DNA of 64,000 bases from Antedon mediterranea (Eukaryota; Animalia; Echinodermata): contig NC_092676.1 in assembly GCF_964355755.1 (NCBI RefSeq), positions 20,726,871 through 20,790,870 on the forward strand, in the 5' to 3' direction. Below, one piece after another: positions 1 through 64,000 of the stretch. The notes under the pieces were generated by a model. That model was not told where the DNA came from. It worked only from the letters and a program-made list of their open reading frames with translations, and made no database searches. Every line of letters starts with the position of its first letter. The first letter of the stretch is position 1. The position numbers were made by a program, and so were the translations under genes.

Positions 1-733
1 CACTTCAACTTGTGAAGGTGCGTCCAAAGAAACAAAATACAGTATAACAATAAAAAAGAGAAATAGCAATAATTATAATTGGTAAAATATTTAGATTTTA
101 ATCCGCGTTTTCCTCTCCATTGTTTAATAACCAATTAATACTAATAATAGGCTGAACATGTGGGACGCTGGTTTGGATCATTTGGAGCTAAGACTATTCG
201 TGAAAGAAATAAAATCGCGTCTGTACATTCATACACGTTTACATTTTTTTTTTTAATCTATGATACTGACAACAATTATATATTTTTATTTTAAAGAAGT
301 TAAAAACATTGTCGTAACATTGATGTTGTTATAAACTCAATAATCATAACTAAACATCTCCATCTATTATACAATACAAACCATACAGTGCAATACAAAA
401 TTAGTATAATTAGTTTTAATGTGTTATTGACCTTCATTGTTATCATGACTCATCTATTAAGCGATTCAACGAATAATGTGCACAAAATAGGACAACATTT
501 TGTATGCCTAATTTTATAATGATATTAAAATATAGGATATATTTTTTTACAAATAACGCTTTAATTTATTAACATTGATAATTATGGTACTATACGCCTG
601 TTGAAGAAGTAAAAAGTGAGTGAAAAAATATAAACTGGTCACATTTCTATACACTGACTTAGTGACTAAGTTAAATACTAAGCGGAAAACATCTAAGTAA
701 AACGATATCTAAACACTACAGCAACTAACACCA

Positions 734-2077
734 TTAATCTGAGTTTGCATGTTTTAGTGCATTCAAAATGTCGATTCGATAATCTCGTTTCCAACTTTCT
801 GCTGAGATGTTGCATATGTGTACAATGCATTCTATGCATTTTCCTTCGATTGATAGCTTTACGTCAAAACGTGTCGCAAAAGCATATCTATCCCCATTTG
901 TTTTCATGCGATAGTCCCAACCGTTACCGAGAAGAAAGTCTAATTGTCCAAAACTTTCTGGCGAATATTCTTCACGAAAGCAGTTACTGGCATTAAGACC
1001 AAATAACTTGGTATCTATGCCCTGTTCGTATAATATACTAAACCGCACTTGCCTTTTTTTGCTTGATAAACCGCGCTGTATCTGTTGGCGTATACACCTT
1101 CTTAATGTAGCTTTTCGCTCTTCATAAGTTGCCTTTGAAATATTAATAAGAGAATTGACTCGTTCTTCGGCTGCTTGAAGTGTGGCACGACGGCGTTCAG
1201 CCCACCTTCCGTTAATTTTTAGCTTAACAGGCTTGGGATTTGTTAGGACTTCGGTAAAGGATCCTACCATCAATAGGTTATATGTTCCCAATTTTCGAAG
1301 TTTGTAACCACGTCCCTCAACAATTCCGTCGTTATTATTGATATGTAACGATGTTAAAAAATGATAAATATCGTCGTCATCGGTTGGTAGAAATGATCCA
1401 ATTGAAACTAGTTCATCTTCTAAAACACATTGTGTAATTTCCTCGCTTTCTTTCGTAGTTCTTTGATGTGACAAATTTGCATTTTCCAACGTTGCTAGAT
1501 GTCGACTATGCTTATTTTTCATGGGTTTTCGTTTACTCTTTTTGTGTTTAGAGCTAGACACTTTTTGTGTTGATGATTGAACATCTTCTAGATTCGGATT
1601 AATATCTTCTTGGTATTTGTAACAACTTAGGACATCACAGTACCCAATAACGATGTGTTTGGTTTCATCACTAAAATCGTAAGATATTTCTAATATTTTA
1701 CGAAAGGGATCGTTGATAAGGACATTGCCCTCTTGTTGTTTCGATTCTAGGTTAAAATTGATTGTATCTCCTTCGACCAAATTCTCATGCTTTACCGTAC
1801 ATCTCATTGGCGCACTCAAGTCATGGACCTTTCTCTTCCGATTTCGCTTACCCAGTTTTTCCATCGGCGTTGTTTTTCGAATGTAATTTGGTAACAGAAA
1901 TGTGTCATGTTTTGACTGCCATCCTTGATAGTGAACACCAAAATGATTACCATCAGGTAATATGTTTATTCCAGTGATAGTTGCGGCTCTCCAAACACCA
2001 CATTCTTCATCCAATACCTCTACATTTTGACCTATGTAAAACTGTGCCATAGAATTCATGCCGCTCTCTTCTTCCAT
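734..2077 (-). CDS. Tudor/chromo-barrel domain protein (447 aa, single coding exon), likely transposon cargo
   Basis: N-terminus FYIGQNVEVLD...WRAATI...FGVHYQGWQSKHDTFL matches the Tudor-knot/chromo-barrel pattern (VHYxGW as in MRG15/PHF20). It is followed by basic NLS-like tracts and a C-terminal domain I cannot name (LDFLLGNGWDYR). Confidence 0.75.
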   Translation of the reverse strand: MEEESGMNSMAQFYIGQNVEVLDEECGVWRAATITGINILPDGNHFGVHYQGWQSKHDTFLLPNYIRKTTPMEKLGKRNRKRKVHDLSAPMRCTVKHENLVEGDTINFNLESKQQEGNVLINDPFRKILEISYDFSDETKHIVIGYCDVLSCYKYQEDINPNLEDVQSSTQKVSSSKHKKSKRKPMKNKHSRHLATLENANLSHQRTTKESEEITQCVLEDELVSIGSFLPTDDDDIYHFLTSLHINNNDGIVEGRGYKLRKLGTYNLLMVGSFTEVLTNPKPVKLKINGRWAERRRATLQAAEERVNSLINISKATYEERKATLRRCIRQQIQRGLSSKKRQVRFSILYEQGIDTKLFGLNASNCFREEYSPESFGQLDFLLGNGWDYRMKTNGDRYAFATRFDVKLSIEGKCIECIVHICNISAESWKRDYRIDILNALKHANSD

Positions 2078-2375
2078 TGTTTAGGTTCCTGTAAATAACA
2101 ATACAGAATAATAATGTTTGGGCAGGAGGATACTTTATAAAAACCCGCATTTATAACACCGTCCAATCAGAAAGCTTCCTGTCTACGGTAATGCGGTTAC
2201 CAAACAATGAGCTTATCACCTGATTAGGCCTACCTGACCGTGATGTAATCAAATGTGGCAATCCCAAGCGTTATAATGTATTTATTTAATATAAATTTAC
2301 AGTAATCAATGTAAGCCTACTAATCGACTTATGAAGAAAGCCGGGTAACGCAAAACTCACAAGATAGGAATATGT

Positions 2376-5300
2376 TTACACCTCGTTAACATTACGCCGA
2401 GCACGTTCGTTCCACACTCTTTGTTGGTCTTCTGGGCAATCTTTCCATAGTTGGCTAAGGGCTCTGTTTCTCTCAATAAAGTTTAGTTCTTGCTGATGAC
2501 GCATTACCTAATATTTAAATAAATTATAATTAATTATAATACCATATTGAAATACCTCTTAAATGTAAGTTGACAGTAACAATTAACGATTACAATAATT
2601 ATATAATAAAAAGCAGTACGCGTATTCAAGGAAGAAATATATTTCTGTATGTTATTAAATTCATAATATTTGTATAGCCTCATACCTAAGGCCATTTTAT
2701 GATTTTTTTTATTGAGTTTCCATTTTAAGTGCAATGAAATCGGTTCAGGAAAGAGTAAACATTGCATTTTTTTCCCCTGATCGGTTATAAACATAGAACT
2801 ACTTGTATTAATAATCATGTTATACCTCCGGAATGTTTTCTTGAACGAATAAGTTATATCCCGACAACCTTCTTTTTTTCACAGGGTTTGGTTTTCTATG
2901 TTTCCTTTTTATTTGGACATTTTGACAAATTTCTTGCATCGGTTGTCTTTGTTGACGTTCTTTTTTCTTTAACATTGTATATGCGCTGGCATCTTTGCTG
3001 TTAAACATAATAACATGATAATCAATTGGTTAAACATAATTATACTGTACGTGGAAAAGTTATCAGCCCGGGAATGTTGTTTAAAAAATGACAACCGACT
3101 CAGTATGCGTTTTGAAAATGTGTGTGTGTGTTATTCGAACCGTATGTTAACTTTTTAGAAAGGATAGAAAATTCAGATTTCAAGATCTGATTCATTCTGC
3201 TCTTAGATGGGTCGTTCCATTATTAAACAGAGGGTAAGAAATCTGAAATACGTTTAGGCCTACTTTAAAATATAGCACTATACCAGGGAAGAGTACGTGT
3301 AATTTCGATATTCTCTGATCTAATTATTTTTATGCTAAAGATAATATTTCTATTAATTAATTTCTTAGCTAATGTAGTAAATTTAATAATTAAATAAAAA
3401 CATTATTCAAATTATGCAAAAACCACCTTGTAATGCATACACTATTTAGGTTGTATTATTTCATAGAGATATTATAGTGAACTATAATATCTCTATGATT
3501 ATATATACTATTTAAGATATATACACTCTGATTAATAATGGAATGATCTATTGGAATGGATAGGTAAAAACCTTAATGAGAAAAAAACACCACTAACCTG
3601 TTATATTGTATAATGCTGCTGTCGGGTACTACCGACTGAATTGTTGTCAAAGGTGCATTCTGAAGTCTGGAAATATTCAATTTATAGTCTTCTAATGACG
3701 TAAAAGTACCCTTTTCAAGATTGTCCAAGATTCCATCACTTAAAATGTCCACACCTCTTCTAAAACATTCGGCCAATGTCGAGGCAACTTTTTTGGGCTC
3801 TCTGTCACATTCTGCTTGTGTTGTTATAACAATAAAATATGTAAGAGGAACATTATCTTTTGGGAGTCCCCTCCACCAATAGCTTCCACCATATTTACTG
3901 ATGATTTCTTTGATGATTTCGTGTTGTTTATACAAGCGTCCCACTATGATGATTGACATGCCTTCCAGAGCATTCGATGTATCTTGAACATTTTGAAGGG
4001 CTGCATTAGATTCATCGTAAATCCCTTGGTCAAGTTCATTGGTGGCATCCGTGTTGTGATCATTGTCCGGTTCGTTTAGTTCGGACTCATTTAGGTCATG
4101 TTCACCCGGATGGTCAGGATTCTCATCTCGATCGTCATACCCTTCAAGAGACATTCTGTTTTGCACGTACGTATTAAAGCGCTCCTGTGCGTCTACTGGA
4201 CACTCACGCATTCGGTGGTGGATCATCTGCCATTGCCATTCAAATATTTTCAGAATTGGATCTTGTTTGGATGATCCACCACCGCGAGTTGTATGTTGAT
4301 AGAACCTACACATGTCCATATAGTGAGAACGTTCCCCCTGTTCTGTAGACAGCCTCATAACGGAGTGAAATGGGTAACTTTGTAGCAACTGAGGGACAAC
4401 ATCGATGAACTTCATTTCATAACCTGTGAATACATTTCCATACTTGAAAAGGATCAAACGATGGAATTTATCGGCATGATTAGTGTATTTAGAAATTTGT
4501 TCATGTCCATGGCCCCACGAATAATCATCCACCGATACACTACCATTCTCTCGTCCTGGGAGAATAATTACAGACTCGTCTCTTAGCATCCTGTACATGT
4601 GAGCAAGATGGTGAAAAATTAGTTGTTGCAGAAGTTTTACACTTATAGATCTGGAAGGCAGATTTAGAATACGCTGAAGATCTACGGGAAGTAATCGCGA
4701 ATGAGGTGTGTCTGGTAAAACATTATCGAATATGTCCGGGAAAGGAACGACATCATATGAAAAAAAGTCAGTAATTGCCGGGTATACAATTAACTGTGCT
4801 GACGGTTTGTTTAAGGTGATCTGTTTAAGTTGGTCATCTTCAAACACTATGTGGAATCCCCCGTCTTTATTTCGGTGAACACCGCGAGCCTTTATATTGT
4901 TGACCAAATGTTGCAGTCGGACTTTGCGTAGAGCAACTCCATTAACTCCCGGAATTAACGACGTGATTCTAAATGGTAGAAATTGTGTTCGTAAAAAGAT
5001 GTATATAAAACACGCTTACTAAAAAAAGTATATCAACATAAATATCAAACACATTTTACACAGCTTTATCTCAGTTTTAAACATTAATTAATTCAATAAT
5101 AATATTGCAAATATTTGCGCGCAGTAGCGTCTCGTTTAAATTAACGCTTGCTTCTTGACGTGACGAATATGGACGCTAAAGCGTTACCGTATTTGTTGTC
5201 TACAATTGTTCAGATTAATTTACAAAATATTTCTAAATTTCTAGTGAAAATGGATGAAAATGTATACTATATTTTGAAGGTACTTACGTATGAATGTCTT

Positions 5301-7626
5301 GTATAACAAGTCGCAACTGGTGTTCAACAATTCGTGTTATACCATGGTCTATACAAATACCAAAGTGTTCAAGTGGCACATCTAACAGTCGATGTGGATG
5401 TACCCTCCCTACTCTTTTTCTTACATCTGATCTTAGTCCACTCTCCTCATCATAAAGCTTATTTTCCTCCTTGATTGTTTCAATATAAATATTGAATCCA
5501 TCGGCGGTTAGTGGTCCTATCTTACCTCCAAGCACAGCATCTTGAAATTTGGCATCCGACGATATAAATATTTTGTGTCCGTGCTCTTGCATGTGACAAA
5601 TCCAATCGTTTATATAATTATTTTTGTCATATCTTAAATTAGATTCGAGATTGGCCCTGTCGTCCCCAAAATAGAAAATTGCCACTCTCCAAAAATCTTT
5701 AGGGCTATGAAATCCTTTACCTTTTAGAGCCTGAACATTATTAATGTTCGTAAGGCCAAACACCGTTGATTGTCGCCTTCCCATTATACGAGCATCGCCA
5801 TATAATCGCCACCACTCTTCACCATCTACATAATGGTACACATACATTAATGCATCATGTAAAGAGTGAGGATCAATAAATATGCCACCAGGTAGAGAAG
5901 TGGGCTTCATGATCCGCTCGAATTCCGCTTTATACTTTTTCTTGAGCACACGCACTTTGTTATTTGCGGCAAATAATCCAGGTAGTCGCTTTCGGAGCCA
6001 CGTTAATGCCTCGACGACATTAGTTGTGTCCTCCAAAAATAGTAAATCGTGTTCATTTATTTGGAGTTGTTTAATTTCATCTCTACAATAGAAATTTAAA
6101 AAGTGAAAGCTCAGTAAGTTATAAATCTGCATCCAGGCACAGGATGGATTAAATGAATGGTTCAATTGTTAACGATGTTTTTAATCAATACGGTATTACT
6201 AAATAGACTACTTGTTGTAATTATACAAAATGTCTTACTTTACAATTTCATCAAAAAGAGATTGTGTGGCATGTTTGGATGATTTGCCCTTTCTAAGGAT
6301 TGTTACTAAATCTTCGGCAGAGAGTATTCCGTCCCATTCTTCATCTGTAGAAGCATTAGAGATGTCCCTATAGACATAAATAAACAGAATTCAATAAATC
6401 ACATTATTGGTCTAAAGTTCGCTTTTCCATTCCTGTCAGATTGTAAAATTTAACTTTAAAAATATCAAAAGAAAAAAATTGCCATTTTCATTTCAAACAA
6501 GTGAACGTCACGTGAGGATTCTATATATCTTAATAATGTGGTGTCATGCCCATGATAGTAATGAATTCTGTAATTATTGTTTTTCAATTTATAAATATTA
6601 AAATACTTACCAAGCTAGTGCATCTAATAGATCTGATTTATCCCCGCCGTGGATATTCGTTGCAATTTTCAATATTTCTTTTCTCTGATCTATATTTCTG
6701 CGGGAAATTCTATGGCCCAACTGTCTAGTTTTGTTTTCTTGTGGTCCATCACCGTTGCCAATTTCATTGTTGTACTGCCTAATCAGGTTGCTTGTTGATT
6801 TTAGTTTATTTTGTACGCGCTCATCTTGTATCATATCTGCGATAGGCATGGGATTGTTGACAACAGATGCGGTGCACTTTTCTATAATAAAGTCACGCAA
6901 TGTGTACAAATTTAACGTATATTCGTCAATATCATCGATGTACGTCTGCAACATAGCTTCCGTATCTCGAAGATGTCCACCACTTAAAATGAGAACGGTG
7001 AAGTACGAAACGCTAAGGTGGGTGCGTTGGCTTTTGTTTTGTGGTAGACTTTCATTGCGCACAACCAATCCGTTTTGATAAATATAATAATCGTACCGTT
7101 TCCATCCTCGATGTTTCTGTCCATTAAACATTCCTAAGAACTTCATAGCATCAGCTACAGCAACATAATAACTCCCTTCTCTTTCACACCCAGGTATATT
7201 ACATGGCCATCCCAGTTGCTCTGTTCCTCTGTACATATTGTTTGGATTATCTGACAGTCAACCCGAAAAAAGAAAGAAAATAAACTTACATTTTACCAGC
7301 TAATTACACTAACAATAACAATTAGGCTATATATTCTCTTTACTATGAAGAAAGTTACAGTACAGAACCCGAACAGTTCTGTAGGAAAATATTGAATTAG
7401 TTAATTAAACTCATACTATAAGGCCTAACAGAGTACTTGACATTAATCTGTAGTTCAGTAACATTAGTATAATAGGCCTAATAGATTTCACAGTAAATTA
7501 CTGACATCTCAGCATTATGTAAATTTAGCATATTGTTAACAGTGTAGGCCTATCTAAATTAGATAAAACGTATATAGTACAGTCTATCATAACTGTATTA
7601 AAATACAATTAAACTTACTTTGGCAT
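2376..7626 (-). CDS. Multi-exon RAG1/Transib-like DDE transposase with C-terminal BRCT-like and HMG-box domains (~1088 aa)
   Basis: GT-AG exons with compatible phases: 7626-7619, 7378-7359 (these two tentative), 7250-6611, 6367-6239, 6082-5288, 4968-3598, 2997-2826, 2507-2376; total 3267 nt, open. Motifs YGDAR, SSDAKFQDAVLG, CIDHGITRIVE, TGYEMKFIDVVP and STEQGERSH occur in RAG1-core order. LEGMSIIIVGRL...IISKYGG is BRCT-like. RRLSGYNLFVQE...LSQLWKDCPEDQQRVWNERA is an HMG box. Confidence 0.72.
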
Positions 7627-8340
7627 CTTTGTCTTGAATTAAATATAATGGTTGAGAAGTATTATAACGCGGCTTTCACAGACTTTCACTGGAAAGGACT
7701 GAAGAGAAGAGAATGTTCGCGCCAAAATTTGCAGGAGTGGTGTGAAGGTTATCTCAATGTACTGTACAGTACATTAGTCTTCGCCTTAGGGAGTTGTTTG
7801 CCTTGATTTTAAACACTTTTCAATATGTAATATACCCCCCTTTCTACATAGGCTTTTTATTTACTTAATTCATATACATAAAATACTAAGGCCAATGTAT
7901 TACATTTTGCTTGTAGTTTTTAACGACTATATAAGACGTCGATCTTCACAAATTCTCCCGGGCCTGATACCTCTTTACCTCCAGACGTGTATCTCACTTA
8001 TACGCCTTTGGTTTTTGTTTTGTTTATATTAAATTGTACCTTATTTCTTATGTTTGGTAGCCTTTTGAGTTTCGCCGCTCTTAATTATAAATTTTCTTTT
8101 TCACAAACTCTGTACATAGAAAAGAAAAGAGAAATAAATGTTCTGAAATTAAATGAATAAATGAACCAAAACAACCAACCAACCAACCGCCTCTCACCCC
8201 CTTTCCACCCTCCCACCCAAAGACCTCGCATTCGGGAGATTTTGATTTCGATACTTGAGTAAAAATACCGGTTATTTATATATTATATATTTATATTATT
8301 ATATATCCCATTACCCTAGAAACCACAACCCCTCTAACTA

Positions 8341-8735
8341 TTTGAAAAAAAGTGTGCTATCCATTTTAAAAAGTGTGCTATCCATTTGAAATAGCGTGCT
8401 ATCCATTTGAAGAAAGTGTGCTATCCATTTGAAATAGTGTGCTATCCATTTTAAAAAGTGTGCTATCCATTTGAAATAGCGTGCTATCCATTTGAAGAAA
8501 GTGTGCTATCCATTTGAAATAGCGTGCTATCCATTTGAAGAAAGTGTGCTATCCATTTGAAAAAGTGTGCTATCCATTTGAAATAGCGTGCTATCCATTT
8601 GAAATAGCGTGCTATCCATTTGAAAAAAGTGTGCTATCCATTTGAAATAGCGTGCTATCCATTTGAAAAAAGTGTGCTATCCATTTGAAGAAAGTGTGCT
8701 ATCCATTTGAAGAAAGTGTGCTATCCATTTGAAAA
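8341..8735. repeat. Tandem array of ~18 copies of a 21-22 bp unit (TTTGAAaaAGTGTGCTATCCA / TTTGAAATAGCGTGCTATCCA)
   Basis: Directly visible; invariant GTGCTATCCATTT core, with about three unit variants alternating. Confidence 0.97.
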
Positions 8736-9411
8736 ATTAAATTGATTAAATAATCACTGTATATAATTAAGTTTTCCAAGTTGCTTCTTAAATGTAATTT
8801 ATCTCAAATAGTAGGCTGCATGTTGATGAAGACGATACTGATAAAAAGCTCTTCTCTTCTCATTTTAATAGTTCTTTTGAAACAATGGCACGAAACTATA
8901 GTTTTTAAAGTGATTTATTTGATTTGATTTATTTCGAAATATCCATAAATATATAAATATACAATACAATTTGATAAAACAAGAGACGGCAAGTACCAAA
9001 TAATCTTACATAGGCCTATAGACAAAAGAAATGGATTTAACAAGGATAACACACAAAAAAAAAATTAATTAAACTTTTGAATGTTAATTGTGATGGTAAT
9101 TAATGAGTATTTATAAAGAAGTTTTTTGAAAGAAGAGTACCGGAAATAGTAAAATTACCTAATCAGTACTGATACAGAACATCCTTTGTATTAATTAGGG
9201 CTACGTCCCAGGGATCCCGAAATTAATAAGATAGACAATACAAACAACTGAATAAGAAAATAAACCGATTTTACGCATGACCGGATAATTGCGGTCTGTT
9301 TTTGATCTAAAGAAGTCGTTCATAACACGGTAAATGAATGTTAATTCCAATCAGGCCGCATTTTAACATGGATTGCATTGGTGCATTGTAGCTTAATCTA
9401 AGAACATCAAC

Positions 9412-10974
9412 ATGAATGTCTCCGATGGTAGTATACATGCAGAAATTTTAAAGAATTTTGTACCTGGAAAAAAGTTTGATAAAGTTCCAGTATCTGTTGT
9501 GAAAGATTTTCTGAGTCAAAAATACCCACATATTACTACAAATCAGAAACGCGGACGTCTTTTTAAACAGGCTTTTGCTAAAGTAGGCCATTCAATTCGA
9601 CGAATGAGACCTGGATCGAGGAAAGGAAGAAGTGAAACATGTTATTATTATGTTCGTAAGCAAGTCGTCATAACCGAAGATAATGATAACGTTGAGGATG
9701 AGCGACAATCTGCTGTAATGGAAACAGATGAGAAACAGGCAAAGGAAATAAATGAAAAAAGAAAAGCAGAATATCTGAAGCTTAGACTAAACCAAGAACA
9801 GGAGATGCGATGCCAAGCTATACAGGAATTGACCAAAATAAAACCAAATTCCTATATTCACATTCCACGAATAGACAGTCGTCATTTAGTTGATTTGAAG
9901 AAAACAATTGGGAATGGGTCTTTTGGATGTGTGCAGCTTTATCGGTATCGTAAAGATAATGTAGCTGTAAAAACATTTAAAAATTATGAAGGCCTCAGTG
10001 ATCACAAGCTTAGAGAGGCAATATTTCGAGAAGCAAATATGATGCTTTCGTTTATTCCTCATCCCAACATTGTCAAATTTTTAGGATATATTGTGTCTCA
10101 TTCAGCCAAGAACATATCATTAGTGACGTTGTTTGTTGACGGGAAAACACTAAGTTCACTTACTAAGACGGCAAGGAATCATCCTGAAAAACGCGGTAAG
10201 AACTGGTATTAATTTAATTTTTGTGGCTTTTATTTGATTTTCTTTACTATTATATGAAAACAATGCAAGTATAAATAACCTGATTTTTAATATTTTATTT
10301 TAATATAATTTAGGTCTACCCTGGACAGCAATGATGAAGCATGTAGCGGAGGGCTTGATTGCCCTTCACGAACAAAATATCATTCATAACGACCTAAAAG
10401 AAAACAACATTGTAATTAGAGAAGCAGACTACCGTGCAGTAATTATAGATTTAGGTATACCGTTTTAGGTTTGTGTTGTTTTAAATGATATAAATATTGT
10501 GTGCCTCTATACTACAGTAGGCTTATATCATGTTTTTAACAAAATATTGATAATAATGTCGTGGCAAATTTTCGACAAAAAGCCAATGAATGATGGGCGG
10601 GGGACGGGATGGCGACACAATTCAACCACTGACCAGATAATACTCGAATATTCTTTTTTTTGACAGGCAAATCGACATTCGCAGATAAACCTAAATGGAA
10701 TAAATACAGTTTAGGGTCTAAGCAATCTATTGAGGAATATAAGAAGAAATATCCGTGGATAGCGCCTGAATTAATTGAGGACAAGGTTCTCCCGTCTTCA
10801 TTTACCGATTGTTATTCCTTTGGTTTTGTCTGCAAATCGGTATATATACACACGCATTCCAATGACATTATACTTCAACAAATATGGGAAGCCACATATA
10901 GATTAATTAATGATCGTTATGATTTGTCCAGTATAATGCAATATTTTAATTCTGTTACCATCAACAATTGTTAA
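9412..10974 (+). CDS. Protein kinase (~410 aa, 3 exons) with RFX-like winged-helix N-terminus and coiled-coil linker
   Basis: Exons 9412-10195, 10314-10454 and 10667-10974 join in frame. Kinase motifs: IGNGSFGCV, VAVK, HPNIVKFLG, HNDLKENN, IDLG, WIAPE, DCYSFG. N-terminal GRLFKQAF...RRMRPGSRKGRSETCYYYVRK resembles the RFX GKLIRxVF...RRLGTRGxSKYHYYGIR segment. Confidence 0.85.
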
Positions 10975-12372
10975 CAGATAATGCATCTTTTTTGGGTGTA
11001 GGCTGTAACATGGATTAAATTCTTTAATCCATGGCTGTAATGAGCTAGCCTCAAGGTCTGTGTAAATTCTTCAAGTCAAAGGTCGCACACTGTCTTAACA
11101 TTATTTGTATTTAATTATTTCTCCATTCATTTATGAAACATTAAACCATTACTGTAAAGTTTATAAATAAAGATTTTTTTTATTTTTTGCTGTGGGAGAG
11201 TTGGTGTCTGAGAGAGACCAAATAAACTAAAAAATTGCCGTCCTCATTTTTTCGGAGCTTGTTTTATATTAACAATAAATGAACATGAACAAATATAGAA
11301 TCTTAATGGCTTTTTTTTTTTGGTTTGTTTTATATTTTATATCATATCAAACTTGTATCAGTGGACCCTCATGTGATTGTAGGCCTAAATCGATTGTGTA
11401 GACATACAAATAGCAGTATCTGAGCATGCGTAAATAATAATGTTCTTAATACCAGGGAGTTGTTATTAGTACAGTACTCGTCGTCCAAACCATTAATGAT
11501 AATAGCTACTTTGTAATAATAATTGATTGGTTTATCAGCAAAAAAGCATGAACCATGGAGGAAAAAATCAAGATCAAACGATGCCAGTGCACCTAAAAGT
11601 GACTCCAGTCAATTGCGAACATAGGCCAAGTTAATCACGGCGATGCCGGGGGTTTCCGCTATTTCTATGAAGTAGCCTAAACCTAGGCCTAAGCCTGCAT
11701 CTATCATCTTTATAAACTCCATTATTATTATTATTATTTGAAGAATTACATGCCTTGACCAGGGAATTATAAAATGTATAGGTCCATGTTTTGACGACAC
11801 ACAAAGTAGCACATTACAGTAAGATAATAATGACGTAAATACTATTAAGTAACTTTCTTGGCCGTCATTGGATAATTTTAGGAAGTACGTCCTACTCACT
11901 CAGTCACTGCTCTATTTACAAATGAAGGGTTCTAATTGGTCAGCTAACAGCACACTGCTTGAGGCAGTTTAAATTCTCCTTGAAACCGTCCATAAAACAC
12001 GCCATTACTCATACATCTGTCGTACCGCTAATGACCGAAAACCTCACTTTTTGGGGTTTTCAAACGTAACGCTATCCGGGGCTCCTGCGCCTAATGAATT
12101 TATTGTACCCGATTAAACCATATAAATTAAAGAAAAGACCATTTCAACGAGAAAACCATTCTCTGTCTGAAATTCATACATAGGTTTTTGTTAATTTTAA
12201 ATCTTATTTCCTTTTTTATAAAGAAAACTACAAAATGACATATTCAAAGTTTGATTGTATGCATCTTTAATTTTCATATTTTGGGATCTTTAAATTAACT
12301 ATAATTTAAAATGTTCAAATGTACCAAAGTACATGAACTTATATGCATTTTTTATTTGTAACTTAAACATAC

Positions 12373-13159
12373 CTTCTTTTTTGTATTTTAGTAACACTAG
12401 TTGGAATCCTGAGAGGAGCTAACAATGCAGTTGGTGACCCTGGGCTTGTTTCTTGGTTGGCTGTGTTCAGTGGATTTGCTTTGTATTGACTCTGTACATA
12501 GCTTGTTGCTACAGATAGCATCCCCAAAATGGCCGCAAGGACACAAACAAATATTATTGCACCAAATAACTCTAAAAATAGATACATCAAGAATAAGTAT
12601 TTTTGACATACATTACAACAAAACATCATTGAAACCATGGAGAGGTATAAAATATGTTGAAACCAAGCTTCCTGTATGTACATGGCTTGTTGCTACAGAA
12701 CATCCCCAAAAAGTCTGTTGTATTGTGTCACATTGTGATGTCATTATTGTTGCATGCTCTACAACTTCCTGGTAAGTAAATACAGTATGTAACTTTCTAT
12801 TGAGCCTAAGATTCTCAGTGCAATTCAGTATCGGAGAGAATATTATACAAATAATGAATGAGTTGAATGGGAAGAATATATAATGAGTTGAAATATTGAC
12901 TGTTATACTTTCAATGAATGGACATGTTCTAAATTAAACTTTTATTCAACTAACCCGCTGTTTTTTGGTACACGGAAAAAAATACTACGACCATTTAATA
13001 GTGCATATTATTGCATGCCATGTAACCCACAATCGTCAAATCAAATTACAGGAATTATTTAGGTGTTATATAATATATTTTACCTCCTGCTGTTTCTATC
13101 ATCCAACTCTTAAATAAGAATTGACCAACATCTGCTGAGAAGTAGAATGACATGTGCAT
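12373..13159 (-). CDS. Copper transporter, SLC31/CTR family (5' coding exons only)
   Basis: Exon 13159-13084 (MHMSFYFSADVGQFLFKSWMIETAG, typical CTR MxMxFYF...LF..W) splices in phase to exon 12571-12373 (ELFGAIIFVCVLAAILGMLSV..., TM1). No MxxxM/TM2-3 exon was found in the window. A probable upstream exon ends at the donor near 15427. Confidence 0.8.
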
Positions 13160-13189
13160 CTAAAAAAAAGAAAGAAAGTTAATAGTAAA

Positions 13190-13800
13190 AGACCCCTTCC
13201 CTGCAATTTTGGACGTTTTTTGGAAAATAATTAAACATTAAACCATGTCATTCCTTGTCTTAAATGTACGTTTTGTGGTAAATTATGATAAAAAGTGAGA
13301 AACAATGCACTACCTAAGTAGCTCGCGGCGATCGACCTCTCGTGGAGGGTCTTAGGCCTAGCCTAGCTAGGCTTAGTTTTGTAGGCCTAGCTGGTAAACA
13401 TCGGTAACGTACGAACATCGTACGCTACCTATATACCTAGCCTGACGTTGTATAGTTGCTGCATTAATTGTATTTCTATTTTTGCCAGACTCCGTTGATA
13501 CAAATTGGGGAAAACCCGGTATTTTCGCTGAAAAGTTAGGAGTCTTCCATTTGTTTTGGCCTCACGATCGATCGAAAAGTGGGCGAATTACAGGTGAAAA
13601 ACAAAAATATCAATCCGCGCGCAATGCATTTTGGGATTTATAGCGGGCCGCTATAATTATTAGAATCGACTTATTTTTCACATTTTTAACCGTTTAAAGA
13701 CGAAAAAAGTTATCGCAATAGGACCATATAGTATTATTTTTACATTAAATATAGTTTGTGATCTTAAAATTAGATCTAAAAAACGTAGGGAATGGGGCTT
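13190..13800. mobile_element. Non-autonomous DNA transposon (Kolobok-like, ~610 bp), copy 1
   Basis: Imperfect TIRs AGACCCCTTCCCTGCAATTTT / AAAACGTAGGGAATGGGGCT, flanked by TAAA/TTAA; near-identical to 14475-15100 in reverse orientation. Confidence 0.85.
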
Positions 13801-14474
13801 TAACTTACTGTACTCCATTCATGTTTCCGTACAATTACTGTACACTATATTTTGCATTTAATACCCACTTTTAACGTCAATCCTAACCATCAATTCACAA
13901 ATTTTGTGGTTGATGGTACAGTAAGTGACATGAAACAAACAAAAATTAACTTCATGTGGATATACAGAACCTTGGTAGAACATTTAAAGACAAGTATTAA
14001 TATAGGAGTAACAAAAATACTGTACTAAGCTTGAAACCTGCTTAATTGTAATGATATTGAATACAGTAATTAGATTACATTTATAATGAGTTCTGCACCA
14101 CGATGGTTTATTTTTGCTGGTAGTGGTACTACAAAAACAACTCAATAGCCACGTCTTATTTTAGAATTAGATCTACAGGTCAAATATTGTATATAGTTTT
14201 GATTTTCAAATTTATTATAAAAAATGGTACTATAAGACATACTGAAAGGAAACATTAAAACCCATTTTCTGTAACTGTTTTTTCATTGTAGGGAAATCAT
14301 TTTCTGAAATAAAATTAATCAATCAATAATAATATATTAATAATGATTATATAAAGGCAGATGAAACAAATAGCAACATTGGTTCTCTCATTACAAAAGT
14401 AACAACTTTACACTCACCATTTTTTGGTGGTGGTTCCTAAAAAGAAACTTTTGTAAAATTTTCTATTTATTTAA

Positions 14475-15100
14475 AGCCCCATTCCCTACGTTTTTTAGAT
14501 CTAATTTAAGATCACAAACTATATTTAATGTAAAAATAATACTATATGGTCCTATTGCGATAACTTTTTTCGTCTTTAAACGGTTAAAAATGTGAAAAAT
14601 AAATCGATTTTAATAATTATAGCGGCCCGCTATAAATCCCAAAATGCATTGCGCGCGGATTGATATTTTTGTTTTTCACCTGTAATTCGCCCACTTTTCG
14701 ATCGATCGTGAAGCCAAAACAAATGGAAGACTCCTAACTTTTCAGCGAAAATACCGGGTGTTCCCCAATTTGTATCAACGGAGTCTGGCAAAAATAGAAA
14801 GACAATTAATGCAGCAACTATACAACGTCAGGCTAGGTATATAGCTAGCGTACGATGTTCGTACGTTACCGTTGTTTACCAGCTAGGCCTACAAAACTAA
14901 GCCTAGCTAGGCTAGGCCTGAGACCGTCCGCGAGAGTTCGATCGCCGCGAGCTACTTAGGTAGTGCATTGTTTCTCACTTTTTATCATAATTTACCATAA
15001 AACGTACATTTAAGACAAGGAATGACATGGTTTAATGTTTTTAAAGTGATATATATGTATTATTTTCCAAAAAACGTCCAAAATTGCAGGGAAGGGGTCT
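14475..15100. mobile_element. Non-autonomous DNA transposon (Kolobok-like), copy 2, inverted relative to copy 1
   Basis: TTAA-AGCCCCATTCCCTACG...TGCAGGGAAGGGGTCT-TTAA; AG termini with TTAA target. Confidence 0.88.
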
Positions 15101-15544
15101 TTAACAAATTTAAATAGGCCAATAATATATTTAATTATCAAATGACACAGTTCCGTCGATGCACAGCATTGTAGAAGCATATTCTTTGTCCCGGCTATGT
15201 TGTCCAGAGTTGCGTAACGGTAACAGTCAATTGTAATCTTGGACCGGGCCCCTGTCTGCTTCTCTCTGGAAATGGGGGTACCTGGCCTAGATAGAGATAG
15301 GCCTAGGCCTAACTTCTAGGCCTAGGATCAGTTTTTTTAAACCGAAATTAGAACACAAGTATCAAACCAACCTAGTTGAAAACTACTGAAATTAAACTAT
15401 GTCATATAATCTAAATAAAGAACTCACGATTACAACATAGAATCCTTACGATTGCAATAAAATTAGATGTAAAACTGGGTCTACCCAGCAGCAACAAAAA
15501 CGCTGTTGTTGTTTTCTTCTGATCTTCAGCATGTGATGTTAAAT

Positions 15545-15556
15545 TGCGCATGCGTT
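15545..15556. promoter_or_regulatory. NRF1-like palindromic site in the probable CTR promoter
   Basis: TGCGCATGCG just upstream (minus-strand sense) of the presumed first CTR exon. Confidence 0.4.
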
Positions 15557-16126
15557 CAGAAAATTACGGACACCGAGTTCGTGTTTTCACAGGGGATGTT
15601 TGACATAAGATTTGACATAAAAGTACTGTAAGTATAATAATAATATAATTTTTAATAGGTATAGCATCTAGTAGACATATAACTAATAGTTAGGCATAAT
15701 ATGATTGAACAAATAAACCAGTTTTACCACAGTCTATGCTAAGAAGCTAGGCCAGGCCTAGCTAGCTAGGCCAGTCACTGTCGCAGAGGAAGAGTCCTGC
15801 TGGACGTTGTCTCGGCAGTGCTCGGTTAGTGCAGGCGCAGTCATCATCAGGCCTAGGCCTAGGCTAGAATTTATTATTATTATTCATAATAAAACTAGCA
15901 CAGATTATTAACTAGGCCTACCTATGCTATGCATAATAGACAATGGTAATTCACTCAAAATTATTTAGAATTTTATTTTGCTTTAATTAGGCCATAATTA
16001 TTATATTAATTAATATATTAATTATTATTAACATCATGGACCATGGTCTAGTTTGGATCCGATAGGCAGTGCAGAAACAGTTACTGTACAGTAGGTAGGA
16101 ATGGGCATACTGATGTAAGCGGAGTA

Positions 16127-18425
16127 TGGTCGAAGCGGCCGCCAACCAAAGCGGCCGCCAGTTTAATATCGTCATTTGTATGGAACGCCATGTGCGCTTT
16201 AATCTTTGATTGCCGTTGTCAACGCCATGGCCTATGGCGAGTTGAGTTACAGCTAAATAAATATAAGCCAACTCATGTACTATCAAATCTTTATATTTCT
16301 ATAATAATTAAGTTTGCCTGCCGATAAATCAATGTATATTTTATTTGTATTTACTATTAACTAATACATATATCGAAATATATTTTGCCGAACCTTTATA
16401 TCTCGTTTACATACTATTGAATCCTTATACAGTATTGCAATAATAATTTACGTATACGATATTGCCGAATCTTTATATCTCGTTTATATACTATTGAATC
16501 CTTATACAGTATTGCAATAATAATAATTTACGTACGGTATTGCCGAATCTTTATATCTCATTTACATACTATCGATTTTTATACAGTATTGCAATAATAA
16601 TTTACGTACGGTATTGCCGAATATTTATATCTCATTTGCATTTAACTATCGAATTTTATACAGTATTGCAATAATAATTTACGTACGGTATTGCCGAATA
16701 TTTAAATCTCATTTACATTTAACTATCGAATTTTATACAGTATGGCAATAATAATTTACGTACGGTATTGCCGAACCTTTATATCTCATTTACATACTAT
16801 CGAATTTTATACAGTATTGCATTAATAATTTACGTACGGTATTGCCGAATCTTTATATCTCGTTTACATACTATCGAATCTTTATACAGTATTGCAATAA
16901 TAATTTACGTACGGTATTGCCGAATATTTATATCTCGTTTATATACTATCGAATCTTTATACAGTATTGCATTAATAATTTACGTATACGGTATTGCCAA
17001 ATCTTTATATCTCGTTTACATACTATTGGATCTTTATACAGTATTGCAATAATAATTTACGTACGGTATTGCCGAATCTTTATATCTCATTTTTACATAC
17101 TATTGAATCTTTATACAATATTGCATTAATAATTTACGTACGGTATTGCCGAATCTTGATATCTCATTTGACATACTATCGAATCTTTATACAGTATTGC
17201 ATTAATAATTTACGTACGGTATTGCCGAATCTTTATATCTCGTTTACATACTATTGAATCTTTATACAGTATTGCATTAATAATTTACGTACGGTATTGC
17301 CGAATCTTTATATCTCATTTTTACATACTATCGAATCTTTATACAGTATTGCATTAATAATTTACGTACGGTATTGCCGAATCTTGATATCTCATTTACA
17401 GACTTAATCAAATCTTTATACAGTGTTGCATTAAATAATAACTTACGTACGGTATTGCCGAATATTTATATCTTGTTTACATACTATCGAATCTTTATAC
17501 AGTATTGCATTAATAATTTACGTACGGTATTGCCGAATATTTATATCTTGTTTACATACTATCGAATCTTTATACAGTATTGCAATAATAATTTACGTAC
17601 GGTATTGCCGAATATTTATATCTCATTGACATACTGTACTATCGAATCTTGGTTTTTATTATTAGTAATAGTGTGTGTTATACATTTAAGTGTTATTCCA
17701 TTGTAATACATTGTTTGTGTTTTCAATAAAGCAACATGGGACGCCCACCTAATGTGCAGCAGCACTATTGCTGGCCGTCAGTCGAGTTATTAGCAGAAAT
17801 TCGCGTAATTAATTACTGTATCAAACAGACACTTTCATCTTATTTTAGTATTTAAAACTCATTTTCAATTGATCAATATTTAAATATCTGAAGTAATAAA
17901 ATAGTGTAGGATATTAAATAAATTGCTGTCATCATGTTATTGTATTAAATTATGATTGCGAACACTACTATAGTTACTTTACTAATTAATTAATATACAA
18001 TAACAAATATTTTTAATTATTAATATATTTATATATTTTGATATACTTTATTGATTGGTTTATTTATATATAATTCCTAATAATTGGCTTATTATTATAT
18101 TATATTAATATACAATATAAACACCACAATGTATTTTATAGACTTTATTAAACATATGTATATCATTTAGAACAGTTAAAATAAGTAATCATCGATTCGC
18201 CATTTCGTTTAAAAGAACGTACGCGTATCACATTCAATCTGTAAAAAAAAAGAGAATAAATTACATAATAATGTAGATTGTTATTTACGTCCGAGGTAAA
18301 GAAAACCTGTCGAAACAATGACAATCAAAGATTACAAAACAACGACAATCAAAGCGCACACGGCGTTCCATACAGATTACCGTTATTGAACTAGCGGCCG
18401 CTTTAGTTGGCGGCCGCTTCGACCG
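16127..18425. mobile_element. Non-autonomous TIR element with TA target duplication (Tc1/mariner-pogo-like), ~2.3 kb
   Basis: TA-TGGTCGAAGCGGCCGCCAACCAAAGCGGCCGC... and ...GCGGCCGCTTTAGTTGGCGGCCGCTTCGACCG-TA; imperfect inverted match over ~90 bp. Confidence 0.85.
16380..17650. repeat. Minisatellite with ~79 bp unit, about 16 copies
   Basis: Unit TATTGCCGAATCTTTATATCTCGTTTACATACTATCGAATCTTTATACAGTATTGCATTAATAATTTACGTACGG repeated; explains the repetitive ORFs here. Confidence 0.96.
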
Positions 18426-18670
18426 TAATCCATGTAAGCCTGTATATATAATAAATTTAAGAGTGTGAATGAACATAATTATTATAATATTAATAGCAAT
18501 CTGCAAGTTTATAAACTTTTTTTGATTACAGGTAAAGTGCAATGAAGTTGATACCCGAAATGCTGACATCTAATTAATTTAACAACAATTTCGAGAGTTG
18601 GTGTGTCGCCAACACAAAATTCAAGAGGTCATAATTATTTTAACATACATGGTAGTCTGTTGAAATAAGT

Positions 18671-28714
<10,044 letters not shown>

Positions 28715-30883
28715 GGAAAATGTCTTGGAAATCCAGGCACTAAAGCTCTGTCTACACTATCAAAGTTTATTTGACAAAAAAAAATGCGATGTGCCCATAT
28801 AATAGACACGATCATATCACTGCCATGTTTTGGCACATAACACTTTTTTGTCAAACTAGTTTGATAGTGTAGAAAGAACTTTATGTTTGGTTCAAGTCTT
28901 CTTCGATGATGATAACCCATCTTGTGATGAAGAGAATTGTAAACTGCCATTTGATAAACCATTCCTTAAAATGCACATAATTTTTCACATTACTGTAGTG
29001 TACTGGCCCCCAAAACTCCTGATATTTGTTAATGTAAATATCATTTTTCTGTAATTTTTCAGCATTATTTATCTAAATATTGTGTTTGTAATTAACATTT
29101 TGCTATTAAATGTTTGCAAATACAATATTTGAATTTATAAGAAACTATTTTCATAGTACACATTCTTTATTTATCCAACTAAACAAATGCAACACTTCTT
29201 TCTTACCTTAAGCTCTGTCTACACTATCAAACTTTATGTGAAAATGTGATGTGCTCATATATGGACATGATGACGTCATACAATATTTGGGCACATAGTT
29301 TGATAATGTAGACAGAGCTTTAGGTTTGCAATAAAATTAAACTTTTAAGTAACTAACATTGACATCATTATTAAATATTTATGAGACTATTGATTTACAG
29401 ACTTTTTAAAGTTTAATGGCTAAGTTTTGTGATTGTAATAGCTTCATGCAGCGAACTCGATTCTCTGTACTGAATGAATCTTCACAGTACCTTAAAACCT
29501 CGAAAAAAATCCCCCCTCAAAAAGAAGCGCCCCCCCCCCCCCCTCGAAAACAACCCGCCTTCCTTGATTTGCAAAAAATAATCTCGAATAAAAGCCAATC
29601 TAGAAATCAAGCCCACTGGAAAAGATAGTATAGTCTTTGATTGTAAAATGGCAGAGAAATGTCATACCTACACATTTTACCAATCTACCAAATCATAAAT
29701 TCCACCAGCAGTGGAAGTGAAAGTATAAAAGCCAACTGACTTGTATCGATAATACTGTAATAACAATTTTCAGAGAATTCCACATATGTTCAAATGACAC
29801 AAGATAAACAGTAAAATTTAATTCAATTAAATTTGTTTTCACAATTAAAACCTCATACATTGACAATATAAATATATCAACATTCGTGTGCTGGAGAAAA
29901 CTGACAAGCAAAACTTTCCCTTTAGTTGGTCTAACCAGTATATTTCGGAAGATAATACTCTAATACATGAATGACGTTACTGCTTTCATGATTAAACCCT
30001 TTTAGAAATAGTCCTTTCAGAAATTTCTGCAATTGCAGATTAAAAGTAAATCTTCTGCTGTTATCTTTCAACATAATATTGTGCATGATTTTTACTCTTC
30101 CTCGGTTTGTTAAAGAATTTCTCGCTTGCTTTTATGCTCGCATTAAAATGCAATTATTATTTTAAGCTATATCAACTGTATATCCTGTTGGCGCATTAGA
30201 GTGGTTACCGATAAATATGGCAAAGGAACTAAAACCCTATCAAAATCTGTCAGCAAATCTGGGTCTTCGTTGAATATGAAAATTCATATCTAAAAATACT
30301 CATTGTCGGATGATAATTGTTTCTAAAGCTCTGTCTACACTATCAAACTAGTTTGACAAAAAAGTGTTATGTGCCCCCAAATATGGTAGTGATATACCCA
30401 AATATGGTAGTGATATGACATCATCATGTCCATATGTGTAGGCCTACATCACATTTTGTTGTCAAAAAAAGTGTGATAGTGTAGTCATAGCTTAAGTAGG
30501 CCCTAATTGATAGTCGGGAAAGAATCATTACCGGTATAGTTGATAATTTACTCATTTGTTCTTGAGATTGGTTCAATGATGGTTCCGAAACTAATTTAAC
30601 CGTAAAGACAAATTCACACAATCTCTCCCCACCCCCAACCTCCCCACCTCCAATAACATACGTGCAAATGATGGAGATTATCATGAATGCTTATGACACT
30701 GTTAATCTAATTGGACTTTGAACAATACAGCGACAAGTAGTTATGTACATTGACTGGACAGAATGCAAATGGTCACGAAATACTGTATTTGTATGTTAAA
30801 ACCTACTACTGTTGTCTGTACTTAGGCCTAGGCTAGGCCTACTAGTGTGTGTTTTTATTAGCTCAGTCCAGGCTCAGTCTAAC

Positions 30884-33800
30884 ATGAATGACACCCACTG
30901 TAGCGATGAAGCACCGTCATCGGAGGAAATGATTCAAGGTTCGTTTCTTTTTTGTAAGCCTAATAGGCCTAGGCCGTATTTTACCTCAATTTATTTTCTT
31001 ACAAGGGACAAGGGACAATTCGAATAATCCATCATTTGAGATTGCGTTACGTCGTTGCGTTGCGTCTCGGTGACACCAAGCAACGCAAGGACGACGTAAA
31101 CGCAGCGTAAATCAACCAACCACAAGTGATGGATTATTCGAACTGTCGCATGTTATTGGTCAACGTCGATAGTTGGAACCAAGGAGCATTATTCGACACT
31201 CGACATTGTCATAATAATTTTACCCTTTATGCCGTTTGTATAGGCATATTCAAATTTGATAATACAGCATTATTATTATTGATTACAAATGAAAACAGAT
31301 ATTAAAATCGTAAACTAAATATTCAGTTTCAATGGTGACAAAGCATTTCAATTCATAACAGTTTAGTTTCAGCTGTTGCTGTGGAAATATGATATGTATG
31401 TTCTATGGAAAACAATGATCTCACAAAATAAATAAATCGTAAATTGTAGGCCCTACATAAATTATATAAATCATCAATTCACTCTTAATTCGAAAAAAAA
31501 AAAGAAACCAATAAAACAGAAGATCAGAAACTAAATTAAAAAAAAACGCCATTACGGATTAAGTAATTTGTATTATGTTGTAAAATCAAAATAAAATAAT
31601 AATAGATACATTTATCCATGATTAAAGATGAATTGTTCCCTAAAAAATATGATGAAAAATGAAGATTAATAAAATCAGATTTTGAATAGCTTTTTTGTAG
31701 TTTTAATAAATTTAATCACTTCCGCAGAAAAACACGCAAAAAAAAAGACAAAACAAACGCTTAAATATATAGTATCTTTAAATTAAAAAAAATATAAACA
31801 AACTAACAAAGCAAAATACTTATTTGGAATGGTAAGAGACAAATAACATCTTGTGTATGTTTTTTAATGCTTTACAAAGCTACGTGTTAAAACAATGGAG
31901 TTGAGTTGCGGCTTGCTACGGTGGCTATGTTATGGTTATGCTGTCATGTCAGGATTTTTTCTAATGACAATTTATAACTCCACTCTCAAAGACTTGTAAT
32001 AATACTGTACTTGTTTATGTAAAACATCTTGTGTATATTATATTGCCACCTTTAAAGTGAATTAATTCGCTTATGGTTATCCTTCGCAATTTGCCTAAAT
32101 ATATACATAAAACAAACAAAACAAAATTGAACGACGCCTCCCCGTTCCTTTTAATGCTTGATTCCCACTAAAGACGCAACACAAGAATGTAACGCGACAT
32201 AAGTGAGTTGACCAATCACAAGCGATGGATTATTCGAACTGTCGCTTGTCATTGGTCAACACGTTTGCGTTGCCTTTACGTCCCTGCGTTGCGTCCTAGT
32301 GTGAACCAAGCCTGTGAATGTACTTTTAATTATATACTATTTTGTTTACAGTAATCAGACGTCGACGTGACATTCTGATATATGTCATAATAGCTGGTAT
32401 ACTGTCGTGTCTTACTGTCTTGCTATTTGTAGAAATTTCATACAGAATTGCTAGAAATCAATTTTACAGTGCGTCACGTACTATTATTATTATCCTACTT
32501 GCACTGTATCCAGTAAGTCTTACATTTTTCGTAAATACTATCTTTTGTGGTTCACCACCACCTTTATTTCTAAACATTTTCTACCTTTTTTCATTATTTT
32601 CTGTTTTCCCTCAAAATATCATAATTTCTTAACTTTATTATCATACCATTAATAAACATTAGAATTCATTTAATATTTTTGTTTTCTGAATTACTAAACA
32701 TTAATACAAAGTATTTACTTAAATCGTAAATACTATTTGTAAAATCAAAGAATAGCGAGAATATTTTCCCATATTCTTACCTATATTATACGTTCTGAGT
32801 GCCCGATTAAAATAGTCCAGGTTGCATGGTGGGTGTGGTAGAAGGGAGTGCAATTATCTAATCTTTTTAAAATTATTTAAAGGCAGAAGTGGTCGTTTAG
32901 ATCATAGAACAAAATATACTGATGTACATATCTATATATAAATTTACGTAAGGGCAAAATTCGGTAAATCTCGCCTTACTTCTAGAATTTTTACTCGATG
33001 GTATATAAAGTTGGTTCGTACTTTCGGTACTGATTTTAACCACCTGATGTAACCCTGTTTACTAATTAAATTGAGTTAAATAATTAGTTATTGACGATTA
33101 AAACGAATTTAGGTTCAACGATTTGCCCCAAATAGGGGTGTTTTCCGACCGTGGTATACACTGTTTAATGCATGTCCATCGTGAAAAATACCCGCATACA
33201 ATAATACGAGGATGCTTCGCATTTTCCTATCTCCTCCTACGATAACTGTTTTTAATGGCTGAAAACCGGTTGAACAGCTCGAGTACAGCATCATAATGTT
33301 GAAGACAGGCCGATTTTCTTTAAAAAAATACTATTTTGATACATTTAATATACGTTTATACAAATGTATTGATTTGCAATGAATGGAACATTCCAAATTA
33401 TTTGGTTTAACCATACTTGCATACCTCAAATGGTTTAACACAAGTAGGTAAATTTATAGACCCTTGGAGAATAAACAGAAATAGTATTGTAATGCTATAC
33501 AATACTGCAAATAGGTATTAACCACTTTTGATCGCCATTTGAATCAAAATTGTGTTGGTACTGTTAAATATAATATAAACAAATATACTAATAAACTTTA
33601 TCACTGTGAGTGTGGGTAGCCCCTACTTTTAGATTAAACACATAATAATATAATACTTTATTACTGTCAGTTGTTTCTCAACGTTTGTATTAATTAATAA
33701 TTACAAAAATATAAACGTATTAGTGGTCTTTAAATGTACTTTACTATTTCAATCGACCATGAGACAGTGACAGTTTTAATAAAGTATTAAATCGGAAATG

Positions 33801-36800
33801 TTTTACTCTATTTAGTGGTATATTATTTATAGGCCTATAAAAAAATATTTCGTTACTGAGAGTGGATAATAAAGAAATATATTAAAGAACCATTTAATAT
33901 AAAGAATATATTAAAAAATTGTTCCTCTTTGTACCTATCCTCATCCCCAACGCTCAACTCTAATGTTAGATACAAAACCCTAAACTCTAATAGATACAAA
34001 ATTGGGTTTGTTTAAATGAGTCCAAATAACAAATTTGGACTCATTTGTGACAAGTTTCTAGGTGCTAATTTTGGTTGACTACATAAATCATTGTGTCTAT
34101 TTATTTGTTTCTGTAAAAGACAATGTTTTATAGTCCTGCCGTACGTACATTTGAAATCGCCAGTTTTTTTACGCTGAAATTACTATGTATTCGAGAACCA
34201 TCTGTGGGCACGAACTAGATGGTACGCGAGCGAAGCGAGCGTACCATCTAGTATAGAAAATAAAGTAAAACATGGAAAATAACCATTTTCAATTTGTAAT
34301 TTGATCTCATTTTATCATTGAAGGAGTTGGTGTGTTCGGAAGTGACTTTTAAAATAGATTATGTTACATGTTATTATTTTGTATTAAATTTAAATTTGGG
34401 TAGAAGCGTTTGGGTAGTAATGTTTTGTAGTAAATTTTGTTGAAATTATCTGGTTATATATTTTCCTACAGGTATCTAGCGTTACATCTTTCGTCGGGGT
34501 GATTATTCCAAGAGCTTCATTGGTTGCTAACCTAACAGCATCTTTGTACGTAACAAATCATTTTAAAGATCTATAAAAAAGTTTGGTGGTGATAAACGCA
34601 GCCCTGTCATGATTTCCTGAAAATAATAAAGGCACATTAGTACGGTACTATATGCACACGTTTCTCACGTTACGTATTAATGTTAACACTTTCTCTGACG
34701 TTTCAATTATAATTGCTAATTAAATGGAAATACAATACTGACAGTATCGTCTTTTAAGTGTTGTTACCTCTTGAACGCACCGCAAACAATTTGACTAATC
34801 ACGTTGCGATGGATCGTCGCTTTGTGATTGGTCAACTCACTTGCGCTGCGCCTATGTCGTTGCATTGCGTCCAAATGGAAAACCAAGCTTCATGATTGAT
34901 AGAATGTATTTAGGCCTCATAGATATACTATAGTAATATATCTTTGTAGGCCTAGTGTTATGGTAGTGAGATGATTTATAGCAAACCCACGCCTATTACA
35001 TACAGCCACAATGGGCCGAAATCCAACCAAACTGAGCGCTTCCCTGGCTGTCGTGGCCTAGCATCCGATTCCGAGATAACAATGTTGTATTTTTGTCAGC
35101 ATTGTATTGATTTATTGTATAATTATATAAAACGTTATAAAACATATGATTAATGTTTTGTATTCGTTAAAGAGAGAATTTAATTTACAGTCATTTAACG
35201 AGTTCATTGTTTCAACTCATTATTATATTATATTCTTCCCATTTAATTCATAGGCCTATACATTTAAACTGTTTTTGTTTATGCAGAATTTAAAATTGAT
35301 TTAAATAATATTGAAAAGTCACAATAAACATTCTTTTTTTCAGTTACTATTGTATATGTCTTTACCTTTTTGTGGTTTTGGTAATTGACTACTATAACGG
35401 TGTAGACTCAATGATTATTAAACTGAAGGATCGCCGAATTTCTCTAGCCAGGCCTCCGATTGCATGTTGTTGTGACTGCCTTCCAAAAATTAACATGACA
35501 AGGTAAACTGGAGTAGCATTCCTAAGTTGTATTGTATTGTTTTGTATTATAGGCCTACAAAATATAATAAAGTGTACAAAATAGGTTTTCTTGGAAAGAT
35601 CTCATCGAAACTTTACTCAAGCAGCCCAGACTACCTCGTGTAAAGTTATTATGTAGAAGCATTGTTTTTTTACATAAATATTATTACCTGCTATTAACAT
35701 TATTTTAACAGAAGTAATTTTCACAAACTTCGTCTTGGAATTCTTCAGAATGCAGTTGTCCGACCAATAAGTCTATTCATAGCTGCTACATTGTGGGCAG
35801 ATGGTACGGCGAAAGCGGTATGTTGAAAATACATTAATTATCTCATTTCAAATATTTTTGAATATAATTGAAATTATAGAGCATGTAACCCGGATTCATC
35901 CAGGCATTCGCGCCATTCGCCAAGGCGAAGGTCAGATGGATGAATGTATTTGTTTTTTAATGATTTTGTATTCTCTTGAATTTTTCTAAAGAAATTAGGC
36001 CTACTATTGATTGCGTGTACCATGTTATTGACTACAAAATGGTGTCTCGAGAGATCATATCCTAACAATGTTCTTTTTATTATAAATATTATTGAAAGAA
36101 ACAACACATTTCGATATTTCGATGTAATAACACTGTGATTTCGATGTTTCTCTCGATTTCGATTGTAATATAAATAGTATTGGCTTTAAAATCTGGAGAA
36201 ACAAAGTAAACTATTTTATTGTTTCCTGATCATATATATACAATATAAATGTCTCTCTTAACCTTTCGTATACAATTTAAAATATCATGGTCTTATCCAT
36301 ATACTTCTTCAGTAAAAACAAATCTTACTTGGGTCCTTTCCACTTTCTCTCTCCATTGGTTATAACATTGCACATAGGAATTTTGGAAGGCATAGTGTCA
36401 GCTGACTATATATTTTCAAATTATTGAAGCATTTCATATTTGATACTTTTACTTTGTTTTTTTTTGTATCACCCGTAAACTCATAGATTTTCTACTCCGT
36501 AGACCTTTTTTTTATTGTTTGTAGGCTTATACATGCATATTTTCTATACTTTGACATTTTATTTTTTAAATCATCATCACAAACATAATTATAGCTATCA
36601 GTTAATATGCCTTTTGGTTTTTGTGTTCCAACTTCCCGTTTGATGTTTTGTCTTACTTTTTTATTTATTGTAATGGATATTGAAGTCTTACAAGACTTAT
36701 CTTCTCTGATCAATGGTTAGAGTATTACACATTTTACAAGCATGGAAGAAATTACCGCTCAGCATATCATTATTACTAGCTCAATAATTAAAGTAATTAG

Positions 36801-38638
36801 TTGGAAATACTAATTACAAATTATTCTTTAAAGGTTGAAGCCTATCTGTACATGAATATTATTACTATGATTTCTTCAATATTTGCTGTGTATTCGTTAG
36901 CAGTAATTTACAATGCTTCGAAAAAGCCACTAAAAGAGTTTATGATCACACCAAAGTTTATTGCAATGAAACTAGTTATGCTGGTTGGAAATACCCAGCA
37001 TTTTATATTAAGTATGCTGGCCTATATTGAGGTGATTCTTCCCTGTAAGCCGCCATTTAACACACAAACTCGAGCGAACAGTAAGTATAATATTTACTGT
37101 TTTGTCTATTATTTCATAAACATGCTAGGTTAACATTGATGTCCATTCCGTGAGATCCCTACATACTCTACATAATTGATATGAAATGATGCCATTATTC
37201 CCAAATATGGACACCCCTTGAATATCACGGCGAGGGTAGTAGACTGGAGGGATTGCTATACAGGTAGGTATCTGACGAGCGTGCGCATAGACTACCGTAG
37301 TATATGCGCCAACAACACCACAGTTTTTGGTGGTTTGTGTATTTTAATGTAAGCCTAAGTGTTCCCCGGTATCAAAATATTTTATTTCAACTTAAATATT
37401 TGCTTATTCGTTGGTTGTAATTGCCTTTTTGTATTAAAGATGTATTGTCCAGTTGGAAAAAATATGTATTTAAAAAAAAACATTATGCCATTTTAATGAC
37501 AAATAGGCCTAATACTATCCTATTCATTACATTCACTTTGACCGAAAATGTAAAGCAAAACATACTATTGTCTGTCAGACCGTGGTTTTTGCTAAATTTA
37601 ACGATTTCATTTTGTCAGTATTAGGTAAGAGAATTATTTTTATTCGTTTTCTAAAGAAGTGTATAAATATGGCCTATTCAAATCTGTTATGTTTTTAGAG
37701 GACAATACATATATCTTTAAGTATTATGTGCTTCCTCGCGGACAGTAAATAGGCCTCTGTTTGCCTATTCATTCATCAGTTATTTTACTTTTATTCTGGA
37801 AACGGATGTTCATAGTTACAAAATCAATTGCATAAATATAAGGTTAAATAAAAAAGGCACAAAAAAAAAAACCACCGGTATCAGATCATCTCAGGATCTC
37901 CATCATTTTGTTATGGACCTTGGATGATTCAAATGATGATACCATAATACATTCTATCATTTTTTCTATAAAAGCTAAATACAATATATGCCCATGGGTA
38001 TTGCACTAGTCTACATTACTTTTATTCATGAGTTTCGTGTTTTGTTTTTTTCTGTATGTGTTAGGTTATCATATTTTCAAATACAAATTCAGACCTCATA
38101 AAGGTATATATTATAAATATAGGTATACATTTCATTATTAATAAGTGTTTTCCGGCATCAAATTCTTTGTGTTGTGTTCCAGGATTTATAAAGCGCCAAT
38201 GTTATGAAACCTCTAAGGGCTGAAGAAAACACCATACATTATAGACCTTCATAATTATACAAAGTGATAACATTTACACAAATCTCATTCCAAAAGAATT
38301 ATTTTACTTTTGAAATATCATTTTCAATTTCTTTTATAGCAATATTTTATCGAAAACCATCCACAGACGTTGACAACCCCAATAATTTGTATTTTCTAAT
38401 TTATATTTCAGCGATTTATAATATGCTTATCATTTATGAAACTTTTATTATGTTGCTACTCGGAAGGATATTCATATTCATTTGGCGAGAGAAAGAAAAC
38501 AGCGATTCTGAAAGTAATTTTGAATTATCAGAAAGTATTTCTATAGTTGAAAGAAACATGTGCTGCAAACAAAAGGTCGAATCTTCAACGAGTGATGAAA
38601 ACGCATCTGTAACAAATATACCAAAGGACGTTGTATAG
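30884..38638 (+). CDS. Organic solute transporter alpha-like (SLC51A/OST-alpha family)
   Basis: Exons approx. 30884-30938, 32352-32512, 34472-34545, 35344-35502, 35712-35817, 36834-37081, 38412-38638. Multiple TM segments, IPRAS, PPIACCCDCLP cysteine cluster, ILQNAVVRP, PKFIAMKL and LPCKPPF. Confidence 0.88.
32155..32312. repeat. Short dispersed MITE-like repeat (GCTTGGTTCCCACTAGGACGCAACGC-type ends)
   Basis: Related copies at ~31020-31183 and ~34790-34890 share CCAATCACAAGCGATGGAT and GCGTTGCGTC. Confidence 0.7.
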
Positions 38639-38846
38639 AACGAACTAAGTGTTAATTTATAGAGTTTGATCAATGAGCTTAATAGACGCGCATCTAGATG
38701 ATTGTCAATAGGCTGTTAAAACAACATAGCATTGGTATTATTGTGCTCAATAAATTATTATTTTGACGACATTTACTACAGTATAAAAGAAAATCAATTA
38801 AATCGTTACGTTATTGTATTTTTTTAATGTAAAGCAAAATGTAATA

Positions 38847-38973
38847 CCGGTACACCACGTATTAGTTCTGGAAATAACTGTTGAGTTTTTCGATGTTTCG
38901 ATCAATATCAATATTTATTGAAACGAAGAGAAACTCAACAGTTCTTTTCAGAACTAATATACGTGGTGTACCG
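38847..38973. repeat. Palindromic MITE-like hairpin
   Basis: CGGTACACCACGTATTAGTTCTG..AACTGTTGAGTTT mirrored by AAACTCAACAGTT..CAGAACTAATATACGTGGTGTACCG. Confidence 0.8.
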
Positions 38974-39438
38974 CAAGCTTTATATCAACATTTGATTTCG
39001 CCATGCAAACCTTCAAACAATATATTATGTAAAACCGTAACGAAAGTCTATATTAAATAAATAACCATGACATTACAAAACAATTCCACGGAGTATAACG
39101 TATGTACTTAAAGCATTGTTGACTTCCTTATCCAATTCAATTTTGGAGAAAATTCCTGAAATACTATATTCCTTATAGAAGTGTGATTGTATATAGTCAA
39201 CATCGACAGATGTGTGTGACGAAAATGTAAAGAGATCCTTATCGGAAAGTTTAATAACGCCTGAGGTTGAACATTGAAAAACATATGCGATATTATTGTG
39301 TGTGAGGAAAATTAAAAGCCATCTTTATCGGAAAAAACACATAGATATTATTGCATATAATATAATTATGTTGTTATTTTTTGTGTTACACACCAAGGCC
39401 CACTTATAATTTTTTTTAAATGTTTACACCCCACCCAC

Positions 39439-42400
39439 TCAAACAATTCTACATCTATCTGAAACTAAACGAATGGTTCGACTTTTATTTAATGCTGTTA
39501 AAAGTTCGTATTCGGCTGGCATGTGGTGATTGGTGGTATAATTCAGTGTCCTGTTGTCGTAGTAATGATGTTTTAACGGTTTGCCACTCGGAGATTTATA
39601 AAATGGATAAAAACCATATAACGAAACATATTGACACATTGACCCAGCTGCTGTATACATGATTAACCCCAGAGATGGGTTTCTTATTTTCCAAAATCTG
39701 AAAGAAAAGTCATTTGTTGTAGGCTATGAAGAAAATTATATTTATGCATGCATAATTTAATGTGCTGATGATGTCAATTTATTCCTGTTATCTTTAATTA
39801 TGTTCATTTTCAGTATGCATTATTATTATTATTTTACTCGTTGAACATTCTTGTAAGAAACGTTAAATCCCCAGCTCAAATCCACTGTCTTACAAAAACG
39901 GAAGTTAATGAAAGAATAGTAAGATTAAGATGATACTTACTTTGTAACTAGTGGTAGCATACCTCGGTACGAATATACAATTCTAACTGTTAAATTATTC
40001 TGTTTGATACCTGCTACAAGATTATGTGCGTAGCTTATATTCTTTTCTGCGTTCAATTTAGAAATCCATATATATGTGTCATTAAGCTCTTTAAACGTGT
40101 CGTATGAAGTTTTGTAGCAACTATTTGAAGTGTTTGTTAGACATATACTGCTTTCGATACTGGCGGCCCCATTGAGCACCATCATATCTATTTTACCACC
40201 AACGTCTTGTTCAAAACCAATAGTTTGTGCAAGATTTCCTCTAAAAACAAAGTCGTGTTCATCTATTTCACGTCCACAATTGCTGTTTAGTAGATTACCA
40301 GCACTGCCTACAACTGCACAGGATCCTTGCAGAGGAATACTGTCGATACCTTCTGGTAATTTTGTCATTCGTTTGTTCTGTTTGAAGCCATCTTTGTAAA
40401 TTAGTGTTAATAGAGACGGTTTAAATCCAGCCTTCTGAAGTCGTTTTCTTTAATAGAATACAAACTTATAAATTCTGGGCTTATAATTGATTTAAAAAAA
40501 CTCTAGACAGGCATGTTCGAATTCAGTATGAGGCATATGTATACTTTTTGTTCTATTTCGTGAGAACAAACCACTTTTATTTCATTCAAACCACCGTAAA
40601 TTTTACATGTAAAATCAGTATTCAAAAAAGTAATATAGCATATGCATACTAAAAACTCTCTAATATTATTATTATGAAAAACAATTAAGGAAGAATTTTA
40701 GCATTTGCCCTTTATATTTTTCAAATTTCCCTAAATTTAGACTTCGAATATGCCATTTTACAGTTTAATAAAGTCATTCCCACTTAAAATAGATGAAATA
40801 AACGGTTAAGTTTAACCAAAACCATAGTGTGACAGACAATTTGAATATTATTCGTTTAGTAATCATAATAATAATATTCTCTCTGAGCCAATATGCTGCT
40901 TTCATTGTATTTGTTTGTGTCATTATTATTAATGAATCCGTATCTTGTAAAAAGTACACCAAGATCATTGTATTATATTATACAACTTATATAGAAATTC
41001 AACAGTTTGTATTTATATACAATAAATGTTTCGTCACCAAATCTGATTTTAATTGGTGTAGAATTCTTTCAAGTCTATCTGAAAGAGTAAAGCTCTGTTT
41101 GGTATTTGCTATTTAAGCAGAGACCATGCATACATTTGTGGTGGCAGAAATTAGATGATCAAAAGAAGGCTGCAATAGGCGGGGTAGAAAAAGAAAATAG
41201 ACATATATAGTCAAGTTCTATTTGATATGATAACTAGGAAGGTATAATGCCACCGTGTATTATGATCAGTGAAATGATTACCGTATCCAGTAAAAACGAA
41301 AGCAAAACTTACCTCATATCTAATGCTTTGCTTTCTTTAATGTGATTAGTCAATACTTTCCTACAAACAAAATCATAGGTTAAAATTATAATGGATACAC
41401 ATAAACTAAATACTCTTTTGATAAGAAGTAATAACTAAGATTATGGTACTTATCGGAAAGTTTCGTTTTGGCAGCTCCCTACCAATTAATTTCATCCGGC
41501 AGTGTGCTAATTTTAAATTTTTTAAACCACGCTAAAGACTTCTTTTCGAAGTGTCTTAATTTACGGTTATTATACATTACATCATACATCTTAATGTTGA
41601 CATTTCCTACTTTTTCCAGCTTGCTTTGTTCGCTTATATAAATGCGACTCTTGTTTATATATATAAAAGTATCTCTTCGGAGATCCCGCCTGCGATTTTT
41701 TTTTTCGTAATTAAGTTGGGAACCCCCTTATGAAACGTCACAAAATAAACATGAATAATTCATCAGTTAAATTTTCTTGTTCCGTGTGCACCCAAGCGTA
41801 TAGCAACAAGAAGTGATTATACACAAGTGCGGTACGATTCTAGGCCTATCTCCGCTGTGGTTGCCGCGTGGGATTTCATAAAAGAATAGCGGCGTTTTGT
41901 CAGGGGCGGATCCAGGATTATTTTTGCGGGGGTGGGGGGGGGGGGGGGGGTGGCACACGCGATCGTAGAGAGAAAATGGGGAAAGCCCAGAAAAAAATGC
42001 ATTTTATGGTGTTCGAGATCACTAACGCACTCTGATTCGATCATCTGTAAAGGGTCTTGCACAACTCTTCACAGTTCCAAACTTCAGGGTGGCGAAAGTA
42101 TTTTTCCCAAAGACTTTCTCTGAAAATCCGAGAGAGGGCGTCATATTTCGTCCCATTGTGTAGGGGGAGCATTATGCATCTCTCTGCGCTCGCCTTTTGA
42201 ATGAACATTTTAATATGCTGCGCTTTCCGAATGAATTGCCGATTCTTACAAAGGGAGGATATCGCCTTGTTGTAGGCCTAACTACAGTACGTATACGCCT
42301 TTTTCACGAAACGGAAGACATCTTCGATCGATGACAAACAATGCCGTGCAACTAAGCGTAACCAACAGAAATAACATAACGTTTTCAGGGGATTTCAGGA

Positions 42401-45400
42401 CACCATGTTAATTAAAATAATATCGTAACTCTTCAACGGAGGATCGTATGAGAAAAAAAATTACTGTAAAATGTTCTTAAAAGATTTTCGTATATCACTG
42501 TGTGATTAAAAAAAAAATGTGAACATTTTTTTTAACTGCTTAAAATCTATCGAAAAAAACACCACAGTGTATAAGCATAGGCAGGCCCGTAGCCAGGTTT
42601 TTTTTGGGGGGTTCGGGCGAACCTCCCCTTTTGCGCGAACCCCCTTTTACCAGCGAACCCCCCTTGAAAAACAAAGGCCCCACTTCCAAAATCGTGCAAT
42701 TAATTATCAATTATAGCAGATTTTTTGGTCATTTTACTTCTATTGACTATGTTTAAATCGATCGAATTCGAATATACAGATTGTCCGATGTCAAAGTCAC
42801 TGCTGAGCGTGAGATCGAGAGATTGTTGAGAGATGATGGTTATAAATATGACAAAAAAAATGGACTGACCAATCGCGTGCTTCGGCCGGGCTTTTCGGAA
42901 CGCACAAGATCACGTTCAGTTCAGTTCAATCTTTTTGTGGATTTTTATTTTTTTCCTGGAAATATTTTTCATTAAACCAAAGAATTTCACTGTGTAAACT
43001 TGAATAAAAATGGTTAAATTGGTACGTGTACATTTATATTTCGGTGTATAAGACGCACTTTTGACACGCAAATTTGACCTCTAAATGTTACCCTAATTAA
43101 TTTAATTACCTACTAATACTTAAATTAAACCACAGTGTGGTAACAAGTTTATTGAATTTTTAGTTAAGGTAAATTGTCATCCTCGACTGTATTAATTAAT
43201 ATTACAGTACGCATTAGATATTCTACCCAGGCCTAGTAATATAATACTCTCTGAACTCGGTGGTTTATTTTTATTACATCTCTATGTCAACAATCACATA
43301 ATTTTATAATCATGTAGGCAATAGTTCGTATGTCAAGCAATATCTAAAAGAGTGTGTTGTTATTGTGTTAAGTAGCTTCCCCTAATCTCATAGTGTATAT
43401 GGCCAACAGTGCTGGCCACCAGGCAAGGAGCACATGGTTAGTGCTCTCCTCTCCTCATATTGCTGTAATGCATGCATGGAAATAGGAAAGATTTTCATAT
43501 AGGCCTACCCAACATGATATTCCTGGTTCATTATCAGCCCAAAACACTGAACATCATTTGGATTGATTTTATAATGGTCATACACACAATAAGAAGGTAT
43601 ATATTTAAATAATATGAAATTAAAGTTACTTAAATAGATATAGGCTGTAGGCTGGGGGCCAGTGCATCGTAACTGAAACAATATGGGGATTTCCCTTTTC
43701 ATTGAACGTTCAGTTGAAGTAGAGACTGATTACGATGTAATAAAGATAAGATAAGATAAGATAAGATAACTTTTATTGATCCTCAAAAAGGAAATTCATT
43801 GCTCGTCATAATAACAAAGAAAACACTATAAAAACAAATATAGCATAAAACCATTCAAGGCAATCAAATAAAATTATATCATTTGATTCTAATAAATATG
43901 TCTCAAATATCGTTGTTTTATTATTAAAATACCATTGTTTTGATTGTAAAATGTTTAAATTTCGGCCTAGAAATAAGTGCGTCTTATGCATCGACTACAT
44001 AAAAAATACTAATATTTCAGTCTCCGTTATGGGTGCGTCTTATACACTGGTGCGACTTGTACACCGAAATATACGGTACTATTTGTTTTTTATGTTTATA
44101 GGATAAGAAATTATTTAAGGGCCTAATATAATATACTTTTTTGCAACAATAAAGCTGTATTTCATGATCAGTACTACTAACTTCCATAATACTGTACTAT
44201 ATAATTTCTCTGCATAATTCAGATTTTAGTAGGTAAAAAATGTCTCTGTAAGCTTATTAAAACAACCGAAATTGCTCTGAGAGCCAAAGCTTCCAGGGGC
44301 CTTCGCCCCCTGGACCCCGACCGGGGGCCCTTGGCGGCCCCCAGCCTACAGTTGCTCGCTGCGCTCGCAAAATACTTGGTGTCAAGAAAACCCCCCTCTG
44401 ATGCATTCTGGCTACGGGCCTGTTGTAGACAAACAAGTATTTAGTCTATATTGCTTTGTATAATAATACAATAGACCTACAAATAATTTTTAAAGCAGTT
44501 GCTGATGTCTATTCACAGTCCACTCCCCCAATACAGGACACAAGACATTTCTGGAACAGCAGACATCAAACTGTCCAGTATTATCATAGTTGAATAATAA
44601 TATTAGTAATATTTTTTTCTTGGTGTTTTAGAAGGTCAATCCTGGACATTCAGAAATGTATCGATGAACTGGAAACCAAGCAGCAGATAATGCTCGCAAA
44701 ATACTTGGTGTCAAGAAAACCCCCCTCTGATGCATTCTGGCTACGGGCCTGATAGGCTGAAAACGCTATGTTATTTCTGTTGGTTAAGCTTTGTTGCACG
44801 GCATTGTTTGTCATCGATCGAAGATGTCTTCCGTTTCGTGAAAAAAGGCGTATTGGTCCCTGGGTGTAGCATGACTCATATATCAACGCCCGCGGCGTTT
44901 ATGTTAGTACACAAATATACGAATTAATAATGTTCAATACTCATTACTTTATTAAAGGCACTATGTGCGTGCGATATTCTATGTAGTATGACTTGGATAC
45001 TCTCGTTTTATTTAAATTTTTGTGGCTAAACTCATCGTTTTTAACATAAATTCGGACGATTTTTGCTATAAAAGTTGGGTTTTCATAATTAATTAACAAT
45101 TACCTACTCTCGTTTGGTAGATATTGCAACATTCTGAGTCTCGTTTTTTTTTCCGTTTGGTGTTTTGTAGGACCGCGCTCGCCAAAGACAACAGTCGTTC
45201 ACGTGTGGGAAGGGCCGTATTTCATCGCCTTTGTTGAGGATAAAAATTATCCTAGGCGATCGGGCGCTGCACGACCCTCCCCATCATGTTATTGAAGGCG
45301 CCATGAGAATTAATTTTATTAGCGATGTAAGTAGGCTTTACAAAAAACAAAACTTGTAGACCTGGAGACAACATTTTATTTTTTTAACATGTTTGAGTGA

Positions 45401-48400
45401 GATGTTCGGCGATATATGCACACGTGTGTACTCACGACGTCGATGTAAACAAACAGCCAACTTACTACTTCCGTCTGAGTGTATTGCATTTTGGGTAATG
45501 ATGACGTTTTGCTCGACGACAACCCATAGATTTAACCGGTTATTTCGGAGCACAAATTGAGCAGAAACGCGGTCTTGTTATTGTTATCTATTTTTAATCT
45601 ATTTAAAAATAACCGGTTAAATTGCGTTATGCAGCAGAAACAGACCCGATCGACGCTTGGACCACAATGAAAATAAGTTGGAATCGTTCACCTTTGTTCC
45701 CGGCCTCAAACCCCTCCCCCGCTCATTGCGCACGCGTCTATTCCTCCTCTACTACTAGGCCTAGTACTAGTACCAGATAGAGAGTACTACTACCCTAGAC
45801 TATTCATATCAGTTATCCGTGGGTCTCTTATTTTATAGCAAAAATATCGCAGTATAGCCTAAATAAAGTATTATTATTACACAGTAATAGGTTAAATGAT
45901 GTTGCACCTTCTTTTTTTTTGGACATGATGAATAGTGTGTGTCACGACGGTGGAGGTAGTCTGGGTTCCAGACGGAGTTTTGTCTTAATATTAGTAAAAA
46001 GATAAATATTTTGGCACATATGGCGTTTCATACGTATACTACTTGATTTTGGATACTCCTAAAGGGGTCGTCAAACACACGGCCAGCATGTGGTTCTTTT
46101 TTGGCCAGCCTGTGGTCCGAGGGCGCTAGACATTTGGCCAGCCTGTGGTCCCGAGGGCACTAGCATGAAAACACACAGCCCGTCTCTGTGATTCTTTTTT
46201 GGCCAGCCTGTGGTTGGGGGGCGATAGACATATCGGCCAGCCTGCGGTCCCAAGGGCGCTAGACATAACTTTTCCATGCTTTTCTAAAGTGAGCCCTCTA
46301 CAGCTGTTTTCATTTTATAAAAACTTCACTGTGCTTTGACAAGAATATGTGTGGTCTTAATGTATTATATTAGATTATTATTTTTTATATTAAATAATGT
46401 TTTTGGACACATTTACGGCCGCCATGTTGTTGGTTCTTCCTCCTGTTGGAATCACTTTTCAGTCTGGAGTACGCCCTCTGGTGTTCTTATTACATCTCTC
46501 TCTGTCTATGGCTCTCTGCTGGCTGACCGAAATGTCTAGCGCCCTCGGGACCACAGGCTGGCCAAATGTCTAGCGCCCTCGGACCACAGGCTGGCCATAA
46601 AAGAACCACAGGCTGGCCGTGTGTTTGACGACCCCTGCTCGGATACTCCGTCTGGGGAAACACGCACAAGTCACGTGGTTTGACACCAAGAATTCTTGGT
46701 GCATACGATTATCCGGTTGACTAGTTTCAGCTGCATGCGATTGGCTACTCACTCGTACGCCGTTTTAATATTCATATTTCAGAAGTTCAAAGACTCGCAT
46801 ATGTTACGCTTAGACAACGTGTACTTGGTACATTGATGAAAGTTTCTGAAGGCTAGAAATGATTTTATATGCCTAGTAGTTCGGTAAACATTTGATGGGA
46901 TTTTTCCCAAGAACATGAAAACTCGTCTTGATAAGATAGGCTGCTTCTCCGCAAATCAAACATTGAATGGATCATTTATTACGCGGAGATAATTTGATTT
47001 AATTCCCACCCAGACCCTGTCCTGTTCTGTGTAGTGTGTGGTGTAGCTTTGTTGTGTGCCGGTGGTATGTAGGCCTACTTTATTGGCGTTTTATTTGGCA
47101 GGTCATACGTGCGAGTTGAGTAGTAGGACCTACGAAAGAGGCCTAGGCCAATGACTAAACAATTAATAAAAAAACAACTTGGCAACACGATTTATCAACA
47201 GTCTCGTCTCGTACATTCAGCACTGTACGTACTCGATCTTTTTCATTTTGAAACAAGATGATCATTGGTTGATTCGAAATCTATATTTACATACCGCCCG
47301 CCCCATATAGCCAAATACGGTATGATCACTACGTCATTCTTATCGGACGTTTGCGGTCTACAAATCGATTTCTATACGCGTTTCACAAGTCTGTATTTTC
47401 AGACAAAAATCGCGGTCGCAATAAAAACAAATAAATAAAAAAGAAAATACAGACTTGGGGCAAGTCTACGGTGGAGGCAGCAAGCAAATCAAACTTGTTA
47501 CGTACACGCATATTAACCGATAGTTCGCACACGCACGCGCTGTTGGATGTATCATTATCTGTACAACAACAGCACGTGTGCTTTGTTTTGTCCAGACAAT
47601 TCCAAATATTAAAAAGTGTCTGTTGAGCTATCGTGTTTCGGTAATAAAACAGACTGATAGAAGAAGTTACCCAGTTTCTAATCTAAAAACTTTTTTTTAA
47701 ACTTTTTTTTTTACTTCTGTTTGATACCTGCTACAAGATTATGTGCGTAGCTTATATTCTTTTCTGCGTTCAATTTAGAAATCCATATATATGTGTCATT
47801 AAGTTCTTTAAACGTTTCGTATGAAGTTTTGTAGCAACTATTTGAAGTGTTTGTTAGAGATATACTGCTTTCGATACTGGCGGCCTCATTGAGCACCATC
47901 ATATCTATTTTACCACCAACGTCTTGTTCAAAACCAATAGTTTGTGCAAGATTTCCTCTAAAAACAAAGTCGTGTTCATCTATTTCACGTCCACAACTGA
48001 TGTTTAGTAGATTACCAGCACTGCCTACAACTGCACAGAATCCTTGCAGAGGAATACTGTCGATACCTTCTGGTAATTTTGTCATTCGTTTTTTCTGTTT
48101 GAAGCCATCTTTGTAAATTAGTGTTAATAGAGACGGTTTGAATCCAGCCTTCTGAAGTCGTTTTCTTTAATAGAATACAAACTTATAAATTCTGGGCTTA
48201 TAATTGATTAAAAGAAACTCTAGACAGGCATGTTCGAATTCAGTATGAGGCATATGCATACTTTTTGTTCTATTTCGTGAGAACAAACCACTTTTATTTC
48301 ATTCAAACCACCGTCAATTTTACATGTAAAATCAGTATTCAAAAAAGTAATATAGCATATGCATACTAAAAACTCTCTAATATTATTGTTATGAAAAACA

Positions 48401-51400
48401 ATTAAGAATTTTAGCATTTGCTCTTTTTATTTTTCAAATTTCCCTAAATTTAGACTTTGAATATGCCATTTTACAGTTTAATAAAGTCATTCACTTTAGG
48501 AAAAAAACGAAAAAAATATTACCCACTTATAAAAAGATGAAATAAACGGTAAAGTTTAACCAAAACCATAGTGTGACAGACAATTTGAATATTATTCGTT
48601 TAGTAATCATAATAACTAATATTCTCTCTGAGCTAATATGCTGCTTTCATTGTATTTGTTTGTGTCATTATTATTAATGAATCCGTATCTTGTAAAAAGT
48701 ACACCAAGATCATTGTATTATATTATACAACTTATATAGAAATTCAACAGTTTGTATTATATACAATAAACGTTTCGTCACCAAATCTGATTTTAATTGG
48801 TGTAGAATTCTTTCAAGTCTATCTGTTTCTTGTATAGCTTACAATGAAAAAGTAAAGTTCTGTTTGTTACTTTCTATCTAAGCAGACCATGCATACATGT
48901 GAATTTGTTATGGCAGACATTATATTATTATCAAAAGAAGGCTGCAATAAGCAGGGTAAAAAAACCAACAGAAATAGTCATATACAGTAAGTTCTATTTG
49001 ATATGATAACTAGGAAGGTATAATGCCACTATGTGTATTATGAACAGTGAAATGATTACCGTATCCAATAAAAACGAAAGCAAAACTTACCTCATATCTA
49101 ATGCTTTGCTTTCTTTAATGTCATTAGTCAATACTTTCCTACAAACAAAATCATAGGTTAAAATTATAATGGATACACGTAAACTAAATACTCTTTTGAT
49201 AAGAAGTAATAGCTAACATTACGGTACTTATCGGAAAGTTTTCGTTTTGGCAGCTCCCTACCAATTAATTGGGTGCACGCGGAACAACAAATTTAACTGA
49301 TGAATTATTTATGTTTATTTTGTGACGTTTCATGAGGGGTCCCCAACTTATGTACGAAAAAAAAAATCGCATCCCGCCTCGTGAATAAAAATACTGAAAG
49401 ATGATGGCGTATCAATTTGATCTCTGGTGCGCGTGCGTACAACTGAGGACTAGTGCTGTTCCGCCGTACCACTGAAAACTGAAATTGAAAGAAAAAAATA
49501 GTCTAAATTTCGGTAAGACAATAGATTTTTTTTGTTAAATTTAATTGTTTGTTTTGTCTTTTTTTTTTAAAAGGAAATCATGATATTGTTGGTGTTCTTA
49601 AAGGCCAGGTGCGGGCAAAAAATTTCTATTGATCATACATTCAAATAATTATCGATCTATAATTTTTTTGATTTTATTTGTGTTACATGAGCTTTTCGAA
49701 GTGTCTTAATTTACGGTTATTATACATTACATCATACATCTTAATGTTGACATTTTCCTACTTTTTCCAGCTTGCTTTGTTAGCTTAAATAAGCGACTCT
49801 TGTTTATATATATAAAAGTATCTCTTCGGAGATCCCGCCTCGTGAATAAAAATACTGAAAGATGAGGGCGTATCAATTTGATCTCTGGTGCGCGTGCGTA
49901 CAACTGAGGACTAGTGCTGTTCCGTCGTACCACGCCGAGAATGTTAAAGAGTCGCTATCCAATCGAGTTTGAACAATACCATGAAAGCCCCAGTGGTCTA
50001 ATGGTTAGTACATCTGCATATCCAGCAAGCGGTTCGAGTTCGAGTCTTGGTTGTGGCGACTTTTTCTCATTCTCACAGATTTCCTCTTCTTTATCGTTTC
50101 AAATTATTATATATATATATATATATTCAGCAAAAACGTCGGCACAAACATTGGACTGAAATTCCTATTCCTAGTAGACAAACATTTTCCAAAAGATAAC
50201 AAACTAAGAAAAATCTTCAACCGAAACACTATCAAGATTAGCTACAGTTGTATGAACAATATGAAACAGGTAATAGACAGCCACAACAAGAGAATACTCA
50301 ACCAGCAGCCCGAAACAACATCCGTGGAAAACACGCAAGAAAACAAAACATGCAACTGCCGACAGAAAAACACATGCCCGCTAAACGGAAATTGCTTACA
50401 ATCATCTGTAATATACCAAGCCACAGTTACACGCAAAGACAAATACACCTCGGAAACTTATATCGGACTCACTGAAAATGATTTTAAAACACGATACAGA
50501 AATCACACCTCATCATTCCGTAATACACGTTCTAGAAACTCAACCGAACTCAGTAAACATATTTGGACACTCAAGGACAACAACACAGACTATTCAATTT
50601 CATGGCGCATCTTGGCATCTACTAAAGCATATAGTAGCGCAAACAAAAAATGCAACCTCTGCCTCAAAGAGAAATTATTTATCATCCGCCACCTTGAATT
50701 ATCGACATTAAACAAACGTAACGAACTTGTGTCCGCCTGCCGGCACAGAAAGAAAGCATTGTTACATAACAGCTGACATTCCAAAACATATCACCTGTAA
50801 ATGCTAATTCTACAAGTAAATGTGCTTATAAGCAACTTTGTAATTGATTCTTCTCATTATAGTCTCCTGATGAGTGAGTTTCACGACTCACGAAACAAGC
50901 CTGTAGAGACCAAACTGTAGTTTTTACTTCTTTTCCAGACTTAACGTATATTTTAGCTCTACTTTACCGTATTGAGCACTTTTCAGACGGTTACATTGAA
51001 CCGAACATTTATATATATATATATATATATATAAATCCAAAGGCAAATTAGCTGTGGGTATCAGTGGCTGGATCTCAATGGAGATACAAAATAAAGCGAA
51101 AAGCTAAATCAAAACGAGAAGTAAAACAGCCAGAAAAGTTAGCAGAGCTTTCGGGCAACACTAGCCCCTCATCAGTGCAATATATATATATACTGTATAT
51201 ATATATATATATACCTTAATGTTGATATTTCCTGTTTTATTGTACAACGTATTTGGAGCTTTCTTTGGTCACTCATATAAAGTTAACTCTTTGTTATTGT
51301 TATAACTACAGTTTAAATTATACAATATACCTTAATGTTGATGCTTCCAGATTCACGCTGGTGTTTAACCAACCCCTGAAGGTGTCATATTGCTTCCTAT

Positions 51401-54048
51401 AAGTTTAAAATACAAATATGATATCGTATATAAAATAAAAACAAAAATAAAAAAACTGAAATTGAAAGAAAAAATAGTCTAAATTTCGCTGAGACAATAG
51501 ATTTTTTTTGTTAAATTTAATTGTTTGTTTTGTCTTTTTTTAAAAAAAGGAAATCATGTTATTGTTGGTGTTCTTAAAGGCCAGGTGCGGGCAAAAAATT
51601 TCTATTGATCATACATTCCAATAATTATCGATCTATAATTTTTTGGATTTTATTTGTGTTACACGAGGTTGTTGAAAATAAGCACTTTCTTATCAGTGTG
51701 GGGATAGTTCAAATTACACAGTAAAATCTCTATTCTTTTGTACACAGATTTTGTAAATAGAGAGGCATTTTAAAAAGCTATGAAAAATAAAAATGTGGTA
51801 AAAAATGTTATCAGATGACTTAATATAGGCAATATAAATTGAATTTCTGGTATTTTTATTCAACTTCAGATTTTTATTTTCATGATAGCAAAAAGTATCC
51901 ACCGTATATCCACCATCTTTTTTCACCTTTTAGGGAGTCACCAGACATGTTATTACATTAGATTAAACTACCCAACTACTGAAAAAAAGTTTTATGTCGG
52001 AGTATGTTATCGGAATAGTATGTAGTATGTTATGTTTAAATGTTAAAGCGCAATTCCATAGAAATTAGAATAATTAAATGTTAAATTAAATTGAAATAAT
52101 CAATCGTCTCGATTAAACATCCGTTGATTATTTAATCGAATCGGCGGTGCCGCGCGTTGTAACCTTTGATGTAGGGTCCGTGAGTTTTCCATGTAATTTA
52201 ACTCTTCCCTGAAATAATTAAATAAATTGTACATAAAATTAATTGGAATTGTAGATTGTTAATAAGAAATAAAAATGATTGTAAAAAGAAAAAAAAGTGA
52301 CTGAAACAACAATGATGATGGATTGTATTGTCAGGGAAGAGTGTAATTTAACTCTTCCCTGGTATTGTGGTGTTATTTAAGTATGTAGTATTGTATTAAG
52401 TAATTGAAGTAGTAATTGTATTAAGTTATTAAGGATAAATGAAAAATAATATGCAAAAGATTGAGGAGTTACCTAAATGAAGGGGAGAATGTTCAGAAGG
52501 TGAATCAGTGTGCAATAGAGCATACTGTATTGTTCTTTGTTACACCTTTATGCAAATTAGCTATATATAAACATTGCACAGGTTGTTGTACGGGGCAGTC
52601 GACAATTGAGCTTCGTGCTGGGTGTAGTCAATACGACAAATAAATGGAAGCTTCGGCGACACCAAACAATTATTGTGGTGATGCGTTTAATTTATGTGTT
52701 TGTCGACCAGTCAATTCAGTTTATTATAGTTGGGGCCTACGTTTGTTTTGAGACTTCGAAACACTGGTTTTTATGGCAGAATTTTGCCAAATTTTGTATT
52801 TGACCATATTAAGGGAAATTCATGTTTTTTCGTCTTGATTTCTGTTACAAATATTTGATTTATGTACAATTAACAAGATCTTATATTTAAAATTCATGCC
52901 TGTACCAGAGCTTTAACGAAAGTAAATAATAACAGCATAAATATTTCGTCCGTGTTGAACAACCGTGTTATTTGAATTACGCATATTTTGTTTAGGAATT
53001 CTTTATCATGTTTGAAATAATAGGTTATTAAAAGATAAAATTAGATTATCATTATTAATGTCATCATAAATGTCATCAAGTAAAAATAAAATTTTGCCAA
53101 GTAATAGTACCTGTTACTTGTCAAAATAAATTGTTTTTTTTTAGGATTACTCAAAAAGTTATTGCAATATCTTTACCAAAATGAAAATACAGATAGATAT
53201 GTGGTCAATGACCACTCAATTATATTTTGGAGGCAATCCGAACCAGGGTCCCAATTCTGGACCACTTTTAGTATTATTTCCAGACCTATCTAGTGTTAAA
53301 AGATAGTCAACTGAAATTGCATTGCTACTTGTCCAAACAACTTTGGAGCAAGAGTTATAATTTGTGATTTGACATCAGGGGCGGACCCAGGGGCATAGTG
53401 GCAACACCCATAATTTCATACTAAATGTTGTTTCTGCCACTAAATTAAAATCACATACACATGTTTGTAGTGAAATTAGCCTAATCACACACAGCATTAA
53501 GACACAAATAAAAATTGTTTCCCCGATGAAAGGAGAATTTATTTGTTTATGTACTCTCGGAGTGCCGTCCTAGTTATAAACCAATTCAAATTGATACATG
53601 AGGTTGCATATATTTACAAATAATTATAACACTATTTTGAAATACAACATGTTAAACAATACAAGTTAAGCTTTAAATATATAAATAAACAAAAAGATGC
53701 TTTTGATCTAAGATAATTGGTTAGATGTTTTGCCCTACTCTGACGTAATTTGTACGTTATACTATATATATTTGAGTACAAAGAGTAGGGTAACACATCT
53801 GACAAATTACTCAACTCCCTGACGCAAAGCTACTCCATAGTAGTTAAATAATGATGATTATTATAAATAGTAACAAACAAAATGTAATCACCAATCAATT
53901 TCAATATAATACACGTTACAACTTACGGACTGTTATCACTTGAAATGACTGTCCGATGCTTTGCTATGATTTGAAAAATATAGACGGTAACCGCACCCAG
54001 TAAAAACCAAGTAAATCTTCGCGCTAATATTGACCGAGAACTTGCCAT
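39439..54048 (-). CDS. ST8Sia-like (GT29) sialyltransferase, paralog A
   Basis: Signal-anchor exon 54048-53927 ([28 protein letters not shown]); stem exons 51396-51331, broken ~41540-41483 and 41360-41313; sialylmotif L exon 40447-39941; last exon 39697-39439 with motif S ([16 protein letters not shown]), HYYD, VS (HHMPAE) and terminal Cys. Linking the 5' exons to the 3' exons is inferred. Confidence 0.8.
42294..44852. mobile_element. Nested non-autonomous DNA transposons
   Basis: Outer ~95 bp TIRs TACGCCTTTTTCACGAAACGGAAGAC / GTCTTCCGTTTCGTGAAAAAAGGCGTA. Inside is a hAT-like CAGGCCCGTAGCCAG element (42582-44422, right end repeated at 44751). Inside that is a pogo-like element (~43028-44078) with ATATTTCGGTGTA termini. 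Confidence 0.8.
46061..46637. mobile_element. hAT-like MITE with subterminal tandem motifs
   Basis: TIR AGGGGTCGTCAAACACACGGCCAGC / GCTGGCCGTGTGTTTGACGACCCCTG; repeated GGCCAGCCTGTGGT..GAGGGCGCTAGACAT in inverted orientation at both ends. Confidence 0.85.
47712..49270 (-). pseudogene. Partial internal duplicate of sialyltransferase exons (truncated sialylmotif-L exon)
   Basis: Near-identical to ~40000-41490; ends abruptly at AGIKQK* with no motif S/VS exon of its own. Confidence 0.85.
49987..50058 (+). repeat. tRNA-like sequence (tRNA-derived SINE head or tRNA pseudogene)
   Basis: A box TGGTCTAATGG, B box GTTCGAGTC, imperfect acceptor stem GCCCCAG/TTGTGGC, following T tract; anticodon arm poorly paired. 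Confidence 0.65.
50126..51010 (+). mobile_element. 5'-truncated Penelope-like element with GIY-YIG endonuclease
   Basis: ORF to 50776 with [42 protein letters not shown] and CNLCLKEK; flanked by (TA)n; hammerhead in 3' region. Confidence 0.93.
50862..50910 (+). ncRNA. Type I hammerhead ribozyme (PLE-associated)
   Basis: GTCTC-CTGATGA-GTGAGT/ACTCAC-GAAA-CA/TG-TA-GAGAC: complete core with stems I-III. Confidence 0.88.
51139..51180 (-). ncRNA. Minimal type I hammerhead ribozyme of a second PLE family (fragment 51031-51181)
   Basis: Minus strand TTGCA-CTGATGA-GGGGC..GCCC-GAAAGCTC-TGCTAA, with palindromic AGCT in place of a stable stem III. Confidence 0.7.
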
Positions 54049-54368
54049 TGAAAACTTGCTGAAAGGTGATAGCGAAACACAAATAATCCTCTAACAGTGA
54101 TGAGAACCTTTAGAAATATAATATTAGTAAAATATTTTATAAAAATAATTTAGGCTACTGCAGGCAAAAGTAAGCGAAATCGCGGAGGAAATAAATAATT
54201 AATGTGCATAGACGATCAAACTGCGACTGCGTCCTTTTGTGTTCACTAAACCGTGAAAATGTGTTTCCTAGTAATTGCATTATGGAACAATACCGTATAC
54301 CATAATGTTATGTATGTCCATGTAAATGATAACATTTTATTTGTTCAAACTACATAGTAAAATACAGT

Positions 54369-57300
54369 TAGAAACAGGAAACAACATAGAATAATGTGAA
54401 CGTACAGAGGAGAAACAAAATAATGTTCAAAATCAAATTCCAAATAACAAAGCTTGTTTCTGGTTACTACGAGTTTTTTTTGTTTTTTTTCCCTACTTAC
54501 TATACATACACCATATTCGTAGTTATATTCTGCTACTTCTGTATTAAACGCTATAGTTTTTGATCTTAATTTGACCGCTTGCTGAGTATTGGATAGTTCC
54601 TACTCTTGCAGGTTTCTGCTATTTCTTAATTAAAATGTATAGTAACTGAGTAGTTGCTGCATAGTTTTTGCTGTGTCTATCTTTAGAAAATGTCTGCAAT
54701 TTCATCGCTAGTATAGCTAGGTGGGCCTATGGCTAGTAAATGCTGGTTTACATTGTACCGTACCACTTTACATTTAAAAGCTAGTTTTTGCTATTTGACC
54801 GACTTGACCTGTAATTGGTTAGTTACTTCATATAGTTTCTGCTATTTCTATCTTTAGGAAATCTATTTGACCGTAGGTATAGTATTATGAGTTACTGCTT
54901 CCTTACATTACCGCTTTCCAGTTAAGCGCGCTAGTTTTTGCTATTTGTGCGCTAAATTGTGTACTTACTTCATAGTTTCTGCTATTTCTTTCTTTAGAAA
55001 TATCTCCTATTTGACTAGCTTTCATGACTAGTTACTTTTTTTTCTCTTTTGTGGCGCAAACACCACTTTTATTCACATTCATATTATCTCATAGATGGCT
55101 AGTTACTGCTGACTTTAGAAAATGTCTGCTATTTGACCGCTAGTTAGCAATGACTATAATAGTTAGGCCTACTAATATTAGATAGCTTTAGCAACGAAAA
55201 CGGATACGTCATGCACACGTATTCGTTTTCGTAAGCCAGTAAAAATAGAGAGGTTTCGCAACGCTACGAATACTAATAACGAAAACGGATACGTCACGCA
55301 CACGTATTTGTTTTCGTAAGCCAGTAAAAATTGGTTTTGCTTGGGAACGAAATATTGAGGGCGCCGTCCAAAATATGACTGCGGTAAATTTAAGCGAAGC
55401 GCAGGTATGTGTTGTTGTAGTTACGAATGACTTGGGATCAGCTCAAAAGTTTCACAAATGGATGTGTGACGTATCCGTTTTCGTATTCGTAAGGTTGTGA
55501 AACCTCCCTATTATTAATGTATATTCGTCAATTCATATTTCTTTCATACTTTTATTGATTCGTGGTCGAACACCATTTTATTATTCAAAATGTGCAATAA
55601 CCAGCTGTCCAGGTCAATATGCACATGTTAAGTGGAACCAGGTCGAAATGGAACTTACACAACGTTCTATGAACAACTTTGTGCAATATTTTTTCTACTA
55701 TTTTAATGATGCTGTTTACATTGACGACGATTTTCATCCGATACCTATTTATTATTCAAAATGTGCAATATCAATAACTGGCCTTACATCATTACAAGTA
55801 CGAAAGAAATCGAAGGTTAAATTCCTTGGCAGGGCTGTGTCATACTATTCAAATTCGGTTAGTACTCTACGTATTTGGTCTGTTGTACTTGGAGGGGACA
55901 TAGAAGTCAATCCTGGCCCAAATGCTACTAATTTGAATAATAAATGTAGCTCTTTAAAGGTGTACTACCAAAACGTTCGTAGTGTAAAAAATAAAATGGA
56001 ATCGTATAAATCGGAATTGTTTAGTCACATGTGCACAAGATACATAGACGTTGTAGCACTAACTGAAACCTGGTTAAATAACACTGTAATTGATTGTGAA
56101 CTGTCTTTAGATGGCTTTAATCTATATCGCAGGGACCGGCAAGAGGACAAGAGAGGAGGTGGAGTTTTAATCTTAATTAACAACAAATACAGGTCGTGTC
56201 GTCTCATTAAGTTTGAAGATGAAAGTCAAGAACTAATGTGGGTCAAAATTCAACTGTCTAGAAAAAAATTTTTAATTATTGGTATATATTATCGCCCACC
56301 ATCGGCACCTAAATCTCAAATCGATCGTCTCTGTGAGTCTATAAACAATGTGCAATATGAATTTCAGGGCTTCAATCATGACGTTATGTTATTAGGAGAT
56401 TTTAATCTACCTGAGATAAAATGGCGTTTGAATAGTTATAATAAGTGCAATATTGTTGAATGTGAAGCTCCCGACAACTCTAATGGCAAATTTTTTATAG
56501 ATAATATTTTACAGGGCAATAATTTTAATCAATTTGTATATTTTCCGACATGTGCCGATCACACTCTTGATCTTGTCTTGTGCAATACTATATGCCATGA
56601 AGTTTCATCCGGTGAAGATATTTTTCACTTCTGACCACTGTGCAATAAATTTTAAATATCCTATAGAGTTTAACAAACACCTTATCAATAATGACGATCG
56701 ATTGTTACATAACTTTAAAAAACTTAACAAATTAGATTTTATACAAACGCTTTCTCATATTCCTTGGCATTTACTTGATCTTGCCGTTGACATTGATGAC
56801 GCAGTTAATTTATTTTATGATTTTATTTTTGCTGCTATCAAAGATCTTGTCCCGGTTTTTAGACCTAAGAGAAAACTCCCACCATGGTTTGATAATGAGC
56901 TCTACACTGCTCTGAAATCTAAAGAATCATATTTTAGAGAAAAAAAACGTAATCCAAATAGGTTAAATATTGAAAATTTTCGATTTGCTAAGTCAAATTT
57001 TAAACGACTTTGTAGATTTAAGTATCGAACCTATGTTAATTCATTATGTTGTAATTTAAGTTGTAATCCGAAACGTTTTTGGTCTTGGATAAAATCCTCA
57101 AAAAAAAATAATAATAACATTCCTTCAGAACTTCATTTTAATAATCAGTCAGCTTACACTGTAAAAGACAAAGCAAACTTACTTAATCAATTTTTTTATT
57201 CTGTTTTTAGTCCTATTAACAACGATTTGGATGTTCCTAATCTTCCTGAATATCCCATTGATTGCTTATCTAAACTTGAGTTTAATCAGGAGGTTATAGA

Positions 57301-58880
57301 AAAGCACATTAATGAAATTGATTCTCATAAGGCTTCAGGTAATGATGGTCTAAGTAATATTGTTTTGTCTTTAGCTGCCAAACCTCTTTCTTTCCCTTGT
57401 AAAATTTTATTTGAAAGATGCATTTCTGAGAAACGTTTTCCGATAAAATGGAAGCAAGCTAACGTGTGCCCTATCTTTAAAGCTGGTTCTAAATCTGATG
57501 TACGGAATTATAGACCGGTTTCATTGTTGCCAACTATTTCTATTTGAAAAAATTGTTCACGACCAAATTTTTAAACATATATCACCAGTTATTAGTGACC
57601 ATCAACACGGATTTTACCCAGGGAGGTCTTGTGAAACAAATTTGTCTGTTCTGTTGTCACATGCGTATGACGCAATAAATGCAAAAGGGCAATGCGAAGT
57701 TGTATATACAGACATGGCTAAAGCCTTTGACAGGGTCTCCCATAAGTTACTCTTGTTCAAACTACAACAATTTGGTCTAAATCACGATTTAATTTTATTT
57801 TTTACAAGTTATTTATCGGACAGGTTTCAGAGAGTCACTTTTGATGGTAACACGTCTGAATGGCTTCCAGTTTTATCTGGCGTGCCTCAGGGGTCGATTT
57901 TTCCTTTGTTCCTCGTCATTCTAATGTTCTTATGTTTGCTGACGATATTAAATTATTTAAGTCTATACAAACCTTAAATGATATGTTGTTGTTACAAGAA
58001 GACGTTGACAGACTCATTCACTGGTGCGACACTTGGAATATGTCAGTCAATGCCTCCAAATGCAAATCAATGTCTTTTACTCTTAAGAAAAAACCCATCT
58101 ATTTTGACTTTTATATTAAGAATATTATACTTGAAAGAGTCTCTGTTCACAAAGACCTTGGTATTTTTTTAGATAGTTCATTAACTTTCTGTAAACATAT
58201 TGATTTTATAGTCTCTAAATGCAATAGACTTTTGGGTTTTCTTTGGAGACATTGCAGACATATTAACGATAAAAAGGCATTAGTTATTTTATACAAATCT
58301 TTAGTTAGGTCGAATCTTGAATTCTGCAGTGTTATTTTTAACTCTATTTCTCTTGCCTAGTCTTCTAGATTACAAAGTGTTCAGAACAAGTTTTGTCGAT
58401 TTTATGTGCGTAAATTTGGTTCTATTAGCAAAGACGTTCTTATTAATTTAGCGGGTAGGCGTAAGTTATTTGATTTAATTTTTCTTTTTAAGGCTGTGAA
58501 CTCAATTTTCCATGGTAATTTTGAAGTGTACTTTCCTATTTCTGTTCCACAATATCAATTGCGTAATCCTGCTTTATTTTCTATATCAAGAGGGAGGGTA
58601 AATATTACTAAAAATGGTTTTGTTAATCGTTTGCCTAAGTTATACCACTCACTATGAAAAATTGATGGATCTGTTGATGTTTTTTTTTTATTCCCTTGCT
58701 TGTTTCCGTCACAAGGTTTTGTCTAATGTCAGTAATATTTAAATGTTGTCTTGTTATCTATTGATTTTTGCTTGTATATAATATGTTATATTTTACGACT
58801 TTCAACCCTGTTAATGGTGACGTTTGGTCACTGTAGGGTGATGATGAAATAAAAAAAAAAAATAAAAAAAAAAAAAACAC
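54369..58880 (+). mobile_element. Frameshifted LINE (CR1/L2 group) with 2A-like peptide
   Basis: APE (LTETW, GGGV, YRPP, GDFN, SDH) and RT (YRPVSLL, DMAKAFD, GVPQGS, FADD) split across frames 55555-58657; 3' hairpin 58806-58840; poly(A) to ~58877; possible TSD GTAAAATACAGT at 54357-54368 and 58882-58893. The 5' boundary is tentative. Confidence 0.9.
55246..55511. mobile_element. MITE inserted upstream of the LINE ORF
   Basis: TAGAGAGGTTTCGCAAC..TACGAATAC / GTATTCGTA..GTTGTGAAACCTCCCTA inverted ends; partial tandem duplicate at ~55190-55245. Confidence 0.7.
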
Positions 58881-59013
58881 GGTAAAATACAGTACATTAT
58901 AGGCCTAGTTAATGTTGGCAAATAAATATTTTGTAAAACTTGTTAAAACTTGAAATGAAACTACAGTAAGTTACAGATATGCTTACAGTACATAATAATA
59001 GTTATGTTAGTTG

Positions 59014-59430
59014 CTAATAGAAATAATTAACGAAAACATTTATTGAATGTTTAAATTTCGAACGCATATAAATAAGTGTGAACAAATACGGATTGACTGA
59101 CGAGTATATAGGTATGATGAATGTTGCTGACCAAACATATATATCTTCTGGAATATCCCACCAATTCAGGTCTGAAGCAATCCCCATCACTATAATCGGA
59201 AACCAGCAACAGAAGTCGGTAAAAACTATAATCATTAGTTTCCATATCAGTTCACAGTGGCTCCTGATCGCTTAACAGAGAGGAAAATCGTGACATAACT
59301 CACAGCAATTACAATAAATCCAAGAGCGTTGAATGCAATAAATATGACAATGGCATACTCCCAACCCGCTAATCGGCTTCGTGTTAGAGGCTCAGTCTCT
59401 TTGATATCATTGGACAAAAACTTACCCAAA
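59014..59430 (-). pseudogene. LGR/GRL101/RXFP-like GPCR remnant (TM5-TM7)
   Basis: GWEYAIVIFIAFN..VIAVSY, IVFTDFCCWFPI and FIIPIYSSVNPYLFT; stop/frame disruption between TM5 and TM6; upstream TMs missing. Confidence 0.8.
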
Positions 59431-60756
59431 AAATGCCGATGATGATTCTACACGTTTTGCGGTTCAGACGTTTAGTCTCCTATTTGAACAAAATTAACCA
59501 AAAGTTGAAAAGTACAAAACATGCTTCTCTGATAATTGGATTACAGCTAATGTGATCGAGCACAAAAAAAACAAGAATCCGTGACAGTAATAACAGGCTA
59601 CAGGCAGAGCTGTTTGAAGTGCCTGACCCAGTAGTAGCAAAACCGGATGGAAATCTTAGTGAAGCTAATGTTGACATTAGAGCTATGTTGACATTTAACT
59701 CATGTTAACACAATATTGTGCACTGTCAACTTTGGTTTGTAAATTGAACTGGGGTTTTGTTTTAGGAGTTCTGAAGTTTTCAAAGCATACCGTTAATTTT
59801 AAGACATTGTATAATAATCATTCAGGTCCAAAATTAGGTTAGTTTGTTAAAGTACAGTCGTTTACATAGCATAGAGTTAAAAATTAAATCCCTTAGAGAG
59901 GGGAAATCGTTTTTAGCATTTAAACAATTAGAATTGTTCATTCTTAAGTACGTTTAAACATGAAAACTGCAGACATATGTTACACTGATTTGTTTTTTAC
60001 TTTTGAAGTTAGAATGGTTTATCTGCAAAATTAATTACCCAGAATTCCATGTAAAGGCGCTGACAGAAATATGACAGCAGGCTCATTTCAACTAACCTTT
60101 ATATGTATTATGTAATACCAAATATCGAAATAAACATATTAGAATAGCAGCAATTGGATTCAGAATTTTCAATCGTGTTTTTTTCAAAACTTTCAAAAGT
60201 GTACTGGGACCTTGTTAATTCTCGGTTGACGACATGGTTTGAAATTCTTTAATCATCTATCATCAACTTTCTTTATCTAATTAGTATACATTTGATGATG
60301 ATGCATAAATAACAAAGCTGAATTAATTGTGGAGGACCTGGATTGTATTTTGTTGGGATATTTTTTTCTTTTGATGTTGTTTGCACCATTTTGCAAGTGT
60401 AGAGCGCTATAAAGCACGCTTTGACAACATTCACACGAAGACACAGACCTGTGTGTTAATGTCATTTTATTCTAAAAATGACGAATAACTTGCAGCACAC
60501 TTACAACAGTTTCTTCAGAATGTACAATGGTGCTGCCCCAAACAAATTAGTTAAGTAATATTAAAAGTAAAACAAGCAAGTATAAGATGAAGTTGGAATA
60601 AAATAGGCCTATATATAAAATCATAAAATTACTTGAGCTTGTAAAGTTAAAACAACTGACATTGGATGCCCAAAAGCCCCACATTCATCCGAATTAAACA
60701 AAAGAAAAGGCGGAGCAAGGGATGTGAAGGCGGCCGGAATTTCTTGCAGTGGTAGT

Positions 60757-61240
60757 TAATTCAGATTCAGATTCGATTTATTAAGTCATTCATACATAGT
60801 GCAATGATAATTGTTTCCTTGGCAGAAAAACACAAGCAAAACAATACACACATTATTTACATTCGTGATCAACAACAACTGATCAAGCAATATAAAATAC
60901 AACAGACCTAATGACCTAACTTTGAAACTCATTGTTGCGTAGTCTAATAGCGCTAGGTAAGAATGAAAATTTATGTCTATTTGTTTTAACTGGAATTGTT
61001 GTTAATTTTCCAGATCTGGTAACTACTAACTTATTGTTGAGAATATGAGATTCATTAGATAAAATACTATTTAATTTAGATATCATTTCATCATTACACA
61101 TTTGTGTGATATCTTTAATCTCGACACCAGTAATTTTGCTTGCATTCCTAACTATTCTGTTAACTCACTCACATTTCTCTTTGTTAGCACATTTGCCAAA
61201 GTAACACAGCAAAAGCTTAATACAGATTGAATAACACTTA
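60757..61240 (-). mobile_element. 3' fragment of a LINE
   Basis: C-terminal RSG...KTNRHKFSFLPSAIRL motif and tail AATAAATCGAATCTGAATCTGAA on the minus strand. Confidence 0.7.
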
Positions 61241-61745
61241 AGCACATACAAAAGAAACGGATCTTAAACAACTATAATAGTAAAACCAAACATAGCAAAA
61301 ATTACAAAACTATTCAACGGAGCATACAGGTAAAACATTGTTGACTTTCCTTAAGCAATAAAGAAATTGAATTGAATTGAATTAAGCTCTGCATACACTA
61401 TCAAACTAGTTTGACAAAAAAGGTGTGATGTGCCCATATATGGTAGTGATTTGACATCATCATGTTCATGTATGGGAACATCACATTTTTTGTCACATCA
61501 AGTTTAGAGTGTAGACAAGGCTTTATTCAAGTTAAGAATATAATTATGATTCTATAGTCGAAATCGGCGGATGTGTGTGAAGAACATTGAGAGAGATTCT
61601 TATCGGAAAGTTCAATAGTTTTAAAGTCTAAGGTTGAACATTGAAAAACACATGTGATATTATTGCATATAATGTTGTTGTTATTTGTTGGATTACACAC
61701 AAAGGGTACCACTTATAATTAAAACAATGTTTACACCCAACCCAT

Positions 61746-62759
61746 TCAAGCAATTCTACATCTATCTGAAACTAAACGAATGGTTCGATTTTTATTTAAT
61801 GATGTTAAAAGTTCGTATTCGGCTGGCATGTGGTGATTAGTGGTATAATTCAGTGTCCTGTTGTCGTAGTAATGATGTTTTAACGGTTGGCCACTCGGTG
61901 ATTTATAAAATGGATAAAAACCATATAACGAAACATATCGACACATTGACCCAGCTGCTGTATACATGATTAACCCAAGCGATGGGTTTCTTATTTTCCA
62001 AAATCTGAAAAAAAAAAAAATAACTCATTTGTTGTAGGCTATGAAGAAAATTATATTTATGCATGCATAATTTAATGTGCTGATGTCAATTTATTCCTGT
62101 TATCTTTAATTATGTTCATTTTCAGTATGCATTATTATTATTATTTTACTCGTTGAACATTCTTGTAAAAAACGTTAAATCCCCAGCTCAAATCCACTGT
62201 CTTACAAAAACGGAAGTTACTGAAAGAATAGTAAGATTAAGATGATACTTACTTTGTAACTAGTGGTAGTATACCTCGGTACGAATATACAATTCTAACT
62301 GTTAAATTATTCTGTTTGATACCTGCTACAAGATTATGTGCGTAACTTATATTCTTTTCTACGTTCAATTTAGAAATCCATATATAAGTATCATGTAGCT
62401 CTTTAAACGTCTCGTATGAAGTTCTGTAGCAACTATTTGAAGTGTTTGTTAGACATAAACCGCTTTCGATACTGGCGGCCTCATTGAGCACCATCATATC
62501 TATTTTACTACCAACGTCTTGTTCAAAACCAATAGTTTGTGCAAGATTTCCTCTAAAAACAAAGTCGTGTTCATCTATTTCACGTCCACAACTGCTGTTT
62601 AGTAGAATACCAGCACTGCCTACAACTGCACAGGTTCCTTGCATAGGAATACTGTCGATACCTTCTGGTAATTTTGTCATTCGTTTTTTCTGTTTGAAGC
62701 CATCTTTGTAAATTAGTGTTAATAGAGACGGTTTGAATCCAGCCTTCTGAAGTCGTTTT
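61746..62759 (-). CDS. ST8Sia-like sialyltransferase, paralog B (last two exons; 5' exons not found in window)
   Basis: Exons 62759-62253 (sialylmotif L) and 62004-61746 (S, HYYD, VS) are open and highly similar to paralog A, including introns. Confidence 0.88.
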
Positions 62760-64000
62760 CTGTAATAGAAATAAAAACATATACATTCTGGGCTTATAAT
62801 TGAATTTAAAAAAACTCTAGACAGGCATGTTCAAATTCAGTTGCATACTTTTCGTTCTCTTTGTTAGAAGCAAACCATTTTTATTTAATTCGAACTGTCA
62901 ATTTTACATGTAAAATCAGTATAAAAAAAGTATAATATAGTACTTCAATAAAAACACTTCAATATTATTAGTACGAGACTTTGGTCTTTTTGTTTTTCAA
63001 ATCACCCTAAAATCAGACTTTGAATCGGCCATTTTTCACTTTTAATAAAGTTATTCACTTCCTTAAAAAAAAAAACGAACAAAATAATGCATTAATTTAT
63101 TACAATTTACATTACATGTACTGATAATCAATTTGAATATTTTTAATTTTGTTATTTATAGTTATACCTTTTTGTTCTGTTTCAAATTATAATAATAATC
63201 TAGTTTGTGTAATTAATATTCAAATAGATTTATCAAATGAATCCGTATCTTGTAAAAAAGCCACAAAGAGCATTATAATATTACACGGTATACAACAAAA
63301 GAAGGCTGCAATATAAGCGCGTAGGAAAAATGGAAACATCTTTATAGTCAAGTTCTATTTGCAGGAAGGTATAATAGTCTAGTAGGAAATGAGGGTTCCC
63401 ATGCACCCCTGAGGTATATTTTTTTAATGTGATTTTTTATAATCTCAAGTATGTCTAGTAACCAGATCAGGTTGTTAACATTTTCAAATCGTGTCCCATG
63501 GGGTTGTTTTTGACCCATTTAGTCGGCCATGTTGGTTTTAACAAATTAACATTTTTTCGCATTTCTCAGGAACCAGAGGTCGTAGAAATATAATTTTGGT
63601 ACCAAAGTACTCAGTATATGTATGTTTGTATATGCTGTAATGAAAGTTTTTTGTATACAATTACAGGAAGTATGATTTTTGACCTATGACCTTGTTTTTA
63701 AATGGTGTCCATATCTCAAAAACCGGCTGTCATAGAAACTTTAGTCTCAAATTATGCAGAATACCAACATTTATATTCATGGTAATGCAAAAGTTTGTCC
63801 GAAAATGATCGGAAATGATATTTTTGACCTTTGACATAATTTCATTTACATTTTTACACAATTTTGTCCATATTTGAGGGCATTAGCAGTTCTCGATAAC
63901 TAACAGACATAGAAATATAATTTTTGTGTCAAAGTACTCGCGATATGCATTTTTATATTCACACTAATGAAAGTTTTTTGTGAAAAATGACCGGAAGTAG

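Follow-up and report, generated by a model that had tools for sequence, protein, structure and literature searches.

RAG1 and the Transib transposases nick DNA and form hairpins on the flanks, and RAG borrows the host protein HMGB1. P superfamily transposases carry an N-terminal THAP domain and make 7-8-bp target site duplications (none of that length was seen at the locus described here). RAGL elements are defined in PMC7204232 by CAC ends, 5-bp target site duplications, ZnC2 and ZnH2 motifs and a RAG2L gene; PMC9435367 treats Transib subgroups and the tandem AanRAGL, and forms with BRCT, HMG or Tudor domains go unmentioned there. According to PMC12730594, the CMCT clade is defined by C(2)C and H(3-4)H motifs that follow the second D and precede the E, by CA..TG ends and by 2-5-bp target site duplications, and some IS3EU elements carry alpha-kinase genes. 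Lanisha is named in moss, with no detail in the passages of PMC8245031 consulted.

The stretch analysed here, called the window below, is 64,000 nucleotides of the Antedon mediterranea genome (NC_092676.1, positions 20,726,871 to 20,790,870). Its positions 714-11042 are probably a single intact copy of a cut-and-paste transposon, whose core is a predicted RAG1-fold transposase (gene A) with a tandem-Tudor partner (gene B) and whose kinase (gene C) is probable cargo. Its features are the following.

714..722, plus strand, candidate left end CACTACAGC, an 8/9 match to the right end, beginning 20 bp past the gene B stop
734..2077, minus strand, gene B, partner of 447 aa in a single open reading frame (2077-734)
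gene B aa 11-70, minus strand, chromo-barrel/Tudor domain, predicted fold
gene B aa 95-153, minus strand, second Tudor/KOW-like barrel, predicted fold
gene B aa 211-278, beta domain
gene B aa 290-443, conserved alpha/beta C-terminal domain with LDxLLGxxWD
2376..2507, minus strand, gene A exon 6, latter half of the HMG box; ends at its own stop, 2378-2376, or continues by splicing to AG 2088
2826..2997, minus strand, gene A exon 5, basic linker and first half of the HMG box
3207..3551, intron 4 of gene A, insertion resembling a repeat, inverted arms around a palindrome
3598..4968, minus strand, gene A exon 4, insertion domain lacking zinc motifs, catalytic E729 (4334-4332) and BRCT
5288..6082, minus strand, gene A exon 3, RNase H strands with D348 (5796-5794), D428 (5556-5554) and the CxxH histidine H498
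6239..6367, minus strand, gene A exon 2, from the splice model
6611..7236, minus strand, gene A exon 1, N-terminal alpha/beta domain and helices; begins MYRGT as in the homologue P0001
8347..8736, tandem array of a 21-bp unit, 18.2 copies, lying between gene A and the kinase, whose starts diverge
9412..10974, plus strand, gene C, 410 aa, exons 9412-10195, 10314-10454 and 10667-10974
11034..11042, minus strand, candidate right end, 68 bp past the kinase stop; read inward it is CATTACAGC

The first-pass annotation had proposed three intact genes within about 10 kb, with canonical short introns and a central tandem array; all three genes are open where it placed them, the gene A introns are GT-AG and 156-600 bp long, and the array is present. 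The extent that it gave, 734..10974, stands for the genes, and the likely element is slightly wider. It had also described the cassette as free of MITEs, which does not hold, as intron 4 of gene A contains inverted arms that are 83% alike (3207-3236 and 3522-3551) and a high-copy 38-bp palindrome (~3462-3500) at which dozens of unrelated contigs end; these insertions suggest long residence. Elsewhere in the window are a foldback element with 536-bp arms that are 98% complementary (13233-15040), a 77-bp tandem array of 16 copies (16385-17650) within 51-bp inverted arms (16121/18431), an intact 985-aa endonuclease and reverse transcriptase reading frame of a young LINE (23337-26294) and a sialyltransferase (GT29) exon in three near-identical copies (39937-40449, 47711-48166 and 62249-62830). 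Exons at 18670-20573, recognised by eye, presumably belong to a CDK8/19-like host gene.

The predicted transposase and its Tudor-type partner

The six exons of gene A join into one frame in the spliced model, and the product is ~1,074 aa long when exon 6 reads through to its own stop (2376) and 1,083 or 1,100 aa when exon 6 is spliced onward to the AG at 2088. With the latter splice (window 2009-2088) gene A would end inside the first codons of gene B, read in a different frame, and the overlapping end of gene A and start of gene B could lie on a common transcript; an in-frame fusion of the two genes was considered and ruled out for acceptor 2088, where a stop or another frame follows. The closest named homologues of the window genes are from the crinoid Anneissia japonica. 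Gene A shares 64.8% identity with XP_033095249 (P0001) across 1,040 columns, and the predicted model of this homologue contains a RAG1-type RNase H core with a D-D-E triad that is conserved across the family and intact in gene A (D348/D428/E729). The HMG box scores E 0.07 for gene A exon 6 alone and E 1e-14 for the family. Predicted fold and domain matches together support gene A as an enzyme with a RAG1-like fold, a BRCT domain and an HMG box, in agreement with the first-pass assignment. In the family alignment the zinc ligands are nearly gone, with no CxxC among 35 rows and a single row with H(3-4)H, and an invariant Y-M-x-K-x-x-D occupies the position of the zinc-site His pair. Pfam scans of the gene A exons, P0001-P0003 and 26 further homologues found no THAP domain, and no relatives were found among the viral contigs or prokaryote genomes searched.

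The family could already be catalogued as Transib, as P-like or as an unclassified Repbase/Dfam entry, since it is wide and has the CA..TG ends usual in the CMCT clade (PMC12730594). We regard this as improbable: the transposase core has no Pfam match, P0001 has no PDB match by sequence, the defining zinc motifs are missing, and among the papers listed by literature searches there was no description of this family, although paper supplements could contain members. Judged against Pfam, PDB and published descriptions, this two-gene RAG1-fold transposon lineage is apparently undescribed.

The predicted model of gene B shows Tudor barrels together with alpha/beta domains, so the Tudor-type protein reported beside the transposase in the first-pass annotation is borne out. 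W29, Y50, W53 and H57 form a candidate aromatic cage, whose fourth position is H in both crinoid proteins and W or F in relatives, and gene B is predicted to be a histone reader of the tandem Tudor type. Fold searches with its C-terminal half returned lists filled by Tudor matches, and Atlas returned nothing usable. No kelch match to Pfam was found in the window reading frames or in 42 scanned locus reading frames. A complex prediction for P0001 215-790 with P0011 200-442, run without alignments and with an uncertain partner fold, scored 0.00.

The tandem-Tudor gene is a conserved partner of the transposase. Of 56 metagenome loci, 13 have it next to their transposase, and among the 14 with sufficient flank the count is 11 (L002, L043 and L054 have flank and no partner match). 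In Anneissia japonica the homologues of partner and transposase lie on one scaffold, which carries LOC117099831-834, with 52% and 65% identity to the window genes. L003 contains both genes and has no CAYKACAG-type end motif. Its contig (1-13152) closes on itself through a 69-bp terminal overlap inside a coding repeat, giving a 13,083-bp unit that is a tandem array, a circle or an assembly loop, and a short array of ~150-bp units was read by eye upstream of its transposase.

In nine of 17 long homologues the N-terminus includes a USP-like peptidase region, marked by a C-A-x-D motif, and this region is missing from the crinoid form (P0015, P0017, P0021, P0024, P0025, P0028, P0038, P0043 and P0062; in L003 it lies at 11979-13151). 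A ubiquitin domain is also present in P0015, and an IQ motif in several long members. A Helicase_C reading frame at L047:1745-2260 (E 2e-12) lies upstream of a family transposase and may be a separate element. The family tree is a quick version built without an outgroup.

Ends, copies and the kinase

The candidate ends of the window element agree over 9 bp only, one beginning CAC and the other CAT, and bracket all three genes; TTACAGCC recurs 32 bp further inward of the right end. The motif has a background of 8.6e-5 per strand-base, so that each placement has a chance probability below 1%, for a motif that was widened post hoc. Exact CATKACAGC is also found at five minus-strand places in the window, one of them within the kinase gene. 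The repeat finder gave no long terminal inverted repeat in 1-13200, and the first 12 bases of the window have no partner beyond chance and are part of a high-copy repeat. Relatives have longer termini: inverted arms of 48 bp (90%) lie at 791 and 10069 of L038, and arms of 47 bp (81%) at 1370 and 8088 of L006, in each case with transposase and partner inside and with CAT(T/G)AC beginning both ends. The end motif of L032, CATGACAG, finishes 23 nt past the last codon of its partner gene. L039 is 100% identical (rounded) to L038 over 7.7 kb to the right-hand end, where the two diverge; the differing right flanks are as expected for two insertions, and misassembly is possible. Candidate ends at L007/L008/L027/L035, L012, L029 and L047 are single motif matches and were left out of the count. 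Neither the window nor the L038 end pair has a target site duplication, and L006 has only a 2-bp AG (1 in 16 by chance), on metagenome flanks that may be decayed or chimeric. The transposase and partner genes of these relatives lie in bounded elements that appear mobile, and the first-pass proposal that the enzyme travels with a Tudor-type protein is upheld by these inverted-repeat-bounded pairs.

Contigs from three runs of one sample give exact pieces over most of 18-7621 and only one intact version over 1-8200, and 212 bp of gene B recur unchanged in a second sample. In run X5, guessed to be RNA, 12 of 30 bins were covered. The genome also has a decayed paralogue, deleted and frameshifted, that spans only ~2855-5341 and does not cover gene B. 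Among the first 40 of 131 rows of differences, 39 are coding, with 10 synonymous, 28 missense and 1 stop change, a spectrum that indicates a dead copy decaying without selection; the catalytic glutamate is among the residues changed. A hemizygous insertion suggested by contig depth (~150 for the intact version and 240-285 for the decayed one) was dropped, because depth is no copy number.

These copies bear on whether the genes still move. A pair or trio that landed in a crinoid ancestor and was kept by the host as a single-copy, immobile locus, as with sea-urchin RAG1L/RAG2L, would account for the single intact copy, the identical gene B piece in the second sample, the linked pair in a second crinoid at 65% and 52% identity, window ends that are down to 9 bp with no target site duplication, and the tolerated intron repeats. 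Such domestication is nevertheless unlikely, given that end motifs still border both outer stops, the triad is intact, a decayed genomic paralogue is present and the relatives are bounded and apparently mobile.

Gene C consists of a ~90-aa basic N-terminal domain, a coiled linker and an intact Ser/Thr-type kinase in which the GNGSFG, VAVK, HNDLKENN, DLG and APE motifs are all present (Pfam Pkinase, E 2e-11). The first-pass annotation had called it a winged-helix kinase; the kinase part is confirmed by these matches, and for the winged helix the best Pfam score is E 0.11. PDB gave nothing useful for the N-terminus, and its Atlas feature match (0.92) is to a Pox_D5-containing cluster set with that family on 18% of members, so that a winged helix of RFX/D5 type is possible as a lead only.

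The same annotation had treated the kinase as a regular component, and here the relatives disagree, since both fully bounded loci are two-gene elements and none of the 56 related loci has the kinase, most of the others being too short to show it. The nearest locus, L032, is uninformative because only 45 bp lie upstream of its match. A search of Anneissia limited to 144-461 aa did not find the kinase. The N-terminal region has one homologue cluster, three near-identical proteins (P0012-14) on separate contigs whose matches all break off at one intron position, a pattern expected of cargo; the lengths of these contigs match none of those listed for transposase homologues. This mismatch and the absence from the 56 loci would fit a two-gene element beside an unrelated kinase, of host origin or part of another mobile element, with the motif at 11042 there by chance. 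That reading seems somewhat unlikely in view of the cargo-like cluster and of the lack of any correctly oriented end motif between the starts of gene A and of the kinase. As the kinase lies inside the candidate ends, we lean towards its belonging to the element as lineage-specific cargo.

Proposed mechanism and comparison with known systems

If the transposon works as its domains suggest, the transposase would bind ends starting CA(T/C)(T/G)ACAG and cleave with the D348/D428/E729 triad, and nicking, flank hairpins and strand transfer may proceed by analogy with RAG1 and Transib, the same chemistry being carried out without their structural zinc site. The fused HMG box could bend DNA in cis, the BRCT domain could engage phosphorylated repair proteins, with the kinase supplying the phosphorylation, and the Tudor partner might recognise histone methylation and direct or license the enzyme, in the role that the RAG2 PHD has for RAG1. 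We infer such chromatin guidance and phospho-control of transposition only from the types of domain present.

A further reading, which we hold tentatively as possible but less than evenly probable, is that the family is an undescribed superfamily-level sister lineage of RAG1/Transib, widespread in marine animals, that lost the zinc site, fused HMG and BRCT domains and independently gained an obligate reader, with a DNA-binding kinase in the crinoid form. If so, the histone-reader subunit would be a second invention of RAG2's job, and the crinoid form a self-contained, chromatin-guided, phospho-gated transposon. The origin of RAG1 has so far been argued from two relatives, Transib and RAGL; this candidate third lineage is structurally nearer to RAG1 than to HzTransib, has no zinc site and has another reader. 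It opens two questions to experiment: whether RAG-fold enzymes repeatedly come to rely on a chromatin-reading partner, and which functions the zinc site and the CAC rule serve. The intact copy with its candidate ends is usable for in-vitro cleavage assays, and an enzyme of this fold that brings along its own HMG box might serve as an integration tool.

Among described transposases, P element transposase (PDB 6p5a) gives a far weaker match than RAG1 and has the THAP domain that is absent here. IS3EU (PMC12730594) offers a precedent for a kinase gene opposite to a transposase, although its transposase is of another group and its kinase is an alpha-kinase, whereas gene C is a canonical ePK. With the CMCT clade the family shares 5'-CA..TG-3' termini (L038, L006 and the window candidates), a RAG1-like core and often multiple genes; it differs in its zinc motifs, C(2)C being in none of the 35 rows and H(3-4)H in a single one, and of target site duplications of 2-5 bp only a 2-bp AG in L006 was seen. 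Transib (HzTransib, PDB 6pqn/6pqx) matches less well than RAG1 and differs in its zinc motifs, which are missing here, in its ends, and in the additional genes and domains of the window element. The predicted RAG1-type core and the D-D-E triad are common to RAGL/ProtoRAG (BbRAG1L, PDB 6b40), at ~10% sequence identity, but the ZnC2/ZnH2 motifs are missing here, BRCT and HMG are fused to the enzyme, and the partner is a tandem Tudor protein with an unknown domain in place of kelch and PHD. RAGL/ProtoRAG and Transib ends are CAC and those of the bounded relatives here are CAT; the 5-bp duplications of the target site in both groups are found at none of the three end pairs here, whose flanks are perhaps decayed or chimeric. 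The missing zinc motifs place the family outside RAGL, Transib and the CMCT clade as published, and by analogy the element would work like a RAGL transposon, yet without RAGL membership.

Follow-up and report, generated by a model that had tools for sequence, protein, structure and literature searches.

The gene on the minus strand near the start of the window (the whole stretch of 64,000 nucleotides of Antedon mediterranea DNA that was analysed) probably encodes the transposase of a cut-and-paste transposon with two genes and bounding inverted repeats, of an undescribed lineage for which a RAG1/Transib fold is predicted and in which the zinc site has been lost. That the transposase core is of the RAG1/Transib type, with D, D and E kept, is supported by the predicted fold of a homologue and by conservation in the family. 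No description of this family was found in the literature, in a search outside of which lay Repbase, Dfam and most subscription journals.

Gene structure, catalytic residues and family

The transposase gene is uninterrupted and runs 7236→2376 on the minus strand, with six exons (the splicing being predicted from the sequence) that encode 1074 amino acids. An independently annotated homologue from Anneissia japonica (XP_033095249.1, here P0001) aligns over exons 1-5 in the same frames and is 74% identical in the core; exon 6 is without confirmation from P0001, whose annotation diverges there. The features are as follows.

6611..7236 (minus): transposase exon 1, ATG at 7236; aligns with P0001
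residues 1-130, in exon 1 (minus): small N-terminal domain, common within the family, no Pfam name
6239..6367 (minus): exon 2, GT..AG, in frame, 72% identity with P0001
5288..6082 (minus): exon 3, in which the RNase H-like core begins
5794..5796 (minus): D348, putative first catalytic Asp, in YGDAR; first strand of the predicted sheet
5554..5556 (minus): D428, putative second catalytic Asp, in SSDAKF; strand end, ahead of a helix
5344..5346 (minus): H498, in the [C/D]xxH motif, CIDHG; conserved in 55/57 rows
3598..4968 (minus): exon 4, with helical insertion domain, catalytic Glu, acidic linker and BRCT
4343-4341 (minus): E726, first Glu of the window ExxE motif
4332..4334 (minus): E729, putative third catalytic residue, second Glu of TEQGER; 86/86 rows
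3670..3980, approximate bounds (minus): BRCT domain, from structural match and family Pfam
2826..2997 (minus): exon 5, basic linker and beginning of the HMG-box-like domain
2376..2507 (minus): exon 6, remainder of the HMG-box-like domain, stop 2378-2376
2077→734 (minus): partner gene, single ORF of 447 amino acids, downstream of the transposase

Both Asp codons belong to exon 3 and the Glu codon to exon 4, two exons that join in frame over a GT..AG intron (5287-4969); the spacing is D-80-D-301-E. An earlier note on this DNA had proposed a RAG1/Transib-like catalytic triad, retained and spread over two exons, at 4300-5810. All of the motifs that it quoted are present in the window sequence, at the coordinates it gave. 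That interval takes in no more than the central part of the gene. A RAG1/Transib-type core that retains D, D and E is borne out by conservation in the family and by the fold searches. Of the RAG1-like motif order that it had described, the succession D, D, H, E holds, but YEMKFIDV, which it had aligned to HKTLAH, contains neither of the histidines.

At E≤0.001 the transposase family numbers 317 relatives; those that are named are of crinoid, hemichordate and sea cucumber origin, and four different gene models of Holothuria leucospilota fall in it. The columns of D348 (kept in 67/70 rows covering it), D428 (68/71) and E729 rank among the best conserved of the family; the ExxE motif is found in 83/86 rows, [CD]xxH in 52/56 and HxxxRxxE in 51/56, while the distance from the second Asp to the Glu (D2-E) is 290-309 in 28/28 long rows. 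From its position and motif, H498 is likely the counterpart of the active-site H795 of RAG1. The reading frame of the window copy is intact and its enzyme may be active, but the copy showed no terminal repeats. The within-family tree was made by a quick method and without an outgroup. Searches with exact peptide patterns from one subgroup, which are weak negatives, returned no relatives among 95 matches in viral contigs and 19 in bacterial and archaeal genomes, and there were no BFVD matches at E≤0.001 (equally weak, with patterns from one subgroup).

Around the core, the N-terminal domain is present in 26/155 proteins (iterative search), with Pfam matches only at E>0.1 and no fold assigned to it, which is not a sign of a new fold. 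Residues 808-911 of the P0001 model match the MDC1 BRCT domain (Z 11.6, rmsd 2.3, 93 aligned), and Pfam BRCT_2 is found in 20/27 family members at E≤10 (best 3.4e-9), the window's own BRCT stretch giving E 0.11 only, under the curated cut-off. The HMG-box-like domain is likewise under the curated cut-off in both of its parts (HMG_box_2 at E 0.033 for exon 5, E 0.06-0.08 for exon 6); the top PDB hit of the family profile is the TFAM HMG box (E 2.3e-5).

Predicted fold and the absent zinc site

The structure model is that of P0001 rather than of the window protein, and has a mean pLDDT of 83. Foldseek gave 49 matches to it at E≤0.001 (best E 2.7e-9), and 39/39 of those listed are RAG1, BbRAG1L or HzTransib. 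With VIA, residues 269-774 of the model match mouse RAG1 478-1008 (Z 21.2, rmsd 3.9, 408 aligned), and the model also matches the HzTransib hairpin complex (Z 19.5, rmsd 4.3, 389 aligned) and BbRAG1L (Z 19.2). The matches to the P element transposase (Z 13.1, rmsd 5.2, 308 aligned) and to the hAT transposase Hermes (Z 8.1) are lower. Over the structural match, identity to RAG1 and HzTransib is 11-12%. In the P0001 model, D345 (window D348) lies within strand 339-349, D425 (window D428) between strand 419-424 and helix 426-433, and E726 (window E729) within helix 723-739; this E726 lies 48 residues ahead of the aligned end, compared to 46 for RAG1 E962, the equivalences with RAG1 being derived from topology and aligned ranges, not from superposition.

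No link to RAG1/Transib was seen at the sequence level. Pfam gave no RAG1 or Transib family for any of 27 family members at E≤10 and, run on single exons, nothing for the transposase core; phmmer with P0001 against PDB gave 0 hits, and the ESM Atlas no usable feature match for exon 3. Nor was there a RAG1/Transib chain among the 43 PDB matches of the family profile. As for the structure prediction that the earlier note had suggested, the RNase H fold, on which its claim partly depended, is predicted in the P0001 model, and hAT and the P element score well under RAG1 and Transib. KDZ is absent from the structural matches listed and no KDZ family is among the Pfam hits of the 27 members; we know of no solved KDZ structure for comparison, and the presence of an HMG box does not by itself settle membership of KDZ. 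RAG1 and Transib are, to our knowledge, the only solved structures of their clade, so that the fold match cannot rank Chapaev, EnSpm, ESTA, Plavaka and Lanisha. An initial comparison hinted that RAG1 was nearer than Transib, a reading given up when HzTransib in its closed form reached Z 19.5.

All of the listed lineages of the CMCT clade have C(2)C and H(3-4)H motifs (PMC12730594). In the family, C(2)C past the second Asp occurs in 0/68 rows (the window has FNIYIE there) and H(3-4)H ahead of the Glu in 0/79; where the latter is expected, Y700, K703 and D706 are kept instead (78/79, 77/86 and 83/86 rows). Lacking the zinc ligands that mark Transib, RAG1 and Chapaev, the window protein falls outside those named families. 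The RAG1/Transib-like character that the earlier note had seen thus stands as regards fold and conservation, but not as membership of Transib, RAG1 or Chapaev, and the family is likely an undescribed lineage with the RAG1/Transib fold that is neither a Transib nor a RAGL member.

Partner gene, element ends and copies

In a weak model of the partner protein (pLDDT 59.9, pTM 0.31), a chromo/Tudor barrel at residues 5-65 (Z 10-11) is followed by another barrel at 95-154 (Z 8.0) and by a beta domain at 205-273 (Z 7.2). The 150 residues left over, helical with a small sheet, include an alpha/beta C-terminal domain to which no fold was assigned, which is not a sign of a new fold. It is not the six-bladed kelch propeller of RAG2L, as the barrels and beta domain fill most of the protein and the 150 unassigned residues are too few for a propeller; the partner is unrelated to RAG2. 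The ESM Atlas gave no usable feature match for it, its structure rows reaching TM≤0.34 by query, and the profiles of partner and transposase are unrelated. Relatives of the partner were detected at locus L008 (tblastn E 5.5e-16), at L010/L011 (E 2e-11, convergent with the transposase), at L003 (profile E 1e-9) and at gene model P0073 (E 2.8e-12), and they adjoin the transposase in three independent loci. No partner was detected in 18/22 loci, which are mostly short, yet L001, L002, L007 and L016 span 6-9 kb. The partner is 52% identical to its Anneissia homologue, and the Anneissia homologues of both genes have the same longest-contig value (169,811), so that they appear to share a contig. When core residues 240-790 and the partner were modelled as a complex, without alignments, the score was 0.01, which is evidence neither way. 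A kinase at 9412-10974 was rejected as a third gene, having no homologue in any of the 22 loci.

At locus L010, inverted repeats of 41 bp that start CATTAC and are 38/41 identical (score 71 versus a maximum of 34 in 30 shuffles) enclose both genes, in an element of 9.3 kb. L011 is 99.8% identical to it, with a different flank past the same end, and a related end in L016 begins at the same CATTAC. The four ends of these relatives start CATTAC, within one base, and have 5'-CA..TG-3' termini. For the window copy, no inverted-repeat pair was found in the window (searched over 1-13200, and 1-736 versus 7300-18600), the scores lying inside the shuffled range, nor was one found for L007 and L016 within the DNA examined. 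The partner gene ends just 0.7 kb from the window edge, so the element end may lie beyond it. Transib makes a 5-bp target-site duplication, and hAT and P elements one of 7-8 bp; at L010, the sole locus with two ends, none was seen, where the assembly may join two insertion sites.

The window's own sample contains relatives of ~90% identity that are internally deleted and carry a stop and E729K, with 31 coding differences listed (7 synonymous and 24 non-synonymous). In the reads matched to 1-8200, single contigs span the intact copy and show zero differences, whereas the other copies seen are decayed.

Placement of the family and proposed mechanism

The family resembles the RAG1 core and RAG1L of RAGL (ProtoRAG; PDB 9jpu, 4wwx, 6b40), with a like predicted fold over ~408 residues (Z 19-21) that starts in the pre-RNase H region and reaches the C-terminal domain, the order D, D, H, E, a long helical insertion and the ExxE motif; the two-gene layout, convergent in L010/L011, is that of RAGL. 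It differs from RAG1 in its low identity and in lacking the ZnC2/ZnH2 ligands. RAGL proteins have N-terminal zinc fingers and a C-terminal Cx2Cx3GHx4C tail (PMC7204232), whereas the window protein has neither that tail nor a RING/zinc-finger N-terminus and ends in BRCT and an HMG-like tail instead; its partner is Tudor-type, whereas the RAG2 type is a kelch propeller with PHD, and the ends of the family are near-symmetric.

It could be argued that no new lineage is needed, and that the family represents a strongly diverged form of Transib (subgroup I), or some other catalogued CMCT family (EnSpm/CACTA, Mirage, Chapaev, Plavaka, ESTA, Lanisha), with secondarily lost zinc ligands. HzTransib (PDB 6pqx, 6pqn) matches nearly as well as RAG1, HxxxRxxE resembles the His motif of Transib, and inverted repeats that start CA are common to both. 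The RAG1-related DDE core and the CA..TG ends are those of the CMCT clade, but both of its clade-wide zinc motifs are missing (PMC12730594). The D2-E distance of ~300 compares to 206-214 in Transib and 253 in RAG1 (PMC1131882), and the identity of 11-12% to a mean of 26% between RAG1L and Transib (PMC9435367). Transib elements also measure 3-4 kb, versus 9.3 kb, a second gene and proteins of 1000-1800 amino acids with extra domains here, their SxxCxxC is absent, and the relatives' ends start CAT rather than the RSS-like CAC. This explanation is decidedly unlikely. An affinity with P element, hAT or Kolobok is very improbable. In its favour, those transposases carry a C/D(2)H-type motif and a helical insertion and likewise lack a C2H2 zinc site, the RNase H core of the P element transposase and Hermes do match the model (Z 13.1 and 8.1), and the D2-E distance is near the 325 of hAT (PMC1131882). 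However, RAG1 and Transib score 6-8 Z units higher than the P element (PDB 6p5a), with 80-100 more residues aligned, the Glu motif is unlike that of the P element and matches the EGNE motif of RAG1, RAG1 itself has DxxH here (IDALH), and no THAP, BED or hAT dimerization domain was found by Pfam in the 27 members. CA ends are also found in the P element.

Whether the window copy itself is still part of a transposon is a separate matter. The family could be mobile elsewhere, with the window copy and its Anneissia counterpart being a domesticated gene pair, fixed in crinoids for a host function. Both frames being intact and conserved in Anneissia (74% in the core and 52%) on an apparently shared contig, the lack of terminal repeats found and the difference-free single contigs over the intact copy, beside other copies that are decayed, would fit this. 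Against it, a transposon family typically leaves deleted and decayed copies such as those found in this sample, other members of the family have inverted repeats at their borders, and with the window edge so near the end of the element may lie outside. Domestication is rather unlikely.

If the preferred reading of a mobile, zinc-free transposase holds, the chemistry of RAG1 and Transib suggests that the enzyme would pair the two CA..TG ends and nick each with D348, D428, E729 and two metal ions, after which the second strand would be opened via a hairpin on the flanking DNA, helped by H498, and the 3' ends joined to the target. Y700, K703 and D706 would hold the insertion domain in zinc's stead. 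RAG1 is the cutter that rearranges antibody genes, and RAG uses host HMGB1 for bending end DNA; here, the built-in HMG box would do so. The BRCT domain would touch the DNA ends or else proteins of break repair. Like the PHD finger of RAG2, the partner would recognise methylated histones and so direct or permit transposition.

The ancestry of RAG1 leads back to Transib, and a C2H2 zinc site counts as the hallmark of the entire clade. A lineage that is widespread in animals, shares the predicted fold, lacks zinc ligands and has 11% identity points to a wider family behind the V(D)J recombinase, part of which is missed by sequence-based surveys. More tentatively, the family may form a third branch next to Transib and RAGL, hidden from sequence comparison, in which the RAG design was reached independently: a zinc-free RAG1-fold enzyme that brings along an HMG box and, through BRCT, a connection of its own to break repair, with an unrelated Tudor-type histone reader in the part of RAG2, sometimes convergent between inverted repeats. 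If so, the zinc site would be dispensable for the fold, and an alliance with a chromatin reader would have arisen repeatedly. With the gene pair intact here, and with a complete relative of 9.3 kb whose ends are defined, it becomes feasible to ask directly if the fold cuts in the absence of zinc, if fusion to an HMG box makes HMGB1 superfluous and if a partner other than RAG2 can target the enzyme to marked chromatin.

A probable transposase gene of six exons and its predicted fold

The motifs in which the earlier note saw a RAG1/Transib-like D, D, E triad spread over two exons are indeed present where it had placed them in the window sequence, and the two-exon arrangement is borne out as well: the larger gene to which they belong has these residues in exons 3 and 4. 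Its six coding exons, with every intron GT..AG, give on predicted splicing a stop-free protein of 1074 residues. Exons 1-5 share their frames with the NCBI-annotated crinoid protein XP_033095249.1 from Anneissia japonica (53-72% identity), and the window DNA is AT-rich, with introns, and animal.

Coding parts of the transposase gene and its partner gene, with the putative catalytic codons as read from the window sequence
7236-6611, minus strand, transposase exon 1
6367-6239, minus strand, transposase exon 2
6082-5288, minus strand, transposase exon 3
5796-5794, minus strand, first Asp codon (D348)
5556-5554, minus strand, second Asp codon (D428)
5346-5344, minus strand, His of CIDH (H498)
4968-3598, minus strand, transposase exon 4
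4334-4332, minus strand, Glu codon (E729)
2997-2826, minus strand, transposase exon 5
2507-2376, minus strand, transposase exon 6 (from splice signals and family alignment)
2077-734, minus strand, partner gene, a single frame of 447 aa

Sequence methods (Pfam, PDB sequence and profile searches) gave no RAG1 or Transib match for the transposase family. In an AlphaFold2 model of the Anneissia homologue (alignment of 89 rows; mean pLDDT 83, pTM 0.73), a three-strand meander carries the first Asp on its first strand, the second Asp closes a later strand just before a helix, and the Glu lies in a helix C-terminal to a long helical insertion. Foldseek returned 49 matches at E≤0.001, the best 39 of which are all RAG1, BbRAG1L or HzTransib, and a structure search over 48,161 representatives placed RAG1 on top (Z 20.4), followed by P element (13.1), Hermes (8.1) and Tn5 (7.2). 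Comparison with all conformers gave Z 21.2 for mouse RAG1, 19.5 for the HzTransib hairpin complex and 19.2 for BbRAG1L, at 11-12% identity and as aligned ranges, not residue pairs, so that the transposase is about equally distant from RAG1 and Transib. To our knowledge, RAG1 and Transib are the only members of their clade (CMCT, which includes Chapaev and EnSpm/CACTA) with solved structures, and the fold match therefore ranks no other clade member.

Scanning 1.84 billion representatives with a family profile turned up 317 relatives at E≤0.001, of which 71 reach ≤1e-30; the top 150 were listed. Named clusters among the 24 proteins checked come from Anneissia, the hemichordate Glandiceps talaboti and Holothuria leucospilota (four gene models), and are annotated as uncharacterized, hypothetical or 'BRCT domain-containing'. 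When 154 family sequences were aligned to the core profile, 151 proteins contributed 155 rows, many of which are fragments; counted over rows covering the given column only, conservation is 67/70 for D348, 68/71 for D428, 55/57 for H498, 85/88 for E726 and 86/86 for E729. Long family members (P0007, P0032, P0035) carry an N-terminal ubiquitin-like domain (E 7.5e-9) and, as weak matches, ubiquitin/SUMO-protease-like N-terminal domains, and an IQ-like helix lies behind the core in 9 of 27 members.

Zinc ligands, spacing and classification

In PMC12730594, C(2)C and H(3-4)H zinc ligands form a signature that all CMCT members share. CxxC is found in 0/68 family rows and H(3-4)H in 0/79, and Y700, K703 and D706 are conserved where the latter would stand, whereas in RAG1L the four ligands are highly conserved, according to PMC7204232. 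The spacing in the window transposase is D-80-D-70-H, with 301 residues from the second Asp to the Glu; this last distance is 290-309 in all 28 long family rows, longer than both the 206-214 of Transib and the 253 of RAG1 given in PMC1131882. C-terminal to the core, the domain order continues with a BRCT domain (Z 11.6 in the Anneissia model; Pfam BRCT at E≤10 in 20 of 27 members) and then a domain resembling an HMG box (E 2.3e-5 for the family profile against TFAM; the window's own match is weak).

The RAG1/Transib-type reading of the earlier note thus stands as regards the predicted fold and the conserved D, D and E, but not as membership: the transposase would work like RAG1/Transib, yet fails to fall within Transib, RAGL or the CMCT signature. 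It is best read, with fairly good confidence, as the transposase of an undescribed, zinc-less, two-gene transposon lineage of RAG1/Transib fold. No description of such a family was found in full-text literature searches (bioRxiv supplements, Repbase and Dfam may contain members), nor in PMC9435367 or PMC10462144; 10.64898/2026.08.26.747230 deals with a canonical Drosophila Transib.

Gene pairing, element ends and a possible mechanism

The partner gene lies 300 bp downstream of the transposase in the same orientation. Of 3315 candidates, just one other matches it, an Anneissia protein (52% identical); we infer that this protein is linked to the transposase homologue there, because the longest contig of each is 169,811 bases. 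Among 22 metagenome loci of the transposase family, a partner relative adjoins the transposase in L008 (tandem), in L010 and L011 (convergent, the two being one element) and in L003, and both genes are run together in one Holothuria gene model; no partner was detected in the other 18 of the 22 loci, most of which are too short (four are 6-9 kb). L003 (1-13152) has overlapping contig ends (69 bp identical); since the transposase frame crosses their join, with the partner between 7006 and 10758, the contig represents either a circle or a tandem array, or else a loop made in assembly. Directly ahead of its transposase frame, 40 bp of the partner's start recur in inverted orientation.

Taken as a whole, the partner was modelled poorly (pLDDT 59.9, from five rows), but its first domain is confident and resembles chromo-barrel/Tudor readers (MRG15, Z 11.2; UHRF1, SETDB1 and MBT also matched; Pfam Agenet, E 3e-4). 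The partner is not RAG2-like. In its first domain, W, Y/F, W and D are conserved in the three aligned copies, which we take to be a possible aromatic cage.

In L010, 41-bp inverted repeats (791-831 and 10029-10069, 38/41 identical; score 71 versus ≤34 in 30 shuffles) flank both genes in an element of 9,279 bp, with no target duplication visible. L011 is 99.8% identical to it over 7.7 kb and has the same end with a different flank beyond; L016 has a related end, and across the four ends of these three loci the similarity begins with CATTAC. The L016 end, at 2207, breaks a frame (1745-2260) whose product would have a helicase C-terminal domain (Pfam E 1.8e-12); here the element has probably inserted itself into a different one. 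Inverted-repeat searches found no pair like that of L010 around the window copy, one end of which may lie left of position 1. In contigs that come from three sequencing runs on one sample, this intact copy shows no differences; ~90% identical relatives with internal deletions occur there too. The latter differ at 46 places; 31 of the 40 listed are in coding exons (7 synonymous, 24 non-synonymous) and include a stop and E729K. These relatives are dead family members.

By analogy with RAG/Transib, as generally known, the enzyme would recognise paired element ends, nick there, form a hairpin on the flanking DNA and carry out strand transfer. More speculatively, the HMG box might stand in for host HMGB1 (which appears RAG-bound in PDB entries among the matches listed), BRCT might contact repair factors or DNA ends, and the partner could read methylated histones.

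Other features of the window

An intact three-exon protein kinase gene (9412-10974, plus strand, 410 aa, HNDLKENN/DLG/APE), oriented divergently to the transposase gene and presumably with an RFX-type winged helix-like N-terminal region, has no homologue in the 22 family loci and could be either cargo or a mobile gene in its own right; a tandem array of a 21-22-bp unit (8340-8740) lies between the two. The non-coding element at 13185-15105, whose inverted arms are very long (536 bp at 98%, plus 47 bp), is probably a non-autonomous foldback transposon, and at 16121-18431 a 77-bp tandem array sits between 51-bp inverted repeats. The nearest evident host gene is a multi-exon kinase gene from ~18678 (plus strand), whose exons we take to read like CDK8/CDK19. 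By eye, non-LTR retrotransposon-like frames with endonuclease and reverse transcriptase occur at 23337-26294, 50009-50776 and 55501-58360, one with a Penelope-like end, and three duplicated segments (39400-41700, 47700-49900 and 61700-63100) carry sialyltransferase-like exons.

Follow-up and report, generated by a model that had tools for sequence, protein, structure and literature searches.

In the crinoid Antedon mediterranea, an HMG box is fused to the C-terminus of a transposase, judging from the window (the 64,000-nucleotide stretch of DNA analysed here) and from related sequences, and the fusion is not peculiar to the window copy. The core of the enzyme is predicted to adopt the RAG1/Transib fold, and a BRCT domain lies between core and box; the novelty is this combination of HMG and BRCT domains on a RAG fold. 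We put a probability of about 0.55 on the reading that this is a cut-and-paste transposase of the RAG1/Transib fold whose BRCT-HMG tail includes a box that grips bent transposon DNA and keeps it stable during cutting, within the complex. Four features had escaped the original prediction from this DNA: the family-wide extent of the fusion, the BRCT domain in front of the box, the lack of zinc motifs and the second gene that accompanies the transposase.

Gene structure and splicing

The transposase gene occupies six exons on the minus strand between 7236 and 2376, with GT..AG at all five introns and 1,074 codons free of internal stops. Exon 1 (6611..7236, residues 1-208) opens with an ATG at 7236, the same methionine start as in the homologue P0001, and ends at a GT donor; it encodes an N-terminal region without a known family followed by an NBD-like helical region, and the alignment of the relative P0007 with RAG1 begins at residue 405, in the NBD region. 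Exon 2 (6239..6367, residues 209-251) is bounded by AG and GT, in frame and in agreement with P0001. Exon 3 (5288..6082, residues 252-516) holds the presumptive catalytic residues D348 (5796-5794) and D428 (5556-5554) as well as a C-x2-H motif (C495/H498) whose histidine recurs in 28/29 aligned rows. The third presumptive catalytic residue, E729 (4334-4332), is in exon 4 (3598..4968, residues 517-973), followed by an acidic linker and the BRCT domain (about 3977-3675, residues 848-948), recognised by a fold match in P0001 and by Pfam in relatives. Exon 5 (2826..2997) encodes a basic linker, with 14 K/R against 2 D/E in 37 residues, and HMG helix 1 (2879-2826; Ser1019, Tyr1021, Asn1022). Exon 6 (2376..2507) supplies helices 2 and 3 (Phe1041 at 2480-2478, Trp1052), the tail NVNEV and the stop codon.

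The original prediction that the last two exons join in frame into an HMG box is borne out by this open model, and the junctions 3598/2997 and 2826/2507 fall exactly where it had placed them and are canonical on the minus strand. Intron 4 has the donor AG/GTTAGT at 3598 and the acceptor AACAG/C at 2997 (phase 2); intron 5 has GAG/GTATAA at 2826 and TTAG/GTA at 2507 (phase 0). Its placement of the stop directly after RARR was wrong, as the protein is five residues longer and ends ...RARRNVNEV, with TAA at 2378-2376. The sole close named homologue, the NCBI model of Anneissia japonica LOC117099831 (P0001; 65% identity, 674/1,040), is joined across both junctions and ends abruptly in the loop after helix 1; a frameshift test on its tail was not significant (73/500 shuffles). 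In the loci L010 and L016, with cores ~39% identical or more, both introns lie at the identical position and phase: the phase-2 exon starts compare as S-K-E-I-S-G-F and S-K-D-A-S-A-Y and the phase-0 exon ends as E-K-L-K-E and E-N-I-P-E, and the next exon comprises helices 2 and 3. Another locus, L001, is 95-98% identical to L016 (L016:2330-7092) but without four of its GT-AG introns, and the family is therefore spliced; the HMG exons lie outside the stretch compared. L001 itself would be a spliced transcript or a retrocopy of a family member. In DNA contigs of one sample, possibly the one behind the assembly, there were zero differences from the window across the exons.

Under an alternative that we rate as quite improbable, the last two exons are unused or irrelevant in the window copy, either because transcripts stop in intron 4 or because the copy is a decaying or host-tamed remnant. 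The read-through frame into intron 4 does meet a stop at 3573, paired ends were not found in the window, the box of the closest homologue is truncated, and one possible RNA run covered scattered pieces with no junction, a pattern that says nothing for or against expression. The six open exons with canonical sites and an intact DDE triad argue against it, as do the conservation of both introns in relatives whose cores are about 39% identical and the splicing indicated by L001 (HMG exons not reached). The four closest single-ORF relatives without a tail (P0003, P0004, P0006 and P0057) stop at the intron-4 position, as expected from gene callers blind to introns, and the same DNA sample contains a second copy, about 90% identical and with internal deletions.

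Intron 4 also contains a 38-bp near-perfect palindrome (3461-3498); in the DNA contigs of the sample this repeat reaches a very high copy number, with depth far above that of the gene and many loose ends.

The HMG box in the window and across the family

A Pfam scan of each exon alone, the kind of check proposed in the original prediction, matched consecutive parts of HMG_box_2, positions 3-21 (E 0.024) and 25-60 (E 0.052), with both scores below the curated cut-off. A PDB sequence search with exons 5 and 6 each alone matched no HMG protein. We obtained a far stronger match with a profile built solely from seven relatives, picked by eye for HMG-like tails, which scored the spliced model at 35.9 bits (E 8.6e-10, 64 positions) and ranked the acceptor at 2507 first among 140 downstream AG acceptors (42.7 bits versus at most 12.7 in 1,000 shuffles). 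A profile from 23 relatives, mainly of a divergent HMG type, gave the window model just 8.9 bits (E 0.18). Several relatives carry the fusion independently of any splice prediction: L007 encodes the core, an IQ-like motif and an HMG box (family profile E 3e-9; Pfam HMG_box E 0.031) in a single 1,539-codon ORF, and intronless relatives have core, BRCT and HMG in one ORF. Pfam HMG_box adjoins the core above cut-off in P0052, P0045, L002 (E 2e-14), L013 and L005. Together, the relatives-only profile, the single-frame relatives and these above-cut-off matches uphold the claim of an HMG box fused to the transposase. The predicted model of the relative P0007 contains the three-helix, L-shaped HMG fold, with Z 7-8.9 to many HMG boxes over 60-67 aligned residues; Abf2p was best (Z 8.9, rmsd 3.0, 64 aligned), and pLDDT in this region was 84-96.

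A search of 1.84 billion representatives (clusters at 50% identity) returned 291 relatives at E 0.001 or better, 150 of which were listed; named sources among the matches listed are a crinoid, the sea cucumber Holothuria leucospilota and the hemichordate Glandiceps talaboti. Among 57 relatives scanned with Pfam, 31 had a BRCT domain and 4 an HMG box, and the family profile found BRCT in 46/150 listed relatives. Of these 46, 28 extend at least 85 residues beyond the BRCT domain, and 28/28 long tails beat 200 shuffles against a leave-one-out HMG profile, that of P0001 marginally; 18/46 are shorter and end ahead of the possible start of a box. The boxes come in two types, a canonical one, to which the window copy belongs, and a divergent one with a weaker HMG link (P0073 Pfam E 4.7e-4; NHP6A E 0.29). 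In the core tree the two types fall on opposite sides of a 100/100 branch (9 rows unlabelled, outgroup-free). Such a division of the types along the tree makes the core-HMG fusion look old and fits a single event. In L003, which has inverted ends on both sides, the HMG box was undetected and the transposase frame is broken. Pattern searches for relatives in viral contigs gave 137 and 162 matches, none of them confirmed.

Some long members have further domains. P0005 (164-443) has an N-terminal ubiquitin match (E 7.5e-9), and the N-termini of P0030 and P0032 have weak deubiquitinase-like matches (UCH_1, Peptidase_C98, Josephin). An IQ-like motif lies between core and BRCT in many long members and is absent from the window copy.

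A predicted RAG1/Transib fold

Sequence comparison placed the core in no transposase family. No Pfam transposase family, including KDZ, matched the window ORFs, P0001, P0002 or the 57 relatives scanned; KDZ structures were also absent from the fold lists, and phmmer of exons 3 and 4 against the PDB gave 0 hits. Family-profile matches to a TAL-repeat protein and to albumin were weak and were treated as chance; otherwise just HMG and BRCT matched. The Atlas gave RAG1 clusters at 0.75-0.77, which served as a lead. In the predicted models of two relatives, P0001 (mean pLDDT 82) and P0007 (about 33% identical to the window protein), an RNase H fold with a RAG1-type insertion domain is present. The P0001 model matched RAG1 with a Foldseek E of 4e-10 (Z 21.6, rmsd 3.5, 417 aligned), HzTransib with Z 20.1 (rmsd 4.4, 407 aligned), ProtoRAG with Z 19.5 and the P element with Z 12.2, at 10-14% sequence identity to the RAG1/Transib-type structures; its BRCT region matched the MDC1 BRCT (Z 11.7, rmsd 2.5, 96 aligned). 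In a search of 48,161 representatives, the P0007 model combined in one chain a RAG1 core (Z 20.1, rmsd 7.4, 470 aligned), a BRCT domain (Z 8.5) and the HMG box. These models predict a RAG1/Transib fold for the core and support the comparison with RAG made in the original prediction.

D348, D428 and E729 are invariant in 29/29 aligned long members, and from their order and the predicted fold we infer that they are equivalent to the RAG1 triad. The second D and the E are 292-309 residues apart in the family (29 rows), versus 206-214 in Transib and 253 in RAG1 (PMC1131882; this and the other papers named here by accession or DOI are cited for the available part of their text). A CxxC motif between these two residues occurs in 0/29 rows and H(3-4)H within 45 residues of the E in 1/29, which suggests that the zinc site has been lost in this transposase family.

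The resemblance to the RAG1 core and to ProtoRAG BbRAG1L (PDB 9jpu, 6cg0, 4wwx, 6b40) extends over ~420 residues of predicted fold (Z 19.5-21.6), starting with the dimerisation domain and ending with the CTD, and includes the DDE triad, the preceding NBD-like region and a second gene beside the transposase. In contrast to these enzymes, with which a sequence-level match is absent, the window family is missing the ZnC2/ZnH2 ligands, has no visible N-terminal RING or zinc fingers, and bears a tail of BRCT and HMG domains where those enzymes have CTT/CTT*. Its second gene is MBT/Tudor-like and, unlike that of RAGL, has no kelch or PHD match, its C-terminal domain being compared by sequence only. 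With Transib (HzTransib, PDB 6pqx) the family shares the predicted fold, the DDE triad and ends beginning CA; it differs in being twice as long, in having a second gene, in having neither C(2)C nor H(3-4)H, and in ends that read CATTAC/CATGAC rather than CAC, with no 5-bp target duplication seen in L010 and L003. A further comparison is with the CMCT clade, which comprises EnSpm/CACTA, Mirage, Chapaev, Transib, Plavaka and ESTA as well as Lanisha (Kojima 2025, PMC12730594). The window family resembles this clade in its RAG1-like core and in the 5'-CA..TG-3' ends of relatives, but shows neither the C(2)C nor the H(3-4)H motif that, in the available text, is common to all described lineages. By fold the enzyme would therefore be RAG/Transib-like, yet by these membership criteria it would stand outside the described lineages, and the family may form a third branch beside Transib and RAGL that is visible by structure only.

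According to the original prediction, HMG boxes also occur in Zisupton/HMGXB3. The available parts of PMC12477816, PMC5753468 and PMC12730594 do not mention an HMG-box link to Zisupton, and in the literature covered, which leaves Repbase and subscription journals outside its scope, no paper describes an HMG box or a BRCT domain on a transposase of the RAG1-like or Transib kind; a Repbase name may exist. Related families of uncertain link to RAG, and the loss of the RAG transposon in crinoids, have been reported (10.1101/100735). Repbase aside, a zinc-free RAG-fold lineage with built-in BRCT and HMG domains appears to have no published description, including in the available text of 10.64898/2026.01.24.700457. 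Such a lineage would stand next to Transib and RAGL as a third branch of the family that gave rise to the antibody-gene recombinase, and it would allow a test of the need for a zinc site thought to be common to all CMCT enzymes.

A second gene and the ends of the element

Downstream of the transposase, on the same strand, a second gene (734..2077, minus strand, 447 residues) encodes an N-terminal MBT/Tudor/chromo-barrel-like domain and a conserved C-terminal domain without a known family. Its Pfam matches, MSL3_chromo-like (E 0.0057) and Agenet (E 0.0087), are both below cut-off; a profile of the second-gene family matched the PHF20L1 Tudor domain (E 5.5e-4) as well as L3MBTL3, whose repeats summed to E 3e-7. 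All matches were MBT/Tudor-like, with neither kelch nor PHD, and the Atlas gave no usable feature match. Homologues adjoin the transposase in L003, L007, L010 and L011 (4/19 loci, many of them short), where the two genes lie tail to tail, versus head to tail in the window, and in A. japonica a homologue is on apparently the same contig as P0001. The gene was not found in L002 and L014 within the 4.6 kb and 1.8 kb, respectively, available downstream. We consider it likely that the second gene is part of the element, whose two-gene layout presumably resembles that of CACTA. A sea-cucumber gene model (P0090, 1-330) joins the second-gene domain and the transposase core in one protein, either as a real fusion or as a merged annotation.

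The ends of the element are best seen in relatives. Inverted repeats enclose transposase and second gene in L010 (48 nt, 90%) and L003 (47 nt, 81%), both with 5'-CA..TG-3' termini, and the ends of L003, L010, L011 and L016 start CATTAC or CATGAC and not CAC. Over 7.7 kb, L010 and L011 share 99.9% identity, and they diverge one base beyond the inverted repeat; near-identity at different flanks is a sign of recent movement and suggests that active family members exist. No target duplication was found in L010, and a 2-bp match in L003 may be chance; these contigs may join different copies. No bipartite signal of the RAG type was seen in the relatives' ends. ORFs lying outside the element end (L005:155-1303 on the minus strand, L017:2264-3382 and L016:1745-2260) look, by eye, like other transposases and a RecQ-like helicase fragment.

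In the window, a weak candidate 5' end (11013..11042, minus strand) starts CATTACAG, like the relatives' ends, and continues into a short hairpin; the 8-mer at this end occurs 5 times in the 64 kb. It lies just beyond an intron-containing protein kinase gene in divergent orientation (9397..10974, plus strand; Pkinase E 2.1e-11), a homologue of which was found in 0/19 related loci (tblastn, E 1e-3). The candidate end at 11042 had no matching partner within 1-9000, no inverted pair was found between 1-800 and 8200-13200, and no target duplication of the window copy was found. Neither the window start nor the end consensus of protostome RAGL had a match above chance in the vicinity of the element, whose other end may be situated ahead of position 1. 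A 21-22 bp unit, repeated in tandem about 18 times (8334..8736), lies between the genes for transposase and kinase.

A proposed role for the tail

The residues of the box bear on how it might bind DNA. A profile of canonical boxes placed SOX/SRY behind HMGB1 (E 5e-17), TFAM, Abf2 and NHP6A; SRY alone gave E 5e-7. The Ser/Asn position in helix 1 is read as a specificity mark of HMG boxes; in the window box it is occupied by Ser1019, in SRY by Asn. The intercalation site in helix 1 holds Asn1022, where HMGB1 box B has Phe and TFAM box B has Asn, and at the start of helix 2 the window box has Phe1041, where HMGB1 box B has Ile; this second site is hydrophobic in 7/8 aligned relatives. All HMG boxes that bind DNA have at least one of their two intercalation sites occupied by a non-polar residue, here Phe1041, and an intercalator in helix 1 marks all sequence-specific boxes; TFAM box B, without both intercalators, is unable to bind duplex DNA alone (PMC2691818). 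Because of this pattern of Ser1019, Asn1022 and Phe1041, the window box looks non-specific and structure-selective. In HMGB1 box A the helix-2 Phe is likewise the only intercalator, and that box prefers pre-bent DNA (PMC4498601); by this likeness, a grip on pre-bent DNA is more probable for the window box than strong bending. The likeness to HMGB1 box A consists in the HMG fold, a non-intercalating helix-1 residue and Phe at the helix-2 site, and that to TFAM box B in the fold and the helix-1 Asn. This Asn counts against the proposed grip on DNA, as it is also behind the failure of TFAM box B to bind duplex DNA alone, though TFAM box B is without the second site too. Unlike both, the window box is single, tethered to an enzyme by a basic linker and without an acidic tail.

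RAG uses HMGB1/2 for bending its signal DNA, as the original prediction had stated, and requires HMGB for its long bipartite signals (PMC6941560); the lack of any such signal among the ends seen in relatives counts against the parallel. The ProtoRAG reaction mix contains HMGB1 (PMC8289069, methods). It is plausible, by analogy, that the fused HMG box replaces host HMGB1 in cis. In the mechanism that we favour, a dimer would pair both transposon ends, as the fold suggests, and cut by nicking and hairpin formation in the manner of RAG and HzTransib (PMC6941560, PMC6900584). The box, binding without sequence specificity, would insert Phe1041 alone into the minor groove much as HMGB1 box A does, with the basic linker assisting its grip on DNA. 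The dimer would supply two such boxes, and a pair of boxes puts a kink of 85 degrees into DNA (PMC4498601). The fused box would in this way do the architectural job that host HMGB1/2 does for RAG, and it makes the role of the HMGB cofactor in a RAG-type cutting complex testable within one protein.

The same tail could instead act later, capturing bent target DNA or holding the broken donor ends and recruiting repair, with no role in end pairing. Transib/RAG insertion needs a target DNA bend of 120-170 degrees (PMC12337333), a substrate suited to a box-A-like preference for pre-bent DNA. BRCT and HMG co-occur across the family, and the family BRCT profile matches repair and replication proteins, among them RFC1 (E 9e-4), ligase IV and PARP4. 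Yet this BRCT resemblance is a generic one and no observation ties the tail to target DNA. A late role is compatible with, rather than exclusive of, the grip on bent transposon DNA; as an explanation of the tail in its own right we think it unlikely. The box might also be a sequence-specific reader of the ends, in place of CTT*, the C-terminal zinc-binding tail by which RAG1L proteins of invertebrates recognise their inverted repeats (PMC7204232). It lies C-terminal to the core, the position of CTT*, and single-box HMG proteins are often sequence-specific (PMC2691818); the two HMG types follow the core tree, as expected of an end-reading domain, although kin share labels and the tree pattern is therefore no proof of co-evolution with the ends. 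Ser1019 and Phe1041, however, are residues of non-specific boxes, the helix-1 intercalator is missing, and about 230 residues including the BRCT domain separate core and box, all of which makes an end reader improbable.

Beyond the gripping of bent transposon DNA, a wider picture can be drawn, which we consider possible but doubtful: the family may be an undescribed, old, zinc-free RAG-fold lineage that is self-sufficient, with a built-in HMG cofactor, a repair-type BRCT domain and, in the second gene, a methyl-histone reader that steers the element to chromatin. The MBT/Tudor-like domain would there take the chromatin-steering role of the PHD finger of vertebrate RAG2.

Other features of the window

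A 1.9-kb element at 13185-15105 resembles a MITE or foldback element, with inverted arms of about 580 bp (98%) and no large ORF. At 16121-18431, inverted arms with GCGGCCGC pairs flank an array of about 77-bp tandem repeats. From its translation, 23337-26294 holds an intact 985-residue ORF for an endonuclease and reverse transcriptase, and a second, broken LINE-like copy lies at 55501-58360. Exons of a kinase gene at 18656-20573, which we take from the translation to be CDK8-like, mark an animal host locus. Three near-identical exons on the minus strand (39937-40449, 47711-48166 and 62249-62830) form a tandem duplication and presumably belong to a sialyltransferase-like gene, judging by their translation.

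Follow-up and report, generated by a model that had tools for sequence, protein, structure and literature searches.

A gene for a protein kinase with a predicted winged-helix domain beside a predicted RAG1/Transib-type transposase gene in Antedon mediterranea, a likely case of transposon cargo

The 64,000-nt stretch of Antedon mediterranea DNA that we analyzed, hereafter the window, contains at 9412–10974 (+) a gene for a protein kinase whose N-terminal domain is predicted to have an RFX-type winged-helix fold. The protein belongs to a small, undescribed kinase family in which the fusion of the two domains is real. The gene has a DNA transposon, predicted to be of the CMCT clade, as its neighbour, and it is probably accessory cargo of that transposon. 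The explanation that we consider best as a whole, and fairly likely, is that of an RFX-type winged-helix kinase, likely cargo, which acts on proteins on the DNA that it binds. Given cargo status, the chances of a DNA-tethered regulatory role for the kinase are about even. To our knowledge, kinases with a DNA-binding domain of their own are rare, and we know of no animal cut-and-paste transposon that brings a signalling enzyme with it.

The window is intron-rich animal DNA of about 34% GC, with an Ost-alpha exon and with exons of GT29 sialyltransferases. The latter occur in three tandem copies that are 95–98% alike, at 39400–41500, 47700–49300 and 61700–62800 (-). Exons at 18656–20969 (+) belong to a host kinase that we take to be CDK8/19. 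An intact LINE ORF of 976 aa, coding for an endonuclease-RT, is located at 23364–26294 (+), and a second, frameshifted LINE-like element at 55501–58657 (+). A fold-back element at 13185–15105 has 536-nt arms of 98% identity placed 736 nt apart, and a tandem array of a 77-nt repeat is present at 16378–17705.

The region 9412–10974 is not a single open reading frame. Straight-through translation gives many stops, and the region is instead read as a spliced gene with three exons on the plus strand and a product of 410 aa. The frame is kept open by 12 GT-AG combinations, and we chose the model whose splice sites are best. Exon 1 (9412–10195) would encode the winged-helix domain (aa 1–88), an acidic linker, a predicted helix (aa 103–141) and the kinase N-lobe. 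Intron 1 (10196–10313; 118 nt, phase 1, GTAAGA..AG) is followed by exon 2 (10314–10454), with alphaE, the catalytic loop HNDLKENN and the start of DLG, the glycine codon of which is split by intron 2 (10455–10666; 212 nt, phase 1, GTATAC..polyT-AG). The activation segment, YPWIAPE, DCYSFG, a short C-lobe and the stop codon are in exon 3 (10667–10974). Intron 1 is supported by the homologs P0001, P0002 and P0019, since their matches end exactly at 'KRG', where the intron begins, and it is apparently conserved across homologs that are 47–48% identical. We infer the splicing of the gene from its sequence and from these homologs.

A word search retrieved 2 relatives among 288 candidates, and a word search of proteins of 665–2000 aa retrieved no relatives. 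Searching 1.84 billion representatives with a profile gave six matches, three of them real (P0001, P0014 and P0015) and all unnamed; no named protein with the N-terminal domain was found in this search. The matches P0016–P0018 were dropped as long proteins with either 0 or many tiny matching stretches, P0018 being a tandem-repeat protein. The P0014 sequence comes from a contig of 537 nt and is a fragment of 85 aa. In P0001/P0003/P0004, P0002, P0015 and P0019 (37–49% identical, cluster members included), the N-terminal domain is joined to a kinase N-lobe, and the charged, helical linker between the two differs greatly in length. The domain is common to four more distant, unnamed sequence clusters, three of which continue into a kinase. 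All homologs are unnamed ENA or Logan predictions, and the comparison of their sequences indicates that the fusion is old. The catalytic loop and the C-lobe are known from the window copy only, because the gene callers end the homologs at intron 1. Scans of metagenome, viral and prokaryotic contigs gave no DNA context for any kinase homolog, so that the linkage of kinase and transposase is seen at one locus.

The transposase gene (2376–7236, minus strand) consists of six exons, all with GT-AG boundaries, and has an open frame of 1,074 aa. It starts 2.2 kb from the kinase gene, the two genes standing back to back. The 21-nt minisatellite between these divergent genes, at about 8350–8750, is a possible binding-site array. 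The transposase shares 674 identities with Anneissia japonica XP_033095249, and its putative catalytic residues are D348, D428 and E726. The conserved D, D, CxxH and E of the family are at positions that we take to be those expected of a RAG1/Transib-type transposase. The model of the Anneissia homolog, which has a mean pLDDT of 34, was aligned to BbRAG1L with a Z score of 7.0 (162 residues), to HzTransib with 6.4 and to RAG1 with 5.6–5.7; these were the longest alignments of the model (152–162 residues), with an unrelated helical domain tying at Z 7.0. Foldseek with this model returned nothing at E<=0.001, and no Pfam or PDB profile matched the transposase. The motifs C(2)C and H(3-4)H were not seen by eye in the transposase alignment or in the L001 and L002 ORFs from metagenomes. 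We predict a RAG1/Transib-fold transposase, probably of the CMCT clade.

The C-terminal tail of the transposase is HMG-box-like, with an E-value of 0.05 in the window and of 2e-14 in L001 (352–4105). The L001 transposase also has a weak BRCT match (E 0.002). This region is at most a possible BRCT domain, as the model of pLDDT 34 matched ferredoxin-like chains there. Downstream of the transposase gene lies a single-exon gene of 447 aa (734–2077, minus strand), which is Tudor/Agenet-like; locus L004 holds a homolog that matches over the full length (22%, pairwise E 1e-14). A RAG2-like partner was not found beside the transposase; its partner gene is this Tudor/Agenet-like one.

The host exon at 12371–12572 (minus strand) ends in a clean donor at which the coding frame is still open, and this donor opens an intron that spans 1–12370. 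A spliced joint at the exon was seen in run X5, and the next exon is absent from the window. The transposase, the partner and the kinase are placed in one host intron because the next host exon lies outside the window. In three runs, the depth of a 2,023-nt contig over 10044–12066, which includes most of the kinase stretch, was 0.62, 0.56 and 0.49 times that of the contig 12227–13026, on which the host exon lies; contig depth as such is no copy number. The three runs are from one sample, possibly that of the window itself, and no second allele over 10552–11135 was found in them. The half depth is a hint of an insertion in one haplotype with its right edge between 12066 and 12227. The same sample contains a second copy of the kinase that is about 91% alike and is disrupted by frameshifts and deletions. 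Among the 24 substitutions listed for it, 5 are synonymous, as compared to 21% expected at random. The second copy decays neutrally, as a dead transposon copy would. Run X5 covers only a decayed kinase copy.

Four related loci were found in metagenomes, and two of them (L002 and L004) hold homologs of both the transposase and the Tudor-like protein between inverted repeats. These two are complete elements of 6.7–7.0 kb (L002 1370–8088 and L004 1038–8057). Their repeats start with CATTAC/CATGAC and measure 47 nt at 81% in L002 and 32 nt at 81% in L004. Such termini fit the 5'-CA..TG-3' rule given for CMCT elements in the accessible part of PMC12730594. In L002, AG flanks the element on both sides, a possible 2-bp duplication (n=1); target-site duplications of CMCT elements measure 2–5 bp. 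The transposase and Tudor-like genes are convergent in L002 and L004 and in tandem in the window. No kinase was found in the four loci, the two complete elements included. The flank to the left of the terminal repeat in L004 (1027–1037) resembles the reverse complement of the repeat end, as if it lay beside another end.

No pair of terminal repeats was found in the window, a search of 1–13200 having given AT-rich chance pairs only, and the left end of the element is probably located beyond the window. A high-copy repeat at 11977–12096 (minus strand) is the candidate right end. Its minus strand begins with CATTA at 12096, and both the repeat and this motif fall in the interval of the right edge suggested by the depth; CATTA is not significant alone, being short enough to occur by chance, and has no partner end in the window. 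A hairpin at 11009–11033 was ruled out as an end of the element because the half-depth contig continues to 12066.

Instead of being cargo, the kinase could be a fast-evolving, lineage-restricted host gene, or it could sit on an insertion of its own or on a structural variant of larger size, with the transposon adjacent by chance. We regard this as unlikely. The two complete relatives without a kinase agree with it, as do the ordinary spliceosomal introns, one of them the apparently conserved intron 1, and the fact that the ends of the element were not found in the window. However, a stable host gene would not usually combine a half depth with a neutrally decayed second copy, the kinase is nested with a transposase in an intron of another gene, and the N-terminal domain is present in no named protein among the 1.84 billion representatives. 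Cargo is favoured over a chance neighbour because the adjacency of the transposase, the intronic position, the half depth and the decayed copy occur together. The same four observations support the term 'mobile cargo' used in the earlier note, whereas the two kinase-free elements count against it. For a host orphan gene beside a transposon, the value of the finding would fall to that of a new small kinase family.

The winged-helix domain (9433–9666, plus strand; aa 8–85 as aligned to the RFX1 DNA-binding domain) was analyzed with an AlphaFold model of exon 1, built on a 5-sequence alignment, with a pLDDT of 77–87 over aa 1–60 and of 65–67 over aa 61–80. In a structural search of 48,161 chains, the predicted domain matched the RFX1 DNA-binding domain 1dp7 with a Z score of 9.3 (rmsd 2.0 A, 71/76 residues) and RFX5 8zjr with 9.2. 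These were the top two matches outside the kinases, followed by the phage P4 origin-binding domain with a Z score of 7.5. No match of the domain to the Pfam RFX family was obtained at E<=1, nor at E<=10, and searches of PDB sequences with the domain, that with its profile included, did not recover RFX chains. The sequences matched in these searches were RPL19 (E 0.25) and HP1BP3 (E 0.022). In an Atlas feature search, the domain was matched to Pox_D5 (49% of the members of one cluster) and DUF3874 at 0.91–0.92, with the unrelated EutC higher at 0.93, and the neighbours also included phage clusters. Thus, the RFX-like N-terminus previously proposed for aa ~10–84 is upheld by the predicted fold but not by the sequence: the domain is RFX-like in its modelled fold only, and by sequence it is not a member of the RFX family.

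The region aa 1–88 is basic, with 19 K+R as compared to 5 D+E. The invariant residues of the domain, RG-LF--A and R-PGSR--YYY, are concentrated in helix 3 and in the wing of the model, and the winged helix is the best conserved part of the protein (51–57% in three homologs). In RFX1, the wing reads the major groove and the DNA is bound as a dimer, according to the available text of PMC4333399. By analogy to RFX1, the domain of the kinase may bind DNA. At the place of the coiled coil in the earlier note, a helix is predicted for aa 103–141, with a pLDDT of about 50–70.

The motifs of a protein kinase could be read in order on the inferred spliced product, as had been claimed: GNGSFG (167–172), VAVK (184–187), the alphaC glutamate E207, HNDLKENN (286–293), DLG (307–309), APE (341–343) and the subdomain IX Asp356. 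The spliced sequence likewise confirmed a non-RD kinase with DLG for DFG. Each exon matched Pfam Pkinase, with E-values of 2e-11, 1.3e-8 and 0.036, and the match stops at profile position 193 of 263. The catalytic motifs are all kept, but the description of the kinase as intact does not extend to the C-lobe, which is short with 55 aa after Asp356. Classification gave weak matches of <=31 bits that differed by exon and were spread over several groups (TK/TKL-like), exon 2 matching GCN2, ASK1 and RAF. No close relative was found among named proteins or solved kinases, in agreement with the earlier view that no standard family can be assigned.

Under the cargo reading, the kinase gene would lie inside the element and move with it. 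The long helix would dimerise the protein, and two wings would read a paired site in the manner of the RFX1 dimer. With the basic wing bound to DNA, the kinase could phosphorylate Ser/Thr of proteins on that DNA. Non-RD kinases work without phosphorylation of the activation loop, and this non-RD kinase may be active in the same manner. Hypothetical targets are the nucleoprotein complex of the element itself, or host chromatin or silencing factors at the element, and the outcome might be that transposition is tuned or that the element is shielded from silencing.

A cargo gene with a weak or dead kinase is also conceivable, in which the domain is a scaffold and the protein mainly regulates by binding DNA, for instance by repressing or activating the promoter of the divergent transposase gene; we consider this quite unlikely. 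The non-RD loop, the DLG, an activation segment of 34 residues and the short C-lobe are features expected under this reading, as are the greater conservation of the winged helix and the poor match of exon 3 to solved structures, the best being a weak stretch of JAK1 (E 0.16). In contrast, the catalytic residues K187, E207, D288, K290, N293 and D307 are all present in the window copy, and those homologs that extend far enough retain the Gly loop, the lysine of AVK and the glutamate of alphaC. An origin of the kinase gene in an endogenous DNA virus or Polinton-like element, suggested by the winged-helix type shared with D5/P4 primase-helicases (Pox_D5 and phage clusters as Atlas neighbours, P4 origin-binding domain at Z 7.5), is very improbable, given that the long ORFs in the window include none for a capsid, polymerase, helicase or packaging protein, that IMG/VR has no relative of kinase or transposase and the phage tblastn was empty, and that the genes bear introns and the relatives are 7-kb elements with terminal inverted repeats.

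If the kinase is cargo, as we favour, the locus would be a compact and testable case of an element that regulates itself or host chromatin through targeted phosphorylation, and the protein would be naturally suited as the scaffold of a site-directed kinase. The set of partners of RAG1-fold transposases would also be widened beyond RAG2. A more far-reaching possibility, which we think doubtful, is an undescribed and still mobile RAG1-fold branch in marine invertebrates that has a full set of chromatin tools: an HMG-box transposase, a reader of the Tudor-like kind, and a kinase that is targeted to the DNA of the element and marks the transposase or host chromatin. RAG requires host HMGB1; if this possibility were true, the HMG box in the transposase would do the DNA-bending job that HMGB1 does for RAG, and the phosphorylation marks would switch transposition or block silencing.

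Compared with known systems, the N-terminal domain resembles the RFX factors RFX1 (1dp7) and RFX5 (8zjr) in its predicted fold (Z 9.2–9.3, rmsd 2.0–2.6 A), and it shares with winged helices of the RFX/P4/D5 type a strongly basic wing, here with invariant Arg residues and a YYY strand. RFX proteins have C-terminal domains of their own after the DNA-binding domain. The protein described here differs from them in having a kinase in that place and in its identity of 16–18%. The N-lobe has sequence and fold matches to TK/TKL-like Hanks kinases (JAK2, CSK, CTR1, RAF, ASK1 and RIPK2), whereas HND for HRD, DLG for DFG and the short C-lobe set it apart, and the DLKxxN loop is of the Ser/Thr type.

The transposase is similar to CMCT and Transib transposases in the predicted RAG1/Transib-like fold of its helical insertion and in the spacing of its putative D-D-E residues, and its relatives share the CA..TG termini and, in L002 and L004, the convergent layout of two genes. 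It is dissimilar in that C(2)C and H(3-4)H were not seen and in carrying an HMG box and, in L001, a weak match to BRCT. The Tudor-like partner distinguishes the element from RAGL/ProtoRAG, where the partner is RAG2, and the possible 2-bp duplication in L002 distinguishes it from Transib, with 5 bp. Apart from the two missing motifs, the features of the transposase, the partner and the termini fit the CMCT clade as presented in the accessible part of PMC12730594. In the available portions of the RAG/Transib literature (PMC9435367, PMC4411706, 10.1101/2021.09.26.461848 and PMC12062965), neither the element nor the fusion is described. In our literature searches, with Repbase Reports and subscription journals outside their coverage, no publication came up that deals with this element or with a kinase bearing an RFX winged helix.

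The DNA-binding fusion was not found in these searches, and kinase cargo as such has precedents in IS3EU and KRMA. Fungal IS3EU transposons carry alpha-kinase genes opposite in orientation to the transposase, as stated in the accessible part of PMC12730594, and are thus likewise DNA transposons with a kinase gene oriented opposite the transposase gene. They differ in that the alpha-kinase is not of the Hanks fold, the transposase is of another superfamily and the hosts are fungi, and a DNA-binding fusion is not mentioned in that part of the text. The KRMA kinases of nematode Mavericks, of which 121/532 are still next to a Maverick, have a ubiquitin-like N-terminal domain, a CtkA/HipA-like kinase and a virus-like carrier, unlike the kinase described here. 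As far as the available text of 10.1101/2022.07.12.499685 describes them, they resemble it in that their genes contain introns, encode an accessory domain at the N-terminus and are kinase cargo of an animal mobile element.
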